This document shows, in pieces, positions 1 to 64,000 of a DNA stretch of 64,000 nucleotides. The stretch comes from an uncultured Candidatus Saccharibacteria bacterium. GTDB lineage: Bacteria > Patescibacteriota > Minisyncoccia > Phycocordibacterales > Zambryskibacteraceae. Made by a program: the position numbers and the translations under genes. The notes under the pieces were generated by a model. It was not told the DNA's origin, searched no databases, and saw only the letters and a program-made list of their open reading frames with translations. The stretch covers positions 78,204 through 142,203 of the forward strand of contig CAYFFP010000001.1 in NCBI GenBank assembly GCA_964342515.1, given 5' to 3'. The number at the start of each line of letters is the position of its first letter. Within the stretch, counting starts at the first letter, position 1.

Positions 1-231
1 TCTCCACATAAATTGTTCAAACTCAGGATAGAAGTGCTCAAGCATAGACCTTTTCCACCTCTCATCGAGAGGTGCGGATAAAATCAGTTTTTCTGCTTCC
101 CCTTTCATTCCCAGTGACATATATTTCTTGGTTTCATTAGAAAAATACTTACGACATTTAAAACAGATGATTTTAAGATCTGCATCAGTAATGATTTCCT
201 GGCATCTTAAACATTTTTCTTGCATTATTTT
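1..231 (-). CDS. Hypothetical protein with N-terminal CxxC...CxxC zinc-ribbon; 5'-partial (continues beyond window start)
   Basis: Reverse-complement translation from ATG at 231: MQEKCLRCQEIITDADLKIICFKCRKYF... is open to the window edge. Absent from the ORF track because it is truncated. Confidence 0.4.
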
Positions 232-724
232 TTCCTAAACAAAAAGCTAGCCGGTAATAAGCTAGCGCAGATACACTGAACCCCACGCTAGCTTGCAGGC
301 CTTACGGCCCATTAACCGTTTCCAGTTAATGCTCATGGAAGAGTCGCTGAACGTGGGGTTCAGTATCTTCCATGAGTCTTGAGAACCATGCCGGCAGTCA
401 ATGCTGTCGGTTTAGGCCCTGCCCTTACGGGCTATTCAGTTGTAGAAACATCCTAATAATACGCACTGAAAAGAACTTCGCAACACACCCCTTTCCCAAA
501 AAATCTGGCGCAACTTTTTAACAGGCCTAAAATCTAAAATCAGAATTTGTTCAATTTAGGTCTCGCGGAACCGTGTTCGTACGTCTCCTCCACGCTGCCC
601 GCCGTATTCAGTACCTAGATCGATCCACCCCCCGTGCCCTTATCAGAAATACTCAATAACAGACTTAAAAACTACAGAAGTGAGGTTAAGTCATTAATAG
701 TCAAACCTCGTGCGCATGTAGTGA

Positions 725-1066
725 GTGCGCTCTAATTTATCGTTCACTAAAAAAATTATGAGATCAGTTCAAGAAATCATAACTAGTCCGTGGCGGGGTA
801 GCGAACATTCAGAAGCGGCCGTTCGTGAACAAGTTCGATTGAGATTCGGCGATGAGGTCGCAGATTCATTTTCCTCCAGAACAGACGCAATGTCCTTCGC
901 AGCTTGGCTGTCGCGAGGCTTTGTTCCCCTTAAGAATTCTAAATCTCTTAAGTCTGTCGTCATCATCGAGGTTAAGGATAAGAAGACAGGTGAAATCGTA
1001 AAGAAGATACGAAGAGTCGTGAACTTATTTCACCGCAACGATGTCGTCAAACTCAATGATCGTTAA
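725..1066 (+). CDS. Hypothetical protein
   Basis: 113-aa ORF from the ORF track; no recognisable motif. It sits in a GC-richer segment upstream of island 1. Confidence 0.3.
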   Translation: MRSNLSFTKKIMRSVQEIITSPWRGSEHSEAAVREQVRLRFGDEVADSFSSRTDAMSFAAWLSRGFVPLKNSKSLKSVVIIEVKDKKTGEIVKKIRRVVNLFHRNDVVKLNDR

Positions 1067-1475
1067 AAAACGCATGACCATTGTTCGTAACCCCGGGACA
1101 ACGGATACGCCATGCTTGAAAATAGCTAATCGGCTATTGGAAGCAAATGGTTTCAGCGTAGGAACGCCAGTTCTGGTTTCTTATCGCGCCGGGGAAATTG
1201 TTATTACTTCTAACTTAGAAAATCAACATGTACAAAACAAATTACAAAAGCCGTGTCCTCTCGCCGATTCAGCCGTCGCGGATTCACCCGGCGGAAAAGA
1301 TGCGCCGGAAGGCCTTGGATACGCAGGACGAAACTCATCCGATTCGCAAAGAAATCAGGCGAATGTGCGGAGATTATCGTTTTACGGCAACCTTTACCGA
1401 AGATACGGACGCGCTGAAGAACTTTCCTCACATTTCCGGGTTGGTAGCGGTGAAATGTTTGCTCGCGAAAGATAA
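1041..1475 (+). CDS. ORF whose N-terminal part (approx 1074-1215) resembles the SymE/AbrB-fold (SpoVT/AbrB-like) domain; C-terminal part is low-complexity and overlaps another frame (possible frameshift or pseudogene)
   Basis: The motif LKIANRLLEANGFSVGTPVLVSYRAGEIVIT resembles the SymE-toxin/AbrB swapped-hairpin signature (LKGKWLEEAGF..G..V.V....G.LVI). The remainder of the ORF is Arg/Ser-rich filler and overlaps the 1228..1842 frame. Confidence 0.3.
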   Translation: MSSNSMIVKKRMTIVRNPGTTDTPCLKIANRLLEANGFSVGTPVLVSYRAGEIVITSNLENQHVQNKLQKPCPLADSAVADSPGGKDAPEGLGYAGRNSSDSQRNQANVRRLSFYGNLYRRYGRAEELSSHFRVGSGEMFARER

Positions 1476-1842
1476 TCAGCCTCTGGCCGAGGGTCATGGT
1501 TACGCCATTCTCACACGCATTAATAAGAGCATAGAGAGAACCGCGCTGGTTTGTATCAACGCCTCGTTCCTTTCTGCGTGCAACAACGCTTGTAAAATTT
1601 GGGATTCTCTTCGGCTTGACGCGCCGGCCGTAACTGGCCCAAAGGGTCTCGGGGAAGAATACAGGATTCAAGAGGAAGAGGTCGACAACATGGCAACAAT
1701 CCGCCAAGTCGATTATTTGAAGCAATTAATTCAAATTAATCTCGACGATCCTGAACGAGAGCAGCGATTGGCAGAAGTTGAAGGGCTCACAAAAGAAGAA
1801 GCGAGTCAGGCAATTGCCCAATTTGCCAACTTCGCAAACTAA
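1228..1842 (+). CDS. Hypothetical protein
   Basis: 204-aa ORF in a different frame from 1041..1475. No known motif. It ends where composition shifts from GC-rich to AT-rich. Confidence 0.35.
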   Translation: MYKTNYKSRVLSPIQPSRIHPAEKMRRKALDTQDETHPIRKEIRRMCGDYRFTATFTEDTDALKNFPHISGLVAVKCLLAKDNQPLAEGHGYAILTRINKSIERTALVCINASFLSACNNACKIWDSLRLDAPAVTGPKGLGEEYRIQEEEVDNMATIRQVDYLKQLIQINLDDPEREQRLAEVEGLTKEEASQAIAQFANFAN

Positions 1843-1960
1843 AGCTTCACAGAATAGCGGCTTCCGGCAACGGGGCCGCTATTTTTGTGCTACGATTACC
1901 ATAATTCTATGGAAGGACTATCGCCAAAAAAAGTTGAGATTTGTTGGGATTAAATATTTT

Positions 1961-2350
1961 ATGAATAAACACATTAAAACAAGCATTATAATTATTGCCC
2001 TGCTAATTATAGTCATCGCAACCTGGTGGTTTGTAAAACAATCTAATAAAAATACTGTCTATACGGATACAGAAGATACTAAACCTTGGGGTTTAATTGG
2101 TGGAGAAGGAGAAAGGATTTATTTGGACTATGGAGTTATCTATGCAGATATAGAAAGCCCAGATAAAGAATATAATATTGTAAATTATGTAGTCCACGTA
2201 ACCGCAGAGCGATACAAGAAGTTGATATTTTTTGATACGCCAGAAGAAGCAGAAAAGGCGGGATACAAGCCATCAGAAGATTTCGCTAAAGAGTACACCT
2301 GTTTCAATGAAGGGAAAGATACTATGGAATGTTCTGGGGTGTTTGATTAG
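1961..2350 (+). CDS. Hypothetical membrane-anchored protein (N-terminal TM helix)
   Basis: Internal ATG of ORF 1778..2350 chosen to avoid overlap with the upstream gene. MNKHIKTSIIIIALLIIVIATWWF looks like a signal-anchor. AT-rich. Confidence 0.4.
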   Translation: MNKHIKTSIIIIALLIIVIATWWFVKQSNKNTVYTDTEDTKPWGLIGGEGERIYLDYGVIYADIESPDKEYNIVNYVVHVTAERYKKLIFFDTPEEAEKAGYKPSEDFAKEYTCFNEGKDTMECSGVFD

Positions 2351-2465
2351 TAATCATGGACTGACTCTGATATACTAAACACACAATGCAACGCTTTAGA
2401 TTTAGATAGCCACCAAACGAACACCACATTCTCTCGTGGTTGTTCCTGGTGGCTTTTTGGTATTT

Positions 2466-2539
2466 GCCTTTGTAGCTCAATGGTAGAGCAGCGGAGTGAA
2501 GTCCCGAAGACGGAAGTCCAATTCTTCCCAAAGGCACAA
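2466..2539 (+). tRNA. tRNA-like gene, possibly tRNA-Phe(GAA), with a weak anticodon stem (possible pseudogene)
   Basis: Acceptor GCCTTTG/CAAAGGC. D-arm GCTC-AATGGTA-GAGC. T-arm GGAAG-TCCAATT-CTTCC. Candidate loop GTGAAGT gives anticodon GAA, but the stem has only 3 Watson-Crick pairs and the T-loop has C55. No encoded CCA. Confidence 0.35.
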
Positions 2540-2540
2540 T

Positions 2541-2612
2541 GCCCTCGTACGTTAATGGATAGACGGCCTGTGTTCTATCTAGGCAGTGGGGGTCCGATTC
2601 CTCCCGAGGGCG
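2541..2612 (+). tRNA. tRNA-Arg(TCT), non-canonical (G32, C55 in T-loop)
   Basis: Acceptor GCCCTCG/CGAGGGC. D-stem CGTT/GACG with loop AATGGATA. Anticodon stem CCTGT/CTAGG (one closing mismatch), loop GTTCTAT, anticodon TCT. T-arm GGGGG-TCCGATT-CCTCC. Confidence 0.5.
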
Positions 2613-2708
2613 CACGGTGTATAATCTAAATTATGAAAATAGATCCTAAAGAACTGGCAGATTTTGCGAAGATTTATAATAAGAATATAAATTACTTCAT
2701 TAAATAAT

Positions 2709-3197
2709 ATGCTTTACATATTTTTAACTATAATAATAGGTTTACTGATTAAACTAATTTATTTCCCAAGAGATAAAGGGGTAGAAGCACAGACGTACTG
2801 GAATAATTTGTTTGGTCGTAAGATACATATTCTGGACTATAGAAAAGATGATCCGAGAAACAAAACGCACCCAGAGGAGATGGTCAGGATGAAGGATGGT
2901 AGCCTTTCACATAGAAAACTGGCAATGTTGCTTGATGTGGTACAAGAAAAAACACCAAAAGAAATAGCGGATGAACACGAAAAAGAAGCTGAAAAGTATG
3001 GTTTTAAGGTATCTAAAGAACCTTATTCTTTAGTGTCGTTCCTAAATGAAGGAAAGGGTGTTGGAGGTGTAAAGAAACTAAAAAAAGCGGAGAAAAAAGT
3101 ATTAGAAAGGTTGAAAAAAGACAAGAAACCATCAAAAATAGATTGGGCAAAACTTCATTTAGAAGCTCTCAAAAAGATAGGCAAAACTGAAAAATAA
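2709..3197 (+). CDS. Hypothetical protein, N-terminal TM helix, Lys/Glu-rich C-terminus
   Basis: 162-aa ORF in an AT-rich island; no known motif. Confidence 0.4.
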   Translation: MLYIFLTIIIGLLIKLIYFPRDKGVEAQTYWNNLFGRKIHILDYRKDDPRNKTHPEEMVRMKDGSLSHRKLAMLLDVVQEKTPKEIADEHEKEAEKYGFKVSKEPYSLVSFLNEGKGVGGVKKLKKAEKKVLERLKKDKKPSKIDWAKLHLEALKKIGKTEK

Positions 3198-3287
3198 AAG
3201 TAAACAAGGTCAATAATATAGCTTCAGCTACGCTATTTTTGTGCTAATTGTGATAATGTTCAATGATGTTACTACTCTAGCATCAAC

Positions 3288-4388
3288 ATGAAGCGCATTT
3301 ACTTATTTATATCTACCCGGATCAAGCTTGGTTTCCTATTTATAATTATTTTAGTTCCAGCAATACTTGCTCTCCCGAAACCGTTATCCTGGAAGCCTTT
3401 TTACTATAATGAATTATCTTTGATAGTAGAACTAAGTAATGTAGTTTTGGGAAATGAAAGTACGCCTTTTGTGATTCCACATAAAATTGACGCTATTGGT
3501 AAGTCTCCCTTTTTGTATCTACTAGGAATTGAAACTGGCTCAATGCCCACTTTCATAGATATAAGCAATACAAGTAAGATTATTGGTAACGATGGTGTGT
3601 TGATAGATTCTCAAACTTTTTTGGATAAAGGAGGAGTCGTCGATATCTTTGTAAACTTAAATCAAGATAACAAAGAATTGATGATTAAAGTCCCACTTGC
3701 CACATCTACGCGTGAATTTATCACCGCGACCAATGCCTCACATGTGGATGGTGAAATCAGATGGGGAGTCGGTAATACGCTACAAACAGAAAAGTTATGG
3801 AGACAGATAGTATTTGATATGACAGCGAAAATAGGGTTCGAGTTTAAATGGAACATGTATTTGGTAAACTTCTTCATATTATTAGGAGGCTGGATTATTT
3901 TCTTATCATCCCTAATACAAGTTTTTCATGTTTTAATAAAAGACAAAATGAAAAGTAAATTTTATACTGCAGGAGCCATTGAAGAAATGATGGATCTTTC
4001 AAATGAACTGATTCCAGATGAAGAGTGCGGCAAACTAGCAAAATCCCTAACGTTTTTACCGACAGAAGTGGTAGATTTTCTTGATGAAAAGTACGCGTTT
4101 TTAAGTCCTAGTGCTGATGGCTGGACATTGAATTTAAGCGATGAACGTTTGCGGGAGAAAGAGGATCTTAAGGGCTTCATTTTATTACATCCGGATCTTT
4201 GGGAAAAGGACGAGATGACGATTGCCTATACTGTGGCGCATGAATCAGTACATGCTTTCAGGCAACATGGAGATGAGAGAACGCTTGAACAGGAGAAGGA
4301 AGCGGATAAACTTGCCGTAGAGTGGCTTTCTGAACATTTTAAGAAAAAAGATTTATTGAAAGTATGTTTTTATCTCGGGAAACACTAA
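3288..4388 (+). CDS. Membrane protein with C-terminal HExxH zincin-like domain (ImmA/IrrE, M78-like)
   Basis: N-terminal signal/TM and an internal TM. C-terminus VAHESVHAF...EQEKEADKLAVEWL matches HExxH plus the downstream E..A..FA..LL pattern of the ImmA/IrrE metallopeptidase family. Confidence 0.5.
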   Translation: MKRIYLFISTRIKLGFLFIIILVPAILALPKPLSWKPFYYNELSLIVELSNVVLGNESTPFVIPHKIDAIGKSPFLYLLGIETGSMPTFIDISNTSKIIGNDGVLIDSQTFLDKGGVVDIFVNLNQDNKELMIKVPLATSTREFITATNASHVDGEIRWGVGNTLQTEKLWRQIVFDMTAKIGFEFKWNMYLVNFFILLGGWIIFLSSLIQVFHVLIKDKMKSKFYTAGAIEEMMDLSNELIPDEECGKLAKSLTFLPTEVVDFLDEKYAFLSPSADGWTLNLSDERLREKEDLKGFILLHPDLWEKDEMTIAYTVAHESVHAFRQHGDERTLEQEKEADKLAVEWLSEHFKKKDLLKVCFYLGKH

Positions 4389-4482
4389 CGGATAGAAAAA
4401 TAACCCAATGCTTGCTAGAGTATTAACTACTTTAGATGCAGGCGAAATTTCCCAGTAAAATAACAGTTTAGTTAAAGCGATT

Positions 4483-7400
4483 ATGACTACCTCGACAAAA
4501 AAGCCCACAGACACACCTATTGATCCAAAGATCAAAACAATAAGAGATTACCAGGAAAAAGTGGTAGATCTTTCTCGACGAAACCGTCTCCTGAAGTATC
4601 CTTTGAAGGCTCGCCGAATCTCATTTGATCTGAGTCTGCAAGATTTCCATGAGAATTATGGAATGTCTGAAGATTTTAGTATGGAATTTCTTCACAAACT
4701 TGTTCTTGCACAAGATGAGGATGGAAGTCAATTGCCACTATTTCACAATAAAAGGGGCAGAAAAAATGAAAATCAGAAATTCACTCCAATTACGACCCCT
4801 AAAGGAGAGAAGCTACTCAATGCTTTTATATCGCTTAGACTGGATGCCAAAAGAAAATTTGAAGAACATGGCTTAAATACTCTTTTTCTGACAATTGGAA
4901 AGATAAAGTGGAAAGAAAAACAAACAGGGAGAGGTTCTTCCGATGCGAGTGATGAATGGGATTATAATGCCCCATTACTCCTGATTCCTATAAAGATAGA
5001 GGACTACAGACAGCCGATAAAAAAGACGGTAATAAGGCAGGACTTTGAGAGCGGAGAGATTAGCGTTAATCCGATTTTGAGATTATTCCTAGAACGGCAA
5101 TACGGCATTGTAATTCCTGACCTGGAAATTCCGGAAGAAGTTGAAAATATCTCCATCCTCGTTAACAAGTTTGTAACAAAGTTTAAAAAGGCTTTTTCTG
5201 ATTCAAAAATTAAACACAATATCGATTTAGATATAGAGATTGGACAGTACTCATTCTACGGACAACAGATTTACGAGGATTTAAGGGATAACGAGGAGGA
5301 AATAGCAGACAATCCTTTCATTACTTCTTTATGTGAAAAGGCTTCCTTAACTCAAAAAAACTTTTCTGATGTTGAACCTAACCCCGAAAGACTTCTGGAT
5401 CCGGAGGAAGACTTCAGCATACTGGATGCCGACGTTAGTCAATTAGAAGTAATCCAGAAGGTCATATGGGGCCAGAGCATGGTTGTTCAAGGTCCACCGG
5501 GTACCGGCAAAAGCCAGACTATCGTAAATCTTGTTTCTAATCTGCTTGCTAGAGGTAAGAGCGTATTAGTAGTCTGCGAAAAACATGTTGCTTTGGAGGT
5601 TGTCTTGAAAAGATTAAAAGATGCCGGTCTGGACAAGCTCTGCTTACCCCTATTTCAATTCAGTACAGACAAAAGCCGTTTCGCTAAAAGTATAATCGAA
5701 GATAGAAATTACATCATTAAAAATTTCTCTTCAGAAAATAGAGCACTTCACTCTTCTTTGGAACTTAGACAAAAGAGTATAAATAAATTGAAAGATTATG
5801 CAAAAACTCTTTCAAAAATAATTGAACCATTGGGCAGAAATGTATTCTGGGTACATGGAGAATTATCTCGGATGCAGTCGATTAATTCTGACGACCCTAT
5901 CTTATGGAAGGGAAATGATCTACAGGCCATCACTTTTCCAGAATATCAAGAGTTAATTACTCTTACCGCCAATATAGCTCCGATATTAAAGAAAAAGGAA
6001 GAAAATGCAGTTGATTACTGGCAGTCAATAAAGAAAGAGCATTTCTCTCCCGACTACGCAACGCGAGTATTTCAGGCTCTGTCTGACGCTAAAAGAAATC
6101 TTAGTTCTTTAATAAAGATTAAGCCTGATTTGCTACCAATCCATTCCGTCTCCGATATTAAAAAAGCAGTAGAACTCAAGGAAAAAATAACTTCAATTTT
6201 ACCTCTAGATTTGCATAACTTGGGAATCAGAACTGACACTTCCATAGAAGATGTGATTACTGGGTTAAAAAAGCTAAATAAGATGTTGTCATTGTATGAA
6301 AAGACAAACTCTTCCTTAGCAAAGAAATACCTTGTACCGGAATCATGGTATTTACCAAACCAAAGTCATTTTGACGGCTTGAATGACAATGTCCTAATTG
6401 TTGATATTGAGAAGGCGGAAATAGAACTGAAAGCAACTGAGGACTCCTTAAAATTTACTAAGAAATTCCTATCTCAAAATAAGGCAGATTACTTAATTGC
6501 TCTACCGATCAATGAACTTTCGAAATATATTCCACTTTTCGAGCTAGATTCCGTCTTAAAGAAGCTTAGTTCATGGAATAACATTGGCTCACTTAAGTCT
6601 GCTGCTGAATCGATAGGGGTACTCTATGCGATTTATCAAAAATTGGAATCGGCTAAGCTCGAGTTTGAAAAGAGAGCCATTACTTTCGCTGATCTCAATG
6701 AATCAGAGGCCCTGGTGATCGCCGACAGATTTCAAGAGAAATATAAGTATTTTTTTAGATTTATTTTCCCTCAATACAAAAAGGATTGCATGGTAATTGC
6801 TTCATGGTGCGGAGTTGAAGTGCCGGTGAAATTCGCTGATTTCAATAAGATTGTCTTAAGTGTTCAAGATTGTTTTAGGCTTACCACGAAGTTTAAAGCT
6901 CTTTTGTCGCAGTTTAATCAGAAATGGACTCAAAAGAAAGATGGAGTTGGGTATGCTTCAATTCCAGGGTTGCATACGAATTTATCTAGATTGATCGATT
7001 GGCTCACTCTTGAAGGTAAGGAAGAACTGCCTCCTCAATTATTCAAATTTATTGAAACTAATCTAGATAATGAAGATCTGAAGACCTTGCCGTTAAGTCT
7101 GAATTCAATAAGCAAACTGTTGAACAATTTTTTAAAGGTTTTCAACTTAAATGATTCCCTATCCTTTAACGAGATTGAAAGTAAAAGAAGATCTTTGGAT
7201 AATCAAATAAAGAATATTATTCAGAACTACAGAAATGTCGTCGAGATTCTCCCAGAAAACCAACCAAAAACAGTCGACGAGATGAAGAGTGATATAGCTG
7301 CGATAAATCAACTGGCGGATGTCTTGAAAACAGTATCGAAAAAAGAACTGGATGACTTATTTCACCCAGAAACTAGCCTAAGGGAAATTGTCGGTCTCTC

Positions 7401-9396
7401 CTTACGATTCAATAAGGAAGGTGAGAAACTAGAAAAGATATCTGGGGCGGTTTCTAAATTTATTCCTGAATCAACCGCCTTAAGTTTAAGTCTGTTTAAT
7501 GATCTTCTCTTAAAATTGAACGAGAAAAGCATTCTCTGGGAACAACCTCTTGAGCAATACGAAACTTCCATTTCTAATCTTGATGGCCTCTTTGAAACTG
7601 AAGGTAGTCTAGCGCATCTTGAATTATTAAATCTTTCGGAACAGGATAAATCCCTTACTAAAATGAATTTGGATGTAGGTGGATTAGAAAATCAAATGAA
7701 TTTTGCAAGATATGCACATGTTTTTAGAGACAAAGGACATGAGTGGTTTCTCAAGGATATAAATGGCAAATCGATTGCCAACCTAAGTGCATTATTTGCT
7801 CAGTCCCTCTGGAACGCATGGCTAGATAATTATTACCGGAAAAATCCGGCCTTGAGAGACTTCAATATTCTTGAGCACAAGAAGGTCATGGCTGATTTCA
7901 AGGCGCTTGAGAGAGAAGTCTTGAAGATTAATGCCGCCCGAGTGATGGGGAAAGTCGGACCAATAGTTAAATCCCATAAATTACATTGCAATCAAGCTGA
8001 CGAGAGATATTTGGTCCATCAAAGTGAGCTCCAGCGTAGGCATAAGCCTATCCGGCAAGTAGTTACCAATTGCCCGGATCATCTCCAGGGTTATAAACCA
8101 TGTTGGATGATGAGCCCTCTGACCCTAAGCTCTTATATTCCCTATGGGAAAATGAATTTTGATGTCGTTATTTTTGACGAGGCATCTCAAATGAGAGTAG
8201 AACATGCTCTTGGTGCTATTGCTCGAGCCGGTCAAGTTGTTATATTTGGAGATGAACACCAATTGCCGCCTACCTCTTTCTTTGAAGTGACTTCCGAAGG
8301 AGACGAGGAATCCGAAGAAGAACAGGACTTTGAAAGTATTCTCCATGCCTCTAAAACGGTGCTTCCGAACGCAGACGAATCACTCTTATATCATTACCGA
8401 AGTAAACATGAGGACTTAATCGCTTTTTGCAATTATGAAGTCTATGATGGCCGTCTTATCACTTTTCCAAATCCAACTATAAGTAAGAGTGTGGGATTCG
8501 TGCATGTGGCGGATGGTGTATTTGATGGAGCAGTAAGTAGAGAAGGATATTCCGGCACAAGGAGAAATGATATCGAGGCTAAAAGAGTTGCCGAAGTCTG
8601 CGCCCAACATGCCGCTGATTATCCGGATAAATCTATCGGTGTGATCGCTTTCAGTAAGAGCCAAGAATTGGCTATAAGAGATGCCGTTATTAATCTGCTT
8701 GAGACAAATCCGGAAGTAAGGGATAAGCTGAATGAGGATGATCCTAGCTCTGATGCTTTCTTTATTAAAAATCTCGAATCAGTACAGGGTGATGAAAGAG
8801 ATATCATCGTCCTCTCAATTGGATATGCCAGAGATAAGAATGGCGATATGCATAACCGTTTCGGTCCTATAAATGCGAGAAGTGGCTATCGTAGGTTAAA
8901 TGTAGCTTTTACTCGCGCTAAAGAAAAAATTGTCTGCGTCTCCTCTATAAAGGCTACTGATATAAGGCCAGGCCCTACTGCCAGAGGAGCCAAGATGCTC
9001 CAACATTACTTGGATTATGCTGAAAATGGTCCTGCCGTATTGGTTTCTAGCCTGCTGGTCCAAAATAATGCAGTCGATGTCGATAGTCCATTTGAACTTG
9101 ATGTTGAAAAAGCCCTCATGGATCGAGGATACAAAATTGAAAGACAGGTTGGCGCTTCCGGATATAAGATCGATTTGGCGGTTATTGATCCTAAAAATGA
9201 CGGTCAATACATTTTAGGTATTGAATGCGATGGTGCTACTTACCACTCCTCTTATTCAGCTAGGGTAAATGACCGGCTTAGGCAAGATGTTCTAGAAAGG
9301 TTAGGTTGGAAAATCTATAGGGTTTGGTCTCAGCACTGGATCACTCATAAGAGTGAGATCGTTGACGACATTACTCGATCAATAAGTAAGATTTAA
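4483..9396 (+). CDS. Large SF1 (Upf1-like) helicase with N-terminal DUF4011-like region and C-terminal DUF559/Vsr-like PD-(D/E)xK endonuclease; Hhe-like
   Basis: Walker A GPPGTGKSQT. Motif II VIFDEASQM. AAA_12 motifs DERDIIVLSIGYAR and NVAFTRAKEKIVCVSS. N-terminus RRNRLLKYP is typical of DUF4011. C-terminus GYKIDLAVID...GIECDGATYHSS...RQDVLERLGWKIYRVWSQHW is a DUF559/Vsr-type nuclease fold. Confidence 0.85.
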   Translation: MTTSTKKPTDTPIDPKIKTIRDYQEKVVDLSRRNRLLKYPLKARRISFDLSLQDFHENYGMSEDFSMEFLHKLVLAQDEDGSQLPLFHNKRGRKNENQKFTPITTPKGEKLLNAFISLRLDAKRKFEEHGLNTLFLTIGKIKWKEKQTGRGSSDASDEWDYNAPLLLIPIKIEDYRQPIKKTVIRQDFESGEISVNPILRLFLERQYGIVIPDLEIPEEVENISILVNKFVTKFKKAFSDSKIKHNIDLDIEIGQYSFYGQQIYEDLRDNEEEIADNPFITSLCEKASLTQKNFSDVEPNPERLLDPEEDFSILDADVSQLEVIQKVIWGQSMVVQGPPGTGKSQTIVNLVSNLLARGKSVLVVCEKHVALEVVLKRLKDAGLDKLCLPLFQFSTDKSRFAKSIIEDRNYIIKNFSSENRALHSSLELRQKSINKLKDYAKTLSKIIEPLGRNVFWVHGELSRMQSINSDDPILWKGNDLQAITFPEYQELITLTANIAPILKKKEENAVDYWQSIKKEHFSPDYATRVFQALSDAKRNLSSLIKIKPDLLPIHSVSDIKKAVELKEKITSILPLDLHNLGIRTDTSIEDVITGLKKLNKMLSLYEKTNSSLAKKYLVPESWYLPNQSHFDGLNDNVLIVDIEKAEIELKATEDSLKFTKKFLSQNKADYLIALPINELSKYIPLFELDSVLKKLSSWNNIGSLKSAAESIGVLYAIYQKLESAKLEFEKRAITFADLNESEALVIADRFQEKYKYFFRFIFPQYKKDCMVIASWCGVEVPVKFADFNKIVLSVQDCFRLTTKFKALLSQFNQKWTQKKDGVGYASIPGLHTNLSRLIDWLTLEGKEELPPQLFKFIETNLDNEDLKTLPLSLNSISKLLNNFLKVFNLNDSLSFNEIESKRRSLDNQIKNIIQNYRNVVEILPENQPKTVDEMKSDIAAINQLADVLKTVSKKELDDLFHPETSLREIVGLSLRFNKEGEKLEKISGAVSKFIPESTALSLSLFNDLLLKLNEKSILWEQPLEQYETSISNLDGLFETEGSLAHLELLNLSEQDKSLTKMNLDVGGLENQMNFARYAHVFRDKGHEWFLKDINGKSIANLSALFAQSLWNAWLDNYYRKNPALRDFNILEHKKVMADFKALEREVLKINAARVMGKVGPIVKSHKLHCNQADERYLVHQSELQRRHKPIRQVVTNCPDHLQGYKPCWMMSPLTLSSYIPYGKMNFDVVIFDEASQMRVEHALGAIARAGQVVIFGDEHQLPPTSFFEVTSEGDEESEEEQDFESILHASKTVLPNADESLLYHYRSKHEDLIAFCNYEVYDGRLITFPNPTISKSVGFVHVADGVFDGAVSREGYSGTRRNDIEAKRVAEVCAQHAADYPDKSIGVIAFSKSQELAIRDAVINLLETNPEVRDKLNEDDPSSDAFFIKNLESVQGDERDIIVLSIGYARDKNGDMHNRFGPINARSGYRRLNVAFTRAKEKIVCVSSIKATDIRPGPTARGAKMLQHYLDYAENGPAVLVSSLLVQNNAVDVDSPFELDVEKALMDRGYKIERQVGASGYKIDLAVIDPKNDGQYILGIECDGATYHSSYSARVNDRLRQDVLERLGWKIYRVWSQHWITHKSEIVDDITRSISKI

Positions 9397-10985
9397 TGGT
9401 AATTACAAAATCAGATTATGTTTTATGGAGGGAATGTCCTCATAACTCTTGGGTAAAAAAGTGGAAGCCTGATCTTTATCACTCATCTCCATTGTCAGAC
9501 TTCGAGAAGCACCTGATTAATTCCGGAAATATGGTCGAGGAGACAGCTCGATTAAGATTTCCAGAGGGGGTGCTTATTAAAAGTAAGGGTGACGAAGCTT
9601 TAAGTAAAACTCAGGAGTTTTTAAAAAGCGATTCCGGTACTATTTTTCAAGCCTCGTTTTCAGATGGGACTCTTTTCGCCGCAGTAGATATTTTAAAACA
9701 CACTGGAAGCAAAGGGATGCAGCTTTATGAGGTTAAGGCTTCTAATTCATCAAAAACAGAATCAGAGGAGGACGAGATTAATAATGATGGAGATGAAGTA
9801 GTTAACAAGCTTGATCCAAAAGCATTAGAAAAGTACAAGAAGGAACTACTTAAGGACCACCATCTCTACGACCTTGCTTTTCAGGTCTACCTAGCCCGTA
9901 AGATTGGTCATAAGGTTACCGGGGCGTACCTTATGAGGTTGAATAAACAATATGTACGCGCTGGAGAGATTGATCTAAACAAACTTTTTGTAATTGAAGA
10001 CGTGCTTTCTTATGTCGACGAGGTACTTCCAAGAGTTAAGGAGGACATACAAATCTTAACCAAAATCCTTACTTCTTCTAGTGAACCAAAAGGGCCTTGT
10101 TGTTGTCTTAATAAAGGCAGATCCAATCATTGCACCACTTTTGCGATCCACAATAAGGATGTTCCATCCTACAGCGTCCATGACCTTACGGCTATTGGAA
10201 GAAGTAAGAAGAAACTAGATGAACTGATTGATTCTGGAATATACGACATTTTAGACATACCTGACGGTTTTGAATTTGGTAAGAAAATCCAAAAGCAAGT
10301 AGAGGTGCATAAGCGAGGCAAGGATTCTATTGATTACGAAACAATAGAGAGTGAACTTAAGACATTGCAATTTCCCCTTTACTTTCTTGACTACGAATCA
10401 TTTAATCCTGCTATACCACGTTTTTCTGGTTACAAACCATATCAACACATGCCTTTTCAGTTTTCAGTACACAGATTAGATAAACCAGATGGCGATCTAA
10501 TACATTCTGAATTTCTTTATACCGGCACAGAAGATCCAAGTCCTCTTTTTGTAGAAGCCTTAAAGAAAGCTATTGGTAAAAGCGGCAATATAATCGTGTG
10601 GTATAAACCTTTTGAAGAATCGCATATAAATAAAAAGATAGCTATTCGTATTCCCGAATGTGCTGATTTTATAAATGATTTAAACTCTCGCATGTTTGAC
10701 CTTATGACTATTTTTTCTAAACAGCTCCATATTCATCCAGATTTCCATGGTAGTGCCTCTATCAAAAAGGTCTTACCAGTTATATGTCCAGAACTTTCTT
10801 ATAAAGAAATGGAGATTGGTAATGGATCGGAAGCAATGAATACCTGGAATAAGTTAGTTATGGAAGAAGTATCAGATAAAGAGCGTCTAGGAGTAGAAAA
10901 GAATATGCTTGAATATTGTGGGCTCGATACATACGCCATGTATAAAATTTGGAAACATCTCATAGAGTTGAATAGCCACATATGA
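9396..10985 (+). CDS. DUF2779-family predicted nuclease (PD-(D/E)xK/Cas4-like N-terminus with Cys cluster, C-terminal exonuclease-like half)
   Basis: Start overlaps the helicase stop (TAATG). N-terminus KSDYVLWRECPHNSW resembles the DUF2779 SKS.F..G.QCPKRLW signature. EVKAS and DLAFQ blocks and a CCCLNKGRSNHC Cys cluster are present. Confidence 0.6.
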   Translation: MVITKSDYVLWRECPHNSWVKKWKPDLYHSSPLSDFEKHLINSGNMVEETARLRFPEGVLIKSKGDEALSKTQEFLKSDSGTIFQASFSDGTLFAAVDILKHTGSKGMQLYEVKASNSSKTESEEDEINNDGDEVVNKLDPKALEKYKKELLKDHHLYDLAFQVYLARKIGHKVTGAYLMRLNKQYVRAGEIDLNKLFVIEDVLSYVDEVLPRVKEDIQILTKILTSSSEPKGPCCCLNKGRSNHCTTFAIHNKDVPSYSVHDLTAIGRSKKKLDELIDSGIYDILDIPDGFEFGKKIQKQVEVHKRGKDSIDYETIESELKTLQFPLYFLDYESFNPAIPRFSGYKPYQHMPFQFSVHRLDKPDGDLIHSEFLYTGTEDPSPLFVEALKKAIGKSGNIIVWYKPFEESHINKKIAIRIPECADFINDLNSRMFDLMTIFSKQLHIHPDFHGSASIKKVLPVICPELSYKEMEIGNGSEAMNTWNKLVMEEVSDKERLGVEKNMLEYCGLDTYAMYKIWKHLIELNSHI

Positions 10986-11815
10986 AATATTTAAAGATAT
11001 TAGGAATATCAGTATCAGTCATCCTTATCCTGCTTGTAGTTATCGGATTCTCTCTAGGTAATCCAGAGTCAAATAAATTTTCTAGCTCGCAGGAAGTAAG
11101 CCAGGACATACCGGATAAGGAGCAAGTTCAGCAAACGGCTGCTGTAGAGACTGCAGAGCTGGATGTACCGGGAAGTCAAGGACCATATCAAGTAATCAAA
11201 GTGGTTGATGGCGATACCATAACGATTGATCTGAACGGCAAAGCGGAAACAATCCGGCTTATTGGCATCAATACTCCAGAAACAGTTGATCCAAGAAAGC
11301 CGGTGGAATGTTTCGGCGTAGAGGCTTCAAACAAGGCCAAAGAACTTTTAACAAACAAGCGCGTGTATATTGAGATGGACCCGACCCAAGGAGAGCGAGA
11401 CAAATACAGTCGCTTGCTTGCATATGTATATCGTGAGGACGGATTCTTCTTTAATAAGTCCATGATCCTTAGTGGCTATGCTTACGAATATACCTACAAC
11501 ATCCCCTATAAATACCAGAGTGAATTTAAGGAAGTACAGAGAAATGCCGAAATCAATCAAAGAGGCTTATGGGCTCCTGGTGTCTGTGAAGAAAAAGAAG
11601 CTACGCCAACACAGCAATCTACGCCGACACCTACACCTACGCAACCAACCCAATCAACTTCCGGATATTCATGCTCGGCAAATACATACAACTGCACAGA
11701 CTTCTCCACTCATGCCGAAGCTCAATCTGTTTATGAAATGTGCGGAGGGATAAATAACGATATTCATAGGCTTGATCAAGATAAAGATGGTGAAGCTTGT
11801 GAATCTTTGCCGTAG
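10982..11815 (+). CDS. Secreted thermonuclease (staphylococcal nuclease/SNase-like) with C-terminal Excalibur Ca-binding domain
   Basis: ATGA start/stop overlap with the upstream gene. N-terminal TM/signal. Block VDGDTITIDLNGKAETIRLIGINTPE...RLLAYVY...QRGLWA matches the SNase fold. C-terminus DQDKDGEACESLP is the Excalibur DxDxDGxxCE motif. A Thr/Pro/Gln linker separates the two. Confidence 0.8.
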   Translation: MKYLKILGISVSVILILLVVIGFSLGNPESNKFSSSQEVSQDIPDKEQVQQTAAVETAELDVPGSQGPYQVIKVVDGDTITIDLNGKAETIRLIGINTPETVDPRKPVECFGVEASNKAKELLTNKRVYIEMDPTQGERDKYSRLLAYVYREDGFFFNKSMILSGYAYEYTYNIPYKYQSEFKEVQRNAEINQRGLWAPGVCEEKEATPTQQSTPTPTPTQPTQSTSGYSCSANTYNCTDFSTHAEAQSVYEMCGGINNDIHRLDQDKDGEACESLP

Positions 11816-11839
11816 GAAATATATTACTATCGTACGAAA

Positions 11840-12190
11840 ATGGACGAAAAAGCAGAAAACAAAAATGATAAGCCGGTTCTATCAAAAGCCAATAAAATTC
11901 TTATATTGACTCTTGCTATATTTTTTCTTGCATTCTCCATATTCAACGTATATTCAGAAATCCGGAAACAATTTATGTGTAGCCAGATGGCGCTTTTTAA
12001 TGCCCAAGTGCCACCCTCCGACATTGATAGTTATATCTTGCGTAAAGAAGCTTTTGAAAACGTATGCCTTGAAAGAACCGGTCTCGGAAGTTACTTTTGG
12101 GCTTTTGCTAGTTTCTGGTTTCTCGGCTATGCCATAACCCTTTTCGCTAAGCATACAGAAAAAGTGCAAGTAGCCGATAAAAAGATTTAG
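11840..12190 (+). CDS. Small hypothetical membrane protein
   Basis: 116-aa ORF with two hydrophobic helices; no motif. Confidence 0.35.
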   Translation: MDEKAENKNDKPVLSKANKILILTLAIFFLAFSIFNVYSEIRKQFMCSQMALFNAQVPPSDIDSYILRKEAFENVCLERTGLGSYFWAFASFWFLGYAITLFAKHTEKVQVADKKI

Positions 12191-12269
12191 CGGAAATTAG
12201 ATGTCCATCAAATTGCCGGTATAAACCTTACAGACGGCCATAACTGCAAAATCCCGCTGAACTCAAGCT

Positions 12270-12278
12270 CCCGTGCTA
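12270..12278 (+). promoter_or_regulatory. -10-like element (TGCTATAAT) upstream of the DUF1508 gene
   Basis: tgctataat lies 8 nt upstream of ATG 12286. Confidence 0.4.
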
Positions 12279-12285
12279 TAATACG

Positions 12286-12486
12286 GTGATGGCAGGAAAA
12301 AATAGAATCGAAATAAATAGAGCGAAAAACAAGCAACTTTTTCTTACAATCAAGAGTGCTAATAATAAGAAGATTCTTCACAGCGAGACATATAAGTCCA
12401 GACAGGGAGTAGAAACTGCTGTGAAAGCCGCGAAAAAGATCATCAAGAACCCTAAGATAGTAGATAATACTAGAGGTAAGAAGTAG
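12286..12486 (+). CDS. DUF1508 (YegP-like) family small protein
   Basis: 66 aa. FLTIKSANNKKILHSETYKSRQGVETAVKAAKK matches the DUF1508 repeat signature (f.L.A.NG..i..SE.Y.s...a..gI.sVk). Confidence 0.5.
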   Translation: MMAGKNRIEINRAKNKQLFLTIKSANNKKILHSETYKSRQGVETAVKAAKKIIKNPKIVDNTRGKK

Positions 12487-12581
12487 TTTACTGGTATATA
12501 TAAATGGTTAATTCAGCGAATTTCTTAACCTTTATTTTGCTTTGTTCGTGTAATTTTGTTATCTTTGTTTTGATAGAAGAA

Positions 12582-12654
12582 GGGCCCTTAGCTTAGTTGG
12601 TAGAGCGCCGCATTTGCAATGCGGAGGTCGGGAGTTCGAATCTCCCAGGGTCCA
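12582..12654 (+). tRNA. tRNA-Ala(TGC)
   Basis: Acceptor GGGCCCT/AGGGTCC with G3:U70. D-arm GCTT-AGTTGGTAG-AGCG. Anticodon arm CCGCA-TTTGCAA-TGCGG. T-arm GGGAG-TTCGAAT-CTCCC. Discriminator A, then CC. Confidence 0.85.
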
Positions 12655-12661
12655 CCGTTTT

Positions 12662-13105
12662 ATGGAAAGAGAAAAATGGCATGTAGAAAAGTTACCTGCT
12701 GGGTATCCTACTCAATGTAGTAATGAAGATCTTAGTAATGCCTTGCAAGACTTAATAGACGAGTATCGCCAAAAAAAACTTGGCGGTAAGAATAATAAAA
12801 TATGGGAAGATATAATCTCTCAACTCATTAAGCAAGGTCGTGATGAAATGTCTAGTAGAATAGAGAAACACGGTCCAATCACTATAACCTATGCTGGCGG
12901 AGAAGGCGGTAAGGGAGGGCTTTGGAGCGGTGGAGGTGGTGGTGGAGGTGCAGGACCTGGTGGTGGCAGAGGTGGAGATGGGGGTTCAGTTGTCGTAATG
13001 CCACCAAAAACATCTGGGGTATGGAAATGGATTTTTGATCACGTTTTTCAGATTATTGTGGCAGTAATCGTAGCGGCTATAGTTTACTGGCTTGGCTGGA
13101 GTTAA
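12662..13105 (+). CDS. Hypothetical Gly-rich protein with C-terminal TM helix
   Basis: ORF 12614..13105 trimmed to the first ATG downstream of the tRNA. It contains a GGEGGKGGLWSGGGGGGGAGPGGGRGGDGG low-complexity tract. Confidence 0.35.
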   Translation: MEREKWHVEKLPAGYPTQCSNEDLSNALQDLIDEYRQKKLGGKNNKIWEDIISQLIKQGRDEMSSRIEKHGPITITYAGGEGGKGGLWSGGGGGGGAGPGGGRGGDGGSVVVMPPKTSGVWKWIFDHVFQIIVAVIVAAIVYWLGWS

Positions 13106-13138
13106 GTTATTTCTAAGTTTTATATACTATATCCACAA

Positions 13139-13327
13139 ATGAAACCGCAACATTTTGACATCCTTGGTTCATTGGCTTTTGCTTACATTACAGGGTTTGC
13201 TCTGTATGCATTGCTGAACAACGGAAACGCTCCGATGTGGAGTATCGTACTCCTTATATTTGTCGGAATCGGAGGATTAGTTGTTGACCTTGTTATCGTT
13301 TTTTTATATTTCATTCGAAAGAAGTAA
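13139..13327 (+). CDS. Small hypothetical membrane protein
   Basis: 62 aa with two TM helices. Confidence 0.3.
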   Translation: MKPQHFDILGSLAFAYITGFALYALLNNGNAPMWSIVLLIFVGIGGLVVDLVIVFLYFIRKK

Positions 13328-13423
13328 ATCCTTTGATCTTGCTAATTCTACTAACTGCCTAACTTCTTGTACGATCTGGTTCCAGTCAAATATACTTAGG
13401 TTCACCACAAAATCAGTAGATGG

Positions 13424-14323
13424 CTAAATAACCAAGTCATTCAGTGGGTGTTTGTTCATTTGCAACCTCAAATGCTCTGCGCTGGCAGAAAGGTAAATTG
13501 TGGTTGTCTTGATGTCACTGTGTCCCATTAGTCTAGAGAGGGAGAATATATCACAGCCACCAGTTAGCATTAATGTAGCATAAGTATGCCTTAGCTTATG
13601 AATTGTAAAATTGATTTTGGAAGTTTCTTTTATTTTTCTTACTAGATTTCTGAGTCCCATGTCTGTAAATCCACAATTCCGGTTGAGCGATGCAAAAAAT
13701 TCTGGACAAGTCTTATTGAGTCGTTTTCGCTCGTCCAAATAGCGTTTTAGGCTCTGGGCCAACGCGCTACACATTGGTATTATTCGATCCTTGCCACCTT
13801 TGCCTTGGTTGACGAATATGCTCAGATTTTCCACGTCTACATCGGTGTATTTCAATTTCAAAAGCTCTTTCTTTCGCAAGCCGGAGAAAAGGAAGGTTGA
13901 AAATATGGCGTGATTTCTATATCTCAAAAATTTGTAGTCGTAGGGGTAGTTATAAACAACCTCAACGAGCTTGAGAGCATCTTGTTTGGTTAGGCAGGAT
14001 GGCAGACGTTTTTCCACCTTGGGTATTTCCAGATCATCAGCTGGATTCTTTGTCAGATATTTTTCACTCACGCACCACTTAAAAAATACCGTCAGAGAAT
14101 GGTAGAAACAAATAAATGAGTTAGGTTTCCAGTTGCGTTTGGTCCTGCCGTTGAAAAAGAATTGTCGGACATTTTCTTCCGTCACTTGTTCTATTTCCGA
14201 AACTTCTGCCAACCTCGAGTACAAGTTGATCGCTTGTCTATATCGTCGAATCGTTGCTGGTCTGTAGCCACGCATATACAACGAATAATCGTAAAACTTC
14301 TGAGCCAATATTTGTATATTCAT
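13424..14323 (-). CDS. Tyrosine site-specific recombinase/integrase (phage-integrase family)
   Basis: C-terminal block HKLRHTYATLMLTGGCDIFSLSRLMGHSDIKTTTIYL carries the His/Arg/Tyr catalytic motifs. It lies adjacent to tRNA-Ala genes and a truncated tRNA copy. Confidence 0.85.
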   Translation of the reverse strand: MNIQILAQKFYDYSLYMRGYRPATIRRYRQAINLYSRLAEVSEIEQVTEENVRQFFFNGRTKRNWKPNSFICFYHSLTVFFKWCVSEKYLTKNPADDLEIPKVEKRLPSCLTKQDALKLVEVVYNYPYDYKFLRYRNHAIFSTFLFSGLRKKELLKLKYTDVDVENLSIFVNQGKGGKDRIIPMCSALAQSLKRYLDERKRLNKTCPEFFASLNRNCGFTDMGLRNLVRKIKETSKINFTIHKLRHTYATLMLTGGCDIFSLSRLMGHSDIKTTTIYLSASAEHLRLQMNKHPLNDLVI

Positions 14324-14498
14324 AATAATAACAACCTATCGCTGTTATTATTTCAAGAGAACCATTGGTGAAAACTGAATCAAAAACGGTATAAGTTTGA
14401 TGAGCCGATGACCTGTTTAGTGAATGAATAGGTCATCTAACCCCTTTAAAAACAATTTTATCCTTATTTAGAGAGATATTTGATCAATGGAGGGTAGA

Positions 14499-14543
14499 CC
14501 TATTTATTGCAAATGAGGCGCTCTACCGACTAAGCTACGGGCC
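14499..14543 (-). pseudogene. Truncated 5' portion (through anticodon loop) of a tRNA-Ala(TGC) copy, inverted relative to the intact gene; likely att-site or rearrangement remnant
   Basis: The minus strand reads GGGCCCGTAGCTTAGTCGGTAGAGCGCCTCATTTGCAAT and then diverges (AAATAGG...). It is about 36/39 identical to 12582-12620 of the intact tRNA. No T-arm or 3' acceptor follows. Confidence 0.5.
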
Positions 14544-14630
14544 CGGGAGCAAAATCTTCAATTTTCAATTTTGCAATTTTCAAATAATACTCGACAAAAT
14601 GGCTAAAATCAAGCAAAATATCGGTCCAAA

Positions 14631-14701
14631 GGGCCTATGGTATAGTAGTAACACGCGTCCATGGCATGGACGAGTCGGGGGTGCGATTCCCCCTAGGTCC
14701 A
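14631..14701 (+). tRNA. tRNA-Ala(GGC), non-canonical T-loop (TGCGATT)
   Basis: Acceptor GGGCCTA/TAGGTCC with G3:U70. Anticodon arm CGTCC-ATGGCAT-GGACG gives anticodon GGC. T-arm GGGGG-TGCGATT-CCCCC. Confidence 0.65.
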
Positions 14702-14711
14702 CACGCGTCTT

Positions 14712-14785
14712 GGGCCTATAGTTTAGTAGCAGAACACGGCATTCGCATTGCCGAGACTCGAGTGCGATTCTCGATAGGTCCACCA
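14712..14785 (+). tRNA. tRNA-Ala(CGC) with encoded CCA
   Basis: Acceptor GGGCCTA/TAGGTCC. Anticodon arm CGGCA-TTCGCAT-TGCCG. T-arm TCGAG-TGCGATT-CTCGA. A-CCA is followed immediately by ATG of the next gene. Confidence 0.65.
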
Positions 14786-15474
14786 TGACAAAATTTGATT
14801 ACAAAAAGGTGCTTCTGCCGCTCTCGGTTCTGGGAATTTTTTTCGTCATCTATCTGACGTGGCGATTCTTCGGCCTGCCGCCGGAGGAAGAGCTTCTGCG
14901 CATAGCGGGGGAGTATTTCGACCGGTACGGACTCTGGATCTTGCTCTTAAGCTCCGTTATCGAGGGCACGGTGCTTGTCGGGTGGTATTACCCCGGCTCG
15001 CTGGTAATTTTTCTCGGCGTGATTCTTGCCGGATCGGAGATACCGCGGGTAGTTGAAGCGGTGGGGACGATAAGCGTCGGACTCTATGCGGCTTACATCA
15101 TCAATTTTTTCTTAGGCAAGTACGGATGGTATAAACTGCTTCTTAAGTTCGGATTAAGAGACGCGCTAGATGACGCCAAAGAGCGGGTGCATAAGCACGG
15201 TCTTACGGCAATCTTTATAAGCTACTGGCAGCCGAACCTCGCGGCGCTTGTGGCCACCTCGGCCGGTATTCTCGATTTTTCTTTTAAAAAATTCGCGCTC
15301 TACTCCGCCGCGGCGGTTATCGTCTGGAACACGTTCTGGGGTGTATTGGTTTACTTTATCGGCGAGAGAGCGCTTTCTCTCATTGGTCTGCGTTTCGTGC
15401 TTCTCGTTATCTTTGTCTGGATTATCTACCGCATGTATAAGCAACAGAAAGACATTGATGTCCCAACCGCTTGA
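14785..15474 (+). CDS. DedA/VTT-domain family membrane protein
   Basis: Multi-TM protein. LVGWYYPGSLVIFLGVILAG and SYWQPNLAALVATSAGIL are consistent with the DedA/SNARE-associated family. Confidence 0.55.
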   Translation: MTKFDYKKVLLPLSVLGIFFVIYLTWRFFGLPPEEELLRIAGEYFDRYGLWILLLSSVIEGTVLVGWYYPGSLVIFLGVILAGSEIPRVVEAVGTISVGLYAAYIINFFLGKYGWYKLLLKFGLRDALDDAKERVHKHGLTAIFISYWQPNLAALVATSAGILDFSFKKFALYSAAAVIVWNTFWGVLVYFIGERALSLIGLRFVLLVIFVWIIYRMYKQQKDIDVPTA

Positions 15475-15531
15475 GTTGCTATTTTCCGCATATATGATAT
15501 GTGTTAGATATAGCCAAATAATCAATATCAC

Positions 15532-15690
15532 ATGGATGAACAAGTAATCGGGTATTGCGTCAAGTGCAAAGAGAAGCGGGAAATGAAGAACGTAGAGAAA
15601 GTAGAAATCAAACCCGGCCGGCCGGCGGCCAAGGGCGTCTGCACGGTTTGTGGCACCGGCATGTACAAGATTCTCCCGTCCAAGAAGTAA
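15532..15690 (+). CDS. Small zinc-ribbon protein (CxxC...CxxC), DUF5679-like
   Basis: MDEQVIGYCVKCKEKREMKNVEKVEIKPGRPAAKGVCTVCGTGMYKILPSKK. Too short for the ORF track; found by hand. Confidence 0.45.
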   Translation: MDEQVIGYCVKCKEKREMKNVEKVEIKPGRPAAKGVCTVCGTGMYKILPSKK

Positions 15691-15702
15691 CAGAGAAATA
15701 AA

Positions 15703-16521
15703 TTGAAGCTGACAGTTTCCCTGATTGTTTTAATAGCGGTTTTTTCTGTCTGGAATTCCTTCAGAGCGGGAAGCTCTCCCGCGCCGTGCGCCGAGCCGAT
15801 CGCGTACGGCGTCGGAGAGTTCGACCGCCGTTTCGACTTGTCGCAGAAAGATTTTCTAGCGGCGCTCGCCGAAGCAGAAATAATTTGGGAGAAGCCAATA
15901 AACAAAGATTTGTTCTCCTATTCTCCAGAAAAAGGCGAACTTGCGATTAATCTCATTTATGATTACCGCCAACAAGTGACGGAAGAGCTGGGAGAAATAC
16001 AGGGCGAGGTGAAGGAAGATGAAGTCACTTACAGGATACTCGAAGCGAATTACCTTGGGGCCAAAGCCAGACACGACGAGCTGAAAGGTATTTATCAGGC
16101 CCGGGTTTCGGAGTTAGAGGCCAGACAACCGATTCCCCGCGAAGAATATCAACAACTGAAAATACTTGAATCGGAGTTTAACGCGGCGGTGCGCGACGTC
16201 AACGTTCTGGTTGATAAGCTTAACAGATTAGCGAGAGTGCTCAATCTTACGGTTGAGCAATACAACACTATCGGCGCTTCCCGCGGAGAAACTTTCGCCG
16301 GCGGGCTCTACACCAGCGATGCCAGCGGCGAACGGATTGATATATTTGAATTTTCCAATCACGACAAACTGGTAAGAGTGCTCGCCCACGAACTAGGACA
16401 CACGCTCGGTCTAGACCATGTCGATGACCCGCAAGCCATCATGTATAAGCTCAACGAAGGGGAGGTGGCTAAGGCCAATGTTACCGACATTTTCGCGCTC
16501 AAGGCGCTTTGCGGTATTTAA
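15703..16521 (+). CDS. Matrixin-like zinc metalloprotease (secreted)
   Basis: Signal/TM N-terminus. VLAHELGHTLGLDHVDDPQAIMY is the HExxHxxGxxH plus Met-turn signature of metzincins/matrixins. Confidence 0.75.
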   Translation: MKLTVSLIVLIAVFSVWNSFRAGSSPAPCAEPIAYGVGEFDRRFDLSQKDFLAALAEAEIIWEKPINKDLFSYSPEKGELAINLIYDYRQQVTEELGEIQGEVKEDEVTYRILEANYLGAKARHDELKGIYQARVSELEARQPIPREEYQQLKILESEFNAAVRDVNVLVDKLNRLARVLNLTVEQYNTIGASRGETFAGGLYTSDASGERIDIFEFSNHDKLVRVLAHELGHTLGLDHVDDPQAIMYKLNEGEVAKANVTDIFALKALCGI

Positions 16522-16588
16522 TTTTTATCGGCTAATTCGCACGAATAAGAGAATAGATCCAACGGCTCAATCGGTTGAGCCGTTGGAT
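16520..16588 (+). repeat. Copy A of 69-nt dispersed repeat (palindrome ATTCGCACGAAT + hairpin AACGGCTCAA-CGGTTGAGCCGTT)
   Basis: aatttttatcggctaattcgcacgaataagagaata...aacggctcaatcggttgagccgttggat is nearly identical to 17115-17183. Core copies also occur at 52806-52835 and 53131-53151. Confidence 0.8.
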
Positions 16589-16727
16589 TGAGATAGCAAA
16601 ACACCAGCTTTCGCTGGTGTTTTGCTTCCTAAGTGCTTGCGGGCTCCAATACCAGCACTAGGCTCGGTATGTGTATAGAGTATCATAGGTAGCTATTTCT
16701 TACAAGTGTCTTGTGGATATCTTTTAA

Positions 16728-16794
16728 GCCCGCAGAGGGATTCGAACCCTCGGCACTTAGGTTACCGAGCCTAGTGCCAGACCGACTTGCGGGC
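16728..16794 (-). other. tRNA-like remnant (good acceptor and T-arm, defective D/anticodon arms)
   Basis: The minus strand gives GCCCGCA...GAGGG-TTCGAAT-CCCTC-TGCGGGC, a perfect acceptor and T-arm in 67 nt. No canonical D-stem, and only a 4-bp stem with an 8-nt loop for the anticodon arm. Confidence 0.25.
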
Positions 16795-16871
16795 CGGTAT
16801 AATTCTAGCACCTGTTTGCAATTAACCCTGATTTAAGTAAACTCGTTTCAGAACAAGATTGGAGGTTTCCG

Positions 16872-17063
16872 ATGGGTTGCGAATACCTGCTCGTCTATGG
16901 TGAAGGGCTCTCGCGAGACCGGAACCATTTCCAGTTCCACGCTGCAACTCTTGGAGATGCCGAGAAAAACGCTGAAGAAGTCATCAGGATACGGAAGCAG
17001 CAAGCGCGCAAACCAGAAAGGTTCAGCGCCACCCTTTATCGTCAAATGAAAGAATGGCGATAA
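16872..17063 (+). CDS. Small hypothetical protein
   Basis: 63 aa, preceded by TATAAT (16797-16803) and GGAGG RBS. Lies between repeat copies A and B. Confidence 0.3.
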   Translation: MGCEYLLVYGEGLSRDRNHFQFHAATLGDAEKNAEEVIRIRKQQARKPERFSATLYRQMKEWR

Positions 17064-17114
17064 ACAAACCGCCCGCCAGAGGAAGCCGTCGCGCTTTCCA
17101 AGCGAGGCGGTTTC

Positions 17115-17183
17115 AATTTTTATCGGCTAATTCGCACGAATAAGAGAATAGGTTTAACGGCTCAACCGGTTGAGCCGTTGGAT
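17115..17183 (+). repeat. Copy B of 69-nt dispersed repeat
   Basis: See copy A; about 63/69 identical. Confidence 0.8.
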
Positions 17184-17265
17184 ACACTTATATTTGCGAC
17201 CGTAAGAATATGTGTATAAAATTTTCAGCTAGCACCTAGTCGCTAGAACTTGTATACTATTTTTC

Positions 17266-17499
17266 ATGGGAATCAAAGATTTTTTCCTCAAGCAGATGCT
17301 TAAGCATAAGCTCAAAGACGTGCCGGAAGCGCAGCGCGAGATGCTTATGGAGGTGATGGAGAAGCATCCGGAATTCTTCAAAAAAATCGGAGAAGAAGTG
17401 CAAAAGCTTACCAAAGCCGGTCAGAGTGAGATGTCCGCGACGCTAATGGTAATGAGGAAGCATCAAGCGGAATTACAGAAGATAATGCAGGAGAGATGA
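17266..17499 (+). CDS. Hypothetical small helical protein
   Basis: 77 aa, preceded by TATACT (-10-like). Overlaps the start of the next gene (ATGA). Confidence 0.4.
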   Translation: MGIKDFFLKQMLKHKLKDVPEAQREMLMEVMEKHPEFFKKIGEEVQKLTKAGQSEMSATLMVMRKHQAELQKIMQER

Positions 17500-18071
17500 A
17501 AAAGATTTTTATCCTGCTCGGTCATCCGGACGAAGACAGCTTTAACTGCACTCTGGCGGACGAATATCAGAGGGGAGCGGAGCTGGCCAGACATAATGTC
17601 CGTAGAATGAATATTTCCGACATGCAATTCGACCCGGTGCTCCATCACGGCTACCGGCTACTGCAGGAGCTTGAGCCGGACCTCATCGCTTTTCAGGAAA
17701 ATATGCGTTGGTGCGAGCACTTCGTAGTCTTTTACCCATCATGGTGGTCAACGATGCCCGCTTTACTCAAGGGACTTTTTGACCGAGTGTGGTTGCCGGG
17801 GTTTGCCTTTGTCTTTACCAGCCAGTTTAGTTGGAAAAAGCTTCTGAAAGGCAGGAGCGCCACCATGTTCGTCACTTCTGACACCATTCCTCTTATTCAG
17901 CGACTTGTATTTGGCGACACCACCAACGAATTGAAGAAAGGCATTCTCTGGTTTGCCGGCTTTGGTCCTATCCGTGTAAGAAAATTTGGCTATCTCAAAC
18001 ACATGGGCTCCACCGGTCGCCGCGAAAGAATCAAACGGAAGGTCTACAATTTCGGCAAAAAAGCGAAATGA
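17496..18071 (+). CDS. Flavodoxin-like fold NAD(P)H dehydrogenase (quinone) family protein (KefF/MdaB-like)
   Basis: MKKIFILLGHPDEDSFN...YPSWWSTMPALLKGLFDRVW parallels KefF/NQO-type IYAHP...WYSIPPLLKLWIDKV. Confidence 0.6.
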   Translation: MKKIFILLGHPDEDSFNCTLADEYQRGAELARHNVRRMNISDMQFDPVLHHGYRLLQELEPDLIAFQENMRWCEHFVVFYPSWWSTMPALLKGLFDRVWLPGFAFVFTSQFSWKKLLKGRSATMFVTSDTIPLIQRLVFGDTTNELKKGILWFAGFGPIRVRKFGYLKHMGSTGRRERIKRKVYNFGKKAK

Positions 18072-18814
18072 CAAAACTCTCAATTTTTATCGCTCTGAGT
18101 TTTGTTTTAACCACGCCGGCATATGCGGACTCTCTCTTCTCCGACGGGTTCGAGTCGGATACGGAATTTTCCGGCTGGTCGCAGAATGTCCTGACCGAAT
18201 GGGATGTCATAAATAATTCCGCCGGCGCTCATGGCGGTTCAAAGCGCGCGCAAGTAAACGGCACTACTACAGGACAAACCTACGCCATCATTAGGGAACA
18301 ATCTACGTCTGATTATGAAAATATTTCTCTTTCGTTCTGGTACAAAATCAATAATGGCCTCGAATCAGATGATCATGTTCTGGCTGAATGGTCTCTAAAT
18401 GGATCAAGCTGGACTACGGTAGAGGATTTAACTAATGCTTCAACAACCTCCGGCTACACGCAAAGTATTTCGAATCTTTCGTCAGGAGCAAACGACCAAT
18501 CCGGATTCCGCTTCCGGTTCTTTGCAAACTTGGGAGCCTCAAGCGACGTGGTAAGCATTGATGATGTCGAGTTAAGCGGAACCGTGATTGCGGTCGCTAC
18601 GCCGGTGGTTGAAGAATCAAGCGGCCCGGTCGGCAGCTCCCGTCCGCCAACGCCCTCACCCCAAATTGGCGAGATTCTCGGCGCCTCGACCTCCGTTTTT
18701 ATTGAGAGGGAAGCGGCGATAAAAGACGCCGAGGCGGAACTTATCAAAATCATGGAGAATTTTATAATCCTCCTCCAATCCGAAATCGCCTCTTATCCTG
18801 CTTCGCATGTCTAA
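18068..18814 (+). CDS. Secreted hypothetical protein (signal peptide)
   Basis: MTKLSIFIALSFVLTTPAYA is signal-like. Ser/Thr-rich with a Pro-rich C-terminus. Confidence 0.45.
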   Translation: MTKLSIFIALSFVLTTPAYADSLFSDGFESDTEFSGWSQNVLTEWDVINNSAGAHGGSKRAQVNGTTTGQTYAIIREQSTSDYENISLSFWYKINNGLESDDHVLAEWSLNGSSWTTVEDLTNASTTSGYTQSISNLSSGANDQSGFRFRFFANLGASSDVVSIDDVELSGTVIAVATPVVEESSGPVGSSRPPTPSPQIGEILGASTSVFIEREAAIKDAEAELIKIMENFIILLQSEIASYPASHV

Positions 18815-18934
18815 GCTTTCTGTAGGCATGGTCTGAACACAATGCAACATGCTGTGCCATTCTTCTTTACGATAAAACTTCCTAAACCTCAAAAATTATT
18901 TGGGAATAGATAGTCAATAACTTAGCTTTTCCTC

Positions 18935-20035
18935 TTATGGATGCTCTTCGTGGTAGTCGGTTATGTAATATTTATCCCTCTTCTCTTTAACGTCCTTGTA
19001 ATCTGCTAAAAAGACAAGAAGATATTTATTCTGATAATGAATACTGTTATCCTCCATCCATTCAGGTACAGGCCATCCATCATCCTCTCTCTTATATGGA
19101 TCGACGAAATTGTCTCTACTAAGTTTTTCTAAAGATTTAGTATAGAATTTTTTATATACATCCCCGAATTTCTTTCCAGCAACCTCATCACTGGCAAATT
19201 GAGCCCTAAGGTAGCTATAATCAACCATCTCACTATTTAATTCTTTCCAGTCATGTGTCCAGTCATTTTTTGCTCCAGATAAAAGACCCTTATAGGATTC
19301 TGTAGCATACATTGAAAAATTTAGGTAATTTATAGGGATTGATTGAGATACATACATAAGAGGGAAGCTGGTGATAGTTTCCCAAGTTTTATATACAGCC
19401 AAACCTTCTTTTTGATAGAAATGGGGAGTTGTATTTTTATCAAAATCACCAATCTGAACCTTTATCTCTCCATTTACTATTAACACTCTTATCTGTATTC
19501 CACTCCAGATATTATTGTAAAAGTGTCCCTCTTCCTCTTCTTTCTGCCCTATATATTCATATGGAATGTAAATCTCATGTTCTACACTATCATTGAAATC
19601 TACCTCATTGTTTTTCCATAAAATATTGTTCTTTATATTAAATTTTGCTTTTTCCCATATATATCGGACTCCTTTGTGGACACGATCATTTTCATTATCA
19701 AAACCATATTTCTTTTTATAGTTTTCAATTAAAGTCTTAATCCATTCCGATTCGTCTTTAAATTTAAACTTCTCGTTCTCTTTAAGTTTTCTGAATAAGT
19801 TTAAAACAGATGAATGTTTAAGAATCTCTGCTATGTTTATCTTTACTTCTATTGTTATATTTGAAAGTATTTCTTTTTCAGTATTATTTATCCCTTCAAA
19901 AATCCTTTTGAGACTTTGCCCGAATAGCCTTGAGAAGAACCAAGTCAACAAAATAATTGCTACGAAGAAGTTATTTTCATAGAAAAAATATATACTTGCT
20001 CCTCCTATTATGAGAGTAAATATTCCTGACTTCAT
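18935..20035 (-). CDS. Hypothetical membrane-anchored protein
   Basis: 366 aa with N-terminal TM helices. AT-rich; first gene of island 2. Confidence 0.45.
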   Translation of the reverse strand: MKSGIFTLIIGGASIYFFYENNFFVAIILLTWFFSRLFGQSLKRIFEGINNTEKEILSNITIEVKINIAEILKHSSVLNLFRKLKENEKFKFKDESEWIKTLIENYKKKYGFDNENDRVHKGVRYIWEKAKFNIKNNILWKNNEVDFNDSVEHEIYIPYEYIGQKEEEEGHFYNNIWSGIQIRVLIVNGEIKVQIGDFDKNTTPHFYQKEGLAVYKTWETITSFPLMYVSQSIPINYLNFSMYATESYKGLLSGAKNDWTHDWKELNSEMVDYSYLRAQFASDEVAGKKFGDVYKKFYTKSLEKLSRDNFVDPYKREDDGWPVPEWMEDNSIHYQNKYLLVFLADYKDVKEKRDKYYITDYHEEHP

Positions 20036-20036
20036 A

Positions 20037-20312
20037 CTAGATACTTTCGCAGGCTATGCCATCCTTATCTCGATCTAAGCCGTGTGGGTCATAGGATGGT
20101 CCGCCATCGGATTCAAAGAATCTTTGGGCTTCAGCTTGAGAAGAGAAATCTCCACAATCCCTGTCCCCGAACTCTTCATAGCTTCTTTCTGTTGAATAAT
20201 CAGTGTCTTCTTGTAACTGCAACTTGTTTGGTTCTGGATTACCACCGCTCAAAGTCATGACTCCAAGTATTCCTGCTAAAACTACTCCTCCTGCTATAAG
20301 TGTGTTTTTCAT
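20037..20312 (-). CDS. Excalibur Ca-binding domain protein (secreted)
   Basis: Signal/TM N-terminus. DCGDFSSQAEAQRFFE...DRDKDGIACES matches the Excalibur motif and resembles the C-terminus of the 10982-11815 nuclease. Confidence 0.6.
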   Translation of the reverse strand: MKNTLIAGGVVLAGILGVMTLSGGNPEPNKLQLQEDTDYSTERSYEEFGDRDCGDFSSQAEAQRFFESDGGPSYDPHGLDRDKDGIACESI

Positions 20313-20356
20313 TTTAGTAGTAGAACTTTATAAAATTAACAATAATTCTTTGTAAG

Positions 20357-21088
20357 TTATTGGCACCACTTAGCCGTTCTTGTGAGAATAATGGGGAATC
20401 CGCTTACTTGGCGACCATTATCGGCCTTCCATTCTTGAATTGTCACACTGAATGTTCCAGGCTCTGTTATGTCCTGGGCACGGGCAAAAATGTAACTATG
20501 CAATCTACCCCCATCGGTCTGTATTCTCTCATTGAATTGATTAACAGTTACTAGATGGGAGTAAGAAGAAACTAAGATGTAAGGTGAACCACTTTCCCAA
20601 CGGGCAGTGAGCTTACCATCATCGTATTGTGTAGTGCCTGTGGCAGTAAGCCCAACTACGTTAATCTGACCGATAAGGAAATCATATTCATTACTCTGGC
20701 TACCATGCCCTTGTCCTGGAATCATGCAGTAATCAGATAATGGAGCTTGTGCCAAAAAAGTAAGTGGGGTTGGTGGTGGAGGTGGAGGCAGAGGTGGTGG
20801 CACCACTACTGGAATTGGCGTGGTGTTAGTTATTACAGTATCTACCTTCTGGCTCACGGCTCCCAATTGCGTAGCTTGAGTAGCTTGCTGGGCTATGAGT
20901 TCGGCAATCTGTGTCTGTAACTCCGCTATCCTCGCTAGAAGAATCTGAATTGTAAGGTCTTGGATTTGCTGGTTGATAGCTCGGATTTGTTCTTGCTGTT
21001 CAGCAGAAAATGTCTGGGCCCTCACAACAAAGGATGGTGTAATAAATAAACTCAGAACAACCAATGTTGATATTAAACTTTTTTTCAT
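20357..21088 (-). CDS. Secreted protein with coiled-coil, poly-Pro linker and C-terminal beta-rich domain
   Basis: Signal peptide, Gln/Ala-rich coiled coil, PPPLPPPPPPTPL. Confidence 0.45.
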   Translation of the reverse strand: MKKSLISTLVVLSLFITPSFVVRAQTFSAEQQEQIRAINQQIQDLTIQILLARIAELQTQIAELIAQQATQATQLGAVSQKVDTVITNTTPIPVVVPPPLPPPPPPTPLTFLAQAPLSDYCMIPGQGHGSQSNEYDFLIGQINVVGLTATGTTQYDDGKLTARWESGSPYILVSSYSHLVTVNQFNERIQTDGGRLHSYIFARAQDITEPGTFSVTIQEWKADNGRQVSGFPIILTRTAKWCQ

Positions 21089-21351
21089 ATCTATATCTAT
21101 CTTTATTTATAAACAGAAAGCCCACCACGGGCGGTAGCTAAGCTACCCACTGCCAGTTTCCCGACAGGACCGATGAAGGTATTCCCATGATGGGTTTTCC
21201 ATCCTTCATCGGTTTTAACCATGCTTAGCCCTTAAAAGAGCTAGGTTTAGGTTATTAAACTACATAGTCAGAGTAGCACTTTTACCCTAGAAAAATCAAC
21301 TAGGAAGTGGTATAACGTTCACGAAGTTCACTCATTCATATAGAGATAAAA

Positions 21352-22542
21352 ATGACAAAGTATTTCAACCTAGGATTTCCGACTAAGAAAAAGTGGCTCA
21401 AAAACTACTGGCAGAGGAACATCAATACCTTTCTTTACGCCATTGAGAATCCTGAAATTCAGGAAGCGATTAGGAAGTATCGGGAAATCTGGCTGACAAA
21501 TGAGATAGGTAGGACCCCCGAGGAACTAGAGCCTATCCTCAAAAGAATTTTCCTTAAAGAAGCCGAAAGTGGCAGAGATTTGGATAACCTAACTTGGGAT
21601 GGAAATAAGGTGGTGAAAGAGGATGGGGAGTACTACGTAATAGCGAAGAGAGGTAAAGATGGCTATACCAAAGTGCCACTTGGCTCCACTCTCCAAGAGA
21701 GTACGAAATGGCATTTAAGTAATCCGTTCTATATTTTCAATGATGATCAAATTCTGAAGCCAGAGTGGAAACTTAGGCTTACGAAAATGCTCGCTAATCC
21801 CAAAGAGAATAGCTGGCTTTTTGAACCGAGGTTTGCGATCAATGAAGCAATCATAGTTCACCCATCATCTCACATGGGTATTATGACACTTCACGAGCTG
21901 AGTTTTCTAAGACCTCTTGATATGCACGTACTCGGTCGTCTCAACTTAGACTACTTTGTCTTTTGGCCAATGTTTTTCTACTACGCTCTCACTGATGATA
22001 TGGATTACATAATTGAAAATGTCGGCTTCCTGACGTATCCAGTAAAAGTTTTCTTGGTGGAAGATGGAGAACACAAGAACTTAGTTTTTAGATTTTATGG
22101 CGACTGCAATTTCAACGAAATCCAGAAGTTTATTTCCGAGAATAAGGTGAACTTCGAGAAGCTAACAAAGTTACTCGGTAACCCCTCGGTAACGGGGAGT
22201 GGGATGAAAGATTTCTATATGTACAAGACAAGGCAAGTCTCTGGCGACAGTCTCATTGCTTTTTCTGAACTTGGTAAGAGAAATGTTATAAAACTCCCAA
22301 AGAAAAAGCCTGAGCAAATGAGCTACAAGGACTACTTGGCCAAGAATGTGGTCCAAGATCTAGGAGGCCTGATTGGTAGCAAGAAGTTGGTGAAGAAGCA
22401 GAACAAGAAAGAGCTTGCAAGAATCAATGTAGCTTACTCTCAAGTGAAGAAAGAGATTGGCAATCTCACTAAATACGACAAGTGGAAGGCTCTAGAGGAG
22501 GCAAAGAAGCTAGTTGATGAGATAAATAAGCCCAAACTCTAA
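21352..22542 (+). CDS. Hypothetical protein (element cargo)
   Basis: 396 aa, preceded by extended -10 TGGTATAAC at approx 21308-21316. No known motif. Confidence 0.45.
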   Translation: MTKYFNLGFPTKKKWLKNYWQRNINTFLYAIENPEIQEAIRKYREIWLTNEIGRTPEELEPILKRIFLKEAESGRDLDNLTWDGNKVVKEDGEYYVIAKRGKDGYTKVPLGSTLQESTKWHLSNPFYIFNDDQILKPEWKLRLTKMLANPKENSWLFEPRFAINEAIIVHPSSHMGIMTLHELSFLRPLDMHVLGRLNLDYFVFWPMFFYYALTDDMDYIIENVGFLTYPVKVFLVEDGEHKNLVFRFYGDCNFNEIQKFISENKVNFEKLTKLLGNPSVTGSGMKDFYMYKTRQVSGDSLIAFSELGKRNVIKLPKKKPEQMSYKDYLAKNVVQDLGGLIGSKKLVKKQNKKELARINVAYSQVKKEIGNLTKYDKWKALEEAKKLVDEINKPKL

Positions 22543-22639
22543 GTTCTAAAATCAAGGGGAAAGTGATTAACGCTACTTTGCACGGTTGCGTTAATTTTTT
22601 GCGTGGGAAAATCTCATCATTAAAAGTTAAAGATAAAAG

Positions 22640-22909
22640 ATGAAAACAGATAAAGATAGATACCTAAGGACCACCTCGTTTCCCATGACTACCTTTCTCT
22701 TTGCGAAGGGTTTTCAAATTGCGGGGATAAATCCCACGGGGGAGGGGGATCAACAGGAATTCGTGTTTGTGAGCACCCCTCAGTTAGAGGAGTTGGCTGA
22801 CCTCTACAGGTTCGGGCCAAAGAATGATGAACGGTTGCTTGTCTTGGTCCATAAGTATGAGCAGGCAAGGAATGAACTCCTGTCGGCATTAAAAGATAAA
22901 AGATTCTAA
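22640..22909 (+). CDS. Hypothetical small protein
   Basis: 89 aa. Confidence 0.35.
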   Translation: MKTDKDRYLRTTSFPMTTFLFAKGFQIAGINPTGEGDQQEFVFVSTPQLEELADLYRFGPKNDERLLVLVHKYEQARNELLSALKDKRF

Positions 22910-22920
22910 TAGAAATAAAA

Positions 22921-24288
22921 ATGAAAAAGATAGATAGAGAGAGCCGAAAGGCTTCAGTCGTTACAGATGATTTAATAGCAGAGACAATCTACGATCCCGT
23001 CAGTAAGACAACTCAATTTGCTGTGCTGTTTGCACCTAATGAAGTTGGTTTTTCTGAAGAGATACAAGTAAATGGAGAGACTATATACCCACTTGATGCC
23101 AAGAATGACATCGTAAGTAAGGGGGTGGTGCTCCTCCCATCTACAGCTACCGACTATGTAAGCGATACAGAGCTTCTAAACGGTATACAAGGCTTCATTC
23201 ACAAGTATCTGGATATAAGCCCCATGTTCGAGCGTATAGCGAGCTATTATGTGCTTTTTAGCTGGTTATATGACCGTTTCTATGAACTTCCTTATCTCAG
23301 GGCTATAGGGGACTATGGGAGTGGTAAAACAAGGTTTCTACAAGCCATAGGGTCTCTATGCTACAGGCCAATCTTTACTGGCGGAGCAACTACGACAGCA
23401 CCCATATTTCGTATTTTAGATGAGATAAAAGGGACCTTAATTCTGGATGAAGCCGATCTACGTTTCAGTGATATGACCACTGACATCGTGAAGATACTCA
23501 ATATGGGCTATCAGAGAGGTGGTTCTGTCCTAAGAATGCAGGGTAAAGAGAAGTTGGAGATGAAAGCCTTCGACGTTTTCTCTCCAAAGATAGTTGCTAC
23601 CAGAGAGACTTTCAGCGATAAAGCTCTGGAGAGTCGTTTTCTTGTAGAACATATGGGATCAAGCTCACTTCGTAAAGATATTCCAAGACGACTAAGTGAT
23701 GAGTTTTATGACGAAGCCCGTGAACTTCGTAACAAGCTTCTTATGTGGCGATTTAAGAACTATAGAAAAGAACTGCTCTTTGACGATGCTGAGATCGAAG
23801 GTATTCATCCACGACTTCACCAGATAGTTATTCCACTTCTCACCATTATTGAGGATGAGGAAATGAAAATTTCACTCAAGGATTTCGTAAAGGAATACAA
23901 CGGTGAGTTGGCGTCTGATAGGGGTCAGTCTTGGGAAGCTGATGTGACGCTAGCTATTTTAAGACTGGCTCAAGATAGGGGAGAGGACTCCCTTACAGTA
24001 AAGGAAATAAGTGAGGAGACAAATCGAATTATTGATTTTTCTGACGATCATCTTCATGCGAGGAAGGTGGGTTGGATAATGACCAAAAAACTTCACCTTA
24101 AAACTCATCGAACACGCAATGGCTATACCTTATCACTCTCCAAGAACAGAAAGACGATAGAGAGGTGGAAGGAGTGTTTCGGCATTACAGATGAGGATAT
24201 TCAAGGTAATGAGGTGAATGATGTGAATGATGTGCATGTTACTAAGGATAGCGATTCATTAAAAGATGATGACGAAATATTATTCTAA
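22921..24288 (+). CDS. P-loop NTPase, SF3 helicase-like (Walker A GDYGSGKT, Walker B LILDEADL); putative replication protein of integrated element
   Basis: The Walker A/B spacing of about 45 aa and a candidate motif C (KIVATRE) resemble D5/P4-alpha-type SF3 ATPases. C-terminal region possibly DNA-binding. Confidence 0.5.
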   Translation: MKKIDRESRKASVVTDDLIAETIYDPVSKTTQFAVLFAPNEVGFSEEIQVNGETIYPLDAKNDIVSKGVVLLPSTATDYVSDTELLNGIQGFIHKYLDISPMFERIASYYVLFSWLYDRFYELPYLRAIGDYGSGKTRFLQAIGSLCYRPIFTGGATTTAPIFRILDEIKGTLILDEADLRFSDMTTDIVKILNMGYQRGGSVLRMQGKEKLEMKAFDVFSPKIVATRETFSDKALESRFLVEHMGSSSLRKDIPRRLSDEFYDEARELRNKLLMWRFKNYRKELLFDDAEIEGIHPRLHQIVIPLLTIIEDEEMKISLKDFVKEYNGELASDRGQSWEADVTLAILRLAQDRGEDSLTVKEISEETNRIIDFSDDHLHARKVGWIMTKKLHLKTHRTRNGYTLSLSKNRKTIERWKECFGITDEDIQGNEVNDVNDVHVTKDSDSLKDDDEILF

Positions 24289-24935
24289 TGAAAAAGGAAA
24301 TTAAAAAAGCTGAAAGTACCGAAATAGTCAAAAAGTTTACTGACGAAGAAGTTGATCGGTTGCTTAAAAAAGACCTAGCAATTGAAAACGACCCTCGGAA
24401 TTTATTGAAAAAATTCAAAGATGAGGTTCTCCCATCATACTTTTCCGAAGACAAGAATAAGAAGATGAACCAAGAAGAGTTCAATGATAAGGCCAATCAA
24501 GTCATGATTGCTTTTGGCCCCGATACCCATCTCCCGCTGGCTCATGCAGTTAGTACTAAATATCAACCCTTAGCACTGGAATTAACTCGACGACTGAAGA
24601 AGGAACATGATTGCCAATCTACTTCAGAAGTAATGCTGGCTGAGACCATAGCACTCTCCCATACACGAGCACTGGAGCTATCTAGTAAGTTTGCTGTCTT
24701 CAAAGATATTGAATATCTAAGTGCCGAGAAGAATGGATATTACGGGTTGATAGCTAAGGAAATAGACCGTGCTCATCGAAGGATGATGCACTCGCTGTCA
24801 CTGCTCAAACAGATGAAGCAACCGCTGGTAGAGGTAAACATCAAGTCCAAAAACACTTTCTTGGCTCAAAATCAGCAATTCAATGCGGAAAAACCACCAG
24901 AAACCACCAAAAATGAAATCAATGACTCCAAATAA
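24288..24935 (+). CDS. Hypothetical protein
   Basis: 215 aa; ATGA-type overlap with the upstream gene. Confidence 0.4.
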   Translation: MKKEIKKAESTEIVKKFTDEEVDRLLKKDLAIENDPRNLLKKFKDEVLPSYFSEDKNKKMNQEEFNDKANQVMIAFGPDTHLPLAHAVSTKYQPLALELTRRLKKEHDCQSTSEVMLAETIALSHTRALELSSKFAVFKDIEYLSAEKNGYYGLIAKEIDRAHRRMMHSLSLLKQMKQPLVEVNIKSKNTFLAQNQQFNAEKPPETTKNEINDSK

Positions 24936-25242
24936 TTTAGGAAAGAAATTTATAGTCGAGGAGTGCCAGAGGATAACAGTCAAAGACTATCTTCAAAAGT
25001 TTCGAATCAAACTCAAGGAGGAGGTTTTGAGTTCGGTGATGGAGATCGCCCGACAAGAAGTAAGGCTTGATACTACAAACACGGGATTCGGGGGTATTCG
25101 ATACTGGTTTGATTGCCCGATTTGCTCTAGGCGAGTCGGTACTCTCTTTGCTCATCCTCTTAATGGGAAAGTCGGATGTCGGATCTGTTTAGGTTTGGAA
25201 TATAGGGGTAGGCGGTACAAGGGAATGATCGAGGGAAGTTAA
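24883..25242 (+). CDS. Small zinc-ribbon protein
   Basis: FDCPICSRRVGTLFAHPLNGKVGCRIC. Confidence 0.35.
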   Translation: MRKNHQKPPKMKSMTPNNLGKKFIVEECQRITVKDYLQKFRIKLKEEVLSSVMEIARQEVRLDTTNTGFGGIRYWFDCPICSRRVGTLFAHPLNGKVGCRICLGLEYRGRRYKGMIEGS

Positions 25243-25247
25243 ATAAT

Positions 25248-25421
25248 ATGGCCGAAGCTTACCTTAAAAGGAATAGTCTCACTCTTGAGTATCAGTTTAT
25301 GGATAAACCAGAAAAACTGGAGAAAGCATTTGATGTTCTTTTTGAGGAAGTAGCTAAGGAGTTGGAGAAACAAAAGATTGTTGAGCTATCCACACCTGCT
25401 TTGGCATCTATGCACAATTAG
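25248..25421 (+). CDS. Small hypothetical protein (57 aa)
   Basis: Hand-found: MAEAYLKRNSLTLEYQFMDKPEKLEKAFDVLFEEVAKELEKQKIVELSTPALASMHN. Confidence 0.25.
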   Translation: MAEAYLKRNSLTLEYQFMDKPEKLEKAFDVLFEEVAKELEKQKIVELSTPALASMHN

Positions 25422-25436
25422 GTATATAATATAATT

Positions 25437-25625
25437 ATGGAATTTCTTACAAACGATGAAGTTGCAGAAGCTCTAAGAGTAAACCCAAGAACAGTAGATC
25501 GCTGGCTGAATAAGGGGTTGATGGAAGGTTACAAACTTGGAAAAGGGAAGACTGCTCTCTGGCGTATACCTAAGGGTGAAGTTAAAAGATTTTTGGAGAA
25601 GCATAGAAATAGAAAAAAGAAATGA
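25437..25625 (+). CDS. Excisionase/MerR-type HTH DNA-binding protein (putative recombination directionality factor)
   Basis: LTNDEVAEALRVNPRTVDRWLNKGLMEGYKLGKG...WRIPKGEV. Lies immediately upstream of and overlapping the serine recombinase (ATGA). TATATAAT at 25422-25432. Confidence 0.55.
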   Translation: MEFLTNDEVAEALRVNPRTVDRWLNKGLMEGYKLGKGKTALWRIPKGEVKRFLEKHRNRKKK

Positions 25626-27259
25626 ATCAGGACTTATCAAAAATAGAGAAACTGACAGCAACCTATTACAGAGTCTCAACTTCTAATCAGGAAGAAGCAC
25701 AAACAATCCAGACTCAGATTTCTGCTGTCAAAGAATTTGCTAGTAAGAATCATATAAAAATTATCCAAGAGTATATGGATGACGGCTGGAGTGGAGATAC
25801 ACTGATAAGACCCGCTCTAGATCAGTTAAGAGTAGATGCTAGAAAGAAAATGTGGGAAGCAGTTTTAGTCTATGATCCAGATAGACTGGCTAGACGTTAC
25901 TCTTATCAGGAGCTGGTAATGGATGAACTTAAGGAGGCTGGTATTGAGGTAATTTTTGTAACCACTCCTGCTCCTAAAAATAGCGAAGACAAGATCTTAC
26001 ATGGGGTAAAAGGCCTATTTGCTGAGTACGAAAGGGCGAAAATATCAGAAAGATTCAGATTAGGTAAACTGAGAAAGGCAAAGGAAGGACACATCATGAC
26101 ATCGGAAGCTCTTTACGGGTATAGATATATTCCAAGAATAGATAAAGAACAGGGTCGTTATGAAATAAATGAAGAAGAAGCAAGAGTTGTGAAAATGATT
26201 TTCAAATGGGTGGGTGAGGAGGGTCTAACGCTTCGTGCTGTAGTGAAAAGATTGATGGATGTGAAGATTAGACCAAGAAAAAGTAAGAAGGGTGTATGGG
26301 CTACCAGCACGTTAACAACGATGCTTAGACATAAAGGCTATATCGGAGAAGCTCATTGGGGGAAATCATACGCTGTTGTGCCAGAGAATCCATATAAGAT
26401 TGAAAAGTATCGTAAGCAGAAAAAATCTAGTCGCAGGGATCGTCCAGAGGAGGAGTGGTATATCATTCCAATACCTAGAATTATAGATAGAGAATTATTC
26501 GAACGTGTTCGAAAGCAGTTACAAGTGAACTTCGCTTTGTGCAAGCGTAATAAGAGGAATGATTATCTTTTAGCAAGTAAAATATGGTGTTCTTGTGGTT
26601 CTAGAAGGTGTGGTTGTGGACCACAAAAGGGTAAGCATCTCTATTATCGATGTAATGACAGAATTAAAAGCTTTCCACTTCCTGCTAAATGTAAAGAGGG
26701 AGCAGTAAATGCCAGAATCGGTGATCAGTTAGTATGGGAAAGGGTGGCGAATTTAATGAGTTCACCAGAATTATTATTGAAGCAGGCAGAGAGGTGGTTA
26801 AATAATCGTCAAAGTAAAAAAGTATCATCATTGACTGACATCAAGGACTTAGAAAAGGAATCAAAAAAGCTCAAGGATCAAGAAGAGCGATACAATAAAG
26901 CTTATGGGGTAGGTCTACTAAGTATGGAACAGTTGAGAGATTACACCATACCCATCAGAGAAAGGTTGGGGGTTGTCGATTCACAAATAATAAAGACTAA
27001 AGAAGAGAACAATCAAATAGTTTCAATGGGTATGCCGAGCAAGAAAGAAGTGGAGATCTTTGCAAAGGTAGCATCCAGAAAATTACGAAACTTGAATTTC
27101 GAACTGAAACGGGAGATAGTATTGAGCACTGTAGAGAAGGTTGTTGGAAACCAAGAAAAGCTACAAGTTTATGGATATATACCAATAAATCATGTCTTAT
27201 TCAGCTCTGAGTATCGGCATTGTCGGGCTGCCGAACGTGGGGAAGTCCACGCTCTTTAA
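25622..27259 (+). CDS. Large serine recombinase (integrase) with resolvase catalytic domain, recombinase domain, zinc ribbon and coiled coil
   Basis: [10 protein letters not shown] supplies the catalytic Ser. DRLARR. Cys cluster [11 protein letters not shown]...YYRCN. A coiled-coil follows. The 3' end reads 68 nt into ychF in another frame. Confidence 0.85.
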
Positions 27260-28007
27260 CGCGCTGACGAAAAAGGGGGTGCCGGCGGAGAATTATCCTT
27301 TCTGCACCATCGACCCATCGGTGGGTATCGTGCCAGTGCCTGACGAAAGACTCGATAAATTGGCGGAGCTTTCTAAATCTAAAAAAGTCATCCCGGCTGT
27401 TGTTGAGTTTGTAGATATAGCCGGACTGGTGAAAGGGGCTAGCGAGGGCGAGGGGCTCGGAAACAAGTTCCTCTCTCACATTCGCGAAGTGGATGCCATT
27501 ATCGAGGTGGTGAGAATCTTTGAAGATAAAGATATCATCCACGTGCATGACAAAGTTGACCCGCTCTTCGATATCGAAATTATTAATCTTGAATTAGAGA
27601 AAGCGGGGATACAGAAGCCGACTCTCTATGTGCTCAATATGTCGGAAGCGGCGGAGAATTTGGAATTTAATGTTCCCGGACCTTATGTAAAAATTGATCC
27701 GGTATTTGGTACTGGTTTAGATAAATTGATAGTAGAAGCATACAAACTCCTCGATCTGATCACTTTCTTTACCACCGGAGAGAAGGAGAGTAGGGCTTGG
27801 ACGACTCGCCGCGGTTCAACTGCGCCAGAAGCGGGCAAATCCATTCATACTGATTTCCAAGAAAAATTCATCCGCGCAGAAGTGATTCACTACGACAAAC
27901 TCCTTGAAGCCGGCTCTTACGCCAACGCCCGCGCCAAGGGGTGGGTAAGAACGGAGGGAAAGGAATACATCGTCCAAGACGGCGACGTGATTGAATTTTT
28001 GATTTAA
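27192..28007 (+). CDS. ychF: Ribosome-binding ATPase YchF (Obg-like), shortened form
   Basis: [18 protein letters not shown] is the P-loop. C-terminal TGS-like block [13 protein letters not shown]...[14 protein letters not shown]...GDVIEFL follows. Confidence 0.8.
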
Positions 28008-28014
28008 GGTAATG

Positions 28015-28042
28015 TTGACACTTCATATCCGTTGTATATACT
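28015..28042 (+). promoter_or_regulatory. Sigma70-like promoter (TTGACA-16nt-TATACT) for the dinJ/yafQ-like pair, near-leaderless
   Basis: TTGACA at 28015-28020 and TATACT at 28037-28042. ATG at 28049, only 6 nt downstream of the -10. Confidence 0.5.
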
Positions 28043-28048
28043 ATAGAT

Positions 28049-28324
28049 ATGAAAACGATGCTTAATGTAAAAACCGATAGCAAACTTAAGAAAGACGCTC
28101 AAAGAACAGCCAAAGAAGCGGGTATACCTATAAGTTTAGTTGTAAATAGTGCTCTGAAGAAGTTCGTGGCGCAGCGCTCAATTATTATAGAAGCGCCGCT
28201 TATTCCTAATGCCAAAACGGCTAAAATTCTCGACAGAGCTTTGAAGGACATTAAAGCTGGTAAAAATCTTTCTCCTGTATTTAAGACTGCGGCAGAAATG
28301 GATCGCTATCTTAATTCTTTATGA
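28049..28324 (+). CDS. RelB/DinJ-family antitoxin
   Basis: KTDSKLKKDAQRTAKEAGIPISLVVNSALKKF is the ribbon-helix-helix DinJ pattern. Overlaps the toxin gene (ATGA). Confidence 0.6.
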   Translation: MKTMLNVKTDSKLKKDAQRTAKEAGIPISLVVNSALKKFVAQRSIIIEAPLIPNAKTAKILDRALKDIKAGKNLSPVFKTAAEMDRYLNSL

Positions 28325-28581
28325 ACCCCGAACTTCATCGTAGTTTCAACAAAGATTATAAAAAACTTCCAGAAAAATTAAAAAGACAATTTAAAATCCG
28401 AAGAAACCTATTTTTAGGAAACCCATTTAACCGTATTCTCAATAACCACGAGCTTCATGGCAGTTATGAAGATTGTAGGAGCATCAACATTACCGGCGAC
28501 TATCGCGCCGTCTATTTTATGAAAAAAGATGCGGCCATTTTTATCCGCATAGGCACTCACAGCGAATTGTTTGGAAAGTGA
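28321..28581 (+). CDS. YafQ/RelE-family mRNA interferase toxin
   Basis: HELHGSYEDCRSINITGDYRAVYF...IFIRIGTHSELF matches the YafQ C-terminal signature (RtGtHsdLF). Confidence 0.65.
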   Translation: MNPELHRSFNKDYKKLPEKLKRQFKIRRNLFLGNPFNRILNNHELHGSYEDCRSINITGDYRAVYFMKKDAAIFIRIGTHSELFGK

Positions 28582-28595
28582 TATAATCAAACATC

Positions 28596-29174
28596 ATGCA
28601 AAACACAGTCACAAAGTGGTCGGTAATTTTAGGTATCGTTATAGTGCTTAACTTGTTTTTCAACTACACGATTTCTCTAGTTTATGAGAGACCGGATTAC
28701 GAAGATTACTGCCCGCAGTCGCAAGTAGTGGTCGTGCCAGATACGCAGGAGGAGTGCGTGGCGGAAGGCGGACAATGGACTGACAACGCCTATTACAGCA
28801 AGCCCATTCGTCCGGAATTCCCGGAGCCAGTTGGCTACTGCGACCTTCAATACACTTGCAGACAGGAATACGAATCAGCCCACGATACTTATCAAAGAAA
28901 TGTTTTCGTCGTCTTGGTAGTGCTTGGTGCGCTCTCGGTCCTGGTTGGCTCCGCCAGCTGGCGGATTTTCAGGGGTAATGTGGTGATATCCAACGGTCTC
29001 TCGCTGGCCGGATTATTCTCCTTCATCATCGCCAGCATCCGCTACTGGGGCTCGGCAGATAATCTGATCAGAGTTATAATCCTCGCCATCGCATTGGGAA
29101 TCCTCTTCTGGATTGCGATGAAAAAATTCAATGACCAAAATGACCGAGTACGACCCGAAGGAAATAGAGAGTAA
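28596..29174 (+). CDS. Hypothetical membrane protein with Cys-rich extracytoplasmic region
   Basis: 192 aa, N- and C-terminal TM helices. Confidence 0.4.
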   Translation: MQNTVTKWSVILGIVIVLNLFFNYTISLVYERPDYEDYCPQSQVVVVPDTQEECVAEGGQWTDNAYYSKPIRPEFPEPVGYCDLQYTCRQEYESAHDTYQRNVFVVLVVLGALSVLVGSASWRIFRGNVVISNGLSLAGLFSFIIASIRYWGSADNLIRVIILAIALGILFWIAMKKFNDQNDRVRPEGNRE

Positions 29175-31908
29175 ATGGCAGAAAAATTGGGAAGAATCTG
29201 GTATTTACCGCGCGGAGGATAAGTCGAAGAAGCCAAAGTATTATACCCTCATAGAATTTCCGTATCCGTCGGGAGATGGGCTACATGTCGGACATCCGCG
29301 TCCTTACATTGGACTGGATGTTGTATCACGCAAGCGCAGGATGCAGGGTTACAACGTGCTTTATCCCATTGGCTGGGACGCTTTCGGCTTGCCCACAGAA
29401 AATTACGCGATAAAGACCGGCAAAGATCCGCGGCAGGTAACGAAAGAAAATACAAATACCTTCCGCCGGCAAATCCAATCTCTCGGCATCTCTTTCGATT
29501 GGTCAAGAGAGATTAATACTACCGACCCAAAGTATTACAAATGGACGCAATGGATTTTCTTAAAACTACTTGAGCACGGCTTGGCTTACAAAGCCAAGAT
29601 TCCGGTCAACTGGTGCCCGAAAGACAAAATTGTTTTGGCCAATGAAGAAGTGGTGAATGGCTGCTGCGAACGTTGCGGTACGCCGGTAGAACAGAAGGAG
29701 AGGGAGCAATGGATGCTCGCTATTACCAAATACGCGGACAGATTACTCTCCGGTCTCGATGAGGTTGATTATCCGGAGCGGGTGAAAGTTCAGCAGAGGA
29801 ATTGGATAGGAAAGTCTGAAGGGGCTCTCATTAAGTTCGACGATATAGAAGTTTTCACTACTCGGCCGGACACAATTTTCGGCGCGACTTTCTTGGTGAA
29901 AGCGGGCAAAGAAGATAAATTTACCGGAGAGTACGTAACTAATCCAGTGACCAAAGAAAAAATTCCTGTCTGGGAAGCGGAATATGTGTATTCCGACTAT
30001 GGCACAGGCGCGATCATGGCCGTGCCCGCTCATGATGAGCGTGATTATGAGTTTGCAAAGAAGCACGACATCCCGATACGACAAGTTATTATCCCTAAGT
30101 ACACTGATCCAAGTAACCCACATCGAGAAGGCAAAGAAACAGTTTTTAGAAACGCTGTAATTGTAATTCTTCGAAATCCGAAAACAGCTGAAATTCTTAC
30201 TTTAAAATGGAAGAAGTTACCTTGGACTACATTTGTAATGGGGGGCATTGAAAAAGAAGAAACTCCTGAACAAGCCGCTGTTAGAGAGATATTAGAAGAG
30301 ACGGGATACAAGAATGTAAGAATCATAAAACTTCTAGGTGGCCAGATACACAATGAATTTTTCGCCGAGCATAAAAATGAGAATCGAATTGTGCATACTC
30401 AGGGAATATTTGCTGAGCTTGTAGATGAGGAGCGAGAGAAAATTTCTCAGGAAGAAGGGGATAAATATGAAATTGAATGGATTAAAGAAATAGAAGTTGA
30501 TCCTAGAGATCTTAAGCATACTGAAGCAGAAGAATTATTGAGAAGAATAAATGTGGATGAATCGTATATCGGAGAGGGTTTGCTTATAAATTCTAATGGA
30601 TTTGACGGACTTACATCAGAAGAGGCCAGAGAGAAGATTACCGAAAAATTCGGCAAAAAGGTTATTAAGTACAAATTGCGTGATTGGGTCTTCTCCCGCC
30701 AGCGCTATTGGGGAGAGCCGATACCGGTGGTGCACTGCGAGAAATGTGGAGTTGTTGCCGTTCCCGAATCAGAACTTCCGGTAAAGTTGCCGGAAGTGAA
30801 GAATTATCAGCCGACCGATACTGGTGAATCGCCTTTAGCAAATATTAAAGAGTTTGTTGACACCGAGTGTCAACAGTGCGGGGGAAAGGCCAAGAGGGAA
30901 ACGGACGTGATGCCCAATTGGGCGGGTTCCTCGTGGTATTTCTTACGCTACACCGATCCGCATAATGATAAGGAGTTTGCATCAATGGAAAAATTGAAAT
31001 ACTGGATGGGGGATGCCAGCTTGCCCCGTACCGAGCGAAGCTCTGGTACTGGGGTGGATTGGTACAACGGCGGGATGGAGCATACTGTGCTTCACCTTCT
31101 CTACTCGCGCTTCTGGAATAAATTCCTTTTCGACATCGGTGCGGTACCGGTAGATGAGCCGTACAAGAAACGTACTTCCCATGGATTGATTCTCGCCGAA
31201 GGCGGGGAGAAAATGAGTAAGTCCAAGGGCAACGTCATCAATCCCGACTCGATCGTTCTACGCTTCGGCGCTGACACTCTGCGTTTGTATGAGATGTTTA
31301 TGGGACCCTTCGAGCAGGCAATCGCGTGGAATGACAGCTCGCTTGTGGGACCGAGAAGATTTCTTGAAAAAATTTGGAGACTACGGGAGAAACTTCCGAC
31401 CTCACCCGGCTTTCAGCCACCCTCTCCTAGCGCAAGGAGAGGGGCAGGGGGTGAGGTGAATTTTCATCAAGCTATCAAAAAAGTTTCCGACGATATCGAG
31501 ACGCTTGGATTTAACACGGCCGTCTCGACTCTAATGATCTTTGCTAATGATCTGGATAAGAAAGAAAAAATTTCAAAAGAAGAATACGAAACTTTGCTCA
31601 AGCTTCTCGCGCCGTTCGCGCCACACATGACAGAAGAGTTATGGCATGAACTTGGACATAAAGATTCGATACATGAAGAAGAGTGGCCGACTTACGATGA
31701 AACAAAACTTGTGCCAGAGACTGTTACGATTGTGGTTCAGGTCAACGGCAAGGTAAGGGGCAAATTTGCGGCCAGAGCAAATTTGAAAGAAAAAGAAATC
31801 CTAGAGAAAGCGAAGGAGTTGCCGGAAATACAAAAGTGGCTTGGGGACAAAAAAGTGGAGAAGTCAATTTATGTGCCGAAAAAATTGATAAATTTCGTCG
31901 TAAAATAG
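29131..31908 (+). CDS. leuS: Leucyl-tRNA synthetase with inserted NUDIX hydrolase domain
   Basis: HIGH region PYPSGDGLHVGH. Editing motif TTRPDT. AVPAHDERDYEFA. KMSKS present. C-terminus VQVNGKVRGKF. A perfect Nudix box GGIEKEETPEQAAVREILEETGY lies at approx 30235-30303, inside an AT-rich segment (approx 30120-30560). Confidence 0.9.
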   Translation: MTKMTEYDPKEIESKWQKNWEESGIYRAEDKSKKPKYYTLIEFPYPSGDGLHVGHPRPYIGLDVVSRKRRMQGYNVLYPIGWDAFGLPTENYAIKTGKDPRQVTKENTNTFRRQIQSLGISFDWSREINTTDPKYYKWTQWIFLKLLEHGLAYKAKIPVNWCPKDKIVLANEEVVNGCCERCGTPVEQKEREQWMLAITKYADRLLSGLDEVDYPERVKVQQRNWIGKSEGALIKFDDIEVFTTRPDTIFGATFLVKAGKEDKFTGEYVTNPVTKEKIPVWEAEYVYSDYGTGAIMAVPAHDERDYEFAKKHDIPIRQVIIPKYTDPSNPHREGKETVFRNAVIVILRNPKTAEILTLKWKKLPWTTFVMGGIEKEETPEQAAVREILEETGYKNVRIIKLLGGQIHNEFFAEHKNENRIVHTQGIFAELVDEEREKISQEEGDKYEIEWIKEIEVDPRDLKHTEAEELLRRINVDESYIGEGLLINSNGFDGLTSEEAREKITEKFGKKVIKYKLRDWVFSRQRYWGEPIPVVHCEKCGVVAVPESELPVKLPEVKNYQPTDTGESPLANIKEFVDTECQQCGGKAKRETDVMPNWAGSSWYFLRYTDPHNDKEFASMEKLKYWMGDASLPRTERSSGTGVDWYNGGMEHTVLHLLYSRFWNKFLFDIGAVPVDEPYKKRTSHGLILAEGGEKMSKSKGNVINPDSIVLRFGADTLRLYEMFMGPFEQAIAWNDSSLVGPRRFLEKIWRLREKLPTSPGFQPPSPSARRGAGGEVNFHQAIKKVSDDIETLGFNTAVSTLMIFANDLDKKEKISKEEYETLLKLLAPFAPHMTEELWHELGHKDSIHEEEWPTYDETKLVPETVTIVVQVNGKVRGKFAARANLKEKEILEKAKELPEIQKWLGDKKVEKSIYVPKKLINFVVK

Positions 31909-31914
31909 GCGGTC

Positions 31915-31945
31915 TTGACACGGGAAACGTCAAGTGATAGAAATA
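31915..31945 (+). promoter_or_regulatory. Sigma70-like promoter (TTGACA-17nt-TAGAAAT) upstream of 31963 gene
   Basis: cttgacacgggaaacgtcaagtgatagaaat. Confidence 0.4.
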
Positions 31946-31962
31946 GGCCAAGAAACTAAAGT

Positions 31963-32997
31963 ATGGAAAAGATTAATTTGAACTTCAAGCCCAAAGATGT
32001 GAGCAAGAAGCTCTTGTCCGCGCTTCCCAAAAGGGCGCAGGACGTTATCATTTCCCGCTATGGTCTGGGCGGCAAAGCACAGCGGCTCACTCTCGACGCC
32101 ATCGGTAAGAAGTACAACATTACCCGCGAGCGCGTGAGACAGATCGAAAATCACTCCCTCGCTATCATCAGGAAGTCCAAAGCTTACGAAGAGCTTGAAC
32201 CGGTCTTCACCGAGCTCAAAGCGCTCATCGTTGAGCTGGGCGGCATCGTGTCGGAGAAAGACCTTTTAAACCACTTGAGCAAAGACGCGAGCGCCCAGAA
32301 TCATTTCCACTTCTTGCTTGTTATCGGCGAAGAATTCGAGCGTTTTAAGGAGGATGAGGAATTCAAGCACCGCTGGCATGTCGATAAGGAGCTCGCGGAT
32401 AAAATTCACGCCGCTTTGCGCAAACTCTACTCCAAGCTTTCCGACGATGAGCTGGTCTTCGAGTCCGACATCATCGACTCCTTCCTCGACGAGGTAAAGG
32501 ATATTAACGAGAAGTACAAGAACGAAGAGGTGATCAAGCGCTGGCTCTCCATCTCGCATAAAATCGGCAAGAATCCTTTAGGCGAATGGGGCAAATCCTC
32601 TTCTTCCAACGTCAATGCCAAGGGCATGAGAGACTACGCCTTCTTAGTTATCAGGAAGCACGGTTCGCCTATCCATTTCAAGGAAGTGGCCAAGGCCATT
32701 TCGCAATACTTCAACAAGAAGGCCCATGTCGCCACCACCCACAACGAGCTCATCAAGGACCCGCGCTTCGTGCTTGTCGGCCGCGGACTCTACGCTTTAG
32801 CCGAGTGGGGTTATATGTCGGGCGTGGTCAAAGATGTCATTAAGAAAATTTTAGAGAAGGAAGGGCCGCTCTCCAAGGAGAAAATCGTGGAGAAGGTGCT
32901 CAAAGAGCGCTACGTCAAGGAGAACACTATTCTCGTCAATCTCCAGAATCCGAAATATTTCAAAAAGGACAGAGAGAACCGCTACCATAACGTTTGA
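31963..32997 (+). CDS. Protein with N-terminal sigma-70 region-4-like HTH and C-terminal helical domains
   Basis: LTLDAIGKKYNITRERVRQIENHSLAIIRK is the classic region-4.2 HTH. No region 2 was detected. Confidence 0.5.
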   Translation: MEKINLNFKPKDVSKKLLSALPKRAQDVIISRYGLGGKAQRLTLDAIGKKYNITRERVRQIENHSLAIIRKSKAYEELEPVFTELKALIVELGGIVSEKDLLNHLSKDASAQNHFHFLLVIGEEFERFKEDEEFKHRWHVDKELADKIHAALRKLYSKLSDDELVFESDIIDSFLDEVKDINEKYKNEEVIKRWLSISHKIGKNPLGEWGKSSSSNVNAKGMRDYAFLVIRKHGSPIHFKEVAKAISQYFNKKAHVATTHNELIKDPRFVLVGRGLYALAEWGYMSGVVKDVIKKILEKEGPLSKEKIVEKVLKERYVKENTILVNLQNPKYFKKDRENRYHNV

Positions 32998-33017
32998 GAG
33001 TTGTGTAAAATAGAGGA

Positions 33018-34265
33018 ATGTTAGAAGACTTCCTAGTTCTCTTTAAGCAAGAAATATTCTTAAGGGCTGTCCAAGTTCTCCTCGCTACTTGGCCGGTGTG
33101 GCTGCCGATAATAGCCATTAACGTGGCCTTCCGGTTATGGCTCGATTACATCAGGAGCTCTTGGGTGAGTTCGCAGGGTTATGTGCTCCTCGAAATAAAA
33201 TTGCCCAAAGACCAGCCCAAATCTCCGGCCGCCATGGAGTTCGTCTTAAACGGCATCTGGGAAAACGCCAATATCGCTACTCCGGCGGACGCCTTCTGGG
33301 AAGGCAAGATGAGAGAGTGGTTCTCTCTCGAGATAGTGGCGATCGGCGGAGAGGTCCGGCTTTTTGTCTGGGCTTTCCCGCGCTGGAAGAAGATTATCGA
33401 GTCGAGAATCTACGCCCAATACCCGGGGGCGGAAGTGGTCGAGGTCAAAGATTACGCCTTAGACCTTCGCTACGTTCCCGAGCAGACCTTTGTTTCGGGA
33501 GTACAGACCGCGCTGGTCAAAGCCGACGCTTATCCCATCAAGACTTATGTAGAATACGAGCTTGATAAAAAGAAAGGCGACGAGCAGGAGGAGATCGTCG
33601 ACCCCTTAACGCCGGTGCTCGAGTATCTCGGCACCTTCGGTCCGCGCGAAGTGGGCGGCATCCAGATACTTTTGCGCGCCCACGCGGCGGAGGGCTATCT
33701 TTACGGTCGTCTTATAAAGAAGAAGGACTGGAGCGACGATATCAAGGAAGAAATAAAGAAAATTATAGAAAAAGAAACTTTGGTAAAACCGGAGAAGGAC
33801 AAACCACAAACCTTGATGGCTCTGACAGAGGACCAGAAGGAAGTAATCAAGTCCATCCAGAGAAATGCCGGGAAGCTTGCCTTCGACGCCATGATCCGCC
33901 TGCTCTACGTCGCGCCGCAGGATAATCACGAAAAGACGCGGATGATGGGGCTCATCGGTTCGATGCGCCAGTTCGGCTCGAAGAACTTAAACGGCATCAA
34001 GCCCACTTTCCCCTTCAGTTTTCCTCATGCGTGGCAGGACGTGAACGGCATCCGCAAGCGGGAGCGGCTTAATATTCTCGTAGATTCCTACAAGAGGCGC
34101 GCCTTCTTCGGCCCCAAGCATCGCCACCGTTTCAATAAGCCGTATATCCTCACCACCGAGGAGGTGGCAACCCTCTTCCATATCCCCGGCGCGGTGGCTA
34201 CCACGCCGACTTTGAAACGGGCTCCCTCCAAGAAGGCCGAAGCCCCGGCCAATCTGCCGATCTGA
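33018..34265 (+). CDS. Hypothetical protein with N-terminal TM helix
   Basis: 415 aa; no motif. Confidence 0.45.
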   Translation: MLEDFLVLFKQEIFLRAVQVLLATWPVWLPIIAINVAFRLWLDYIRSSWVSSQGYVLLEIKLPKDQPKSPAAMEFVLNGIWENANIATPADAFWEGKMREWFSLEIVAIGGEVRLFVWAFPRWKKIIESRIYAQYPGAEVVEVKDYALDLRYVPEQTFVSGVQTALVKADAYPIKTYVEYELDKKKGDEQEEIVDPLTPVLEYLGTFGPREVGGIQILLRAHAAEGYLYGRLIKKKDWSDDIKEEIKKIIEKETLVKPEKDKPQTLMALTEDQKEVIKSIQRNAGKLAFDAMIRLLYVAPQDNHEKTRMMGLIGSMRQFGSKNLNGIKPTFPFSFPHAWQDVNGIRKRERLNILVDSYKRRAFFGPKHRHRFNKPYILTTEEVATLFHIPGAVATTPTLKRAPSKKAEAPANLPI

Positions 34266-35113
34266 TGTTTAAAGTTCTTGCCATCTCTTTATTAATTCTG
34301 GTCTGGGGTATCGCGCCGCCGGTAAATTTCCCGACCGATTCCATTATCGAGGCGCCGGAAGGCGCCGGCTTATATACTCTGTCGCTGAAGCTGAAAGAAG
34401 AACACGTCATCCGTTCGCCGGTGTGGTTTCGCGCCATGGCTGTTCTCATGCGCGGCGAACGCGAGATGAAAGCGGGGCAGTATTACCTGCCGCGGCCGCA
34501 AAGCGTCATAGCGATAGCGTGGAGAATTTTTGCCGGCGATTATCAGGTTGAAAGCGTAAAGCTCACTGTGCCGGAAGGATTTACCGTGGAGAAAATTTCC
34601 GCTCTCTTCAACGAACGATTCCCGTTCTTTGATAATGCGACATTCGAAGCGGCGGCTCCGCAGGGGTATCTCTTCCCGGACACGTACTTCGTGCCGGTAA
34701 CCGCCACCGCCAGCTCGACCATTAAACTTTTGGGCGATAATTTCATCAGGAAAATTTCCCCGATTTTGCCGGAAATCGAATTGTCCAAGAAGTCACTCGA
34801 AGAAGTCATTGCCATGGCCTCGCTCATAGAAGCCGAAGCCAACAATCAAGACGACCGGCTGATGGTCTCGGACGTGCTCTGGAAGCGTTTGAAGCTCGGC
34901 ATGCCGCTTCAGGTGGATGTGGAGATGAAGACCTATGAATTTCAAGGCCTGCCGAAAAGTCCGATCAATAATCCCGGCCTCCTCTCTATACAAGCCGCCC
35001 TTCGCCCGACCACTACGCCATATCTCTACTATTTGACCGGCGATGACGGCAACATGTATTATTCCCGCACTTTCGACGAACATGTCGCCAAAAAACAAAA
35101 ATACATCAGGTAA
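34265..35113 (+). CDS. mltG: Endolytic murein transglycosylase MltG (YceG family)
   Basis: ASLIEAEAN...VLWKRLKLGMPLQVD and GLPKSPINNPG blocks. Confidence 0.8.
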   Translation: MFKVLAISLLILVWGIAPPVNFPTDSIIEAPEGAGLYTLSLKLKEEHVIRSPVWFRAMAVLMRGEREMKAGQYYLPRPQSVIAIAWRIFAGDYQVESVKLTVPEGFTVEKISALFNERFPFFDNATFEAAAPQGYLFPDTYFVPVTATASSTIKLLGDNFIRKISPILPEIELSKKSLEEVIAMASLIEAEANNQDDRLMVSDVLWKRLKLGMPLQVDVEMKTYEFQGLPKSPINNPGLLSIQAALRPTTTPYLYYLTGDDGNMYYSRTFDEHVAKKQKYIR

Positions 35114-36155
35114 GGTTTACCCTGAGCGAAGTCGAAGGGTTTTTGTCGGACTCTCGGGTGGAGTAGACAGTGCTGTCTCGGCAGCACTTCTAAAAGAACA
35201 GGGGTACGATGTCACAGGAGTATTCATCAGAGCGTGGCAGCCTGAATGGATGTCATGCACTTGGAGAGAAGAGCGGCGCGACGCGATGAAGGTTTGTCTC
35301 GCTCTTGGTATCCCATTTCTCTTTTTCGATTTCGAGAAAGAATACAAGCAAGCAGTAGTGGATAAAATGCTCGCCGAATACAAGGCCGGCCGGACGCCGA
35401 ATCCGGATGTGCTCTGCAATAAGGAAATTAAATTCGGACTTTTTTGGAATAAAGCCAAAGAGCTCGGCGCCGACTGCATCGCCACCGGGCATTATCTATC
35501 GGGAGAGAAAGACCAAAGTTATTTCCTCTGGATGCTGACACAGGAAGATCTTTCTCATGCTTTGTTTCCCGTCGACCATTTAGAAAAAAGGGAAGTAAGA
35601 GAATTGGCGAAAAGATACAAACTGCCAGTGGCTGAAAAGAAGGATAGCCAAGGTATTTGCTTCATGGGGGATGTCAGTATGGAAGATTTTCTTCCTCACT
35701 TTATCGAGGCTAAATCCGGTGAGGTCTTAAATACGAAAAAAGAAATCATCGGCACCCATCGGGGCCTTGTTCATTACACCATCGGTGAGCGGCACGGGTT
35801 TGAGGTTACTAAGAAAGGTGTCGAGAGCGGGCCGTTCTATGTTGTCGGCAAAGATATTAAGAAAAATACTTTGATTGTCTCGGATGAAGAGTCGGAGATC
35901 GCAAAACTTTCACCGAAGAAAATTTCATTAAAAAATTTAAACTGGGCGGCCGAACCAGTGGAGCAGGTCGTTGCCCAAATCCGCTACCGCGGGGAGAAGT
36001 TGCCGGTAAAAATTTCACACAATATAGCGGAGTTCGAAAGTCCCGTTAGAGGCCTTTCCCTCGGCCAATCCATTGTATTCTACCCCGTAAAGTCTGGTGA
36101 CCACGGGGCAGGTCTCCCGCTCGGCGGCGCGGTAATGGACAAAGTTCTGGAGTGA
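35082..36155 (+). CDS. mnmA: tRNA-specific 2-thiouridylase MnmA
   Basis: PP-loop VFVGLSGGVDSAV. KAGRTPNPDVLCNKEIKF. DSQGICFMG. Start chosen at an internal ATG of ORF 35043..36155 (overlaps the mltG end); exact start uncertain. Confidence 0.85.
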   Translation: MSPKNKNTSGKVYPERSRRVFVGLSGGVDSAVSAALLKEQGYDVTGVFIRAWQPEWMSCTWREERRDAMKVCLALGIPFLFFDFEKEYKQAVVDKMLAEYKAGRTPNPDVLCNKEIKFGLFWNKAKELGADCIATGHYLSGEKDQSYFLWMLTQEDLSHALFPVDHLEKREVRELAKRYKLPVAEKKDSQGICFMGDVSMEDFLPHFIEAKSGEVLNTKKEIIGTHRGLVHYTIGERHGFEVTKKGVESGPFYVVGKDIKKNTLIVSDEESEIAKLSPKKISLKNLNWAAEPVEQVVAQIRYRGEKLPVKISHNIAEFESPVRGLSLGQSIVFYPVKSGDHGAGLPLGGAVMDKVLE

Positions 36156-36192
36156 TTCATCTGTGGATAATCCCAGAGTGTTGAAAATCACT

Positions 36193-36232
36193 ATACGTTA
36201 TAATTATGCGATCGCATATAGATAGCGTATGG
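36193..36232 (+). promoter_or_regulatory. 40-nt promoter/operator-like element (TATAAT + palindrome TGCGATCGCA), copy 1
   Basis: atacgttataattatgcgatcgcatatagatagcgtatgg. The ATG of the PaaX-like gene lies within it. Second copy at 36813-36852 (35/40 identical). Confidence 0.55.
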
Positions 36233-36804
36233 GGAAACTGGAAGAAAAAAGTGGGAAAAGAAGCAGAAAGAAGAATCTGCAACGGATAATCCTCTCAACT
36301 ATCGCGGGAGCGGGCATTTTGAGCGTTGGTTTGCTTGCCCCGAATGTAATAGGCGCAATGGGCAAGTTGGGCCTTATTCCCAGCAGAAGGCAGAAAGAAT
36401 ATGTAAGTTCTTCCGCCAGCAAGATGGTAAAGAAGGGATTGCTTAGATTTAACGGTAAATTTTATGAGCTTACGTTGTCGGGCCAAGAGCATCTACGCCG
36501 ATGGGAGTTTGCGGACTTTAGGTTTAAAAAGCCGAAAAAGTGGGATGGAAAATGGCGCGTGATGATATTTGATATTCCGGAGAGCAAGAAGATAGTTAGA
36601 AATAAGTTAACCACGCTTTTTCGACAGGCTGGTATTGTCCGTTTGCAAAACAGCGTATGGGTCTATCCCTATGATTGCGAAGATGTCATTGCCTTATTGA
36701 AAACGGACTTCGGAATAGGGAAGAATCTCTTATATTTAATTGTTGATGAATTGGAAAATGATAAATATCTTCGCGAAGAATTTGGGTTGACGAAGTATTT
36801 ATGA
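36229..36804 (+). CDS. PaaX-like transcriptional regulator (wHTH + PaaX_C-like domain)
   Basis: KWDGKWRVMIFDIPESKKIVRNKLTTLFRQAGIVRLQNSVWVYP resembles the PaaX C-terminal block (WdGsW..v.ydvPE...R..LR..L.wlGFG.L..svWisP). Confidence 0.45.
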   Translation: MGKLEEKSGKRSRKKNLQRIILSTIAGAGILSVGLLAPNVIGAMGKLGLIPSRRQKEYVSSSASKMVKKGLLRFNGKFYELTLSGQEHLRRWEFADFRFKKPKKWDGKWRVMIFDIPESKKIVRNKLTTLFRQAGIVRLQNSVWVYPYDCEDVIALLKTDFGIGKNLLYLIVDELENDKYLREEFGLTKYL

Positions 36805-36812
36805 CTGCTTGC

Positions 36813-36852
36813 ATACGTTATTATTATGCGGTCGCACAAAGATAGCGTAGGT
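36813..36852 (+). promoter_or_regulatory. 40-nt promoter/operator-like element, copy 2 (upstream of 36906 gene)
   Basis: atacgttattattatgcggtcgcacaaagatagcgtaggt. Confidence 0.55.
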
Positions 36853-36905
36853 GTGATGATATAAGCAAAAAGGTTGAAAAGAATTTTCAATGCTATAATT
36901 CTTTC

Positions 36906-37739
36906 ATGGCGGAGGAGATTACTATCATCAAGGCCGACGGTAGACACGAAACCTTCGACCCGGAGAAATTGCGCTTCTCGCTCCTACACTCCGGTGCCAG
37001 CGAGGAAGCGACGGAAAATGTCGTCAAGCATATCATACCGGAACTTAAGAACGGCATGACTACGCACGAGCTCTACCGGCACGCCTTTTCTATTCTGGCT
37101 ACGCTCAACCGGAAGGTGGCCAGAAGCTACTCCTTACGGCGGGCGGTGATGCAATTAGGCCCCTCCGGCTTCCCGTTCGAGGATTTCGTGGCGGAAATTT
37201 TGCGGGTCAAAGGATTCGAATGCGTTACCCGAGAGACGTGTTTAGGCGGCTGTGTGCCGCACGAAGTGGATATTGTCGCCTACAACGAAGTTAAGCTCAT
37301 GATGGTCGAGGCGAAGTTCCATAATGAGCTCGGCACGAAATCCGATCTCAAGGTAGTGCTCTACGTCAAAGCGCGCTTCGATGACCTCCGCGATAATGTT
37401 TTCAGCTATGGCGGAGATGACCGCAAAGTAACTGATGCATGGCTTGTGACCAATACCAAATTCTCCTCGACGGCTATTCACTATGGTGTTTGCAAAGACA
37501 TGACTCTTATCGGCTGGAATTATCCCGAGAAGGGCAGTTTGCAAGACATGATCGAAGAGGAAGGTTTACACCCGATCACTTGTCTGACTGCCTTGTCTGA
37601 CTCGGAGAAGAAAATCCTTTTGACTTCCGGAGTAGTACTTTGTAGTAATATTAAAAAGAGTCCGGAAGTTTTACGGCAGCTTTTGGGCTCTAACTTTAAC
37701 CAAGAAGCCGTTATCAGTGAAATAAACGAACTATCATGA
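36906..37739 (+). CDS. ATP-cone domain fused to Mrr-like PD-(D/E)xK restriction endonuclease domain
   Basis: N-terminus ITIIKADGRHETFDPEKLRFSL is ATP-cone-like. Middle block HEVDIVAYNEVKLMMVEAKFH is a D...E.K nuclease core. Confidence 0.5.
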   Translation: MAEEITIIKADGRHETFDPEKLRFSLLHSGASEEATENVVKHIIPELKNGMTTHELYRHAFSILATLNRKVARSYSLRRAVMQLGPSGFPFEDFVAEILRVKGFECVTRETCLGGCVPHEVDIVAYNEVKLMMVEAKFHNELGTKSDLKVVLYVKARFDDLRDNVFSYGGDDRKVTDAWLVTNTKFSSTAIHYGVCKDMTLIGWNYPEKGSLQDMIEEEGLHPITCLTALSDSEKKILLTSGVVLCSNIKKSPEVLRQLLGSNFNQEAVISEINELS

Positions 37740-38155
37740 TCAATCCATTTCTTACTTTAGTCATCGCATTGCTTCTTGGTTCAGCTCTCGGTCTCGAAAG
37801 AACTTTGGCCCACAAGGTCGCGGGCGTGCGCACCTATGGACTGGTCTCTATGGGTTCATGCCTCTTTATTCTCATTGCCAGATATGTCATCACGGTGGCG
37901 CAGAACACTGCCTACGACCCGTTGCGCATGGCGGCGGCCATTATCATGGGAATCGGCTTCCTGTGCGGCGGCGTGATTATCTTCAAGGACTCGACGCTGC
38001 AGGGACTGACCACGGCGGCCGGGCTCTGGGTAGCGGCCGGCATCGGCATGGCCATAGGATACGGACTGGTAATTCTTGCCATCTTTGCCACCGTTACCAC
38101 CTTGGTGGTCTTTACTCTTTTTTGGTTTATTGAACATAAACTTATCAAAAAGTGA
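37736..38155 (+). CDS. MgtC/SapB family membrane protein
   Basis: LGLERTLAHKVAGVRTYGLVSMGSCLF...GIGFLCGGVI...AAGLWVAAGIGMAIG. Confidence 0.7.
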   Translation: MINPFLTLVIALLLGSALGLERTLAHKVAGVRTYGLVSMGSCLFILIARYVITVAQNTAYDPLRMAAAIIMGIGFLCGGVIIFKDSTLQGLTTAAGLWVAAGIGMAIGYGLVILAIFATVTTLVVFTLFWFIEHKLIKK

Positions 38156-38736
38156 GTGACCGCACGGAAGAGTTGAAGAAAATCAGAGACGAAGTTATCG
38201 CCCTGACTTCCTCGCCGCTCTATCAAGAGCGGGTAAAAAATAATTATTTTCCCGTCATCGGGGAAGGGAATCACGATGCGGAGATAATGTTTATCGGCGA
38301 AGCGCCGGGGGAAAATGAGGCCAAGACCGGCCGGCCCTTCTGCGGCCGGGCGGGGCAGGTGCTCGACAAACTTCTGGAATCTGTCGGCATCGACAGGAAA
38401 AGCGTTTATGTCACCAACATCGTCAAAGACCGCCCGCCCAGCAATCGCGACCCTAGCCCTGAAGAAATTGCCGCTTACGCGCCGTTCTTGGACAGGCAGG
38501 TTGAAATCATCAAGCCGAGGGTCGTCGCCACTCTCGGCCGTTTCTCCATGCAATACGTGATGAACCGTTATGGTCTCGAGTGGGAAATAGCACCCATAAG
38601 TCTCTTGCATGGCAAGGTCTTTCAAGCAAAAGACTTCAAATTCATCCCTCTCTATCATCCCGCCGCCGCTATCTATAACCAAGAGCTTTTAAAAACTCTT
38701 GAGAACGATTTCCAAATTTTAAAGACCGTGGTATAG
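38152..38736 (+). CDS. Uracil-DNA glycosylase, family 4
   Basis: GEGNHDAEIMFIGEAPGENE...GRPFCGRAGQVLDKLL. GTG start as in the ORF track. Confidence 0.75.
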   Translation: MSDRTEELKKIRDEVIALTSSPLYQERVKNNYFPVIGEGNHDAEIMFIGEAPGENEAKTGRPFCGRAGQVLDKLLESVGIDRKSVYVTNIVKDRPPSNRDPSPEEIAAYAPFLDRQVEIIKPRVVATLGRFSMQYVMNRYGLEWEIAPISLLHGKVFQAKDFKFIPLYHPAAAIYNQELLKTLENDFQILKTVV

Positions 38737-38911
38737 TTCGTAGCGGAGGAGTTTTATGTCTTTGGAGCTGACCAGACTGAAGTTCCGCTTTCTCATAAGG
38801 AGACAGCTCTGGCGGTTCAGGGCGGTTTGCTTATGGATGCGGATCTACGATAGCATCGACGACATGGTGAGGTCTTGAGAAGGGCCTCACCATTTATGTT
38901 ATATTCATTTA

Positions 38912-40033
38912 ATGCAATCGAGAGAGATACGGGAGAAATTTCTGAAATTTTTTGAAGAGAGGGGACACACTATTGTTCCCTCATCTTCACTTGTGCCGAA
39001 GGATGATTCCTCCGTCCTCTTCACCACCGCGGGCATGCAGCAGTTCAAGCCATACTACATCGGCGGGGCCGATGTAGTAAAAGATTTCGGCTCTTCTAAT
39101 CTCGCCTCGAGCCAGAAATGCGTCAGAACTTCCGATATAGAAGAGGTCGGAGACGCCAGCCACCTGACATTTTTTGAGATGCTCGGTAATTTCTCCTTCG
39201 GGGATTATTGGAAAAAGGAAGCCATCGAGTGGGCCCACGAGTTTATTACTAAGGAACTTAGACTTACGATTGGTTACGTCTCGGTTTTCTCTGGAGAAAA
39301 TGATGTGTCGGAAGACAAAGAGTCGGAAGGAATCTGGAAATCAATTGACCCGAATATTGTTGTCAAGAAATTCGGCAGAAGCGATAATTTCTGGGGCCCG
39401 ACAGGGGAGGAAGGTCCTTGCGGCCCGACGACGGAGATCTATGTCGACGGCATAGAAATCTGGAACATTGTTTTCAACGAGTATTATCAAGATAAAGCTA
39501 AAAAGCTAACGAAGCTGACGAAGCCGGGTGTCGATACCGGCATGGGGCTTGAGCGATTGGTGAAGGTGGCGCAAAAAGTTGGAACGGTTTTTGAAACGGA
39601 TTTATTTAAACCAATCATGGAAAAAACAGATTCAAGAATTATTGCCGACCACATCCGCACCTCCTGCTTTATGATTGCCGACGGCGTCGCTCCGTCCAAT
39701 ACCGACAGGGGATATATCCTCCGCCGGCTACTGCGCCGCGCCTATGTCAAGAATAAGAACGTCTACCCGGTGATCGATGCCGTCGTTAACCATCCGAGTT
39801 ATCAAGGCCTTTACACTTTTGCTCCAAATACCAAAGAAATCGTCAGGCAAGAACTCGATAAATTCGAGGAAGCGCTCGAGCAAGGTTTGAAGCAGGTGAA
39901 AAAGGGCGCCGACCCATTCATCCTCTTTACCACATACGGCTTGCCGCCTGATATAATTGAGGAAGTCACGACAATAGATAAAGAAAAGTTTAAGAAACAG
40001 ATGGAAGAGCATAAACGGATTTCCAAGTTGTGA
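38912..40033 (+). CDS. alaS: Alanyl-tRNA synthetase catalytic (aminoacylation) domain only; split or truncated AlaRS
   Basis: Collinear with E. coli AlaRS residues approx 1-445: FTTAGMQQFK, HLTFFEMLGNFSFGDYWK, DNFWGPTGEEGPCGPTTEIY, VDTGMGLERL, IADHIR...IADGV.PSN..RGYILRRLLRRA. It stops before the tRNA-recognition, editing and C-Ala domains. Confidence 0.8.
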   Translation: MQSREIREKFLKFFEERGHTIVPSSSLVPKDDSSVLFTTAGMQQFKPYYIGGADVVKDFGSSNLASSQKCVRTSDIEEVGDASHLTFFEMLGNFSFGDYWKKEAIEWAHEFITKELRLTIGYVSVFSGENDVSEDKESEGIWKSIDPNIVVKKFGRSDNFWGPTGEEGPCGPTTEIYVDGIEIWNIVFNEYYQDKAKKLTKLTKPGVDTGMGLERLVKVAQKVGTVFETDLFKPIMEKTDSRIIADHIRTSCFMIADGVAPSNTDRGYILRRLLRRAYVKNKNVYPVIDAVVNHPSYQGLYTFAPNTKEIVRQELDKFEEALEQGLKQVKKGADPFILFTTYGLPPDIIEEVTTIDKEKFKKQMEEHKRISKL

Positions 40034-40045
40034 TATAATTTATTT

Positions 40046-41350
40046 ATGCCGAGAAAAGTCGAAGATATCATCGTGCCGGAAAGGAAGAGGAGCATCAGAA
40101 ACATTCCTATTCCCGAAAACCGGAAAAGACACTCGGTGTCTGGGGCTCCCTCGACACCGAGTGTCGGAAAAGAAGAGCCCTACAATCCGGTGCCGCCGCG
40201 CCGTTTAGAGCGGCCGCGGCGCGGCTTTCGCAAAAGAATCTGGCTCTCGAGCGGCGTCGGAGCGTTGATTTTAATATTTGCGGCGCTCTCGCTCTGGAAC
40301 GGCGCCACGCTCTCATATGTGCCGCGCTCTACGGCGCTTGCCTTCAACAACGAAGTCTATACGGCAAGGAAGACGTCCGAAAACGGCCTGCTCTACAGCG
40401 TAGTCAAGCTCTCGGGAGAAAAGAGCGATGTCGTACCGGCCGAGGGTGAACAAAGCGTGGAGAGAAAGGCGAGCGGCACTATCGTTGTCTACAACAACGC
40501 GACAGTAGAGTCGCAGCGGCTAATAGAGAATACCCGCTTCGAATCTCCCGAAGGGAAAATTTACCGGATCGCCAAAGCCATCAGCATCCCCGGCAAAACC
40601 GGCTCCAACCCCGGTGCTCTGGAAGTGATAGTGTACGCTGACGAAGCGGGAGAATCTTATAATACGGGACTGACGGACTTCACCGTGCCCGGACTCAAGG
40701 GCACGGCGCGCTACTCTACAATTTACGCGCGCTCGAAGACTCCCATAACAGGAGGCTTCGTCGGGCAAGAGAAGGTGGTCAGTCCGGCCGATACTCTCAA
40801 AGTCAAGACGGAACTCCAAACTCTCTTAAGCAAAGAACTGCTTGCCAAGGCGGCTCTGGAAGTGCCGGACGACTTTATCCTCTTCCCCGCTCTCTCCTCG
40901 GTGATATTTGAAGATCTCGTTCAGACTACAACCAGCAATGCAAACAGCGCCGCGGTAAATCTCAAGGCCAATCTCTACGGAATCATGTTTAAGAAGAGCG
41001 ACCTTGGGAAGGAGCTCTCCAAGAATAAGGCCACTATCGGCGAGACTGACCGCGTGGAACTCGAGTCCTTTGATTCTCTCAATATTTCATTTGCCGGCGC
41101 GGCTCCGACTGATCTCGTCTCCGCGACCCAGATTAACTTCAAAGTCTCCGGCAACACAAAACTTTTCTGGCTGACGGACGAAGTGGCGCTCAAATCAGAT
41201 TTGGCCGGCCGACCGAAGAGAGAGATTTCCGCCATTCTCAAAAATTACCCGACGATCTTCTCGGCGGACGCGACCGTCAGACCGTTCTGGAAAACATCAT
41301 TCCCGGACAATGCTCAAAAGATTTCCATAAAGAAATTGAAAGTAGAATAA
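40046..41350 (+). CDS. Hypothetical membrane-anchored protein
   Basis: 434 aa, TM near residue 75; not AlaRS-related. Confidence 0.45.
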   Translation: MPRKVEDIIVPERKRSIRNIPIPENRKRHSVSGAPSTPSVGKEEPYNPVPPRRLERPRRGFRKRIWLSSGVGALILIFAALSLWNGATLSYVPRSTALAFNNEVYTARKTSENGLLYSVVKLSGEKSDVVPAEGEQSVERKASGTIVVYNNATVESQRLIENTRFESPEGKIYRIAKAISIPGKTGSNPGALEVIVYADEAGESYNTGLTDFTVPGLKGTARYSTIYARSKTPITGGFVGQEKVVSPADTLKVKTELQTLLSKELLAKAALEVPDDFILFPALSSVIFEDLVQTTTSNANSAAVNLKANLYGIMFKKSDLGKELSKNKATIGETDRVELESFDSLNISFAGAAPTDLVSATQINFKVSGNTKLFWLTDEVALKSDLAGRPKREISAILKNYPTIFSADATVRPFWKTSFPDNAQKISIKKLKVE

Positions 41351-41566
41351 ATGGAACTCTCAAAACCTGTGGAGAAAACTGGAGTGGTAGTCGAATCTCT
41401 TCCTAATATCATGTTTCGGGTTAGATTAGACGGCTCCGATGAAGAAGTCCTCTCCTATCTATCCGGCAAAATGCGTCTCCACCGTATCCGGGTGCTGGTG
41501 GGAGACAAAGTGCTTCTGGAGCTTGAGCCCTACGGCGGCAAAGCCCGTATTATTAAAAGGTTATAA
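41351..41566 (+). CDS. infA: Translation initiation factor IF-1
   Basis: [51 protein letters not shown] is the S1-like IF-1 signature. Confidence 0.85.
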
Positions 41567-41625
41567 TATAATCTTTTAACGTCTATAGACAGAAAACCTA
41601 GGTTGGGTTAGAATGGGAACTTCCT

Positions 41626-41742
41626 ATGAAAGTGAAGGCGGCGGTCAGGAAAATGTGCGGCAAGTGCCAGATAGTCCGCAGAAAGGGCTATGTTTACGTA
41701 GTGTGCAAAGCCAATCCCCGTCATAAACAAAGGCAAGGTTAA
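41626..41742 (+). CDS. rpmJ: 50S ribosomal protein L36
   Basis: Hand-found: [38 protein letters not shown]. Stop overlaps the rpsM ATG. Confidence 0.85.
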
Positions 41743-42125
41743 TGAGAATACTCGGCATCACCATCCCTGATGAAAAGCGTCTTGAAATTGGCTTAACTAC
41801 GCTCTACGGCGTAGGGCGTTCCCGCGCGCGATCAATTCTTAAAGAAGCGGGGGTGCCGTTAGGAATAAAGCCCCCCGAGGCCAGCATCGAGCAGGAAAAC
41901 AAAATCCGCTCGATTATCGAAGGGCTTACTCTCGAAGGCGATCTTAAGAGAGAGAAAGCCGCCAATATCAAACGGCTCAAAGATATCAAGGCCTACAGGG
42001 GAATTCGTCATCAGCGAAGTTTGCCGGTCAGAGGACAGCGTACGAAAACAAATTCCCGCACCACCCGTCCTTACCGGGGCAGGAAGACCATGGGCACCGG
42101 CAGGAAAGTTGCTGAAAAGAAGTAA
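41742..42125 (+). CDS. rpsM: 30S ribosomal protein S13
   Basis: [29 protein letters not shown]. Confidence 0.9.
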   Translation: MRILGITIPDEKRLEIGLTTLYGVGRSRARSILKEAGVPLGIKPPEASIEQENKIRSIIEGLTLEGDLKREKAANIKRLKDIKAYRGIRHQRSLPVRGQRTKTNSRTTRPYRGRKTMGTGRKVAEKK

Positions 42126-42141
42126 GATTTAAGATTTAAGA

Positions 42142-42579
42142 ATGGGAAAAAAGAAAATAGCGACAATAGAAGAGAAGCCGGAACTTGCAGAAAAAACTGC
42201 GGAAACTCCAGCTACCAAGAGCTCAAAAAGGCGAGTGGAATCCGGCGTGCTGAATGTCGAATCGACCTACAACAATACCAAACTGGTATTAACCGATGAG
42301 AAAGGGGGCGCCTTGGCGTGGGCCACGAGCGGGTCGCTCGGATTTAAGGGGGCTAAGAAAGGCACGCCCTTCGCCGCGGCTAAAGTCGGAGAAGTTCTGG
42401 CCGGCAAAGCCCAAGAGCTTGGCGTCAAGGAGGTAAGAGTGGCGATTAAAGGAGTCGGTTCGGGCCGCGAATCGGCTATCCGCGGCTTTATCTCCAAAGG
42501 GATAAATCTTACCATCATCCAAGACCGGACGCCGGTGCCCCACAACGGCCCCAAGCCGCCGAAACCGCGCAGAACATAG
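42142..42579 (+). CDS. rpsK: 30S ribosomal protein S11
   Basis: TYNNTKLVLTDEKGGALAWATSGSLGFKGAKKGTPFAA. Confidence 0.9.
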   Translation: MGKKKIATIEEKPELAEKTAETPATKSSKRRVESGVLNVESTYNNTKLVLTDEKGGALAWATSGSLGFKGAKKGTPFAAAKVGEVLAGKAQELGVKEVRVAIKGVGSGRESAIRGFISKGINLTIIQDRTPVPHNGPKPPKPRRT

Positions 42580-42604
42580 TTCGACAAGCTTACTATAAAT
42601 AATT

Positions 42605-43213
42605 ATGAAAATCGGACCAAAATATAAAATTGCGAGGCGTCTCGGCGCGCCGGTCTTCGAGAAGACCCAGACGCAGAAGTATGTGCTCTCGCTTGCTCGC
42701 AAAGAGAAGAGCGGCAGAGTGGGTAGGAGGAGGCCCTTAAGCGAGTACGGCCTCGCTTTAAACGAGAAGCAAAAGGCCCGCTACACCTACGGCTTGTCCG
42801 AAAGGCAATTCCGCGGCTATGTTGATAAAGCCCTGCGCTCACCCCTGCCTGTCCAGAAGCTCTTCGCCTTACTCGAGGGTCGGCTCGACAACGTGCTCTA
42901 TCGCGCCGGTGTGAGTAAAACGCGGCGAGAGGCAAGACAGATGGCAAGCCACGGCCACACTCTGGTCAATGGTCGCCGTGTTACTGTACCTTCAATCCTG
43001 CTTAAAATAGGAGACAAGGTGGGTATCAGGCTCGGTTCGGCAAACTCGGTGCTCTTTGCCGAATTGGCGGAGAGAATGAAAGGAGTTTCCGCGCCGGCTT
43101 GGCTCAAAGTGGATTCGGAAGCGAGGCAGGCAGAGGTCATGGGAGTGCCGAATTATGAGCCGAACAGCGCCGTCTTTGATCTCGCGATAGTGATTGGATT
43201 CTATAACCGATAA
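42605..43213 (+). CDS. rpsD: 30S ribosomal protein S4
   Basis: N-terminal KIARRLG motif, S4 domain RLDNVLYRAG. Confidence 0.9.
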   Translation: MKIGPKYKIARRLGAPVFEKTQTQKYVLSLARKEKSGRVGRRRPLSEYGLALNEKQKARYTYGLSERQFRGYVDKALRSPLPVQKLFALLEGRLDNVLYRAGVSKTRREARQMASHGHTLVNGRRVTVPSILLKIGDKVGIRLGSANSVLFAELAERMKGVSAPAWLKVDSEARQAEVMGVPNYEPNSAVFDLAIVIGFYNR

Positions 43214-43236
43214 CTTATAAACTTATTAACTTTTGT

Positions 43237-44226
43237 ATGGCTGATTACACAATACATTTACCTTCAAAGCCGCGAGTGGTATCCGAGGAAGGGAACAACG
43301 GATGTTTCGAAATAGAAGGTCTTTACCCCGGCTACGGTCACACTTTAGGCAATAGTCTGCGCCGGATCATCCTCTCCTCCTTGCCGGGAGTGGCAATCAC
43401 TTCGGTAAAAATCTCCGGAGTAAGCCACGAGTTCTCAACCATTGATGGGATAAAGGAAGACGTCGTTACCATTCTTCTTAATCTCAAGAAAGTGCGCATG
43501 CGCTTTACCACGGATGAACCGCAAACGCTCTCCCTTAAGGTGCGGGGTTCGACTCTGACGGGGTCAGAGTCGAAAGTAGTTACCGCAACTGACATCGAAC
43601 TCCCCGGCCAAGTGGAGATTCTTACTCCGGACCAGATCATCGCCACTCTTACTTCCAAAACAGCCTCGCTTGAGATGGAAATCCGCGCCGAAAAGGGTTT
43701 GGGCTTCATGCCGAAGGAGATGATCGACAAATCCCGCGTCGACATCGGCACCATCGCTCTGGACGGCATCTTTACTCCCATCCGTAGGGCTTCTTACGAA
43801 GTAGAGAACATGCGCGTGGGCGACAGGACCGACTTCAATAAGCTGCGCTTCTTTATCGAGACGGACGGCACCGTCGCTCCGACGGAAGCGCTCTCGAGGG
43901 CGATAGAAATAATGATCAGCCAGCTTAAGGCCATCGTCGGCTTTAAGGAAGAGGAACCCGCCACGATCGTTGGCGTGGGCGAACTAAGGCCGGCAACCGC
44001 CGCTACTCCCCGCGCCGAAGTTGACCCCGAGGTGTTGAAAACCCGCATTGAATCACTCAACCTCTCGGCCAGAACGCTCAACGCTCTTACGAACGAAAGC
44101 ATCCGCACTGTCGGCGGTCTCGCGAGAAAGAAGGAGAAGGACCTCCTCGAGATCGACGGCTTAGGCGCCAAGGGCATTCAGGAAATCAGAAAGGCGCTCG
44201 GTGAATTTGGCATCACGCTCAAGTAA
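43237..44226 (+). CDS. rpoA: DNA-directed RNA polymerase alpha subunit
   Basis: 329 aa with alpha NTD and CTD (LNLSARTLNALTNESIRTVGGL). Confidence 0.9.
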   Translation: MADYTIHLPSKPRVVSEEGNNGCFEIEGLYPGYGHTLGNSLRRIILSSLPGVAITSVKISGVSHEFSTIDGIKEDVVTILLNLKKVRMRFTTDEPQTLSLKVRGSTLTGSESKVVTATDIELPGQVEILTPDQIIATLTSKTASLEMEIRAEKGLGFMPKEMIDKSRVDIGTIALDGIFTPIRRASYEVENMRVGDRTDFNKLRFFIETDGTVAPTEALSRAIEIMISQLKAIVGFKEEEPATIVGVGELRPATAATPRAEVDPEVLKTRIESLNLSARTLNALTNESIRTVGGLARKKEKDLLEIDGLGAKGIQEIRKALGEFGITLK

Positions 44227-44231
44227 TTACC

Positions 44232-44579
44232 ATGGCATTCCACAAAGCCAAGAGAAAATTCGGCAGGGAGAAGAACCAGAGAAGAGCGCTGCTCAAATCC
44301 TTGGCTTACTCGCTGGCGCTGAAGGAAAAGATTAAAACTACGGAAGAGAAAGCCAAGTCATTGCGGCCTTTTATGGAGAAGCTTGTGACGTTGGGTAAGA
44401 AGGATAATCAACCCTCGAGGCGCCTCTTGGAAGCCCGCGTGGGAGTATCGGCCGCCAAAAAGATTGCCTCCGACCTTTCACCGAGGTATAAAGGACGCGC
44501 CGGCGGCTATACCAGAATTACCAAGATCATGCCGCGCAAAAGCGACGGAGCGAAGATGGCCGTCATAGAATTTGTATGA
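44232..44579 (+). CDS. rplQ: 50S ribosomal protein L17
   Basis: Conserved L17 blocks; sits in the rpoA-rplQ context. Confidence 0.9.
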   Translation: MAFHKAKRKFGREKNQRRALLKSLAYSLALKEKIKTTEEKAKSLRPFMEKLVTLGKKDNQPSRRLLEARVGVSAAKKIASDLSPRYKGRAGGYTRITKIMPRKSDGAKMAVIEFV

Positions 44580-44908
44580 CGAAATATATTATAGATGCAA
44601 AAGATAGGGCCGCAGGCAGAGTAGCAACGGAAGTCGCAGTATTTCTCATGGGTAAAAATAGAACAGATTTTGTACGCAATAAAATTCCAACAATAGAAGT
44701 TGAAGTGGTTAACGCTAACGGCTTGAAGTTAAATCCTAAAAGCTACTACCGTCATTCCGGTTACCCGGGTAGCTTAAAGAAAGAAACTACGGAACATGTA
44801 GTGGCTAAAAAAGGAGCTAGAGAAGTTCTGCGTCGCGCGGTCTACGGCATGCTGCCGAAAAACAAGTTGCGCCCAAGAATGATGAAAAACTTGAAGATTT
44901 ATGAATAA
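44576..44908 (+). CDS. rplM: 50S ribosomal protein L13
   Basis: GRVATEVAVFLMGKNRTDF...KLRPRMMKNLKIY. Confidence 0.9.
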   Translation: MTKYIIDAKDRAAGRVATEVAVFLMGKNRTDFVRNKIPTIEVEVVNANGLKLNPKSYYRHSGYPGSLKKETTEHVVAKKGAREVLRRAVYGMLPKNKLRPRMMKNLKIYE

Positions 44909-45293
44909 AGATAAATACATCGAAGCAGTAGGGAGAAGGAAGACCTCGGTAGCGCGAGTGCGTCTCACTCCCGCTTCCAAAACCACGCTCTCGGTAAATG
45001 AACGCGAATTTGATAAATATTTCCCGACCAAAGAATTGCAGAATTCAGTTCTTGCCGTCTTTAATGATGCGCCCGAGAGTTTCGCCGTATCGGCGAAACT
45101 CTCGGGCGGAGGCATTTCTTCCCAAGCGCAAGCGCTTCGCCACGGCATTGCCCGCGCCTTAACTAAAAATGCTCCGGAGCTTCGTACTAAACTTAAGGTC
45201 AAAGGATTCTTGAAGCGCGACCCCCGCGCCAAGGAACGCCGCAAATTCGGTTTGAAAAAGGCCCGAAAGGCGCCGCAGTGGAGCAAACGATAG
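44901..45293 (+). CDS. rpsI: 30S ribosomal protein S9
   Basis: GRRKTSVARV...C-terminal [26 protein letters not shown]. Confidence 0.9.
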   Translation: MNKDKYIEAVGRRKTSVARVRLTPASKTTLSVNEREFDKYFPTKELQNSVLAVFNDAPESFAVSAKLSGGGISSQAQALRHGIARALTKNAPELRTKLKVKGFLKRDPRAKERRKFGLKKARKAPQWSKR

Positions 45294-45823
45294 AGTGTAA
45301 TTCAAAAGATATGGATGATGATAACGATATTCATTTTGAAAAAGATGAACAGCTCGACGATTCCGTCGTAGCGGAAGAGCACACTGGCGATGCTGTAAAG
45401 AAACTTAAGGGCAAACTAAAAGAAGCAGAGGGGAAGGCCAAGGAATACTTGGACGGCTGGCAGAGAAGCCAAGCGGACTTCGTCAATCTGCGCAAGAGGG
45501 ATGAGGAGACGAAAAAAGAGTTTATGAAGTTTGTAAGTTTGGAAGTTGTGAAGGATTTAATCCCAGTACTCGACGCGCTCACTATTAGTAGCAATGAACC
45601 AGTACATCGTCTTATGATGCAAACCTTGGCTAGGCATGGACTCGAAGAGAGTAATCCCATCGGCGAGCAATTCGATCCTAGGAAACATGAGTCTGTCGGT
45701 ATAGTTCAGACCGAAAAGAAAAACGAGGACCACAAAATTCTTGAAGTAGTATCAAAAGGTTATATACTATCAGGGAAAATTATCAGACCCGCAAAAGTAA
45801 AAATAGGAGAATATCATGAGTAA
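45278..45823 (+). CDS. grpE: Nucleotide exchange factor GrpE
   Basis: Coiled-coil N-terminus. [15 protein letters not shown]...[16 protein letters not shown]. Confidence 0.8.
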
Positions 45824-47708
45824 AATAATTGGAATTGATTTGGGAACAACCTTCTCCGCCGTGGCGGTGATGGAAGCCGGCGCGCCGAAAATTATCGAAA
45901 ATTCGGAAGGCGCCCGCACCACTCCTTCCATAGTGGCAGTTTCTAAAACAGGCGAGCGCCTAGCGGGACTTCTTGCCAAGCGTCAGGCGGTGACCAATCC
46001 GAAGAACACCGTCTTCGGCATCAAGCGCTTCATCGGCCACACTTTCTCCGATCCGGCCGTAGAGAAAGACAGGAAGACGGTGCCTTATGAAGTGAAAGAA
46101 GGTCCGAACGGCGGAGTTTTAGTAAAAATGAGTGAGAAAGATTACAGACCCGAAGAAATCTCCGCAATGATTCTTCAGAAACTTAAGTCTGACGCAGAAG
46201 CAAAGTTAGGCGAAAAGATAACGGAAGCTATCATCACCGTTCCCGCTTACTTCAACGACTCGCAGAGACAGGCGACCAAAGACGCGGGGCAGATCGCCGG
46301 ACTCGAGGTTAAGCGCATTATCAACGAGCCGACGGCCGCGGCGCTCGCCTACGGCTTTAACAAAAAAAAGAATGAAAAAATCGCCGTCTTCGACTTCGGC
46401 GGCGGGACCTTCGACATCTCTATTCTTGAAGTAGGGGACGATGTGGTTGAGGTGAAGTCGACTGACGGCGACTCGCATTTGGGCGGCAAGGATATTGACC
46501 AAAAGGTTTTAAACTATATTGCCGAGGAGTTTAAGAAAGAGTCGGGAATCGATGTCCGCTCCGATGCGCTGGCTCTCCAACGACTTGACGAGGCGGCCGA
46601 GAAGGCCAAGATCGAACTCTCTACTGCCACGGAAACGGAAATCAATATCCCATTTATCACTTCAGACGCTTCCGGACCGAGGCATCTCCTGATGAAGATG
46701 ACGCGGGCCAAGCTTGAGGAATTGGCGCGCGAGTTCGTGGACCGCTCGATGGAAATTACCAAGCGGGCCATGGCGGCCTCGCCCTTTAAGATTGGCGATC
46801 TCCATGAAGTGATCCTCGTCGGAGGCCAGACGCGAATGCCGATGATAGCGGAAGGAGTTAAAAAGTTTTTCGGCAAAGAACCGAACAAGAGCATTAATCC
46901 GGACGAAGTAGTGGCTCTCGGCGCCGCTATCCAAGGGGGAATACTTATGGGCGATGTCAAAGACGTGCTGCTTCTTGATGTTATTCCGCTCTCGCTCGGC
47001 ATCGAGACCATGGGAGGTGTCGCTACTAAACTTATCGAGAAGAACACTACTATTCCCACTGCCAAGTCGCAGGTCTTCTCTACCGCCGCTGACAACCAGA
47101 CCTCGGTAGAGATCCATATCGTCCAAGGCGAACGCGCGATGGCGACGGACAACAAGTCTCTGGGCCGGTTCATTCTAGATGGCATACCGCCCTCTCTTCG
47201 GGGCATGCCGCAGGTCGAAGTTACTTTCGATATCGATGCCAACGGAATCTTGAATGTGAAGGCCAAAGATAAGACAACCAACAAAGAGCAGTCTATACGT
47301 ATTGAAGCCAGCTCCGGACTCTCCAAAGAAGAAGTGGAGAAGATGCAGAAGGATGCCGAAGCCAATGCCGCCGAAGATGCCAAGAAAAAGGAGTTGGTGG
47401 ATGCCAAAAATACGGCAGAGCAGTTGATATATACTGCTGAAAAAGCTCTTAAAGATGCCCCGACTGTCTCAGAAGATATCAAGAAAGGGGTTACAGAAAA
47501 GATTGAAGCGGTGAAGTCCGCAATAAGCTCCGGCGCATCCCTTGATGTTTTGAAATCTGCGACCGAGTCGCTTTCTACCGAGATGCAGAAGATCGGGGAA
47601 TTTATGTCTAAGCAGAATCAGCCGGGGGCTGATTCTGCCGCCGGTCCAGACATTAAAGATGCGGAAGTTAAGGAAGAGCCAAAAGACGACTCTGAACAAA
47701 AAACTTGA
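45816..47708 (+). CDS. dnaK: Chaperone DnaK (Hsp70)
   Basis: [37 protein letters not shown]. Confidence 0.95.
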
Positions 47709-47923
47709 TAGATGTTATAATTAAACCCGTGGAAATTCTAGATTCAAAACTTCAAAAGCAAGTCAAACTGGTTTCAAAAAAGCTCGGTTTAAAGCCTCAG
47801 GATGTTGTAAATCGTGCGGTTTCTTCTTATCTCGGGAGTATGGAAGAATTTGCAGACCTTCAAAAGGAACTTTATCTATGGGATGTGTTGTCTGCACAAA
47901 CAATGCAAAAGTATAAATTATAA
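47705..47923 (+). CDS. Putative antitoxin (cognate of downstream MazF/PemK-like toxin)
   Basis: 72-aa ORF whose stop is adjacent to the toxin start; position is typical for MazE/PemI-type antitoxins. No strong motif. Confidence 0.4.
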
Positions 47924-47925
47924 GC

Positions 47926-48249
47926 ATGAAACCGGGCGATGTATATATCGTTCGTATTCCAGAACTTGGTACTCACGAACAGAGTGGAACACGACCAGCA
48001 GTAGTTATAGCTAGAGTTACAAAAACTATCGTGACAATTATTCCTTGTACTGGAAACAAACTTGCCCTTCGCTTTCCATACACGTACGAGGTAGAGGCAA
48101 CAAAAAGAAATGGTTTATCAGTCAGCTCTGTTGCGCTCATATTTCACATTCGTGCTATTGATTCAGCATTTCTCAAAGAGAAAATAGGTAAGCTTGATAA
48201 GAAAGTGCTTAGTAATATAAGAAAACAAGCAAGACAACTCATTGGATAA
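47926..48249 (+). CDS. MazF/PemK-family toxin
   Basis: [29 protein letters not shown]...IIPCTGN fits the PemK/MazF signature (G.v..v.fp...GsE..g.RPavVv...iiPiTs). Confidence 0.65.
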
Positions 48250-49114
48250 AATTATGAAGGATTATTATAAGATATTGGGGGTCAAAAGAGATGCTTCCGA
48301 AGAGGAAGTAAAAAAAGCGTTCAGAAAACTCGCGCATGCTTATCATCCGGATAAATCCGGCGGAGATGAAGCGAAGTTCAAAGAAGTAAGCGAGGCCTAT
48401 GCCGTGCTCTCGGACAAGAAGAAGCGGGCTCAATATGATGCTGTGGGGGCTGAAGGATTCGGGTTCGCTGGTTCTGGACCAATCCCCGATTGGTCCAGTG
48501 GATTTGATTTTAATTTCTCCGGCTTCGGTACGCAAGGTTTTGACACTGGAGATTTGAGTGATATTCTCTCGAGTATTTTCGGCGGCAGACGGGTGCGCCG
48601 CGGCCGCGATATTGCCGTTGATATCGAACTCTCTTTCCAAGAATCCATCTTCGGGGCAGAGAGGAAAGTGGTTATCAATTCCAAATACGTTAAGCAGAAG
48701 GAGGTGGCGATATCCGTGCCGGCAGGAATTGACGATGGTCAGATGATTCGTCTCGCAGGTTACGGCGAGACGCTCGAAGGCGGAGTGCCGGGAGATTTGT
48801 ATGTAAAGGTTCACGTGAGGAGGCACCCTTACTTGCGCAAAGAGGGCTATAACCTCGTAATGGACCTCCAAGCCAAACTCTCTGAAGCACTGCTCGGAGG
48901 GGAGAGGGTCATTGGCGCACTCGATGGGGAAATTACTTTGAAAATTCCCACCGGTACCAAGCACGGCACAATTTTGCGTGTCAAAGGCAGGGGCGTACCC
49001 ATGAGCCAAGTCAAAAGGGGCGATCTCTATATCCGCATTTCCGTCCAAATTCCAGAGAAACTTTCCAAAGAAGCCCGCAAAGCGGTTGAGGAATTAAAGA
49101 AACTAGGACTATAG
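48242..49114 (+). CDS. dnaJ: DnaJ-family co-chaperone lacking the Cys-rich zinc-finger domain (type II DnaJ/CbpA-like)
   Basis: J-domain [32 protein letters not shown], Gly/Phe region, C-terminal substrate-binding domains. No CxxCxGxG repeats. Confidence 0.8.
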
Positions 49115-49131
49115 ATTATTTGTAAATTTTA

Positions 49132-49178
49132 CCTCACACAAAATAAGAAAGCTATAGCTTTCTTATTTTGTGTGAGAA
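49132..49178. terminator. Perfect 19-bp inverted repeat hairpin after dnaJ (terminator-like)
   Basis: cctcacacaaaataagaaagc-tata-gctttcttattttgtgtgagaagg. Confidence 0.45.
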
Positions 49179-49276
49179 GGATTAGTTGCTCTGTGATAAC
49201 ATAAATAAGTTGTGGAAAAAAGTATTTATGTTTCCTTCTGGTCTCACCAAGCCGGAGAGTTTATTAAATAATTATT

Positions 49277-49789
49277 ATGACAGAAAAAGCGGTATTTGGC
49301 GGGGGATGTTTCTGGTGCACGGAAGCGGTTTTCAAAATACTTAAGGGAGTCAAGCTTGTTTTACCCGGCTACTCTGGCGGTAGAGAAGAAGACGCCACTT
49401 ACGAGAAGGTCTCGAGCGGCACTACAGGCCATGCCGAAGTAACTTACGTTGAATATGATCCGAAGGAGATTTCTTACCGCGATTTGCTTAAGGTCTTCTT
49501 CGCCTCTCACGACCCCACTACCGTCAACAGGCAAGGCAATGATATCGGACCGCAATATCGCTCGGTAATTTTCTATACAACCGAAGAGCAGAAAAAGGAA
49601 GCCGAGAAGTTTATCAAAGAAATTTCTGGCGCAGTCACGGAAGTGGAGCCATTCAAAAAATTCTTCGAAGCGGAAGATTACCATAAAGATTATTACCAGA
49701 GCCACAAAGACGCCCCTTATTGTCAAATAATCATCAATCCTAAACTGGAAAAGGTCCAGAAAAACTTCACAAATCTATTGACAAAGTAA
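49277..49789 (+). CDS. msrA: Peptide methionine sulfoxide reductase MsrA
   Basis: AVFGGGCFWCTEAVF active-site motif. Confidence 0.85.
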   Translation: MTEKAVFGGGCFWCTEAVFKILKGVKLVLPGYSGGREEDATYEKVSSGTTGHAEVTYVEYDPKEISYRDLLKVFFASHDPTTVNRQGNDIGPQYRSVIFYTTEEQKKEAEKFIKEISGAVTEVEPFKKFFEAEDYHKDYYQSHKDAPYCQIIINPKLEKVQKNFTNLLTK

Positions 49790-49807
49790 TAGCAATTATG
49801 CTATAAT
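49778..49807 (+). promoter_or_regulatory. Sigma70-like promoter (TTGACA-18nt-TATAAT) with GGAGGTG RBS for GTG-start gene at 49828
   Basis: ttgacaaagtaatagcaattatgctataat, then ggaggtg, then GTG. Confidence 0.5.
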
Positions 49808-49827
49808 GTAGAAAGATGGAGGTGTGA

Positions 49828-50430
49828 GTGGACAAACTCGCTTTGGCGCTTGGAGTGCTCGCGGGTTTGGTCCAACTCGCGGGTTACTGGCAATACAACA
49901 AGGCCATAACGTCGTATGACGGCCACAAGCCGAATGCGGCAAGCTGGCTCATGTGGGGCGTAGGTGGCGGAGTAGAACTCCTCATCTTCGACTCACTGGT
50001 CCGGAGCTGGTCGAAGGACTTCCTTCCCATGATGTGCGCAGTGGCGGCGGTATTCGTCTTTCTGCGCGTATGGTGGAGAGGAGCCGCTTTCGAACTAGAG
50101 CGGTGGGACAAGCTGGTGATCATCCCCCTTGATATTGCGTTGGTGGCATTCTATGTGGTCAGCCGCGACCCGATTACCTCCAATGTCTTTCTCGGGATTG
50201 ATATACTCGTTTCGTTCTGGCCGGCTCTTGTGAGCACTTACAGAGACCCGCAGAGCGAGCACCCGCGTTCGTGGCGAACTTGGACTCTCGCTTACGCGCT
50301 CCTTACGCTCGTGGTCATCATCGATTGGAAGAACGGATGGGAGCTTATCTATCCGGTTTCCTGCCTTGTTCTCCACGCGATTGTCTGGCGGCTCTCAAGC
50401 GCCGGACGCGCAAACCCCGCCGCAGTCTAA
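49828..50430 (+). CDS. Hypothetical multi-pass membrane protein (GTG start)
   Basis: 200 aa, about 6 TM helices; promoter/RBS support as above. Confidence 0.5.
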   Translation: MDKLALALGVLAGLVQLAGYWQYNKAITSYDGHKPNAASWLMWGVGGGVELLIFDSLVRSWSKDFLPMMCAVAAVFVFLRVWWRGAAFELERWDKLVIIPLDIALVAFYVVSRDPITSNVFLGIDILVSFWPALVSTYRDPQSEHPRSWRTWTLAYALLTLVVIIDWKNGWELIYPVSCLVLHAIVWRLSSAGRANPAAV

Positions 50431-50479
50431 ACGACTGCGGCGTTTTCATTCAAGCGGAAAATTAGTAAAATAAATACTC

Positions 50480-50962
50480 ATGAAGCATTTCTATATTGGT
50501 AACAGCAAAATTCAGGGCAGAGGATTGATTGCCGGAGAAGACATAAAGAAGAGCAGTGTTATTACTAGGATAAAAGGTCCCGCGAAATTCAAGGTAAATA
50601 AAAATAAAAGAGAAGCCCTTTCTCATCCAGACTGGGTTGGTGTTAAAAAAAATATCTGGATTGACCCTTTGCGCCCTCACAAGTTTCTTAATCATTCCTG
50701 TAATCCCAATGTCGGAGCGAAGGGTGTTACTCTTATTGCCATCAGAGATATAAAAGAGGGAGACGAGATCGCTATCGATTACTCAACTATCGAGGGAGAT
50801 CCTCGCTGGGAGATGGTCTGTAAATGCGGGGAAAAGAACTGTAGAAAGATCATAAGATCGGTTGAATTTTTAACTACCGAACATCTCGGAACCATCCCTC
50901 ACATTCCCGCTTACTTTCGCAAACTCCACGCGAAGAAAAACGGAACTAAAAAGAGTGTATAA
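50480..50962 (+). CDS. SET-domain protein lysine methyltransferase-like
   Basis: NHSCNPN...EGDEIAIDYS followed by post-SET CKCGEKNC. Confidence 0.7.
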   Translation: MKHFYIGNSKIQGRGLIAGEDIKKSSVITRIKGPAKFKVNKNKREALSHPDWVGVKKNIWIDPLRPHKFLNHSCNPNVGAKGVTLIAIRDIKEGDEIAIDYSTIEGDPRWEMVCKCGEKNCRKIIRSVEFLTTEHLGTIPHIPAYFRKLHAKKNGTKKSV

Positions 50963-50971
50963 TATCAGCAA

Positions 50972-51121
50972 ATGGATAAAAAATCGCAGACGCTTATAAT
51001 TATCTTTGCTATTATCGCTACTGTTTCAGTCGTAGTGACTTTCTATCGATATATGTTGCTTGAGGATGTAGTTTATGTGACGGACGAAGTGCTTTTTCAG
51101 GAGTCATTATTAGAGGAATGA
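50972..51121 (+). CDS. Small hypothetical membrane protein (49 aa)
   Basis: Hand-found: MDKKSQTLIIIFAIIATVSVVVTFYRYMLLEDVVYVTDEVLFQESLLEE. Stop is adjacent to the histidine kinase start. Confidence 0.25.
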   Translation: MDKKSQTLIIIFAIIATVSVVVTFYRYMLLEDVVYVTDEVLFQESLLEE

Positions 51122-51122
51122 T

Positions 51123-52778
51123 ATGGAACGAAGCGTAGGGGAATATATTCAAATGTGCGGATGGGACCAGACGAAGTTCTTAATCTTTTCTGACAACGTC
51201 TTCGGGAATCTCATCTACTACTCTCATCTTCTGCCACTGGTTGTTTCTCTTGCCCTAGCTTTATTTATCTTCTTTAAGAATAAGAACAGGAAGCTTCTAG
51301 CTTCGAGATGGTTTCTTGTCACAACAATTCTTCTTTCCATCTGGTTGTTATTTGACCTTATACTCTGGGCTACCGAAAAACCCGCTTATACCATGTTTTT
51401 TTGGTCGATTATCAATATGGTAGAACCGATGATTTATGCTAGCATGCTTTTCTTTCTGTACGCATTTATCGATAGCAAAGATACAAGCTTTAAAACTAAA
51501 CTGATTATCTTCGCGCTGCTTCTGCCGACCGTGATTCTTACTCCAACCCGCTTTGCTCTCACTCACTACGACCTTACCAACTGCTATCGCGAAGCGATTG
51601 AAGGTCCGCTCGCGTTTTACGGCTACATCATAGAAATTATCTTCGCGTTCTGGATTCTTATTCTAGGAATGGAGAGGTTTATTAGATTCAAAGAGGCGGC
51701 TGAAAAGAAAAAAGTAATTCTCATCACCATTGGCGCCGCGTTTTTCCTCCTTTCTTTCGCTATGGGCAACGTAGTAGGCTCGCTTTTGGTTGACTGGGAG
51801 CTGGGGCAATACGGACTCTTCGGTATTCCGGTATTTATGGCGATGCTCGCATATCTTATTGTCAAGTATCAAGCTTTCAACGTTAAGCTTATTGCCACCC
51901 AAATGCTGGTGGCGACACTGTGGATCTTGACCTTGGGAGTTCTCTTTTTGAGGAGAATAGGAACTGTCCGTGTAGTGGTGGCAGTAACACTTTTCTTATT
52001 TACCGTCCTAGGGTACCTGCTTATCAAGAGTGTCAAAAGAGAAGTCTCTTTGCGTGAAGAGCTGCAAGTCGCCAATGAGGGTCAGGCCAATCTCTTGCAC
52101 ATCATCAATCACCAGATCAAGGGTTATATGACTAAGGCAAGGTTAGTGTTCGATGACTTACTAAATGACGGGAGCTACAATCTCTCGGAGATGGCAAAGC
52201 CCATAGTCAAGCAGGGTTTCGACTCGGTGACGGAGGGCGTGGACTTCGTCCAGAATTTCTTGACGGCTTCCAACATCGAGCGGGGGACCTTTACTTACAA
52301 TATGATGCCACTTGACTTCAAGAAAATTGTAGCGGAACAGGCGGAAGAACAGAGAAGCGTGGCGGAAGAGAAGGGACTAAAGTATGAATTGAATGTTATA
52401 GATGGAAATTACAATATGAAAGGAGATGAAATACAGCTTGGCCAAGCAGTACGAAATCTTATCGATAATTCTATAAAGTACACGCCGAAGGGAACTATCA
52501 ACCTACAACTGACAACTCACCCCTCGACCAAGCTCGGGGCAAGCAAAATACTATTTACTATCCAAGATACTGGGGTAGGAATATCTGATGAACTAAAGCC
52601 CAAGCTCTTTACCAAAGGCGGCAGGGACAAAGATTCGCAAAAGATTAATGTCAATTCCACCGGCTTCGGCCTTGCCTTCGTCAGGGGCGTAGTCGAAGCG
52701 CACAAGGGCCGCGTCTGGGCCGACTCCGCCGGTCCCAACAAGGGCTCGACGTTCTACATGGAGTTGCCCGCCACTTAA
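51123..52778 (+). CDS. Sensor histidine kinase with multi-TM N-terminal sensing domain
   Basis: About 8 TM helices, H-box region IINHQIKGYM, HATPase_c NLIDNSIKYT...GFGLAFVRGVVEAHKGRVW. Confidence 0.8.
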   Translation: MERSVGEYIQMCGWDQTKFLIFSDNVFGNLIYYSHLLPLVVSLALALFIFFKNKNRKLLASRWFLVTTILLSIWLLFDLILWATEKPAYTMFFWSIINMVEPMIYASMLFFLYAFIDSKDTSFKTKLIIFALLLPTVILTPTRFALTHYDLTNCYREAIEGPLAFYGYIIEIIFAFWILILGMERFIRFKEAAEKKKVILITIGAAFFLLSFAMGNVVGSLLVDWELGQYGLFGIPVFMAMLAYLIVKYQAFNVKLIATQMLVATLWILTLGVLFLRRIGTVRVVVAVTLFLFTVLGYLLIKSVKREVSLREELQVANEGQANLLHIINHQIKGYMTKARLVFDDLLNDGSYNLSEMAKPIVKQGFDSVTEGVDFVQNFLTASNIERGTFTYNMMPLDFKKIVAEQAEEQRSVAEEKGLKYELNVIDGNYNMKGDEIQLGQAVRNLIDNSIKYTPKGTINLQLTTHPSTKLGASKILFTIQDTGVGISDELKPKLFTKGGRDKDSQKINVNSTGFGLAFVRGVVEAHKGRVWADSAGPNKGSTFYMELPAT

Positions 52779-52805
52779 TATATTTAATCTACATTATAAT
52801 TTATC

Positions 52806-52835
52806 TATCGGCTAATTCGCACGAATAAGAGAATA
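52806..52835 (+). repeat. Core copy C of dispersed repeat (TATCGGCTAATTCGCACGAATAAGAGAATA) upstream of ArsR-like gene
   Basis: Identical 30-mer to copies A and B. Confidence 0.75.
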
Positions 52836-52842
52836 AAAATAT

Positions 52843-53109
52843 ATGAATAGTAAAAATTTAGAAAAAATACTTAAGGCGGTAGCCAACAAGCGCCGATTGG
52901 CAATTCTCGATTATTTATCTAAAGAAAAAATAGTGAATGTAGGCGGCATCGCCGAACATATCAATTTATCTTTTAAATCTACCTCCAGACATCTTGCGGT
53001 TTTTAGAGCCACTGATATTGTCGATAGGGAGCAGATAGGGTTAGAAAATTTTTATAGCATTTCGAAAGACATGCCGGAAGTAGTCAAACAAATCATGCAC
53101 TATCTCTAA
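52843..53109 (+). CDS. ArsR/SmtB-family winged-helix transcriptional regulator
   Basis: LKAVANKRRLAILDYL...VGGIAEHINLSFKSTSRHLAVF is the ArsR HTH. Confidence 0.7.
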   Translation: MNSKNLEKILKAVANKRRLAILDYLSKEKIVNVGGIAEHINLSFKSTSRHLAVFRATDIVDREQIGLENFYSISKDMPEVVKQIMHYL

Positions 53110-53130
53110 TCTTCTTATCTATATGGACAT

Positions 53131-53151
53131 ATTCGTGCGAATAAGAGAATA
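53131..53151 (-). repeat. Core copy D of dispersed repeat (inverted palindrome variant ATTCGTGCGAATAAGAGAATA) downstream of ArsR-like gene
   Basis: Matches the repeat core with the palindrome centre CA>TG. Confidence 0.6.
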
Positions 53152-53221
53152 AGGGGGATGGTAGTTAATAGGATGTGAGATGAAACTTTAAAAAGCCTTT
53201 AAAATTGGTATGATATTGAAT

Positions 53222-54172
53222 ATGTCTAAAAAGATACTACTCTCTGGAGTCAAGCCCACTGGCAGGCCGCATGTCGGCAACTATTTCGGCGCGATGAAGC
53301 AGTTTGTCGAACTTCAGGGGGATTATGAATGTTTTATATTCATTGCCGACCTACATGCATTGACGACTGTCCAAGATAAGAAAGAATTGGAAGAGAATAC
53401 TACCGGCGTCCTTCTTGACTACATGGCAATAGGATTGGACCCGAAGCGTGTAACTATATTTAAGCAATCGGACGTGCCACAAGTTACCGAACTTGCGTGG
53501 ATATTTAATTGTCTAACTACCGTCCCTTATCTCATGCGCGCGCACGCTTACAAAGACGCTATAGCGAATAAAAAAGAGCCCAGCGTCGGATTATTTGATT
53601 ATCCGGTTCTCATGGCTGCTGACATCCTGATACAGAACGCCGATCTGGTGCCGACCGGCTTTGACCAGAAGCAACATGTGGAAATCACTCGCGATATTGC
53701 CGAGAAATTCAATAACGCGTTTGGTGAGTGCTTTAAATTACCGGAACCTTATATACCGGAGCAGGTAGCGATAGTGCCGGGGACAGATGGTCGCAAAATG
53801 AGTAAGAGTTACGGCAATACCATTCCGCTTTTTGGAACGGATGAGGAGATAGAAAAAGCGGTAATGAGTATCGTCACGGACTCTGGCTCGGATGTTCCGG
53901 AAAATGTGTATGCCATCCACGCGCTTCTACGAAATAAAAATGATCTCGAAGTGATTTATGCCGAGAATAAAGGTCAGTATAAAAAATTAAAAGAATTACT
54001 TATCGAGGATTTAAAAACTCTTATCAAACCTTTGCGAGAAAAGAGACAAGCGCTTGAGGAAGATAGGTCGGCCGTTCTGGAGGTTCTTAAAGAAGGTGGG
54101 AAAGTTGCTCGCGAACGCGCGGAGAAGAAGATGGAAAAAGTGAGAGAAAAAGTAGGGTTAAAATTATATTAA
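53222..54172 (+). CDS. trpS: Tryptophanyl-tRNA synthetase
   Basis: Class I HIGH-like PTGRPHVGNYFGA and KMSKSYGN. Start moved to the ATG at 53222 because 53210 lies within the extended -10 TGGTATGAT; possibly a leaderless transcript. Confidence 0.85.
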   Translation: MSKKILLSGVKPTGRPHVGNYFGAMKQFVELQGDYECFIFIADLHALTTVQDKKELEENTTGVLLDYMAIGLDPKRVTIFKQSDVPQVTELAWIFNCLTTVPYLMRAHAYKDAIANKKEPSVGLFDYPVLMAADILIQNADLVPTGFDQKQHVEITRDIAEKFNNAFGECFKLPEPYIPEQVAIVPGTDGRKMSKSYGNTIPLFGTDEEIEKAVMSIVTDSGSDVPENVYAIHALLRNKNDLEVIYAENKGQYKKLKELLIEDLKTLIKPLREKRQALEEDRSAVLEVLKEGGKVARERAEKKMEKVREKVGLKLY

Positions 54173-55414
54173 ATGATACAAGGATTCGTACACGCGCTAA
54201 GAATTCAATCTAAGATTATTTTTATCGTGGTAAGGAATCTTAAGGGTCTTACTCAAGTAGTGGTGACGGCAGAGAACTCCGAATTTGAAAGGGCGAAGAA
54301 TCTTACTCTTGAGTCGGTAATCCGTGTGACGGGTAAGATGGTCGATGCGCCGCAGGCGCCCGGAGGAAGCGAAATGCACCCAGAAAAAATTGAAATTTTG
54401 TCCGCGGCAGCGCCGGAGCTACCGATTCCCGTAGTGGTAAAAGGTTCTGATGAAGAGACCGAAGCTCCTACTCGATTCGATTACCGCTGGCTTGACTTGA
54501 GAAAGCCCGAGAAGGCAAAAATATTTAAAGTCTGGACCGAGTTCGAGAAGGGATGGAGAAAATATTGGGACGAGAACAATTTCATCCAGCTCTACCCACC
54601 GGCGCTAATGAGCACGCCGAGCGAGTCCGGAGCGGAAGTATTTGAGGTTAAGTATTTCGACCGGAAGGCCTACCTTGCCCAGTCGCCGCAATTCTACAAG
54701 CAGATGGCTATGGCGGCAGGGTTTGAGAAAGTCTTTATGGTCTCGCCAGTCTTCCGCGCCGAAGAGTCCTTTACCACTCGCCACATGACGGAATTTACCG
54801 GCTGGGACTTTGAGATTTCATATATCAAAGACCACAATGATGTTATGGACGCCGAAGAAGGGATGATAATCGCAGGATTCAAACAGCTTAAAGAAAAGTT
54901 TCCGGAATTAGATATAACAATACCAACGCGACCATTTCCGAGATTTACAATGGTTGAGGCGAAAAAGATTTTGAATAAGCTCGGTGTCGAATCTCCCGAT
55001 GAGCATGACCTTTCACCCGAAGAAGAAAGGGTGATTTCCGAATATATACTCAAGGAAAAGAATCATGAGTTTGTGTTTATCACTGAATATCACAAATCCA
55101 AATCAGCGTTCTATCACATGCGTATCGCGAGCGACCCTGAGCGAAGTCGAAGGGCTGATTTATTATACAGAGGTATAGAAGTTACCACTCTTGCCCAGCG
55201 TGAACATAGACCAGAGATACTCGAGAAACAGGCGAAGGAGAAGGGGATGGACCTCGAGTCGCTCAAAGACTACCTCAACTTCTTCCGCTACGGCTGTCCT
55301 CCGCATGGCGGCGCCGGTATCGGTCCCGGCCGCTTCATTATGAAAATCCTCGACCTTCCGAATGTCCGCGAAGCCACTTATCTTCCGCGTGATGTTAGAA
55401 GATTGAATCCGTAA
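54173..55414 (+). CDS. Class IIb aminoacyl-tRNA synthetase, archaeal/eukaryotic-type AspRS-like (AspRS or AsnRS)
   Basis: N-terminal OB anticodon-binding fold. Motif 2 FRAEESFTTRHMTEFTGWDFE. Motif 3 GCPPHGGAGIGPGRFIM. 413 aa. Confidence 0.7.
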   Translation: MIQGFVHALRIQSKIIFIVVRNLKGLTQVVVTAENSEFERAKNLTLESVIRVTGKMVDAPQAPGGSEMHPEKIEILSAAAPELPIPVVVKGSDEETEAPTRFDYRWLDLRKPEKAKIFKVWTEFEKGWRKYWDENNFIQLYPPALMSTPSESGAEVFEVKYFDRKAYLAQSPQFYKQMAMAAGFEKVFMVSPVFRAEESFTTRHMTEFTGWDFEISYIKDHNDVMDAEEGMIIAGFKQLKEKFPELDITIPTRPFPRFTMVEAKKILNKLGVESPDEHDLSPEEERVISEYILKEKNHEFVFITEYHKSKSAFYHMRIASDPERSRRADLLYRGIEVTTLAQREHRPEILEKQAKEKGMDLESLKDYLNFFRYGCPPHGGAGIGPGRFIMKILDLPNVREATYLPRDVRRLNP

Positions 55415-56148
55415 TGAAAGATTCATACACCGTAAAAACAGAGGTTTTTGAGGGTCCTTTAGACCTTCTCTTAGAGCTTGTGACAAAGAGGAAACTCTTC
55501 GTCAATGATGTCTCGCTCTCGCAGGTAACGGATGATTTCATCCGTTATATCGAGGAGCACGAGTCCGCCAACCGGCGGATTCCGATAGGGGAGTCTGCCG
55601 AATTTATTCTCGTTGCCTCGACTCTTATGCTCATCAAGAGCCGCTCCTTACTCCCGATGCTGGAGCTTACTGCTGAGGAAGAAGAGAGCATTCATGATTT
55701 GGAGAATCGCTTGCAAATCTACGCTAGGGTAAAAGAATTGGCCGCCGAATTGAAAGAGATTTTTGGCAAACAAATTATCTTCGAGAAGGAGCCATCCAAG
55801 AGTCCGCCCATCGTTTTCTCTCCTGATTCGAAAACAGATAAAGAGAGTCTCCTCTTGGCGCTTGAAAGAGTTATCGAGTCTCTGCCGAAGAAGGAAGTAT
55901 TGCCTAGGGTAGTGGTGAAGAAAGTAATAAGCATGGAAGAGATGATAGAGAAGCTCGCCGAGCGAGTTTCGAAGGCGGGTAAACTGACTTTTAAAGCGCT
56001 TAAGCATAAGGACAAAATCTCGACCATTGTGGGCTTCCTCGCCATGCTTGAACTCGTCAAGCGCGGCGCTATCCGCGTGACACAGAAAAGCCATAAAGGA
56101 GATATCGAAATTGAGAGCGAGGCCATAACCACTCCGACCTATGCTTGA
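55414..56148 (+). CDS. scpA: Segregation and condensation protein A
   Basis: FEGPLDLLLELVTKRKLFVNDVSLSQVTDDF. Confidence 0.8.
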   Translation: MKDSYTVKTEVFEGPLDLLLELVTKRKLFVNDVSLSQVTDDFIRYIEEHESANRRIPIGESAEFILVASTLMLIKSRSLLPMLELTAEEEESIHDLENRLQIYARVKELAAELKEIFGKQIIFEKEPSKSPPIVFSPDSKTDKESLLLALERVIESLPKKEVLPRVVVKKVISMEEMIEKLAERVSKAGKLTFKALKHKDKISTIVGFLAMLELVKRGAIRVTQKSHKGDIEIESEAITTPTYA

Positions 56149-56632
56149 GCAGAAGATAGAATCAATTCTTTTTTTCAAAAACGAACCCGTTGCGGCTTCG
56201 GAGCTTCAAAAGCTTCTCGGAGCTTCAAAGCTTGAGATAAAAGATGCCATACAGAAGTTGCAGGACTTCTATAAAAATCGGGGAATTGTTATTGTTACTG
56301 ACGGGGAAAGTGTCTTATTCGGCACGCATCCGGAAATGAGCTTGTTTATCGAGACAATCCGGAAAGAAGAGCTCTCAAGGGAACTTACCAGCGCGGGACT
56401 CGAGACCTTGGCCATTATTCTTTACCGCGGACCGATTTCCCGCCGGGAGATCGACCAGATCCGCGGCGTCAATTCCTATTACACCCTAAGAAATCTTTTA
56501 ATACGAGGACTTGTCGAGAAAGATGATAGAGTTTACAAACCCACCATAAAACTTCTCGAATATTTGGGTGTTGCCAAAAGGGAAGAGCTGCCGGAATTCG
56601 AAACAGCTTTTAAAAAACTCGACAATGTTTAA
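56141..56632 (+). CDS. scpB: Segregation and condensation protein B
   Basis: SILFFKNEPVAASEL...GPISRREIDQIRGVNSYYTLRNLLIRGLV. Confidence 0.8.
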   Translation: MLEQKIESILFFKNEPVAASELQKLLGASKLEIKDAIQKLQDFYKNRGIVIVTDGESVLFGTHPEMSLFIETIRKEELSRELTSAGLETLAIILYRGPISRREIDQIRGVNSYYTLRNLLIRGLVEKDDRVYKPTIKLLEYLGVAKREELPEFETAFKKLDNV

Positions 56633-57578
56633 CAGATTTTTCATTACCAGAGATTCCGAAGCGCGATTCTTCTTTATCCTCGTTATCGCGCTGGCATTTC
56701 TCTTTATTGTCTCATTTATGTTGGGACTTAGAGTGGAAAGGGGAGATAATTCAGTCCCATCTGGCACAGCAAGTAAATTCCCAGAAGTTCTACTACAAGC
56801 CAAAAGCGTTTATGTATACGATGTCCGCGCGCAAGCCGTGCTCTTCGCTAAGGAGGCGGAAGTTCGCCGGCCGCTGGCTTCGCTTACCAAGGTGATGGCC
56901 GCGCTGGTGGCGCGAGAGCTGTCACCCTCTTACTCTCACGGCACTGTGGTAGTGAGCCGTGGAGCGGTGGCGGTGGATGGCGACAACGGCCTGCGCTCGA
57001 ACGAAAAGTGGTTCCTTAAGGACTTGCTCGACTTCTCGCTCGTAAGCTCCAGTAATGACGGCATCCGAGCCGTTACTCTTTCCCTTGGTTCTATCAAAAG
57101 TATCGGGGCCAGCGAAGATGAAATCGTCAACGACTTCGTCCGCGCCATGAACAGGAAGGCGTTTGAGCTTGACCTTAAGAATACCTACTTCTGGAACGAT
57201 ACCGGCTTGGACGAGTCGGAGGTGAAGGGCGGTGCCTACGGCACGGCCAAGGACGTCTCGCTTCTGGTGGAGTACATTCTCACTTACCATCCGGAACTTC
57301 TCGAGGCCACCAAGGAAGAGAGTGTCGTACTCGCTTCGCTCGATGATTATAAGTACCAAGCCGAGAATACCAACAAAGCGATGGGGGAGATTCCCGGCCT
57401 CTTGGCATCGAAAACCGGTTTTACGGAGACCGCCGGCGGTAATCTCACCTTCGCTTTCGACCCCGAACTCGGCCGGCCGATCGTTATCACAATCCTTGGC
57501 TCAACCGAACAAGGCCGCTTCGAAGATGCGAGAACACTCGTCACTGCTACTCTTAAATATCTTAATGGCGACGAGTAA
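56625..57578 (+). CDS. D-alanyl-D-alanine carboxypeptidase-like serine peptidase (PBP5/6 family)
   Basis: SxxK ASLTKVM. SxN SSSND. KTG KTGFT. Start at the ATG 56625 overlapping the scpB end. Confidence 0.75.
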   Translation: MFNRFFITRDSEARFFFILVIALAFLFIVSFMLGLRVERGDNSVPSGTASKFPEVLLQAKSVYVYDVRAQAVLFAKEAEVRRPLASLTKVMAALVARELSPSYSHGTVVVSRGAVAVDGDNGLRSNEKWFLKDLLDFSLVSSSNDGIRAVTLSLGSIKSIGASEDEIVNDFVRAMNRKAFELDLKNTYFWNDTGLDESEVKGGAYGTAKDVSLLVEYILTYHPELLEATKEESVVLASLDDYKYQAENTNKAMGEIPGLLASKTGFTETAGGNLTFAFDPELGRPIVITILGSTEQGRFEDARTLVTATLKYLNGDE

Positions 57579-57680
57579 TTTTCAATTTACAATTACCAAT
57601 TTCCAATAAATTTTCAAATACGATTTAATTCGACTATAGTCAGCTTAAATCGTATTTGAATATCTTGAGACTTCTTGAAT

Positions 57681-57716
57681 AAAAGAAAAGCCGGCGTCCT
57701 GTGGAGACGCCGGCGG
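57681..57716 (-). terminator. Rho-independent terminator for the minus-strand gene 57734-58252
   Basis: The minus strand reads cccgccggcgtc-tccacag-gacgccggc followed by ttttctttt. Confidence 0.6.
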
Positions 57717-57733
57717 GCGGAAGAACTACAACT

Positions 57734-58252
57734 TCAGACTGTGAACGAATCGTTGTTCTTGGCGGCGCGCTTGTGAACGTGCCATACTTCGACATCGCGC
57801 GGGCCAATGCCGAAGATCTCCTCAAACTGAGCCTCGGTGGTAACGTATCGCAGCTCGTTTCTCATCGCGTCGGGACCGTGCACGCCAAGCTCGGCGGCAT
57901 TCGAGAACGGCACATATCCAGCGTTGCCTTCGATATGGCCGCCGTTCTCCTTGACCCATTCGACAAGAGCATTTTCCGTGTGAGTGGTTCCGGTGAACCA
58001 CGGCGACTTCGACTTCCTCTCGTCGTCCACGAATGTGAAGACGGGTGTTGTTGGGATGTGTGCGAGGGCGTCCTTCAACGCGTCCATATACTGCGCACGC
58101 ACCTCGGCGTCCATCTGGTTCATACCGCTCGCGATACGGTCATGCGTTGTTGCCACGAGCCCCTGATTCCTAACCACCCGTTCGGGGGTAATGCTCGTGA
58201 CTCCATTGTTGTAGTTGACGAAGAACGTCTTGCCTTCGAGACTTCGAGCCAT
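57734..58252 (-). CDS. Hypothetical protein, compositionally GC-rich (likely horizontally acquired)
   Basis: 172 aa. Strong SD AAAGGAGGCACC upstream of the ATG on the minus strand; terminator downstream. The opposing + ORF 57701..58342 is judged to be a shadow ORF. Confidence 0.5.
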   Translation of the reverse strand: MARSLEGKTFFVNYNNGVTSITPERVVRNQGLVATTHDRIASGMNQMDAEVRAQYMDALKDALAHIPTTPVFTFVDDERKSKSPWFTGTTHTENALVEWVKENGGHIEGNAGYVPFSNAAELGVHGPDAMRNELRYVTTEAQFEEIFGIGPRDVEVWHVHKRAAKNNDSFTV

Positions 58253-58453
58253 GGTGCCTCCTTTGTGGCTTGGCTCACGCCTGTTGGCGCAAGAGGCTTG
58301 GTAGTTCGAAGCTCAGCCCATCTGAGCCCTACCCAAACCTAACTTTCTTAAATATACACCTAAATCATTATTTTGTCAAGTACAACCTTGTAATTACTAA
58401 AATAAGGCTCAAAAGAGGCGTTTTTCAAGCTTTTAGGCTATAATACCCACATT

Positions 58454-60265
58454 ATGTGTGGGATTACTGGCATTACTGATACGCGAATAGGCAAGCTCGA
58501 GGATTCTATCCAGAAGATGACTCGAGCCATTGCACACCGCGGGCCGGATGATGAGGGTTATTTCATAGACGACTCTGTCGCTCTCGGCATGAGGCGCCTC
58601 TCTATTATCGATTTGTCGCGAGGCAAACAGCCGATAGCTTCTAGCGACGGACGCCATCAAATATTTTTTAACGGGGAAATTTATAACTACAGAGAAATAA
58701 AAAGGGAATTAAGCGATTATACTTTCAAAACTGATTCCGATACTGAAGTAATTCTGGCTGGATACCTAAAGTGGGGGATTGGCGTATTGAGAAAGCTGCG
58801 CGGCATGTTTGTATTTTGTATTTATGATACGAAGGACAAAAAGATTTTCCTCGCCAGAGATTTCTTCGGCATCAAACCCCTGTATTATCTGAAAAGAGAA
58901 AATAATATTGCCGCTTTTTCATCGGAAATAAAATCATTTCTCGAACTTCCCGATTTTAAACCGGAGGTCAATGACGCGGCGGTCTACAATTATCTCTCAT
59001 ATCAGTACAACCCGCTGAAAGAAACTTTCTTCAAAAATGTTTATAAGCTCCCGCCGGCGCATTACTTAGAAATAGATTTAAAGACGGGTAAGTTTGAAGA
59101 GAAGAGATATTGGCAATTCAAATTCAATCCAGATGAAAATTTAAAAGAAGAAGGTACTAAGAAAGAAATTCTGGACGTGATGAAAGACAGCGTCGCTCAC
59201 CACATGATCGCCGACGTGCCGGTGGGAGCTTTTTTGTCCGGAGGAATTGATTCAAGTATCATCGCGACCTTAATGTCCCCCTCGACTTCGCTCGGGGCAA
59301 GGAAGACAAAGACCTTTACCGTGACGTTCGGGAGTGTTTCTGAAGGTGTAGAAGCGAAAGAGACCGCCGAGCCATTAGGAACTGACCATACAGAGATCAG
59401 CGTGGGAGCCGAAGAGTATTTCGAAGCGTTGCCAAAAGTTGTGTGGCACTTCGACGAGCCAGTGGCGGATCCTTCGGCTCTCGGCATCTACTTCTTATCG
59501 CGCGAGGCGAGGAAGCATGTGAAGGTCGTACTCTCGGGCGAAGGGGCGGACGAGCTCTTCGGCGGCTACAACATCTACCTTGAACCGTATGCCAGAAGGT
59601 GGATCGCTTGGCTGCCGAAATGGATATTGAAGATTCTTTCCAAGATTCCTCTGCGCGGCAGAAACTATGCCGAGAGGGGACTAATGAGACTTGAAGATTG
59701 GTATATCGGCAATGCCTCAATTTTCAAGGATGCTGAGATTAAGAATCTCTGGATTGGAGAATCCGTATCAAGGTTTAACCTTGATAATTTATATCAGGAA
59801 GCAGAGGGTTTAAGCGATTCGGTTAAGATGCAATATATAGATATTAATACTTGGTTAGTGGGAGATATCTTGGCTAAGGCGGACAAAATGACCATGGCCC
59901 ATTCTCTCGAACTTCGCGTGCCGTTTCTGGATAGCGTCGTAGCTTCGTTAGCTTCAAAGCTTCCGGATAAATTCAAGTGGAGGAAAGGTGGCACGAAGTA
60001 TTTGCTGCGGGAAGCTTTCAAGTCAGTTTTGCCCGAATCCACGCGTCAGCGCAAAAAGCTCGGCTTCCCGACCCCTATTCGCGAGTGGATTGACAGGGAA
60101 GACGTTAAAAAAACTATTCTCGGAAATGATTATATTAAGTCGCGTTTTGACACCGGTTTGATAGAAAAGCTTTTTGAAAATGCCGGAGATAATGCCAGAA
60201 AAATCTACCTTCTCTTAATGCTCGCTATCTGGCACAATACCTTCATATGGAAATACTCAAAGTAA
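58454..60265 (+). CDS. asnB: Asparagine synthetase (glutamine-hydrolysing)
   Basis: N-terminal MCGI (Cys2 nucleophile), PP-loop SGGIDSS. TATAAT at 58439-58444 lies close upstream. Confidence 0.9.
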   Translation: MCGITGITDTRIGKLEDSIQKMTRAIAHRGPDDEGYFIDDSVALGMRRLSIIDLSRGKQPIASSDGRHQIFFNGEIYNYREIKRELSDYTFKTDSDTEVILAGYLKWGIGVLRKLRGMFVFCIYDTKDKKIFLARDFFGIKPLYYLKRENNIAAFSSEIKSFLELPDFKPEVNDAAVYNYLSYQYNPLKETFFKNVYKLPPAHYLEIDLKTGKFEEKRYWQFKFNPDENLKEEGTKKEILDVMKDSVAHHMIADVPVGAFLSGGIDSSIIATLMSPSTSLGARKTKTFTVTFGSVSEGVEAKETAEPLGTDHTEISVGAEEYFEALPKVVWHFDEPVADPSALGIYFLSREARKHVKVVLSGEGADELFGGYNIYLEPYARRWIAWLPKWILKILSKIPLRGRNYAERGLMRLEDWYIGNASIFKDAEIKNLWIGESVSRFNLDNLYQEAEGLSDSVKMQYIDINTWLVGDILAKADKMTMAHSLELRVPFLDSVVASLASKLPDKFKWRKGGTKYLLREAFKSVLPESTRQRKKLGFPTPIREWIDREDVKKTILGNDYIKSRFDTGLIEKLFENAGDNARKIYLLLMLAIWHNTFIWKYSK

Positions 60266-61314
60266 TCGTCCCCACGGTGCTTACTTTCTCCATCGGGATT
60301 TTAATCACCCCGTTTTTTACCCGCTACTTCTATCGGTACAAAATGTGGCGGAAATCATCCCGGGCGCTCTCTCAAACTTCCCAAGTGTTCGGAGAGATTC
60401 ATGACGCTTCCGCCGAAGCGTCCACTCCGCGCATCGGCGGAGTGGTCATCTGGTTTTCGGTGCTTTTGACCGTGGTAATCATATTTATACTCTCGGAACT
60501 TTTCCCCGCGGGACTTTTTGGAGGGACGGAGAGCATCTTTCGCCAGCTTAACTTCTTTAGCCGGAGCCAGACAGTGGTGCCTCTGGGAGCATTCTTCCTC
60601 GCGGCTTTCATCGGTCTCTTGGACGACCTTCTCCAGATTTTCGGGCAGGGCAGCGCCGTGAGAGATCCTCTGATCTATCGCAAGGTAAAGATCATGTTCG
60701 TCACCCTGATCGGACTCTCTATCGCTTTATGGTTCTATTATAAGCTCGACTTCGTCTCCATTCATCTGCCGTTCGCGGGCGAGTGGTTCCTCGGCCTTTG
60801 GTTTATACCGATTTTTGTCATCGTGATGCTGGCTACCTTTTCCACCTCGGTCATCGACGGACTCGACGGCTTGGCCGGAGGAGTGTTGGCGGCCTGCTTC
60901 ACGGCCTTCGCCGTGATTGCTTACATCGGCAGCCAGTTCGACATATCCGCCCTTTCCGGCGCTATCGCCGGAGGCATTTTGGCTTTTCTCTGGTTTAACG
61001 TGCCGCCGGCGCGCTTCTACATGGGGGAGACGGGAATGCTTTCTTTAACCGTGGTATTAGCGGTAATCGCCTTTCTGACCGATTCGGTATTACTTCTTCC
61101 CGTCATCGGCTTCCCTTTGGTAGTTACTTCCGCTTCGGTCATTATCCAAACTAATGTCTATAAATACTTTAATAAGAAAAGAGTTTTTCTGGTAGCGCCC
61201 CTTCACCACCACTTCCAAGCGCTCGGCTGGCCGAGAGAGAAAGTGGTCATGCGCTACTGGATCGTCTCGGTGGTCTCGGCCATTACCGGCGTGATTTTGT
61301 TTATCGTAAGTTGA
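60247..61314 (+). CDS. mraY: Phospho-N-acetylmuramoyl-pentapeptide transferase
   Basis: Multi-TM GT4 family with DDLLQ and FYMGETGMLSLTVVL blocks, followed by ftsW and murG. Confidence 0.8.
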   Translation: MEILKVIVPTVLTFSIGILITPFFTRYFYRYKMWRKSSRALSQTSQVFGEIHDASAEASTPRIGGVVIWFSVLLTVVIIFILSELFPAGLFGGTESIFRQLNFFSRSQTVVPLGAFFLAAFIGLLDDLLQIFGQGSAVRDPLIYRKVKIMFVTLIGLSIALWFYYKLDFVSIHLPFAGEWFLGLWFIPIFVIVMLATFSTSVIDGLDGLAGGVLAACFTAFAVIAYIGSQFDISALSGAIAGGILAFLWFNVPPARFYMGETGMLSLTVVLAVIAFLTDSVLLLPVIGFPLVVTSASVIIQTNVYKYFNKKRVFLVAPLHHHFQALGWPREKVVMRYWIVSVVSAITGVILFIVS

Positions 61315-61320
61315 AAAGCG

Positions 61321-62184
61321 ATGCTTAAGTGGCTTAAAAGATTTTTCATCCCGCACGTTGGTAATGCTTACCGGCCGCACTTTCTCTTAAATCAGAATAT
61401 CCGCCAGCTTCTGGGCATTATCTTCGGCTTCGAACTGATACTCTTCATCCTGCCCACCCTTTTCTATTCGAATGTCGTAAGCCAGTTTAATCTCGCCTCA
61501 GTCCTGCCGGCGGTACTCTCGACTCTGACAAACGCGGAGCGTTTGTCCAATAATCTGCCGATTCTTGCCGTCAGTCCCAAACTTACGCGGGCGGCACAGC
61601 TTAAGGCGGAAGACATGGCGGCCAAGAGCTACTTCGCCCACACTTCGCCGGAAGGGAAGAGTCCGTGGCATTGGTTTAATCTCGTCGGCTACCGGTATTA
61701 CTACGCCGGAGAAAATTTGGCGGTTAACTTCACGGACTCGAAAGAGGTGGCGAAGGCTTGGATGAATTCGCCCACCCACCGAGCCAATATCGTCGGCGGA
61801 CATTATACGGAAATCGGCACCGGTATCGCGACGGGAAAGTATAAGGGAAATGACGCGGTCTTCGTCGCTCAGCTTTACGCCAGTCCCTTCCCAGTCTCGA
61901 CTCTTGTAGGCCAAGCCTCTGATTCCATCGGCAATCTTGAATTCGCTATTGCCTCACCGAGAGATACTGCCAATACGATGCTTATCATAACGCTTGCCGT
62001 AATTTTTGCCGCGCTTCTCCTGAATATTTTTATAAAGTTCGACAGACAGCATCCGGACCTTATCAGGAACGGACTTTTTGCGGTGGTTATTATCTTGGGA
62101 ATTTATCTCACGAACAGCTACCTCTCGGAGAAAAACCTCGAAACCTCCTTCATCGCCTTCTCTGCCGAAGAGACTATCGAATAG
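61321..62184 (+). CDS. CAP (SCP/PR-1-like, YkwD-type) domain protein with flanking TM helices
   Basis: LKAEDMAAKSYFAHTSPEG...AWMNSPTHRANIVGGHYTEIGTG. Confidence 0.6.
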   Translation: MLKWLKRFFIPHVGNAYRPHFLLNQNIRQLLGIIFGFELILFILPTLFYSNVVSQFNLASVLPAVLSTLTNAERLSNNLPILAVSPKLTRAAQLKAEDMAAKSYFAHTSPEGKSPWHWFNLVGYRYYYAGENLAVNFTDSKEVAKAWMNSPTHRANIVGGHYTEIGTGIATGKYKGNDAVFVAQLYASPFPVSTLVGQASDSIGNLEFAIASPRDTANTMLIITLAVIFAALLLNIFIKFDRQHPDLIRNGLFAVVIILGIYLTNSYLSEKNLETSFIAFSAEETIE

Positions 62185-62201
62185 TGGTATAATTTTGCCC
62201 A

Positions 62202-63302
62202 ATGGCAAAAGGGATCAAAGTTGATAAGCCGTTTCTCTCCTTTACGATAATCCTTATCGTGGCGGGATTCTTCATTTTCTCCTCGGCCTCGCTGGGACTC
62301 TTGGCCAAAGAGAGCTCGAATTACGCCGAGGTGGCCTTTTCCCAAACCGTTTTAGGACTCTTCTTGGGCACTCTGGCCATGATAGTCGCGACGAGACTCG
62401 ACTTCAAAATCTGGAAAAGCTCGGCCTTCTACATCTTGCTTGCGGCCATTCTCCTCAATATCGCGGTACTTCATCCGGAGATAGGACTCGAGCACGGCGG
62501 CGCCCGCCGCTGGATAGCGCTGGGGGAATTCTCCTTCCAGCCCTCCGAACTGCTGAAGTTCGCTTTCGTCATTTACTTCGCCGCGTGGGCGGCGGGCGCC
62601 AAAGAGAAGATGAAAGACTTCATCTGGGGCTTTCTGCCGCTACTCGCCCTCCTTGCCGTTTCCGCTACACTGCTCCTCCTCCAGCCTGATACTGACACTC
62701 TTATCATTCTCGCCATAACCGGCATAGCGATGTTTATCGCCGCGGGCGGCAAATGGCGGTGGGTTCTGATAACAGGTCTTATCGGCCTTATCGGACTAAT
62801 CGGATTAATTTACACCCGTCCTTACGTAAAAGAGCGCGTCACTACTTTCTTAAACCCCGCCTCTGACGCGCTCGGCGCCTCTTACCAAATCCAGCAATCG
62901 CTCATCGCCATCGGTTCTGGAGGACTCTTCGGCAAGGGCTTCGGCCAAAGCGTGCAGAAATTTACCTACCTGCCGGAGCCGGTGGGGGACTCGATCTTCG
63001 CGGTGGCGGCGGAGGAGTTCGGCTTCGTCGGAGCCGTTTTACTCATTGCGGTATTCGTCTTGTTTGCGGTGCGCGGGCTGAAAATCGCCTCGAATGCGCC
63101 GAATGCCTTCGGTAGACTGACCATTGTCGGGATTGTTATAATGATAATCTCCCAAGCATTCGTCAATATCGGCGCCATGCTGGGGGTGCTGCCGCTCTCC
63201 GGCATTACCTTACCCTTCGTCAGTCACGGTGGCACCTCGCTTTTCGTAACGCTTTTCGAAGTTGGTATAATTTTATCTATTTCTAAATCGCAGAAAAAAT
63301 GA
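62202..63302 (+). CDS. ftsW: SEDS-family peptidoglycan glycosyltransferase FtsW/RodA
   Basis: 10-TM protein ending in PFVSHGGTSLFVTL. Confidence 0.85.
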   Translation: MAKGIKVDKPFLSFTIILIVAGFFIFSSASLGLLAKESSNYAEVAFSQTVLGLFLGTLAMIVATRLDFKIWKSSAFYILLAAILLNIAVLHPEIGLEHGGARRWIALGEFSFQPSELLKFAFVIYFAAWAAGAKEKMKDFIWGFLPLLALLAVSATLLLLQPDTDTLIILAITGIAMFIAAGGKWRWVLITGLIGLIGLIGLIYTRPYVKERVTTFLNPASDALGASYQIQQSLIAIGSGGLFGKGFGQSVQKFTYLPEPVGDSIFAVAAEEFGFVGAVLLIAVFVLFAVRGLKIASNAPNAFGRLTIVGIVIMIISQAFVNIGAMLGVLPLSGITLPFVSHGGTSLFVTLFEVGIILSISKSQKK

Positions 63303-64000
63303 GGGTCTTATTTACAGGAGGAGGAACCGGCGGGCACTTCTACCCCATAATCTCGATTGCCGAAGAGCTCAACTCTCTCGTCAAAGAGAAGCGGCTCTTG
63401 GAACTCGAGCTCTTCTATATGTCGCCCTCTCCCTACAACGAGGGGATGCTCTACGAGCGCGGCATTATTTATAAAAGGAACAGCGCGGGCAAATTGCGCG
63501 TCTCGCGCGCCGGATTCAATCTCGTCCGTAATTTCTTCGACCTCTTTAAGACCTTATGGGGTACCATTGTCTCTGTCGTCGAGATTTACCGGCTTTACCC
63601 CGATGTGGTCTTCGGCAAGGGCGGCTATGCCAGCTTCCCGGCTTTATTGGCCGCCAAACTTCTTAGAATTCCGGTGGTAATACATGAGTCGGATACCGTG
63701 CCGGGGAGGGTGAATCTCTGGGCGGGGAAATTTGCCGCGCGTATCGCTCTTTCTTACCGCGAAGCGGCGAAGTATTTCCCTGCCGGCTCGACCGCTTATA
63801 CCGGCCAGCCGGTGCGCAGAGAAATCGCTTTGCCGATTGCCTCCGGCGCCCGCGAATTTCTGAAAATCGAAGAGAACGTGCCGGTGGTCCTTATTCTCGG
63901 CGGCTCGCAGGGAGCGCAGAAGATTAATGAAGTAATATTTGAGGCGCTTAAAAGTTTAGTGGCAAAGTACGCCGTGATACACCAAGTAGGGGCGGCTAAT
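63299..64000 (+). CDS. murG: UDP-GlcNAc:undecaprenyl-PP-MurNAc-pentapeptide GlcNAc transferase MurG (3'-partial)
   Basis: Hand-translated MRVLFTGGGTGGHFYPIISIAEEL. ATG overlaps the ftsW stop (ATGA). Runs to the window end. Confidence 0.85.
   Translation, partial: MRVLFTGGGTGGHFYPIISIAEELNSLVKEKRLLELELFYMSPSPYNEGMLYERGIIYKRNSAGKLRVSRAGFNLVRNFFDLFKTLWGTIVSVVEIYRLYPDVVFGKGGYASFPALLAAKLLRIPVVIHESDTVPGRVNLWAGKFAARIALSYREAAKYFPAGSTAYTGQPVRREIALPIASGAREFLKIEENVPVVLILGGSQGAQKINEVIFEALKSLVAKYAVIHQVGAAN

What the first reader, a model, noticed from the sequence alone, without database searches (positions are those of the whole stretch)
18820..27260. Integrated element ending in excisionase-like HTH + large serine recombinase whose ORF reads into ychF
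The AT-rich block from about 18.9 to 27.2 kb ends with an HTH excisionase-like gene and a 545-aa large serine recombinase. The recombinase's last 68 nt overlap the start of ychF in another frame, and composition switches to GC-rich exactly there. This places the att site at the 5' end or promoter of an essential-type gene (ychF). The cargo includes a P-loop SF3-like ATPase, zinc-ribbon proteins and several unknown proteins (21352-25421) that could include novel anti-defence or defence functions. Three secreted proteins (Excalibur, Pro-rich) are carried on the opposite strand.
Basis: partly seen in the sequence, partly recalled or inferred. Interest (0 to 1): 0.55.

Follow-up and report, generated by a model that had tools for sequence, protein, structure and literature searches.

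The report
Mobile element inserted inside ychF's start
An 8.4-kb mobile DNA element of an uncultured Patescibacteria (CPR) bacterium has inserted inside the first codons of the conserved gene ychF, using a serine integrase whose recombination site lies within its own gene, so insertion rewrites the end of the integrase and the start of ychF together; the same design recurs in dozens of metagenome contigs.

Summary
Window 18827-27217 is an 8,391-bp element with 39% GC, against 48% in the flanks. It was integrated by its 545-aa large serine recombinase (LSR).

The crossover is a GG dinucleotide (18825-26 and 27216-17). This GG is the first two bases of the first Gly codon of the YchF P-loop, so attB lies inside ychF, not in its promoter.

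attP lies inside the LSR's own 3' end. Integration therefore has two effects:
- It replaces the LSR's native 27-aa tail, which still lies intact at attL (18824-18913), with 12 out-of-frame ychF codons.
- It replaces ychF's first 6 codons, displaced to 18807-18826, with 8 element-encoded codons written in a second frame of the LSR gene.

The same junction occurs in 57 of 80 metagenome loci holding LSR relatives. Seven independent attL sites confirm it. The closest genome has an uninterrupted ychF.

The conserved core of the family is the LSR, an Xis-like HTH_17 gene, a small protein and the orphan LOOT RNA (21133-21253). This copy's cargo includes an SF3/AAA+ replicative helicase and secreted proteins. 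No known defence system was found.

It is a new variant of a known kind. Excision was not shown.

The parts
18801..18850 (.). attL: host B arm (to 18824), crossover GG (18825-26), element P' arm (18827-18850)
   Evidence: Comparison of attL and attR in 7 elements. In L130 only the GG is shared between the two junctions.
18807..18826 (+). Displaced original 5' end of ychF (ATG TCT AAG CTT TCT GTA GG = MSKLSVG). The ATG overlaps the stop of the upstream 248-aa ORF (TAA at 18812-14).
   Evidence: Matches the start of the uninterrupted YchF of L003, [17 protein letters not shown].
18824..18913 (+). Displaced native C-terminal tail of the LSR (RHGLNTMQHAVPFFFTIKLPKPQKLFGNR*). It would be joined to LSR codon 531 in the excised form.
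   Evidence: Homologous to the tails of class B LSRs (motif IPFxFxIxLP). The ORF is intact here and at all 7 attL sites.
18935..20035 (-). 366-aa cargo protein with hydrophobic N-terminal stretches; no known domain
20037..20312 (-). 91-aa Excalibur calcium-binding-domain protein with a signal/TM-like N-terminus
   Evidence: PF05901 at 3.3e-08. Homologues occur in elements L093, L122 and L155.
20357..21088 (-). 243-aa Pro-rich protein with a signal-like N-terminus
21120..21253 (-). LOOT RNA (Rfam RF03000, 21133-21253), followed by a terminator-like hairpin and T-run (21120-21132)
   Evidence: 70.7 bits against a gathering score of 46.4, full length. Terminator-like site. Present in 21 of 28 class A loci with at least 6 kb upstream of the LSR, and in 0 of 80 ychF control loci.
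21352..22542 (+). 396-aa protein of unknown function; rare family
   Evidence: No Pfam, PHROG, NCBIfam or PADLOC hit. Only 12 relatives, counting itself.
22640..22909 (+). 89-aa DUF5659 protein
   Evidence: PF18903 at 2.2e-05. DUF5659 proteins recur in sister elements.
22921..24288 (+). 455-aa replicative-helicase-like ATPase (SF3/AAA+ type), with Walker A GSGKT and Walker B LILDEAD
   Evidence: AlphaFold2 mean pLDDT 80.4. Foldseek hits to MCM, PriRep1 (7pds), NrS-1 CTR (6k9e), AAV Rep40 and the SaPI5 primase-helicase (7ola). Homologues P0163 and P0198 are fused to Prim-Pol.
24288..24935 (+). 215-aa protein of unknown function, linked to the helicase in related contigs
24883..25242 (+). 119-aa CxxC...CxxC protein (putative zinc ribbon)
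   Evidence: Homologues at 39-55% identity in L097, L122, L131 and L169. No Pfam family above its cut-off.
25248..25421 (+). 57-aa small protein of the integration module
   Evidence: Its motif (LEKAFDVLFEEV) resembles, by eye, that of a 72-aa cluster (LNKAFDRLFEEV) found in 13 sister loci. The similarity was not scored.
25401..25430 (+). Best sigma-70-like promoter match (TTGGCA-18-TATAAT), just upstream of HTH_17-LSR(-ychF)
   Evidence: 11 of 12 matches. The total count of such sites in the region is not above shuffles, so this is only suggestive.
25437..25625 (+). 62-aa HTH_17 / Xis-like protein; candidate recombination directionality factor or regulator
   Evidence: PF12728 at 2.5e-12, TIGR01764 at 39 bits, phrog_66. 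A homologue was found in 46 class A loci, in every listed case just upstream of the LSR start.
25622..27259 (+). Large serine recombinase, integrated form (545 aa). Residues 534-545 ([12 protein letters not shown]) are out-of-frame ychF.
27192..27241 (.). attR: element P arm (27192-27215, starting with the ATGTC that supplies the new ychF start), crossover GG (27216-17), host B' arm (27218-27241, coding IVGLPNVG)
27192..28007 (+). ychF (271 aa) with a chimeric start: MSYSALSI from the element, then G9 onwards from the host

Best explanation
Window 18827-27217 is an 8,391-bp integrative element of a Patescibacteria genome that probably replicates on its own. Its large serine recombinase inserted it into ychF.

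SHOWN by sequence comparison:
- The exchange point is a GG dinucleotide, the first two bases of the Gly codon that opens the YchF P-loop segment [11 protein letters not shown].
- The element's site (attP, about 50 bp, an imperfect dyad ATGTCG at -24 and CGACAT at +24 around the GG) lies inside the 3' end of the recombinase gene.
- Integration therefore swaps two reading frames at once. The recombinase loses its native 27-aa tail, which stays as an intact ORF at attL, and gains 12 residues of out-of-frame ychF. ychF loses its own start and 6 codons, left at attL fused to the end of the upstream gene, and gains an ATG plus 8 codons that are written in a second frame of recombinase codons [10 protein letters not shown].
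- ychF stays intact, but it is now separated from its former upstream gene and lies directly behind the HTH_17-recombinase genes.

INFERRED from established serine-integrase mechanism: recombinase dimers bind attP and attB, cleave with a 2-bp stagger at GG/CC, rotate subunits and religate.

INFERRED from gene content:
- The Xis-like HTH_17 protein is the directionality factor or regulator.
- After excision the circle is replicated by the SF3/AAA+ helicase.
- ychF is transcribed from the element.
- The LOOT RNA is an element-borne small RNA, possibly controlling replication or the divergent operons.

Whether the tail swap changes recombinase activity is not known.
For: Recombinase identity:
- Pfam Resolvase, Recombinase and Zn ribbon matches.
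- phrog_95 integrase at 4.6e-89.
- The nucleophile motif YRVSTSNQ aligns with TP901-1.
- The model of homologue P0010 matches full-length serine integrases with E of 1e-13 or better: entries 9dxd/9dxh, phiC31 integrase (9rah) and Bxb1 (9iu2).

Junctions:
- The LSR tail is the +1-shifted reading frame of the ychF P-loop codons, here and in 84 of the 120 closest proteins.
- In 57 of 80 metagenome loci ychF begins inside the LSR ORF.
- Seven independent attL sites lie 5.4-9.8 kb upstream of the LSR. Each has an old ychF start (M..(I/V)G) fused to an intact native-tail ORF.
- In L130 the attL and attR junctions share only the GG.
- 48 distinct attR sites and 17 unrecombined attP sites give the consensus and the dyad symmetry.

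Native tail:
- Thirty class B LSRs conserve I-P-F at 90% or more.
- The codons vary at synonymous positions, and the motif lies beyond the 50-bp site.
- It is predicted as a beta strand with pLDDT about 80.

Empty site: L003 and L004 have an uninterrupted ychF and no LSR, and L003 shares synteny with the window.

Composition: 0.394 against 0.48.

Replication module. Sister elements carry Prim-Pol+PriCT+AAA_25 and CHC2 zinc-finger genes.

Contig breaks: 19 of 85 loci end less than 300 nt after the LSR match. Most of these are contig ends.
Against: - No excised circle, no attP junction and no empty site from the same species were found. Mobility of this particular copy is therefore inferred.
- No relative was found in IMG/VR.
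- About 20 related LSRs with an unrecombined attP sit in long contigs, ICE-like contexts or chromosomes with no ychF nearby. That is not explained by a simple integrate/excise cycle.
- The host-side left half-site is poorly conserved between hosts.
- Seven class A loci did not fit the -24 ATG spacing and were not analysed.
- The role of HTH_17, the promoter and the function of LOOT are untested.
- TM-scores of the helicase fold matches are low (0.33-0.40), although the hits are consistent.
Confidence: 0.85

Rival explanations
1. The att site lies outside both genes, in the promoter or 5' UTR of ychF. On this reading the 68-nt LSR/ychF overlap is an ordinary gene overlap, and the whole LSR ORF and the ychF start are native to their own sides.
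For: This is the simplest reading of a single sequence. The GC switch falls at about 27.19-27.22 kb.
Against: - The old ychF start and the native LSR tail both lie at attL, here and in 6 other elements.
- The LSR tails are frame-shifted P-loop codons of variable length, from 3 to more than 100 aa depending on host codon choice.
- L003's ychF start matches the attL fragment, not the current start.
Confidence: 0.03
2. The element is a phage satellite of the PICI/SaPI type, packaged by a helper phage, rather than a plasmid-like integrative replicon.
For: It has a size of 8.4 kb, an int + xis-like + replication-helicase layout and no conjugation genes. The SaPI5 primase-helicase is among the fold matches.
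Against: PHROGs found no terminase small subunit, capsid-morphogenesis or packaging gene. No relative was found in IMG/VR. Cargo varies between sister elements and no shared structural genes were seen.
Confidence: 0.15
3. This copy is a fixed island that no longer moves. The recombinase with its foreign tail is inactive, and the element persists because it now supplies the ychF start.
For: - No excised form or same-species empty site was found.
- L005 keeps only a decayed LSR 3' remnant upstream of ychF, which shows that such elements can decay in place while the element-derived ychF start is retained.
- The native tail motif is lost from the integrated protein.
Against: - All element ORFs are intact. 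The catalytic motif is intact.
- The displaced tail ORF at attL is intact and keeps its motif in 7 of 7 elements. This argues that the excised form is expressed often enough to be under selection.
- 19 of 85 loci end less than 300 nt after the LSR match, mostly at contig ends, which fits populations with mixed occupancy.
Confidence: 0.2
4. The C-terminal swap is a neutral by-product of where attP happens to lie. The tail has no role in control, and directionality rests only on the HTH_17 factor and the coiled-coil motif, as in other serine integrases.
For: The replacing tails are arbitrary in length and sequence. Known serine integrases need no such tail (established knowledge). The linker before the tail motif is predicted disordered.
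Against: The native tail motif is conserved at protein level with synonymous variation and lies outside the DNA site. So it has some function in the unintegrated form. In Mx8, a tyrosine-integrase phage, the analogous swap modifies integrase specificity (PMC6070905).
Confidence: 0.5

Closest known systems
Large serine integrases of phages and integrative elements (phiC31, Bxb1, A118, TP901-1)
   Same: Same domain set (catalytic domain, recombinase domain, zinc ribbon with a long helical insert). Simple att sites of about 40-50 bp, a 2-bp non-palindromic crossover and no flanking direct repeats. The integrase gene lies at the element end.
   Different: Here attP lies inside the integrase ORF, so the protein differs between the free and integrated states. 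The target is the 5' coding end of ychF, and the element supplies a replacement start. No described serine integrase with this layout was found in the searchable literature.
Myxophage Mx8 IntP/attP
   Same: attP lies within the int coding sequence, and integration creates a recombinant gene with a new 3' end. The integrase stays active but with modified specificity (PMC6070905; PMC4383910).
   Different: Mx8 Int is a tyrosine recombinase that targets tRNA genes. Here the enzyme is a serine recombinase, and the same stretch of DNA also encodes the target gene's new N-terminus.
SSV-type 'suicidal' integrases of archaeal viruses and plasmids
   Same: The recombination site is inside the integrase ORF (PMC7253208).
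   Different: SSV integrases are tyrosine recombinases whose gene is split into two inactive parts. Here only the last 27 codons are exchanged, and all recognised domains remain in one ORF.
Integration-dependent immunity of mycobacteriophages (BPs, Brujita)
   Same: attP lies inside a coding sequence, so the free and integrated forms express proteins with different C-termini. The C-terminal tag controls protein stability (PMC3694055).
   Different: There attP lies in the repressor gene and the integrase is a tyrosine recombinase. No degradation tag has been shown here.
LSR-encoding pipolins integrated at ychF in Actinomycetota
   Same: ychF was reported as an integration site for elements that carry large serine recombinases (PMC11551731).
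   Different: That report rests on gene context only, and no att mapping appears in the text read. The hallmark piPolB is absent here. Whether the recombinases are related was not tested.
Pneumococcal prophage group PPH005 upstream of ychF
   Same: A (defective) prophage sits immediately upstream of ychF with its int gene adjacent, and it is reported to act as a switch for ychF expression (PMC8637289).
   Different: That system uses a tyrosine integrase, an intergenic attB and a different phylum.
SaPI/PICI satellites and integrative plasmid-like replicons
   Same: A small element with int, an xis-like gene and a primase/helicase-type replication module.
   Different: No packaging genes were found. 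The element carries the LOOT RNA.

Membership tests
Large serine recombinase (serine integrase) | N-terminal resolvase-type catalytic domain with the serine nucleophile motif | tested here: met
   PF00239 at 2.9e-31. YRVSTSNQ aligns with the TP901-1 catalytic domain.
Large serine recombinase (serine integrase) | Recombinase domain plus a zinc-ribbon domain carrying a coiled-coil insert | tested here: met
   PF07508 at 4.3e-19. PF13408 scores 22.6 bits, just under its 25.3 cut-off, but is on record for many homologues. Long helices span residues 365-471 in the model of homologue P0010, and that model matches full-length serine integrases: entries 9dxd/9dxh, phiC31 integrase (9rah) and Bxb1 (9iu2).
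Large serine recombinase (serine integrase) | Short att sites with imperfect dyad symmetry around a 2-bp non-palindromic crossover, and no target duplication | tested here: met
   No direct repeats at the ends. GG core from attL/attR comparison. Dyad ATGTCG/CGACAT at +/-19-24.
Large serine recombinase (serine integrase) | Unidirectional attP x attB recombination, reversed by a recombination directionality factor | not testable with these tools
   The candidate factor is HTH_17 at 25437-25625. An Xis-type RDF is known for phiRv1 (PMC3694055).
Integrated mobile element (genomic island) | The site is uninterrupted in related genomes, and the displaced target fragment lies at the far end | tested here: met
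   L003 and L004 have an intact ychF with no LSR upstream. The old ychF start lies at 18807-18826.
Integrated mobile element (genomic island) | Detectable excised form or polymorphic occupancy in the same species | tested here: inconclusive
   No circular contig was found, and the reconstructed proteins are not in the collection. Only occupied contigs of this species were found. Frequent contig ends near the junction are indirect evidence.
attP-within-integrase systems (Mx8, SSV) | The integrase ORF spans attP, so integration alters or splits it | tested here: met
   The reconstructed free form is 560 aa and the integrated form 545 aa. Class B homologues carry the native tail.
attP-within-integrase systems (Mx8, SSV) | The integrase is a tyrosine recombinase | tested here: not met
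   This is a serine recombinase. It works like these systems in layout only and is not a member.
Pipolin | Primer-independent family B DNA polymerase (piPolB) | tested here: not met
   No polymerase B domain in any element ORF.
Prophage | Capsid, tail, terminase and lysis genes | tested here: not met
   PHROGs matched only the integrase, the HTH gene and the Excalibur protein (to two families of unknown function). The element is only 8.4 kb.
PICI/SaPI phage satellite | Packaging or capsid-redirection genes (terS, cpm, ppi) and helper-phage dependence | tested here: inconclusive
   None was recognised. Four ORFs have no assignable function, and helper dependence cannot be tested.
LOOT RNA (Rfam RF03000) | Match to the covariance model above the gathering score over its full length | tested here: met
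   70.7 bits against 46.4, model positions 1-121.
Known anti-phage defence systems | Match to a PADLOC model | tested here: not met
   Only a weak AriA match (E 0.011) and the HTH gene matching mad1.

The most novel reading that the evidence does not exclude
The exchange of the recombinase's C-terminal tail on integration is a built-in switch. The free-form 560-aa enzyme, with the conserved IPFxFxIxLP strand, and the integrated-form enzyme, with an arbitrary host-derived tail, would differ in stability, directionality or RDF dependence. That would make this the first serine-integrase counterpart of Mx8 IntP/IntX or of integration-dependent immunity. At the same time the element would take over transcription and translation initiation of the conserved ATPase YchF, tying the host to the element. 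The orphan LOOT RNA would be the regulatory RNA of this widespread family of Patescibacteria replicons.
Probability: 0.3. Interest if true: 0.75.

Novelty: new variant of a known kind. Interest (0 to 1): 0.62.

Why it matters
Patescibacteria (CPR) make up a large share of bacterial diversity. From my own knowledge, they have few characterised mobile elements and almost no genetic tools.

This work defines a large family of elements. The 120 closest LSR relatives are 58-71% identical, and 57 of 80 related metagenome loci show the same junction. The family has a precisely mapped, about 50-bp attP and a natural landing site in a conserved gene. That site spans the P-loop codons of ychF, in hosts whose YchF is 44-95% identical to the window's. 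The information could be used directly to build integration vectors for these organisms.

Mechanistically, one stretch of DNA serves three roles: recombinase C-terminus, recombination half-site and N-terminus of the target gene. This extends the 'att site inside the integrase gene' principle from tyrosine to serine recombinases.

The work also places the orphan LOOT RNA in a genomic context, as a core component of these elements. Its function can now be tested.

Tried and rejected
- **Direct or inverted repeats at the element ends:** none beyond chance. This is expected for a serine recombinase.
- **Same-species empty site or excised form:**
  - The exact YchF protein is not on record.
  - Contigs carrying the 248-aa upstream protein or the downstream antitoxin are all occupied.
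  - The reconstructed 560-aa LSR and 269-aa YchF are not in the protein collection.
- **Circular contigs:** no terminal overlap in 32 full-length contigs.
- **Viral collections:** only distant LSRs (24-26% identity) and no attP pattern in IMG/VR.
- **Defence or anti-defence cargo:** PADLOC was negative.
- **The 396-aa protein:** no family, no similarity to Prim-Pol fusions, and only 12 relatives counting itself.
- **PDB sequence search with the helicase:** nothing. Its relatives appeared only by fold.
- **Close helicase relatives P0122 and P0123, checked as possible free copies of the element:** they sit in short linear contigs. In L173 the adjacent recombinase is an unrelated LSR.
- **An argument I rejected:** I first argued that the base after GG is never A in unrecombined attP. 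Two class B sites have A there. The crossover was instead fixed by pairwise attL/attR comparison, where L130 shares only the GG.
- **Literature:** searches found no description of this LSR family, of CPR serine-integrase elements, or of the context of LOOT.

Full report
**1. The observation**

The ORF map shows the 545-aa ORF at 25622-27259, a 62-aa ORF at 25437-25625 that overlaps its start, and a 271-aa ORF at 27192-28007. The 545-aa ORF and the 271-aa ORF overlap by 68 nt.
- Pfam assigns Resolvase (2.9e-31), Recombinase (4.3e-19) and Zn_ribbon_recom (22.6 bits, just under its cut-off) to the 545-aa protein, and HTH_17 to the 62-aa protein.
- PHROGs calls them integrase (4.6e-89) and excisionase-like. 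NCBIfam gives TIGR01764 'excise' above its cut-off.
- The 271-aa protein is YchF, with MMR_HSR1 and YchF-GTPase_C domains.
- GC is 0.394 between the junctions and 0.486 / 0.478 in the flanks.
- No tRNA lies in 16-30 kb.

The description is correct.

**2. Where the element ends**

There are no terminal direct repeats, as expected for a serine recombinase. The key came from homologues.

A search with the LSR listed 120 relatives at 58-100% identity, mostly from Patescibacteria MAGs. Their C-terminal ends fall into two classes:
- **Class A (84 proteins)** end like the window's protein, for example ...[23 protein letters not shown]. This is the +1-shifted reading frame of the YchF P-loop codons [15 protein letters not shown].
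- **Class B (28 by pattern, 30 by eye)** end ...R(H/Y)GxNTxRH...IPFxFxIxLPPP.... This tail is conserved as protein, with I-P-F in at least 90% of sequences.

In the window, the class B tail is found at the other end of the element. From 18824 the + strand reads RHGLNTMQHAVPFFFTIKLPKPQKLFGNR*. Immediately before it lies ATG TCT AAG CTT TCT GTA GG. That is MSKLSVG, the start of the uninterrupted YchF of the closest genome L003 ([17 protein letters not shown]).

So attL is an old ychF start joined to the native LSR tail, and attR is the LSR body joined to the rest of ychF.

**3. Independent replication**

A metagenome scan with the LSR returned 80 loci.
- In 57 of them ychF begins inside the LSR ORF, in the same register. 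The host YchF proteins are 44-95% identical to the window's.
- In six of them, besides the window, the upstream flank held an attL of the same build, 5.4-9.8 kb before the LSR start: L097, L101, L115, L130, L134 and L145.
- All seven displaced tail ORFs are intact and keep the motif. The motif codons vary at synonymous positions.
- Comparing attL with attR element by element, the identical stretch always contains one GG. In L130 the GG is all that is shared.

In the window the GG is at 18825-26 and 27216-17. The element is 18827-27217, 8,391 bp. GG is non-palindromic, which serine integrases need to fix orientation (established knowledge).

**4. The sites**

From 48 distinct attR sites, 17 unrecombined attP sites and 7 attL sites:
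- **P arm:** ATGTC at -24 ... ATC.
- **P' arm:** CATGG...GAACACAAC.CGACAT, ending at +24.
- P and P' are an imperfect inverted repeat. Positions -24 to -20 are symmetric in 80-100% of sites. The total is about 50 bp, the usual attP size.
- **B' arm:** NAT.GT.GG..T.CC.AA.GT.GG.AA, the P-loop codons. The same pattern appears in empty ychF genes of many phyla.
- **B arm:** the variable first codons of ychF.

The ATG of the P arm becomes the new ychF start. It sits in LSR codons N-H-V, so this 24-nt stretch is at once LSR coding sequence, recombination half-site and YchF N-terminus.

The Arg codon in the P' arm is CGA in 11 of the 17 class B sites. This suggests constraint at the DNA level as well. 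Seven class A loci did not fit the -24 spacing and were not analysed further.

**5. Consequences for the two proteins**

- The free-form LSR is 560 aa and the integrated form is 545 aa. They differ after residue 533.
- Across hosts the replacing tail is 3 to more than 100 residues long, because its stop depends on synonymous codon choice in ychF. The foreign tail is therefore not itself selected.
- The native tail motif lies beyond the 50-bp site and is conserved as protein. In an AlphaFold2 model of class B protein P0010 it forms a strand (residues 552-560, pLDDT about 80) after a low-confidence linker. It follows the C-terminal hairpin at 507-524. Contacts could not be inspected.
- The old ychF ATG (18807) overlapped the stop codon of the upstream 248-aa gene (TAA at 18812-14). 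In L003 ychF likewise abuts the preceding gene.
- After integration ychF lies 8.4 kb from that gene and directly behind HTH_17-LSR. The best promoter-like match of the region (11 of 12) is at 25401-25430, which is suggestive only.

**6. What kind of element**

*The 455-aa protein.*
- It has 2,481 relatives at E up to 1e-5, none of the 120 listed with a Pfam domain of its own. Two are fused to Prim-Pol with PriCT or NrS-1 HBD.
- Its model (mean pLDDT 80.4) matches MCM, PriRep1, the NrS-1 helicase region, AAV Rep40, SV40 LTag, AsfvPrimPol and the SaPI5 primase-helicase. TM-scores are low (0.33-0.40), but the hits are consistent.
- I read it as the replication helicase.

*Core and cargo.*
- Clustering the ORFs upstream of the LSR in 32 class A loci shows only one widely shared protein, HTH_17. 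By tblastn a homologue was found in 46 class A loci.
- A small protein is shared by 13 loci. The window's 57-aa ORF shows a similar motif by eye.
- DUF5659 occurs in 12 loci.
- Alternative replication modules appear: Prim-Pol+PriCT+AAA_25 in 9 loci and a CHC2 zinc finger in 6.
- By eye, the 567-aa cluster (7 loci, DPPY motif) looks like a DNA methyltransferase, and the 671-aa cluster (5 loci, SPTGSGKT motif) like a restriction-enzyme helicase subunit. They were not scanned against Pfam.

*Not a phage, conjugative element or defence island by content.* No phage structural or packaging genes, no conjugation genes and no PADLOC system were found in the window's element.

The best description is a small integrative replicon with an exchangeable cargo. 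A phage-satellite lifestyle is not excluded.

**7. LOOT RNA**

- Rfam finds a full-length LOOT RNA (RF03000) at 21133-21253 on the minus strand, between the divergent gene blocks. A terminator-like hairpin and T-run follow it.
- The same RNA is in 7 of 11 sister loci scanned with Rfam.
- A covariance model built from these hits gave 27 hits in 27 of 88 LSR or helicase loci, plus two in the window (1.02 Mb in all). It gave none in 80 ychF control loci (1.23 Mb).
- Among loci with at least 6 kb upstream of the LSR, 21 of 28 class A and 2 of 15 class B carry it. It is usually on the opposite strand, 1.6-5.6 kb before the LSR. A GC hairpin with a T-run follows it in most of them.
- LOOT is thus a core part of the family.
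- The literature I could read says only that it is a bacterial RNA with about 43 base pairs in six helices (PMC7657543). Its function is unknown to me.

**8. Evidence on mobility, and gaps**

*Indirect support:*
- The tail ORFs at attL are intact.
- 19 of 85 loci end less than 300 nt after the LSR match. Most of these are contig ends.
- The closest genome has an empty site.

*Against, or missing:*
- No circular contig, no attP or attB junction and no same-species empty site were found.
- L005 shows that an element can decay in place, leaving only a roughly 330-nt LSR remnant that still supplies the ychF start.

*Unexplained:* class B LSRs with an intact attP sit in long non-ychF contexts.
- L087 is part of a 224-kb contig.
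- L088 and L089 carry a tyrosine integrase, ArdC and a TraG-like gene.
- In L163 the LSR lies between TatD and a helicase, with ArdC further on.
- Others are in Bradyrhizobium chromosomes.

**9. Comparison with what is known**

The enzyme is a member of the large serine recombinases; every feature I could test is met. The layout 'attP inside the integrase gene' is known for tyrosine recombinases:
- Mx8 (PMC6070905; PMC4383910).
- SSV-type integrases (PMC7253208).
- As attP within a repressor gene, in integration-dependent immunity (PMC3694055).

I found no serine-recombinase example in the searchable library. The large LSR survey of isolate genomes does not mention ychF (PMC10083194).

ychF as an LSR target has been noted from gene context for pipolins of Actinomycetota (PMC11551731). 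A tyrosine-integrase prophage sits upstream of pneumococcal ychF and is reported to act as a switch for its expression (PMC8637289).

So the target and the enzyme class are known. The new parts are the reciprocal ORF swap with dual coding, the spread in Patescibacteria and the LOOT association.

**10. Verdict**

The finding is real and its interpretation is essentially right. I rate it a new variant of a known kind, with interest 0.62. The structural reading has confidence about 0.85. Any regulatory meaning of the tail swap is open (about 0.3).

Noticed in passing
window 297-418 (-): A second full-length LOOT RNA (76.2 bits) lies near the window start. Rightward small ORFs and two tRNA genes (2466-2612) follow it, and no LSR was seen in the ORFs listed up to 8.5 kb. 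It may belong to another mobile element or a remnant.
   Followed up: partly
window 29131-31908 (+): The leucyl-tRNA synthetase (925 aa) carries a NUDIX domain (PF00293, residues 339-470) next to a partial match to the editing domain. The L003 orthologue is 724 aa and shorter in this region. The L090 orthologue (943 aa) has the NUDIX domain.
   Followed up: partly
window 28049-28581 (+): A RelB-like antitoxin (weak match, below the Pfam cut-off) and a YafQ/ParE toxin pair lie directly after ychF, in a low-GC patch (0.36-0.38). The pair is absent after ychF in L003 and L004.
   Followed up: partly
L005 9737-10065: In a Parcubacteria MAG, ychF is preceded only by a decayed remnant of the LSR 3' end (residues about 440-545), which still supplies the ATG at -24. 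This is a scar of a lost element whose P arm has become the host's ychF start.
   Followed up: partly
L087, L088, L089, L163; proteins P0075, P0077, P0104: LSR relatives with the native tail and an intact internal attP sit in a 224-kb contig, in ICE-like contexts (tyrosine integrase, ArdC, TraG-like) and in Bradyrhizobium chromosomes, away from ychF. Why an unrecombined attP persists there is unexplained.
   Followed up: partly
L173 1-5669: A helicase 90% identical to the window's, together with a 215-aa gene in the same position, is joined to an unrelated large serine recombinase (22% identity over a 174-residue local alignment). This shows exchange of integration modules between elements.
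   Followed up: partly
window about 8068-14800: A low-GC stretch (0.34-0.44) holds a 1637-aa DUF4011/AAA_11/AAA_12 helicase, a DUF2779 protein, an SNase-Excalibur protein and a tyrosine recombinase (about 13424-14323, minus strand) next to tRNA genes at 12582 and 14631-14782. It may be a separate tRNA-linked island.
   Followed up: no
window 27192-28007; L003, L004: YchF here is only 271-272 aa, against about 320-370 aa in most other loci of the genome scan, so an internal segment seems to be missing.
   Followed up: no
L092-L171 (contig ends): 19 of 85 related loci end within 300 nt after the LSR match, mostly at contig ends. Contigs L097 and L145 start about 100 nt before attL. This suggests that assemblies break at this junction because occupancy varies within populations.
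   Followed up: partly
L094, L109, L115, L137, L141, L142, L149: Several sister elements carry, by eye, a DNA methyltransferase-like protein (567 aa, DPPY motif) and a restriction-enzyme-like helicase subunit (671 aa). Defence cargo may therefore exist in the family, although not in the window's copy. These proteins were not scanned against Pfam.
   Followed up: no

What the first reader, a model, noticed from the sequence alone, without database searches (positions are those of the whole stretch)
30120..30560. NUDIX hydrolase domain inserted inside leucyl-tRNA synthetase
The LeuRS reading frame is continuous and otherwise canonical (HIGH, TTRPDT, AHDERDYEF, KMSKS). About 150 aa have been inserted between the post-editing AHDERDYEFAKKHDIPIRQVI block and the GLLINSNGFDGL block. 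The insert contains a textbook Nudix box: GGIEKEETPEQAAVREILEETGY, i.e. G-x5-E-x7-REUxEE-xGU. The insert is markedly more AT-rich than the flanking gene, suggesting recent acquisition. A Nudix module inside an aaRS could hydrolyse Ap4A (a by-product of aaRS), nucleotide alarmones or mis-activated adenylates. The CP1 editing domain in this LeuRS also appears shortened.
Basis: seen in the sequence. Interest (0 to 1): 0.75.

Follow-up and report, generated by a model that had tools for sequence, protein, structure and literature searches.

The report
Nudix hydrolase nested inside LeuRS editing domain
A working-looking Nudix nucleotide hydrolase really is built into the proofreading domain of this bacterium's leucyl-tRNA synthetase; this is an old, strongly conserved and apparently undescribed architecture found in hundreds of Patescibacteria species, whose LeuRS also hosts other small hydrolases.

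Summary
ORF 29131-31908 is a bacterial LeuRS (TIGR00396, 943 bits) with HIGH, KMSKS and intact editing motifs. About 155 aa (aa 321-475, nt 30091-30555) replace a short surface loop inside the CP1 editing domain and match Pfam NUDIX (E=1.8e-14) with a complete Nudix box.

It is not a misassembly. The same protein lies on three independent contigs, and 482 loci in species-representative genomes encode a relative of the insert. The catalytic glutamates are kept in 184/192 same-site copies, and insert dN/dS (0.03-0.08) is at or below that of the LeuRS core. AlphaFold models the insert (pLDDT 94) and CP1+Nudix (pTM 0.84) confidently.

"Recent acquisition" is not supported as stated. The GC3 break is real (0.26 vs 0.52), but the feature is ancient and shared with the closest relative. 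The insert's history is nevertheless partly decoupled from the core, with clear mosaic pairs.

Unexpectedly, the same Nudix subfamily also occurs free-standing, at three or four other LeuRS sites (up to three copies), and once in ProRS. Related LeuRS also nest Ham1/ITPase, HAD and serine-hydrolase domains.

The substrate is unknown; a (di)nucleoside polyphosphate such as Ap4A is the best guess. No paper describing this was found.

The parts
29131..31908 (+). Leucyl-tRNA synthetase ORF (925 aa; probable true start at 29140, 922 aa = P0005)
   Evidence: ORF; TIGR00396, 943 bits vs cutoff 548; 4e-206 to T. thermophilus LeuRS 1h3n; exact protein on 3 contigs
29284..29295 (+). HIGH signature (HVGH, aa 52-55) of the class I catalytic core
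29794..30090 (+). CP1 editing domain, N-terminal part (about aa 222-320), with the T-rich motif TTRPDT (29857-29874), GTG (30001-30018) and AHDERD (30028-30045). It lacks about 36 aa relative to E. coli CP1.
   Evidence: PF13603; alignment with E. coli; motif conservation 74-76 of 76; spacer 42 vs 78
30091..30555 (+). Nudix insert (aa 321-475). The Pfam NUDIX match covers aa 339-470 (nt 30145-30540).
   Evidence: E=1.8e-14; insertion point; same site in 76 of 120 relatives; AF2 pLDDT 94.2, pTM 0.88; Nudix fold matches
30241..30309 (+). Nudix box GGIEKEETPEQAAVREILEETGY (aa 371-393), with catalytic residues E386, E389 and E390
30556..30666 (+). CP1 editing domain, C-terminal part (aa 476 to about 512; GEGLLINSNGFDGL at 30571-30612), leading back into the catalytic core
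   Evidence: this block is deleted together with the Nudix in the insert-less relatives
30076..30621 (+). Low-GC3 tract (aa 316-497; GC3 about 0.26 vs 0.52 in the rest of the gene), nearly coincident with the insert
31210..31224 (+). KMSKS signature (aa 694-698). No leucine-specific domain precedes it (Tth 594-636 has no counterpart).
31462..31797 (+). Anticodon-binding domain (PF08264, aa 778-889)

Best explanation
SHOWN: this is the LeuRS of a Paceibacteria-type (Patescibacteria/CPR) bacterium. All synthetic and editing signatures are intact. A complete Nudix pyrophosphohydrolase domain of about 155 aa is nested in a surface loop of the CP1 editing domain, which is itself an insertion in the Rossmann fold, so the arrangement is a domain within a domain within a domain. 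The module keeps its metal-binding and catalytic Nudix-box residues and a subfamily-specific set of residues (R340, W365, F/Y410-411, K415, N418, R419, W450) that is shared with free-standing proteins of about 160 aa from the same kind of bacteria. Within lineages it is under purifying selection as strong as the synthetase itself. It is predicted to pack rigidly against CP1. INFERRED: it is an active hydrolase working in cis with the synthetase, rather than a part of aminoacylation or editing chemistry. The most likely substrates are (di)nucleoside polyphosphates of the Ap4A/Np4N type, which aminoacyl-tRNA synthetases make when the enzyme-bound adenylate reacts with a second NTP (established aaRS chemistry, my own knowledge). 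The Nudix would cleave them back to mononucleotides next to their source. Fusion guarantees 1:1 expression with an essential enzyme in a tiny genome. The module has been recruited to aaRS repeatedly and exchanged between lineages by recombination. My confidence is about 0.95 for the anatomy, about 0.85 that it is a catalytically active Nudix, and about 0.35-0.4 for the Ap4A/Np4N-type substrate.
For: Anatomy. Not an artefact and widespread; all 62 full-length GTDB ORFs align as LeuRS over 769 core columns. Catalytic residues: (E16/E19/E20 all present in 184/192 site-A copies, 21/23 site-B/C, 3/3 site-D, 26/29 free-standing; R340, K415, N418, R419 and W450 shared by all classes). Purifying selection: insert dN/dS 0.026-0.084 vs core 0.049-0.116 in seven close pairs. 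Fold: pLDDT 94.2, pTM 0.88. CP1+Nudix: pLDDT 91.9, pTM 0.84, no low-confidence linker, and the CP1 half matches solved LeuRS CP1 domains. LeuRS functions retained: HIGH, KMSKS, TTRPDT, GTG and HDxRD conserved. Link to aaRS: of the 150 best representatives of this Nudix subfamily among 1.84 billion proteins, 122 are embedded in LeuRS at four mapped positions, with 1-3 copies, and one is embedded in a class II ProRS. Polyphosphate-type substrate: the nearest characterised relatives are the Aquifex Ap4A hydrolase 3i7u, the diphosphoinositol-polyphosphate/ApnA hydrolases and RppH (weak RppH hits). There is a conserved aromatic residue 17-18 positions after the box and conserved basic residues. The rule that ApnA hydrolases have a tyrosine 16-18 residues downstream of the box is recalled from Dunn et al. 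1999, not tested here.
Against: No substrate assignment reaches a curated threshold: RppH models score 24-30 bits against cutoffs of 116-259, and MutT models 17-24 against 98-148. Structural neighbours are generic (about 20% identity) and include MutT, MutT1 and NUDT15, which are NTP sanitisers. Relatives of this LeuRS also nest Ham1/ITPase, HAD and alpha/beta serine hydrolase domains. That fits a general house-cleaning or hitch-hiking theme as well as it fits an Ap4A-specific role. Free-standing homologues with the same specificity residues show that the enzyme does not need LeuRS. A few sub-lineages have degenerate boxes (P0010/P0012, P0028/P0051), and some relatives have lost the module, so it is dispensable in some backgrounds.
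Confidence: 0.4

Rival explanations
1. It is a house-cleaning NTP pyrophosphatase that merely rides on LeuRS. The Nudix is a MutT-like sanitiser of damaged or non-canonical nucleotides. It is nested in LeuRS only because LeuRS is large, essential, constitutively expressed and rich in insertion-tolerant loops, and it has no mechanistic link to aminoacylation.
For: The same LeuRS family nests other classical house-cleaning hydrolases: Ham1/ITPase (P0177, 197 bits; P0142), HAD (P0138, P0264) and serine hydrolases (P0038, P0205, P0239, P0191, P0194). Free-standing homologues share the specificity residues. Top structural hits include uncharacterised MutT/Nudix proteins, MutT1, NUDT15 and MutT. Insertion sites are varied surface loops.
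Against: Host specificity is striking. 122 of the top 150 subfamily members sit in LeuRS, one sits in ProRS, and none was seen in other large essential proteins. That is hard to explain by permissiveness alone. MutT models are far below threshold.
Confidence: 0.3
2. It is an RNA-end enzyme that uses LeuRS to hold the tRNA. The Nudix is RppH-like and removes pyrophosphate or a nucleotide cap from the 5' end, or a pyrophosphoryl-type block from the 3' end, of tRNA-Leu while CP1 positions the acceptor end.
For: The only curated-family hits besides generic Nudix are RppH models, and they are weak. E. coli RppH structures are among the best fold matches. The module is predicted to be rigidly docked on CP1, the domain that binds the tRNA 3' end. 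The fact that tRNA 5' and 3' ends lie next to each other is established knowledge.
Against: RppH scores are 4-10 times below the cutoffs. The same module also occurs free-standing, at sites in the catalytic half of LeuRS, and in ProRS between the anticodon-binding and C-terminal domains, so no common geometry toward the acceptor end is evident. No evidence was obtained on tRNA 5' ends in these organisms.
Confidence: 0.1
3. It is a selfish or neutral in-frame cassette, or a non-catalytic structural module. The insert persists because it is tolerated and spreads by recombination, without giving the host any enzymatic benefit.
For: Insert and core histories are decoupled: r=-0.07 and 0.29, against controls of 0.75-0.88. 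There are mosaic pairs. Presence or absence varies among close relatives. There are multiple sites and copies. The window shows a GC3 break resembling its low-GC islands.
Against: Insert dN/dS is 0.03-0.08, and catalytic and specificity residues are nearly invariant. There are no flanking repeats and no endonuclease or intein domains in this gene. Free-standing homologues are conserved as ordinary genes.
Confidence: 0.07
4. It is an assembly chimera or frameshift artefact that joins a Nudix gene to LeuRS.
For: Only the compositional discontinuity.
Against: The identical 922-aa protein is on an ENA 43.5-kb contig, a Logan 7.7-kb contig and an NCBI 185-kb contig. The same in-frame junctions are seen in 76 of the 120 closest LeuRS relatives and in 80 of 80 fetched GTDB loci. 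The reading frame is continuous, with LeuRS on both sides.
Confidence: 0.01

Closest known systems
Canonical bacterial LeuRS (T. thermophilus 1h3n/2byt; E. coli 4aq7/4arc)
   Same: Same family (TIGR00396, 943 bits). It has the HIGH and KMSKS motifs, a CP1 editing domain with the TTRPDT, GTG and HDxRD motifs, an anticodon-binding domain and a C-terminal domain.
   Different: It carries a 155-aa Nudix domain in a CP1 loop that is 11-20 aa long in Tth and E. coli. It lacks about 36 aa of CP1 (E. coli about 262-300) and the leucine-specific domain (Tth 594-636). No solved LeuRS contains a Nudix.
Free-standing Patescibacterial Nudix proteins of about 160 aa (P0001-P0003, P0161, P0200, P0207, P0242 and others)
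   Same: Same Nudix subfamily. They are 42-63% identical to embedded copies, with the same box and the same R340/K415/N418/R419/W450 signature.
   Different: They are independent genes in unrelated neighbourhoods, not next to leuS. They are uncharacterised, and the only source name is the generic 'MutT (NUDIX family)'.
Ap4A/ApnA hydrolases, DIPP enzymes and RppH (Aquifex 3i7u; NUDT3/4; E. coli RppH 4s2x/7sp3)
   Same: These are the nearest characterised sequences and folds. The Nudix box, the alpha/beta/alpha sandwich and an aromatic residue about 17 positions after the box are shared.
   Different: Only about 20% identity. Curated RppH models score far below their cutoffs. The specificity residues are not demonstrably shared, so membership is not established.
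Other aaRS carrying an extra enzyme domain, e.g. NCBIfam NF040702 'isoleucine--tRNA ligase, N-acetyltransferase domain-containing'
   Same: A class Ia synthetase that has acquired an unrelated catalytic domain. This family appears in the NCBIfam listing.
   Different: The extra domain is different (GNAT, not Nudix), the host is different (IleRS), and our protein scores only 74 bits against a cutoff of 1999. The placement of that domain was not examined here.
Survey of domain insertions (Protein Sci 2026, PMC13114784)
   Same: It treats the LeuRS editing domain (PF13603) as a classic inserted module in tRNA-synthetase hosts.
   Different: That survey reports 'zero instances of host function' for the editing domain across 213 events. 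Here CP1 is itself the host of a Nudix, and in relatives of Ham1 and serine-hydrolase domains.

Membership tests
Nudix hydrolase superfamily (PF00293) | Profile match above the curated threshold | tested here: met
   54.4 bits in the whole protein and 59.8 bits for the insert alone, against a gathering score of 21.1
Nudix hydrolase superfamily (PF00293) | Nudix box G-x5-E-x7-R-E-U-x-E-E-x-G-U with the catalytic glutamates | tested here: met
   GGIEKEETPEQAAVREILEETGY at aa 371-393. It is conserved in 76 orthologues and in 184/192 same-site copies.
Nudix hydrolase superfamily (PF00293) | Alpha/beta/alpha sandwich fold | tested here: met
   AF2 pLDDT 94.2. There are 523 PDB Nudix matches at E<=0.001, with TM up to 0.77.
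Nudix hydrolase superfamily (PF00293) | Divalent-cation-dependent hydrolysis of a nucleoside diphosphate linked to X | not testable with these tools
   Needs an enzyme assay
Bacterial leucyl-tRNA synthetase (TIGR00396 leuS_bact) | Equivalog model above the curated cutoff | tested here: met
   943.2 bits against 548.4
Bacterial leucyl-tRNA synthetase (TIGR00396 leuS_bact) | Class I HIGH and KMSKS signatures | tested here: met
   HVGH 52-55 and KMSKS 694-698
Bacterial leucyl-tRNA synthetase (TIGR00396 leuS_bact) | CP1 editing site: T-rich motif and the universally conserved Asp of HDxRD | tested here: met
   TTRPDT 243-248 and AHDERD 300-305. These are conserved in 74-76 of 76 Nudix-bearing relatives. 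The CP1 fold matches solved CP1 domains.
Bacterial leucyl-tRNA synthetase (TIGR00396 leuS_bact) | Leucylation of tRNA-Leu and hydrolysis of mischarged tRNA | not testable with these tools
   Needs biochemistry
RppH / NudH (RNA pyrophosphohydrolase, ApnA hydrolase group) | NCBIfam equivalog models above cutoff | tested here: not met
   Best scores are 24-30 bits against cutoffs of 116-259
RppH / NudH (RNA pyrophosphohydrolase, ApnA hydrolase group) | Aromatic residue 16-18 positions downstream of the Nudix box (rule recalled from Dunn et al. 1999) | tested here: inconclusive
   F410 (F55/Y20 of 76) and F411 (F42/Y31) lie at +17 and +18. Phe is more common than the canonical Tyr.
MutT (8-oxo-dGTP diphosphatase) | NCBIfam equivalog models above cutoff | tested here: not met
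   17-24 bits against cutoffs of 98-148
Intein or homing-endonuclease type mobile insertion | Hint/splicing or endonuclease domain, or terminal repeats or target duplication | tested here: not met
   No such Pfam domain in the protein. Only short, chance-level repeats flank the insert.

The most novel reading that the evidence does not exclude
LeuRS of Paceibacteria is a platform into which a repertoire of small hydrolase cassettes (Nudix in 1-3 copies, Ham1/ITPase, HAD, alpha/beta serine hydrolase, DUF559 nuclease) has been inserted in-frame repeatedly at several loops and swapped between lineages by recombination. That would be a previously undescribed mode of domain-level mobility. It would produce multi-enzyme synthetases that couple aminoacylation to clearing nucleotide by-products or sanitising the nucleotide pool, with the Nudix in this window being one recently exchanged allele.
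Probability: 0.3. Interest if true: 0.85.

Novelty: new variant of a known kind. Interest (0 to 1): 0.7.

Why it matters
Aminoacyl-tRNA synthetases are among the best-studied enzymes, and the CP1 editing domain is regarded as a pure inserted module. Here CP1 hosts a second, apparently active enzyme, across hundreds of species of a major uncultivated bacterial radiation.

If the Nudix destroys Ap4A-type products at their source, it would be a physical link between a synthetase and the turnover of a long-debated alarmone, and the link could be tested directly with recombinant protein.

The recurrent nesting of Nudix, ITPase, HAD and serine-hydrolase domains in LeuRS, and of Nudix in ProRS, suggests a general strategy in reduced genomes. 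It also offers natural examples of domain insertion that preserve two or more activities, which is useful for protein engineering.

The core/insert mosaicism bears on using LeuRS as a phylogenetic marker. On the practical side, NCBI names the closest relative checked only 'class I tRNA ligase family protein', so these proteins may be under-annotated.

Tried and rejected
1. Misassembly was rejected.

2. A search with the insert alone in the word-indexed protein database returned only four free-standing Nudix proteins and missed every LeuRS insert, including the 100% self-match. It would have wrongly suggested that the insert is unique. The full-length search and the exhaustive profile search corrected this.

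3. The exact-protein lookup from M1 failed, but it succeeded from M4.

A tighter 10-sequence alignment worked.

5. Explaining the GC3 dip by amino-acid composition was rejected: expected 0.488, observed 0.258.

6. Explaining the GC3 dip by lower conservation was rejected: predicted 0.478, observed 0.238.

7. Explaining the GC3 dip as a simple recent acquisition is not sufficient. Synonymous sites between the window and L007 are saturated in both core and insert (0.45 and 0.46), and the dip is general.

8. Signatures of a mobile element around the insert were not found: no meaningful direct or inverted repeats and no intein or endonuclease domain.

9. Recent tandem duplication as the origin of multi-copy proteins was rejected, because copies within one protein are only 24-47% identical.

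10. A link to defence systems or phages was not found. There was one weak PADLOC hit (PDC-S07, 20.6 bits) and only generic Nudix PHROGs.

11. The AFDB fold library was unavailable.

12. Seven literature searches found no description of a Nudix-LeuRS.

13. The first core-tree parsimony count (18 changes) rests on a crude NJ tree, and I do not rely on it. 40 of the 44 insert-less sequences are nearest to another insert-less sequence, and they share one deletion boundary, which fits few loss events.
Full report
**1. What is in the sequence**

The + strand carries one uninterrupted ORF, 29131-31908, of 925 aa. It scores 943 bits on the bacterial LeuRS equivalog TIGR00396 (cutoff 548) and matches Pfam tRNA-synt_1, the LeuRS editing domain PF13603 and Anticodon_1. 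It aligns end to end with T. thermophilus LeuRS at E=4e-206. Gene callers start it at M4 (29140), giving 922 aa, which is protein P0005.

HVGH (aa 52-55), TTRPDT (243-248), GTG (291-293), AHDERD (300-305) and KMSKS (694-698) are all present.

Pfam NUDIX matches aa 339-470 at E=1.8e-14, which is 54 bits against a threshold of 21. The box GGIEKEETPEQAAVREILEETGY (aa 371-393, nt 30241-30309) fits the Nudix consensus exactly.

Against T. thermophilus, query 261-320 aligns to Tth 303-362 and query 476 onward to Tth 374 onward. Against E. coli, the insert falls between 'KPVILAADGSEPDLSQQ' and 'ALTEKGVLFNSGEFNGL'. So about 155 aa (aa 321-475, nt 30091-30555) replace a short loop inside CP1, not after it.

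**2. Not an artefact, and not rare**

- The identical protein lies on an ENA contig of 43.5 kb, a Logan contig of 7.7 kb and an NCBI contig of 185 kb.
- Of the 120 best LeuRS relatives, 76 carry 137-159 aa at exactly this position and have PF00293. The others have 5-6 residues there, except P0036 with 31.
- A scan of one genome per GTDB species, using two peptide patterns from the insert, found 482 loci encoding a relative.
- In all 80 loci fetched, the Nudix lies inside a long ORF. All 62 full-length ORFs align as LeuRS over 769 core columns.
- Record titles name Zambryski-, Nomura-, Vogel-, Yonath-, Wolfe- and Taylorbacteria, Paceibacteria and Minisyncoccia. Some bulk-submitted MAGs carry labels such as 'Saccharibacteria' or 'Gammaproteobacteria', which I do not trust.

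**3. Is it a functional Nudix?**

- Across the 76 orthologous inserts, G371 is kept in 76/76, E377 in 69, R385 in 71, E386 in 76, E389 in 74, E390 in 75 and G392 in 76. Further invariant or nearly invariant residues are R340, W365, K415, N418, R419 and W450, and F/Y is found at 410 and 411.
- In a larger set of 247 domain copies, the three catalytic glutamates are all present in 184/192 same-site copies.
- In seven pairs close enough for unsaturated synonymous sites, insert dN/dS is 0.026-0.084 against 0.049-0.116 for the LeuRS core. Insert dN is at or below core dN in six of the seven.
- AlphaFold2 folds the insert at pLDDT 94.2 and pTM 0.88 as an alpha/beta/alpha sandwich.
- The best PDB matches are uncharacterised MutT/Nudix proteins (2azw, 3smd), E. 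coli RppH, the Aquifex Ap4A hydrolase, M. smegmatis MutT1, NUDT15 and MutT, all at about 20% identity.
- By sequence, the nearest solved chains are 3smd, the Aquifex Ap4A hydrolase and the diphosphoinositol-polyphosphate/ApnA hydrolases.
- No curated subfamily model is reached. RppH models score 24-30 bits against cutoffs of 116-259, and MutT models 17-24 against 98-148.

The domain is therefore almost certainly an active Nudix, but its substrate class is not assigned.

**4. State of the host enzyme**

The editing motifs are conserved in Nudix-bearing LeuRS: TTRPDT in 74/76, GTG in 75-76/76, and the His and both Asp of HDxRD in 76/76. A 305-aa CP1+Nudix construct is modelled at pLDDT 91.9 and pTM 0.84 with no low-confidence linker. 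Its CP1 half superposes on solved LeuRS CP1 domains. This suggests a rigidly docked two-domain unit, but I could not measure the geometry.

The TTRPDT-to-GTG spacer is 42 aa against 78 in E. coli, owing to the loss of roughly E. coli residues 262-300. It is a sub-clade trait, however: 54 of the 62 GTDB Nudix-bearing loci that could be scored have spacers of 80-89 aa. The leucine-specific domain is also absent.

The relatives of about 720 aa without the insert lack the Nudix and also the next ~30 aa of CP1 ('GEGxLxNSxxFxG...'). All of them have the short CP1, and 38 of 44 have His changed to Asp in HDxRD. P0036 keeps a 31-aa remnant. These look like secondary deletions on a path of CP1 erosion.

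**5. Age and mode of evolution**

'Recent acquisition' does not hold as stated, because the feature is lineage-wide and the closest relative (P0006/L007; core 84%, insert 76% identical) shares it.

The compositional break is nevertheless real:

| Measure | Value |
|---|---|
| GC3, insert | 0.258 |
| GC3, rest of the gene | 0.523 |
| GC3 expected from the insert's amino-acid composition | 0.488 |
| GC3 predicted from conservation alone (Met/Trp codons excluded) | 0.478 (observed 0.238) |
| Best change-points | aa 316-497 |
| Permutations reaching the observed likelihood ratio | 0 of 200 |

Core genes in the window have a median GC3 of 0.53. Values near 0.3 otherwise occur in likely foreign islands.

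A weaker dip is general: mean -0.057, negative in 60 of 69 orthologues, minimum -0.195. The window, at -0.265, is therefore an extreme case of a systematic trend. Synonymous sites between the window and L007 are saturated in both core and insert (0.45 and 0.46), so recency alone cannot explain the dip. I record it as unexplained. Candidate causes are GC-biased gene conversion acting on the recombining conserved core but not on the divergent insert, or replacement from low-GC donors.

Independently, the insert and core histories are partly decoupled:

- Pairwise distances correlate at r=-0.07 in the set ascertained by total score.
- They correlate at r=0.29 in the set ascertained by insert similarity, against 0.88 for random variable core columns and 0.75 for the N-terminal versus C-terminal core half. 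Both sets carry ascertainment bias, so I put more weight on individual pairs.
- L055/L086: core 95% and insert 61% identical. Same-codon fraction at identical residues is 0.73 in the core against 0.51 in the insert (Fisher p=2e-5). Insert dN is 0.258 with saturated dS, against a core dS of 0.61.
- L034/L035 shows the reverse pattern: core 55%, insert 74%, same-codon 0.44 against 0.59, p=0.006.
- Within lineages the insert changes about as slowly as the core. So pairs such as P0005/P0010 (core 83%, insert 35%, a different indel pattern and a partly degenerate box) are better explained by cassette replacement than by drift.
- There are no repeats, no target duplication and no endonuclease or intein domain at the site.

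**6.

A profile of the insert, searched against 1.84 billion representative proteins, gave 174 hits at E<=1e-30. I classified the best 150 with local segment HMMs:

- 122 are LeuRS: 110 with one copy, 10 with two and 2 with three.
- The positions are the site seen here; between the catalytic core and CP1 (P0214, P0235, P0128, P0125, P0126); inside the N-terminal part of CP1 (P0127, P0130, P0267, and P0038/70/76/79/100/118); inside the C-terminal catalytic half (P0139, P0143, P0246); and in tandem (P0131).
- Copies within one protein are only 24-47% identical, whereas copies at the same site in different proteins are 60-80% identical.
- 28 representatives have no catalytic, CP1a or anticodon-domain LeuRS match. 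Most are proteins of 154-200 aa, and three of them retain a short CP1b match and may be gene fragments. Free-standing sequences interleave with embedded ones; for example, P0242 is 63% identical to the embedded copy in P0233.
- All classes share the catalytic residues and the R340/K415/N418/R419/W450 signature.

Pfam scans confirm two-copy architectures. They also show that P0268 is a class II ProRS with this Nudix between its anticodon-binding and C-terminal domains. Related LeuRS carry further nested domains:

| Nested domain | Proteins |
|---|---|
| Ham1/ITPase | P0177 (197 bits), P0142 |
| HAD phosphatase | P0138, P0264 |
| Alpha/beta serine hydrolase PF06821 | P0038, P0205, P0239, P0191, P0194 (two copies) |
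| DUF559 / Vsr-like nuclease | P0028, P0051 (both with a degenerate Nudix box) |

**7. Mechanism**

Shown: an intact LeuRS plus an intact, selected, rigidly modelled Nudix of a subfamily that also works as a stand-alone protein.

Inferred: the Nudix is an autonomous hydrolase acting in cis with the synthetase.

Two observations pull in different directions. The overwhelming preference for aaRS hosts (LeuRS, and once ProRS) argues for a link to adenylate chemistry. aaRS are the classical source of Ap4A/Np4N, and the nearest characterised relatives (Ap4A hydrolase, DIPP, RppH) act on polyphosphate-bridged nucleotides. On the other hand, the co-nesting of ITPase and HAD domains and the existence of free-standing homologues argue for generic nucleotide house-cleaning carried on a convenient essential scaffold.

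I commit to hydrolysis of Ap4A/Np4N-type substrates at about 0.35-0.4. NTP sanitation is at about 0.3, RNA-end processing at about 0.1, a selfish or non-catalytic module at about 0.07, and the remainder is unknown.

**8. Comparison with what is known, and novelty**

The protein is a member of the bacterial LeuRS family and of the Nudix superfamily, and all sequence- and fold-level criteria for both are met. It is not demonstrably a member of the RppH, Ap4A-hydrolase or MutT families, because their thresholds are not met.

Seven full-text searches found no description of a Nudix in LeuRS. A 2026 survey of domain insertions explicitly reports the LeuRS editing domain as never acting as a host. 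The sequences are in public databases with automatic PF00293 hits; NCBI names the closest relative checked (P0006) 'class I tRNA ligase family protein', and several other relatives carry the same name.

I rate this a new variant of a known kind: an aaRS with a novel nested catalytic domain. The broader pattern (section 6) might deserve more.

**9. Verdict**

Interest is 0.7.

Noticed in passing
Related proteins P0177, P0142 (Ham1/ITPase); P0138, P0264 (HAD); P0038, P0205, P0239, P0191, P0194 (serine hydrolase PF06821); P0028, P0051 (DUF559/Vsr-like nuclease): Patescibacterial LeuRS relatives carry other small hydrolase or nuclease domains nested in-frame at various loops, usually together with the Nudix. 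In the two DUF559-bearing proteins the Nudix box is degenerate (AEIVQETGY).
   Followed up: partly
Related protein P0268 (643 aa, JGI 'prolyl-tRNA synthetase'): A class II ProRS (PF00587 + PF03129 + PF09180) carries the same Nudix subfamily at aa 398-515, between the anticodon-binding and C-terminal domains. So the module is not restricted to LeuRS or to class I synthetases.
   Followed up: partly
Related proteins P0125, P0126 (three Nudix copies); P0127-P0134, P0139, P0143 (two copies): Some LeuRS carry two or three Nudix domains at different sites. Copies within one protein are only 24-47% identical, so they are old or independent acquisitions rather than recent duplications.
   Followed up: partly
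Related proteins P0042, P0046-P0050 and others (44 insert-less LeuRS of about 720 aa); P0036: The close relatives without the Nudix also lack the next ~30 aa of CP1, and 38 of 44 have His changed to Asp in the HDxRD editing motif. P0036 keeps a 31-aa remnant. These may be LeuRS with eroding or lost editing function.
   Followed up: partly
window 31009-31053 and 31396-31458: Two short GC-rich segments (GC 0.67-0.68) lie within LeuRS: GDASLPRTERSSGTG in the catalytic core and PTSPGFQPPSPSARRGAGGEV before the anticodon-binding domain. They fall in alignment columns occupied by few relatives. Their origin is unknown.
   Followed up: partly
window 2541-2613 and 2709-11812: A block of low-GC3 ORFs (GC3 0.30-0.39, including a 1637-aa ORF at 4483-9393) begins right after a tRNA-Arg(tct) gene. 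That is the classic layout of an integrated island. Core genes in the window have a median GC3 of 0.53.
   Followed up: no
window 25622-27259 and 27192-28007: A large serine recombinase ORF (Resolvase + Recombinase domains, GC3 0.34), preceded by a small HTH_17 gene, overlaps by 68 nt the P-loop-encoding 5' end of the ychF-like GTPase ORF. The public gene call starts ychF later (225 aa) and drops the P-loop. This may be a mobile element integrated at the ychF start.
   Followed up: no
window 28049-28581: A toxin-antitoxin-like gene pair (91-aa and 86-aa ORFs; the second hits YafQ/ParE toxin families) lies two genes upstream of leuS and has low GC (0.33-0.40).
   Followed up: no
window 28596-29174 vs 29131/29140: The 192-aa predicted membrane-protein ORF upstream overlaps the leuS start by 35-44 nt, which suggests co-transcription or translational coupling.
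   Followed up: no
window 12582-12656, 14631-14702, 14712-14785: Three tRNA-Ala genes (anticodons tgc, ggc, cgc) lie within 2.2 kb, the last two only 10 nt apart.
   Followed up: no
Tool behaviour: The word-indexed protein search with the 163-aa insert returned only four free-standing Nudix proteins and missed the 100% identical LeuRS (P0005) and all other embedded copies. Short domain queries can badly under-report nested domains in that index.
   Followed up: yes

What the first reader, a model, noticed from the sequence alone, without database searches (positions are those of the whole stretch)
38912..40033. Stand-alone AlaRS catalytic domain (split or truncated alanyl-tRNA synthetase)
The ORF aligns collinearly with the AlaRS aminoacylation domain (about E. 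coli residues 1-445) and then terminates. The next gene is unrelated, so the tRNA-recognition, editing and C-Ala domains are not encoded here. Minimal AlaRS fragments recognising the G3:U70 pair are known, and split alaS genes occur in some reduced genomes. This window carries three or four tRNA-Ala genes, all with G3:U70, making it a good test case.
Basis: partly seen in the sequence, partly recalled or inferred. Interest (0 to 1): 0.6.

Follow-up and report, generated by a model that had tools for sequence, protein, structure and literature searches.

The report
Bacterial alanyl-tRNA synthetase without proofreading domain
This candidate-phyla-radiation bacterium, like a whole clade of its relatives, makes an alanyl-tRNA synthetase with only the charging and tRNA-recognition domains; the proofreading domain, usually regarded as universal, was cleanly deleted and no free-standing replacement was found in the sequence I could reach.

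Summary
ORF 38912-40033 (+) encodes a 373-aa protein that matches the AlaRS aminoacylation fragment end to end (Pfam PF01411 E 3e-98; E. coli N441 residues 4-434; AF2 model TM 0.80-0.86). It stops in the linker before the editing domain.

It is not a frameshift or misassembly. About 45 orthologues (59-78% identity, several labelled Candidatus Zambryskibacteria) stop at the same place and form one clade. The three editing-less loci whose surroundings I read, this window and two relatives, share the same gene neighbourhood.

The closest relatives outside that clade carry a ~535-aa "small-AlaRS" at the same position. It has the same core plus a ~160-aa AlaX-S-like editing core and no C-Ala. The editing core was therefore deleted in situ from an already minimal enzyme.

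The alanine-site residues and the Asn that reads U70 are invariant. The Asp that reads G3 is Thr, as in the Tupanvirus mini-AlaRS. The window's three tRNA-Ala genes all have G3:U70.

No free-standing editing gene was found in any sequence I could reach. The whole genome could not be searched, so "truncated" is supported, an adjacent split gene is excluded, and a distant trans-editing factor remains open.

The parts
38912..40033 (+). alaS gene for a 373-aa mini-AlaRS (aminoacylation and tRNA-recognition domains only), with TGA stop at 40031-40033
   Evidence: ORF. Pfam PF01411 E 2.9e-98. PDB AlaRS catalytic fragments E 1e-63 to 3e-73. AF2 pLDDT 86.6 and Foldseek TMq 0.80-0.86.
38912..39574 (+). 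Class II catalytic core (about aa 1-221). It holds the alanine-site residues R72, W161, N185, D208 and G210, which correspond to E. coli R69, W170, N212, D235 and G237
   Evidence: Residue mapping from the HMMER alignment to E. coli N441. All five residues are invariant in 113 relatives. The strand/helix order in the model fits the fold. The domain boundary is approximate.
39575..40030 (+). Helical tRNA-recognition domain (about aa 222-373), ending in a shortened remnant of the linker to the editing domain (...QMEEHKRISKL*)
   Evidence: Aligns to E. coli residues ~250-434. The model is all-helical from residue 213 onward. Most orthologues end 8 aa later at ...AGEQKFKK*, where fused relatives continue ...KFKGGL-editing domain.
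39698..39700 (+). Codon AAT = Asn263, equivalent to E. coli Asn303, which contacts U70 of the G3:U70 pair
   Evidence: Alignment. Invariant in 113 relatives. The role of the residue is taken from PMC10036535.
39929..39931 (+). Codon ACC = Thr340, at the position of E. coli Asp400, which contacts G3. The canonical Asp is replaced.
   Evidence: Alignment. Thr in all 47 editing-less proteins; T, S, A or E in the 66 fused relatives. Tupanvirus mini-AlaRS also has Thr at this position.
40046..41350 (+). Conserved downstream neighbour: a 434-aa predicted membrane-anchored protein that is not AlaRS-related. Its start 12 nt after the alaS stop marks the clean deletion boundary.
   Evidence: 56% identical to the gene that follows the fused alaS in L010, and 49% identical to the gene that follows the truncated alaS in L005. 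It has only a weak GlxA-barrel hit.
38152..38736 (+). Conserved upstream neighbour (uracil-DNA glycosylase family), used as a synteny anchor
   Evidence: Pfam PF03167 E 4.6e-35. The same gene lies upstream of alaS in L002, L005, L008 and L010.
12582..12656 (+). tRNA-Ala(UGC), a presumed substrate, with G3:U70 and A73
   Evidence: ARAGORN. Acceptor-stem pairing check.
14631..14702 (+). tRNA-Ala(GGC), a presumed substrate, with G3:U70 and A73
14712..14785 (+). tRNA-Ala(CGC), a presumed substrate, with G3:U70, A73 and an encoded CCA

Best explanation
The ORF is the organism's housekeeping alaS. It is the positional orthologue of the ~535-aa 'small-AlaRS' of Parcubacteria (catalytic domain, tRNA-recognition domain and an AlaX-S-sized editing core, with no beta-barrel and no C-Ala). 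In the ancestor of a clade that includes Candidatus Zambryskibacteria, the ~160-aa editing core was deleted right after the linker motif KFK. What remains is a 373-408-aa mini-AlaRS. Inferred mechanism: the protein activates alanine with the unchanged AlaRS active site. It reads the G3:U70 pair of the three tRNA-Ala species through the retained recognition domain (Asn263 kept; Thr340 in place of the canonical Asp). It charges tRNA-Ala without any cis proofreading and without the elbow-binding and dimerising C-Ala domain. Ser- or Gly-tRNA-Ala is then either tolerated or cleared by an unlinked factor that I could not find. Shown: domain content, conservation, clade structure, synteny and absence of an editing sequence nearby. 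Inferred: catalytic activity, sole-copy status and the lack of trans-editing.
For: Domain content and fold. The gene is not an artefact: the same DNA appears in two other assemblies. 47 of the 120 best database relatives lack the editing domain, and nearly all end at ...KFK[KN]*. The P0030 orthologue was seen on 22 contigs from NCBI, JGI and ENA. Purifying selection: 114 of 373 positions are invariant across 45 editing-less proteins that are only 59-78% identical. All alanine-site residues and the Asn303 equivalent are invariant. Single loss: 45 of 47 editing-less proteins form one pure clade in an NJ tree. In-situ deletion at the orthologous locus: the order mnmA - PaaX_M - ATP-cone/Mrr - (MgtC) - UDG - alaS - conserved 410-455-aa protein - infA - rpsM - rpsK - rpsD - rpoA is shared by the window, two editing-less relatives (L005, L096) and fused relatives (L010, L008, L002). 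What was lost: the missing piece aligns over its full length to AlaX-S (PDB 1v4p) and to the editing core of archaeal AlaRS. Precedent for function: the Tupanvirus mini-AlaRS has the same two domains and Thr at the Asp position, charges G3:U70 tRNA-Ala efficiently and rescues a yeast ALA1 knockout (PMC10036535). Substrates: three tRNA-Ala genes with G3:U70. No editing gene was found.
Against: No biochemical data exist for this protein. The E. coli fragment N461, which has the same domain content, binds tRNA-Ala poorly and does not complement in yeast (PMC10036535), so activity without C-Ala is not automatic. Only about 68 kb of a genome probably several hundred kb long could be read, so a second alaS, an AlaX or a DTD elsewhere is not excluded. 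I found no clade-specific substitutions in the catalytic part that would suggest compensation for lost editing. The NJ tree is a simple distance tree; one complete editing-less protein (P0042) and one contig-end fragment (P0084) fall outside the main clade.
Confidence: 0.75

Rival explanations
1. Functionally split AlaRS. The 373-aa protein is the alpha part, and a free-standing editing protein (a relocated beta part or an unrelated AlaX, possibly helped by DTD for Gly-tRNA-Ala) is encoded elsewhere and proofreads in trans. This differs from the best explanation only on whether editing persists.
For: AlaRS editing is otherwise retained even in the minimal small-AlaRS: 80 of 80 species-level Parcubacteria genomes examined have it fused and intact. 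This suggests strong selection for it in this group. Free-standing AlaX proteins are widespread (review PMC11415595). Rare relatives carry an in-frame stop in or just before the linker, giving adjacent alpha and beta ORFs (L004 and L014), so separate halves can arise.
Against: There is no editing-domain sequence in the 64-kb window or in the extra 4 kb beyond its right edge. In all three editing-less loci examined, the conserved neighbour follows alaS within 12-15 nt. Among the 120 best short database proteins with this domain, the seven whose genomic context I read (six clusters) were contig-edge fragments, a scaffold gap, or ORFs created by an in-frame stop within a fused gene. None of the best 80 genome hits is free-standing or labelled Zambryskibacteria. 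A relocated vertical descendant should have scored among these hits. A distant AlaX would not have been seen.
Confidence: 0.3
2. Sequencing or assembly artefact: a frameshift or premature stop in a longer alaS.
For: Such artefacts do exist among relatives, for example a scaffold gap in L003 and in-frame stops in L002, L004 and L014.
Against: No reading frame downstream has any similarity to AlaRS. Only 12 nt separate the stop from the conserved neighbouring gene. The same architecture is found in about 45 orthologues from many samples and assemblers.
Confidence: 0.01
3. A decaying or redundant copy: the real AlaRS is a second gene elsewhere, and this one is a relic on its way to loss.
For: NCBI names these proteins 'alanine--tRNA ligase-related protein'. 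The C-terminal linker remnant is variable and is further shortened in this window.
Against: The gene sits at the ancestral alaS position in the conserved block around the ribosomal-protein and rpoA genes. 114 positions and every active-site residue are invariant across a clade that has diverged to about 60% identity. That is not compatible with decay.
Confidence: 0.04
4. A neofunctionalised AlaRS-like enzyme, for example an Ala-tRNA or alanyl-adenylate supplier for a non-ribosomal process, rather than the translational synthetase.
For: Truncated aaRS paralogues with other roles are known in bacteria (general knowledge, not tested here).
Against: The positional orthology with housekeeping alaS and the unchanged active site and recognition domain argue against it. 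So does the absence of clade-specific substitutions relative to the fused enzymes. There are no biosynthetic neighbours.
Confidence: 0.03

Closest known systems
Tupanvirus mini-AlaRS (TuAlaRS; Antika et al., Commun Biol 2023, PMC10036535)
   Same: [quoted passage not shown] Both have Thr at the position of the G3-contacting Asp. In both, the presumed substrates carry G3:U70.
   Different: TuAlaRS is viral, 461 aa and derived from its eukaryotic host's AlaRS. It has also lost the U70-contacting Asn (it has Pro there). The protein here is cellular, bacterial and 373 aa, keeps the Asn, arose independently from a CPR small-AlaRS, and is inherited through a whole clade. TuAlaRS activity has been demonstrated; activity here is only inferred.
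'small-AlaRS' of CPR, DPANN and Asgard (bioRxiv 10.1101/2023.05.29.542759)
   Same: Its closest sequence relatives (57-68% identity) are of this type and occupy the same genomic locus. Both share the 4-residue deletion of the GGKH loop, the compact recognition domain, and the lack of the beta-barrel and C-Ala.
   Different: small-AlaRS is defined as keeping the editing domain. Here that domain (~160 aa) is gone.
Split AlaRS of Nanoarchaeum equitans (alpha and beta subunits)
   Same: In both, an AlaRS N-terminal part is encoded as its own gene in a reduced genome.
   Different: The N. equitans alpha subunit ends inside the tRNA-recognition domain and needs beta for activity and G3:U70 specificity, and beta carries the editing domain and C-Ala. 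Here the recognition domain is complete and no beta gene was found.
Engineered E. coli AlaRS fragments N441/N461 (PDB 3hxu and related)
   Same: The domain boundaries are the same, with end-to-end alignment and TMq 0.82-0.83.
   Different: Those are laboratory truncations with weak tRNA binding. The protein here is a natural enzyme about 70 aa shorter, with several loop deletions.
Editing-defective aaRSs of Mycoplasma and microsporidia
   Same: Both are host-associated, reduced-genome organisms that have lost aaRS proofreading (review PMC11415595).
   Different: The cases the review describes are aaRSs with defective editing activity, and an AlaRS is not among its examples. From my own knowledge, not from that text, they concern LeuRS, ThrRS and PheRS with degenerate or point-mutated domains. 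Here the whole AlaRS editing domain is deleted. The window's LeuRS keeps its CP1 editing motifs.

Membership tests
Alanyl-tRNA synthetase (class IIc; Pfam PF01411 / TIGR00344) | AlaRS-type class II catalytic core | tested here: met
   PF01411 E 2.9e-98. Foldseek gives TMq 0.80-0.86 to AlaRS catalytic fragments, against 0.35-0.39 for GlyRS-alpha and PylRS.
Alanyl-tRNA synthetase (class IIc; Pfam PF01411 / TIGR00344) | Alanine-binding residues (E. coli R69, W170, N212, D235, G237) | tested here: met
   R72, W161, N185, D208 and G210 are present and invariant in 113 relatives.
Alanyl-tRNA synthetase (class IIc; Pfam PF01411 / TIGR00344) | tRNA-recognition domain with the Asn/Asp pair that reads G3:U70 (E. 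coli N303/D400) | tested here: inconclusive
   The domain is present and the Asn is kept (N263). The Asp is replaced by Thr340. TuAlaRS shows that the Asp is dispensable for G3:U70 specificity in at least one enzyme.
Alanyl-tRNA synthetase (class IIc; Pfam PF01411 / TIGR00344) | Editing domain (HxxxH ... CxxxH; PF07973) | tested here: not met
   There is no PF07973 hit in the protein and no tblastn hit anywhere in the window.
Alanyl-tRNA synthetase (class IIc; Pfam PF01411 / TIGR00344) | C-Ala domain and beta-barrel linker domain | tested here: not met
   The protein ends at PF01411 profile position 429 of 552. It scores 337 bits against the 457-bit TIGR00344 equivalog cut-off.
Alanyl-tRNA synthetase (class IIc; Pfam PF01411 / TIGR00344) | Aminoacylation of tRNA-Ala; only alaS in the genome | not testable with these tools
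   This needs an enzyme assay and the complete genome. Positional orthology with alaS of relatives supports it.
Natural mini-AlaRS (Tupanvirus type) | Only catalytic and tRNA-recognition domains, as a complete natural gene | tested here: met
Natural mini-AlaRS (Tupanvirus type) | Common descent with TuAlaRS (eukaryote-derived) | tested here: not met
   The nearest relatives are bacterial CPR small-AlaRS proteins at 57-68% identity. Bacterial PDB fragments score better (E 1e-63 to 3e-73) than human ones (about 1e-58). The architecture therefore arose independently.
small-AlaRS (CPR/DPANN/Asgard) | Catalytic domain, recognition domain and editing core; no barrel and no C-Ala | tested here: not met
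   The editing core is absent here. The protein is sister to or derived from this group by sequence and synteny.
Split AlaRS (N. equitans type) | A separate beta gene that supplies the rest of the recognition domain, the editing domain and C-Ala | tested here: inconclusive
   No such gene lies in the window or next to alaS in three genomes of the clade. The recognition domain is already complete in this protein. The rest of the genome was not searchable.

The most novel reading that the evidence does not exclude
A whole lineage of cellular organisms (Zambryskibacteria and allies) translates alanine codons with an AlaRS that has no proofreading at all, either in cis or in trans. That would contradict the view that AlaRS editing against serine and glycine is indispensable to cells. 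It would imply either tolerated Ala-to-Ser/Gly statistical mistranslation or an unknown way of avoiding it.
Probability: 0.4. Interest if true: 0.8.

Novelty: new variant of a known kind. Interest (0 to 1): 0.6.

Why it matters
AlaRS is described as the one synthetase that keeps the same four-domain prototype throughout biology (PMC10036535). From general knowledge of the field, its editing function, backed up by free-standing AlaX proteins, is regarded as essential because serine is unavoidably misactivated.

The only natural editing-less AlaRS that turned up in the literature I could search is viral. A vertically inherited, conserved editing-less AlaRS in free-replicating bacteria would be a natural experiment on two questions:
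- how much alanine-codon mistranslation a cell can bear;
- how a 373-aa enzyme binds tRNA-Ala without C-Ala.

It would also be among the smallest natural AlaRS known, which makes it attractive for structural and synthetic-biology work.

It also has a practical annotation consequence. Full-length alaS equivalog models such as TIGR00344 score these proteins below their cut-off, so the gene is easily reported as absent or only 'related' in this clade.

Tried and rejected
1. Frameshift or continuation. I checked all frames downstream and the whole window by tblastn with seven editing domains and found nothing. The next ORF lies in the same frame as alaS, which raised the idea of TGA read-through. 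I rejected it for three reasons: TGA ends 19 of the 64 long ORFs picked in the window, among them conserved genes such as dnaK and mnmA; in L005 the two genes are in different frames; and the neighbour is a separate conserved membrane protein.

2. Free-standing editing proteins in the protein database. 120 short hits looked promising, with recurrent lengths of 147, 158, 172 and 191 aa. I read the genomic context of seven of them (six clusters):
- three were cut by a contig end (L011-L013);
- one by a scaffold gap (L003);
- three were ORFs created by an in-frame stop inside a fused gene (L002, L004, L014).
None was a relocated gene.

3. Genome scan with the editing-domain profile. All of the best 80 hits are fused in frame to the catalytic part, and none is labelled Zambryskibacteria.

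4. Exhaustive representative search with an editing-only profile. The top 150 are mostly 5'-truncated fragments and carry no taxonomy, so the result was not informative.

5. Extending the contig. I obtained only 4 kb beyond the right edge (murG, gltX, a peptidase), with no AlaX or DTD.

6. Compensatory substitutions that separate editing-less from fused enzymes. None were found.

7. A regulatory RNA upstream of alaS. There is no Rfam hit, and in particular no T-box.

8. Literature. No paper in the held library describes an editing-less bacterial AlaRS.

Caveat on the tool: the search for homologous proteins seems to return only proteins up to about 1.75 times the query length. The longest hit was 579 aa and 284 aa, and P0029 did not find itself. 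Canonical ~870-aa AlaRS proteins were therefore never in view.

Full report
**What is there**

The ORF at 38912-40033 on the plus strand (ATG start, TGA stop, 373 aa) matches Pfam PF01411 (class II AlaRS). The E-value is 2.9e-98 over residues 5-372, which correspond to profile positions 1-429 of 552. It hits NCBIfam alaS (TIGR00344) at E 2e-100 but scores 337 bits against a 457-bit cut-off, as expected for a truncated member.

Against solved structures it aligns collinearly with the classic "catalytic fragments" of AlaRS: E. coli N441 residues 4-434, A. aeolicus residues 5-422 and human N455. An AlphaFold2 model built on 17 homologues has mean pLDDT 86.6 and pTM 0.85. It superposes on those fragments with TM 0.80-0.86 normalised to the query.

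These fragments, and this ORF, contain the catalytic core and also the helical tRNA-recognition domain. What is absent is the beta-barrel linker, the editing domain and C-Ala.

**It is not an artefact**

- The stop codon is followed 12 nt later by the start of an unrelated 434-aa gene.
- No reading frame in the window resembles an AlaRS editing domain. tblastn with seven editing domains from the closest long relatives gave a best E of 0.08.
- Identical DNA occurs in two other public assemblies.
- A database search returned 47 relatives without an editing domain among the best 120. They are 59-78% identical and 373-432 aa long, and six of them are named Candidatus Zambryskibacteria (Patescibacteria/CPR). 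Nearly all end at the same point...AGEQKFK[K/N]*.
- This is exactly where the longer relatives continue with ...KFKGGL and the editing domain. The window's protein ends 8 residues earlier (...EEHKRISKL*), so the linker remnant is eroding further.
- One orthologue (P0030) was seen on 22 contigs from NCBI, JGI and ENA.
- TGA is an ordinary stop codon here. It ends 19 of the 64 long ORFs picked in the window, among them conserved genes such as dnaK.

**Where it came from**

The next-closest proteins (57-68% identity) are about 535 aa long. They consist of PF01411 plus PF07973: the same compact core followed directly by a ~160-aa editing core with the HxxxH and CGGPH motifs, and no beta-barrel and no C-Ala.

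That architecture has been described as "small-AlaRS" in CPR, DPANN and Asgard (bioRxiv 10.1101/2023.05.29.542759). Its editing core aligns over its full length with the free-standing AlaX-S of Pyrococcus (PDB 1v4p) and with the editing core of archaeal AlaRS.

Gene order is conserved. The window, two editing-less relatives (L005 from GCA_001825145.1, and the deep-branching L096 from GCA_030697935.1) and fused relatives (L010, L008, L002) share this block: mnmA - PaaX_M - ATP-cone/Mrr - (MgtC) - UDG - alaS - a conserved 410-455-aa membrane protein - infA - rpmJ - rpsM - rpsK - rpsD - rpoA - rplQ.

The gene after alaS in the window is 56% identical to the one after the fused alaS in L010. It is 49% identical to the one after the truncated alaS in L005.

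In a neighbour-joining tree of the shared core, 45 of the 47 editing-less proteins form one pure clade next to the fused ones. The two exceptions are a contig-end fragment and one borderline sequence.

The simplest reading is a single, clean 3' deletion of about 480 nt at the orthologous housekeeping locus, inherited since then through considerable divergence.

**Is it a working synthetase?**

The sequence says yes; no experiment exists.

- Across 45 editing-less proteins, 114 of 373 positions are invariant.
- The alanine-pocket residues are invariant in all 113 relatives analysed. These are R72, W161, N185, D208 and G210, which correspond to E. coli R69, W170, N212, D235 and G237.
- The same holds for Asn263, the equivalent of E. 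coli Asn303, which contacts U70.
- The equivalent of Asp400, which contacts G3, is Thr340. It is Thr in all editing-less proteins and T, S, A or E in the fused ones.
- The Tupanvirus mini-AlaRS also has Thr at that position. It still discriminates G3:U70 and rescues a yeast ALA1 knockout (PMC10036535).
- All members of the small-AlaRS group aligned residue by residue (17 proteins, fused and editing-less) also lack four residues (GGKH) of the loop after the CVR motif.
- The window carries three tRNA-Ala genes (UGC, GGC and CGC). All have G3:U70 and A73.
- No substitutions distinguish the editing-less clade from its fused relatives. The core was therefore not visibly remodelled after the loss.
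- Because the fused ancestor already worked without C-Ala, the problem of binding tRNA without that domain was solved before the editing core disappeared. This last point is inference.

**Is editing supplied in trans?**

This is the open point, and it could not be settled.

- The window contains no PF07973-like sequence. Pfam scans of 45 of the window's longer ORFs found no DTD or YbaK-type protein.
- Four further kilobases beyond the right edge hold murG, gltX and a peptidase.
- A protein search with the editing core returned many short "stand-alone" hits. I read the genomic context of seven of them (six clusters). Each proved to be a contig-edge fragment, a scaffold gap, or an ORF created by an in-frame stop inside a fused gene.
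- In a scan of one genome per species, the best 80 editing-core hits are all fused in frame to a complete catalytic part. None is labelled Zambryskibacteria.
- A search against cluster representatives was dominated by fragments.

A relocated vertical descendant of the lost domain should have appeared in these searches, so a true alpha/beta split looks unlikely. A distantly related AlaX, or reliance on DTD for Gly-tRNA-Ala, cannot be excluded without the complete genomes.

I estimate about 0.3 that some trans-editing factor exists. I estimate about 0.4 that the lineage has no AlaRS-type proofreading at all.

**Comparison with what is known**

In function and architecture this is a natural mini-AlaRS like the Tupanvirus enzyme. 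It arose independently, from a bacterial CPR small-AlaRS rather than from a eukaryotic host gene. It keeps the Asn, is about 90 aa shorter, and belongs to cells rather than to a virus.

It is not a split AlaRS of the Nanoarchaeum type. That alpha subunit ends inside the recognition domain and depends on a beta subunit.

It does not meet the definition of small-AlaRS, because the editing domain is gone.

It resembles the editing-defective synthetases of Mycoplasma and microsporidia in ecological logic. Those are aaRSs with defective editing activity, and AlaRS is not among the review's examples.

The searchable literature holds no description of an editing-less bacterial AlaRS. NCBI merely labels such proteins "alanine--tRNA ligase-related protein".

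**Verdict**

This is a real, conserved, lineage-wide truncation of the housekeeping alaS to its aminoacylation and tRNA-recognition core. It is a new (cellular, bacterial) variant of a known kind. It deserves follow-up because it puts the supposed indispensability of AlaRS proofreading to a natural test. Interest is 0.6. It would be higher if whole-genome searches confirm that no AlaX is present.

Noticed in passing
window 29131-31908 (+): The LeuRS gene (925 aa) carries a NUDIX hydrolase domain (PF00293, E 1.8e-14, aa 339-470). It has a perfect Nudix box (GGIEKEETPEQAAVREILEETGY) and is inserted just after the CP1 editing motif ...AVPAHDERDYEFAKKHDIP. The orthologous LeuRS in Zambryskibacteria L005 is 745 aa and has no insert. 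I know of no described LeuRS-NUDIX architecture.
   Followed up: partly
window ~2000-31000: A block of lower G+C (36-42%, against 44-53% elsewhere) looks like one or more integrated mobile elements next to the tRNA-Ala genes. It contains a tyrosine integrase (13424-14323, minus strand) beside tRNA-Ala(UGC), and a large serine recombinase (25622-27259). It also holds a 1637-aa DUF4011/AAA_11/AAA_12/MTES_1575 helicase-nuclease (4483-9396), DUF2779 (9396-10985), a secreted SNase (10982-11815), and a small gene pair (28049-28581) at the position of a YafQ-type toxin gene in L005.
   Followed up: partly
window 38864-38893 (+): A 13-bp hairpin (ATGGTGAGGTCTT-GAGA-AGGGCCTCACCAT) followed by TTATGTTATA ends 18 nt before the alaS start codon, inside a 175-nt intergenic region. 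It could be a terminator for the upstream UDG gene or a regulatory element. It cannot be conserved in L005, where the intergenic region is only 18 nt. There is no Rfam or T-box hit.
   Followed up: partly
L004 353-358; L014 2334-2336; L002 ~5869-5871: Some Parcubacteria relatives carry a single in-frame stop in or near the linker between the recognition and editing domains. This gives adjacent alpha-like and beta-like ORFs (FEE*LKKHQ... with TAA in L004, a protein present in both JGI and ENA data; IDEK*LKAEI... with TGA in L014). They may be sequencing errors, pseudogenes or natural adjacent splits, and could be intermediates on the way to loss of the editing core.
   Followed up: partly
window 54173-55414 (+) and L095 11405-12577: Other synthetases in this genome are also unusually compact: a 413-aa class II Asp/Asn-type enzyme and a 390-aa GluRS-type enzyme. 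TrpRS (320 aa) and an asparagine synthase lie nearby.
   Followed up: no
protein P0171: A 218-aa database protein joins an N-terminal segment that looks, by eye only, like a P-II (GlnB) family protein (MKKIEAIVQPETKDAV...) to the AlaRS editing core. It may be a chimeric ORF or a real fusion. Its context was not examined.
   Followed up: no
window 40046-41350 (+): The conserved gene that always follows alaS in this group encodes a 410-455-aa protein of unknown function. It has a basic N-terminus, one predicted membrane helix and only a weak GlxA beta-barrel hit (E 1.3e-4, below the cut-off). It is 49-56% identical across the group and always precedes infA.
   Followed up: partly
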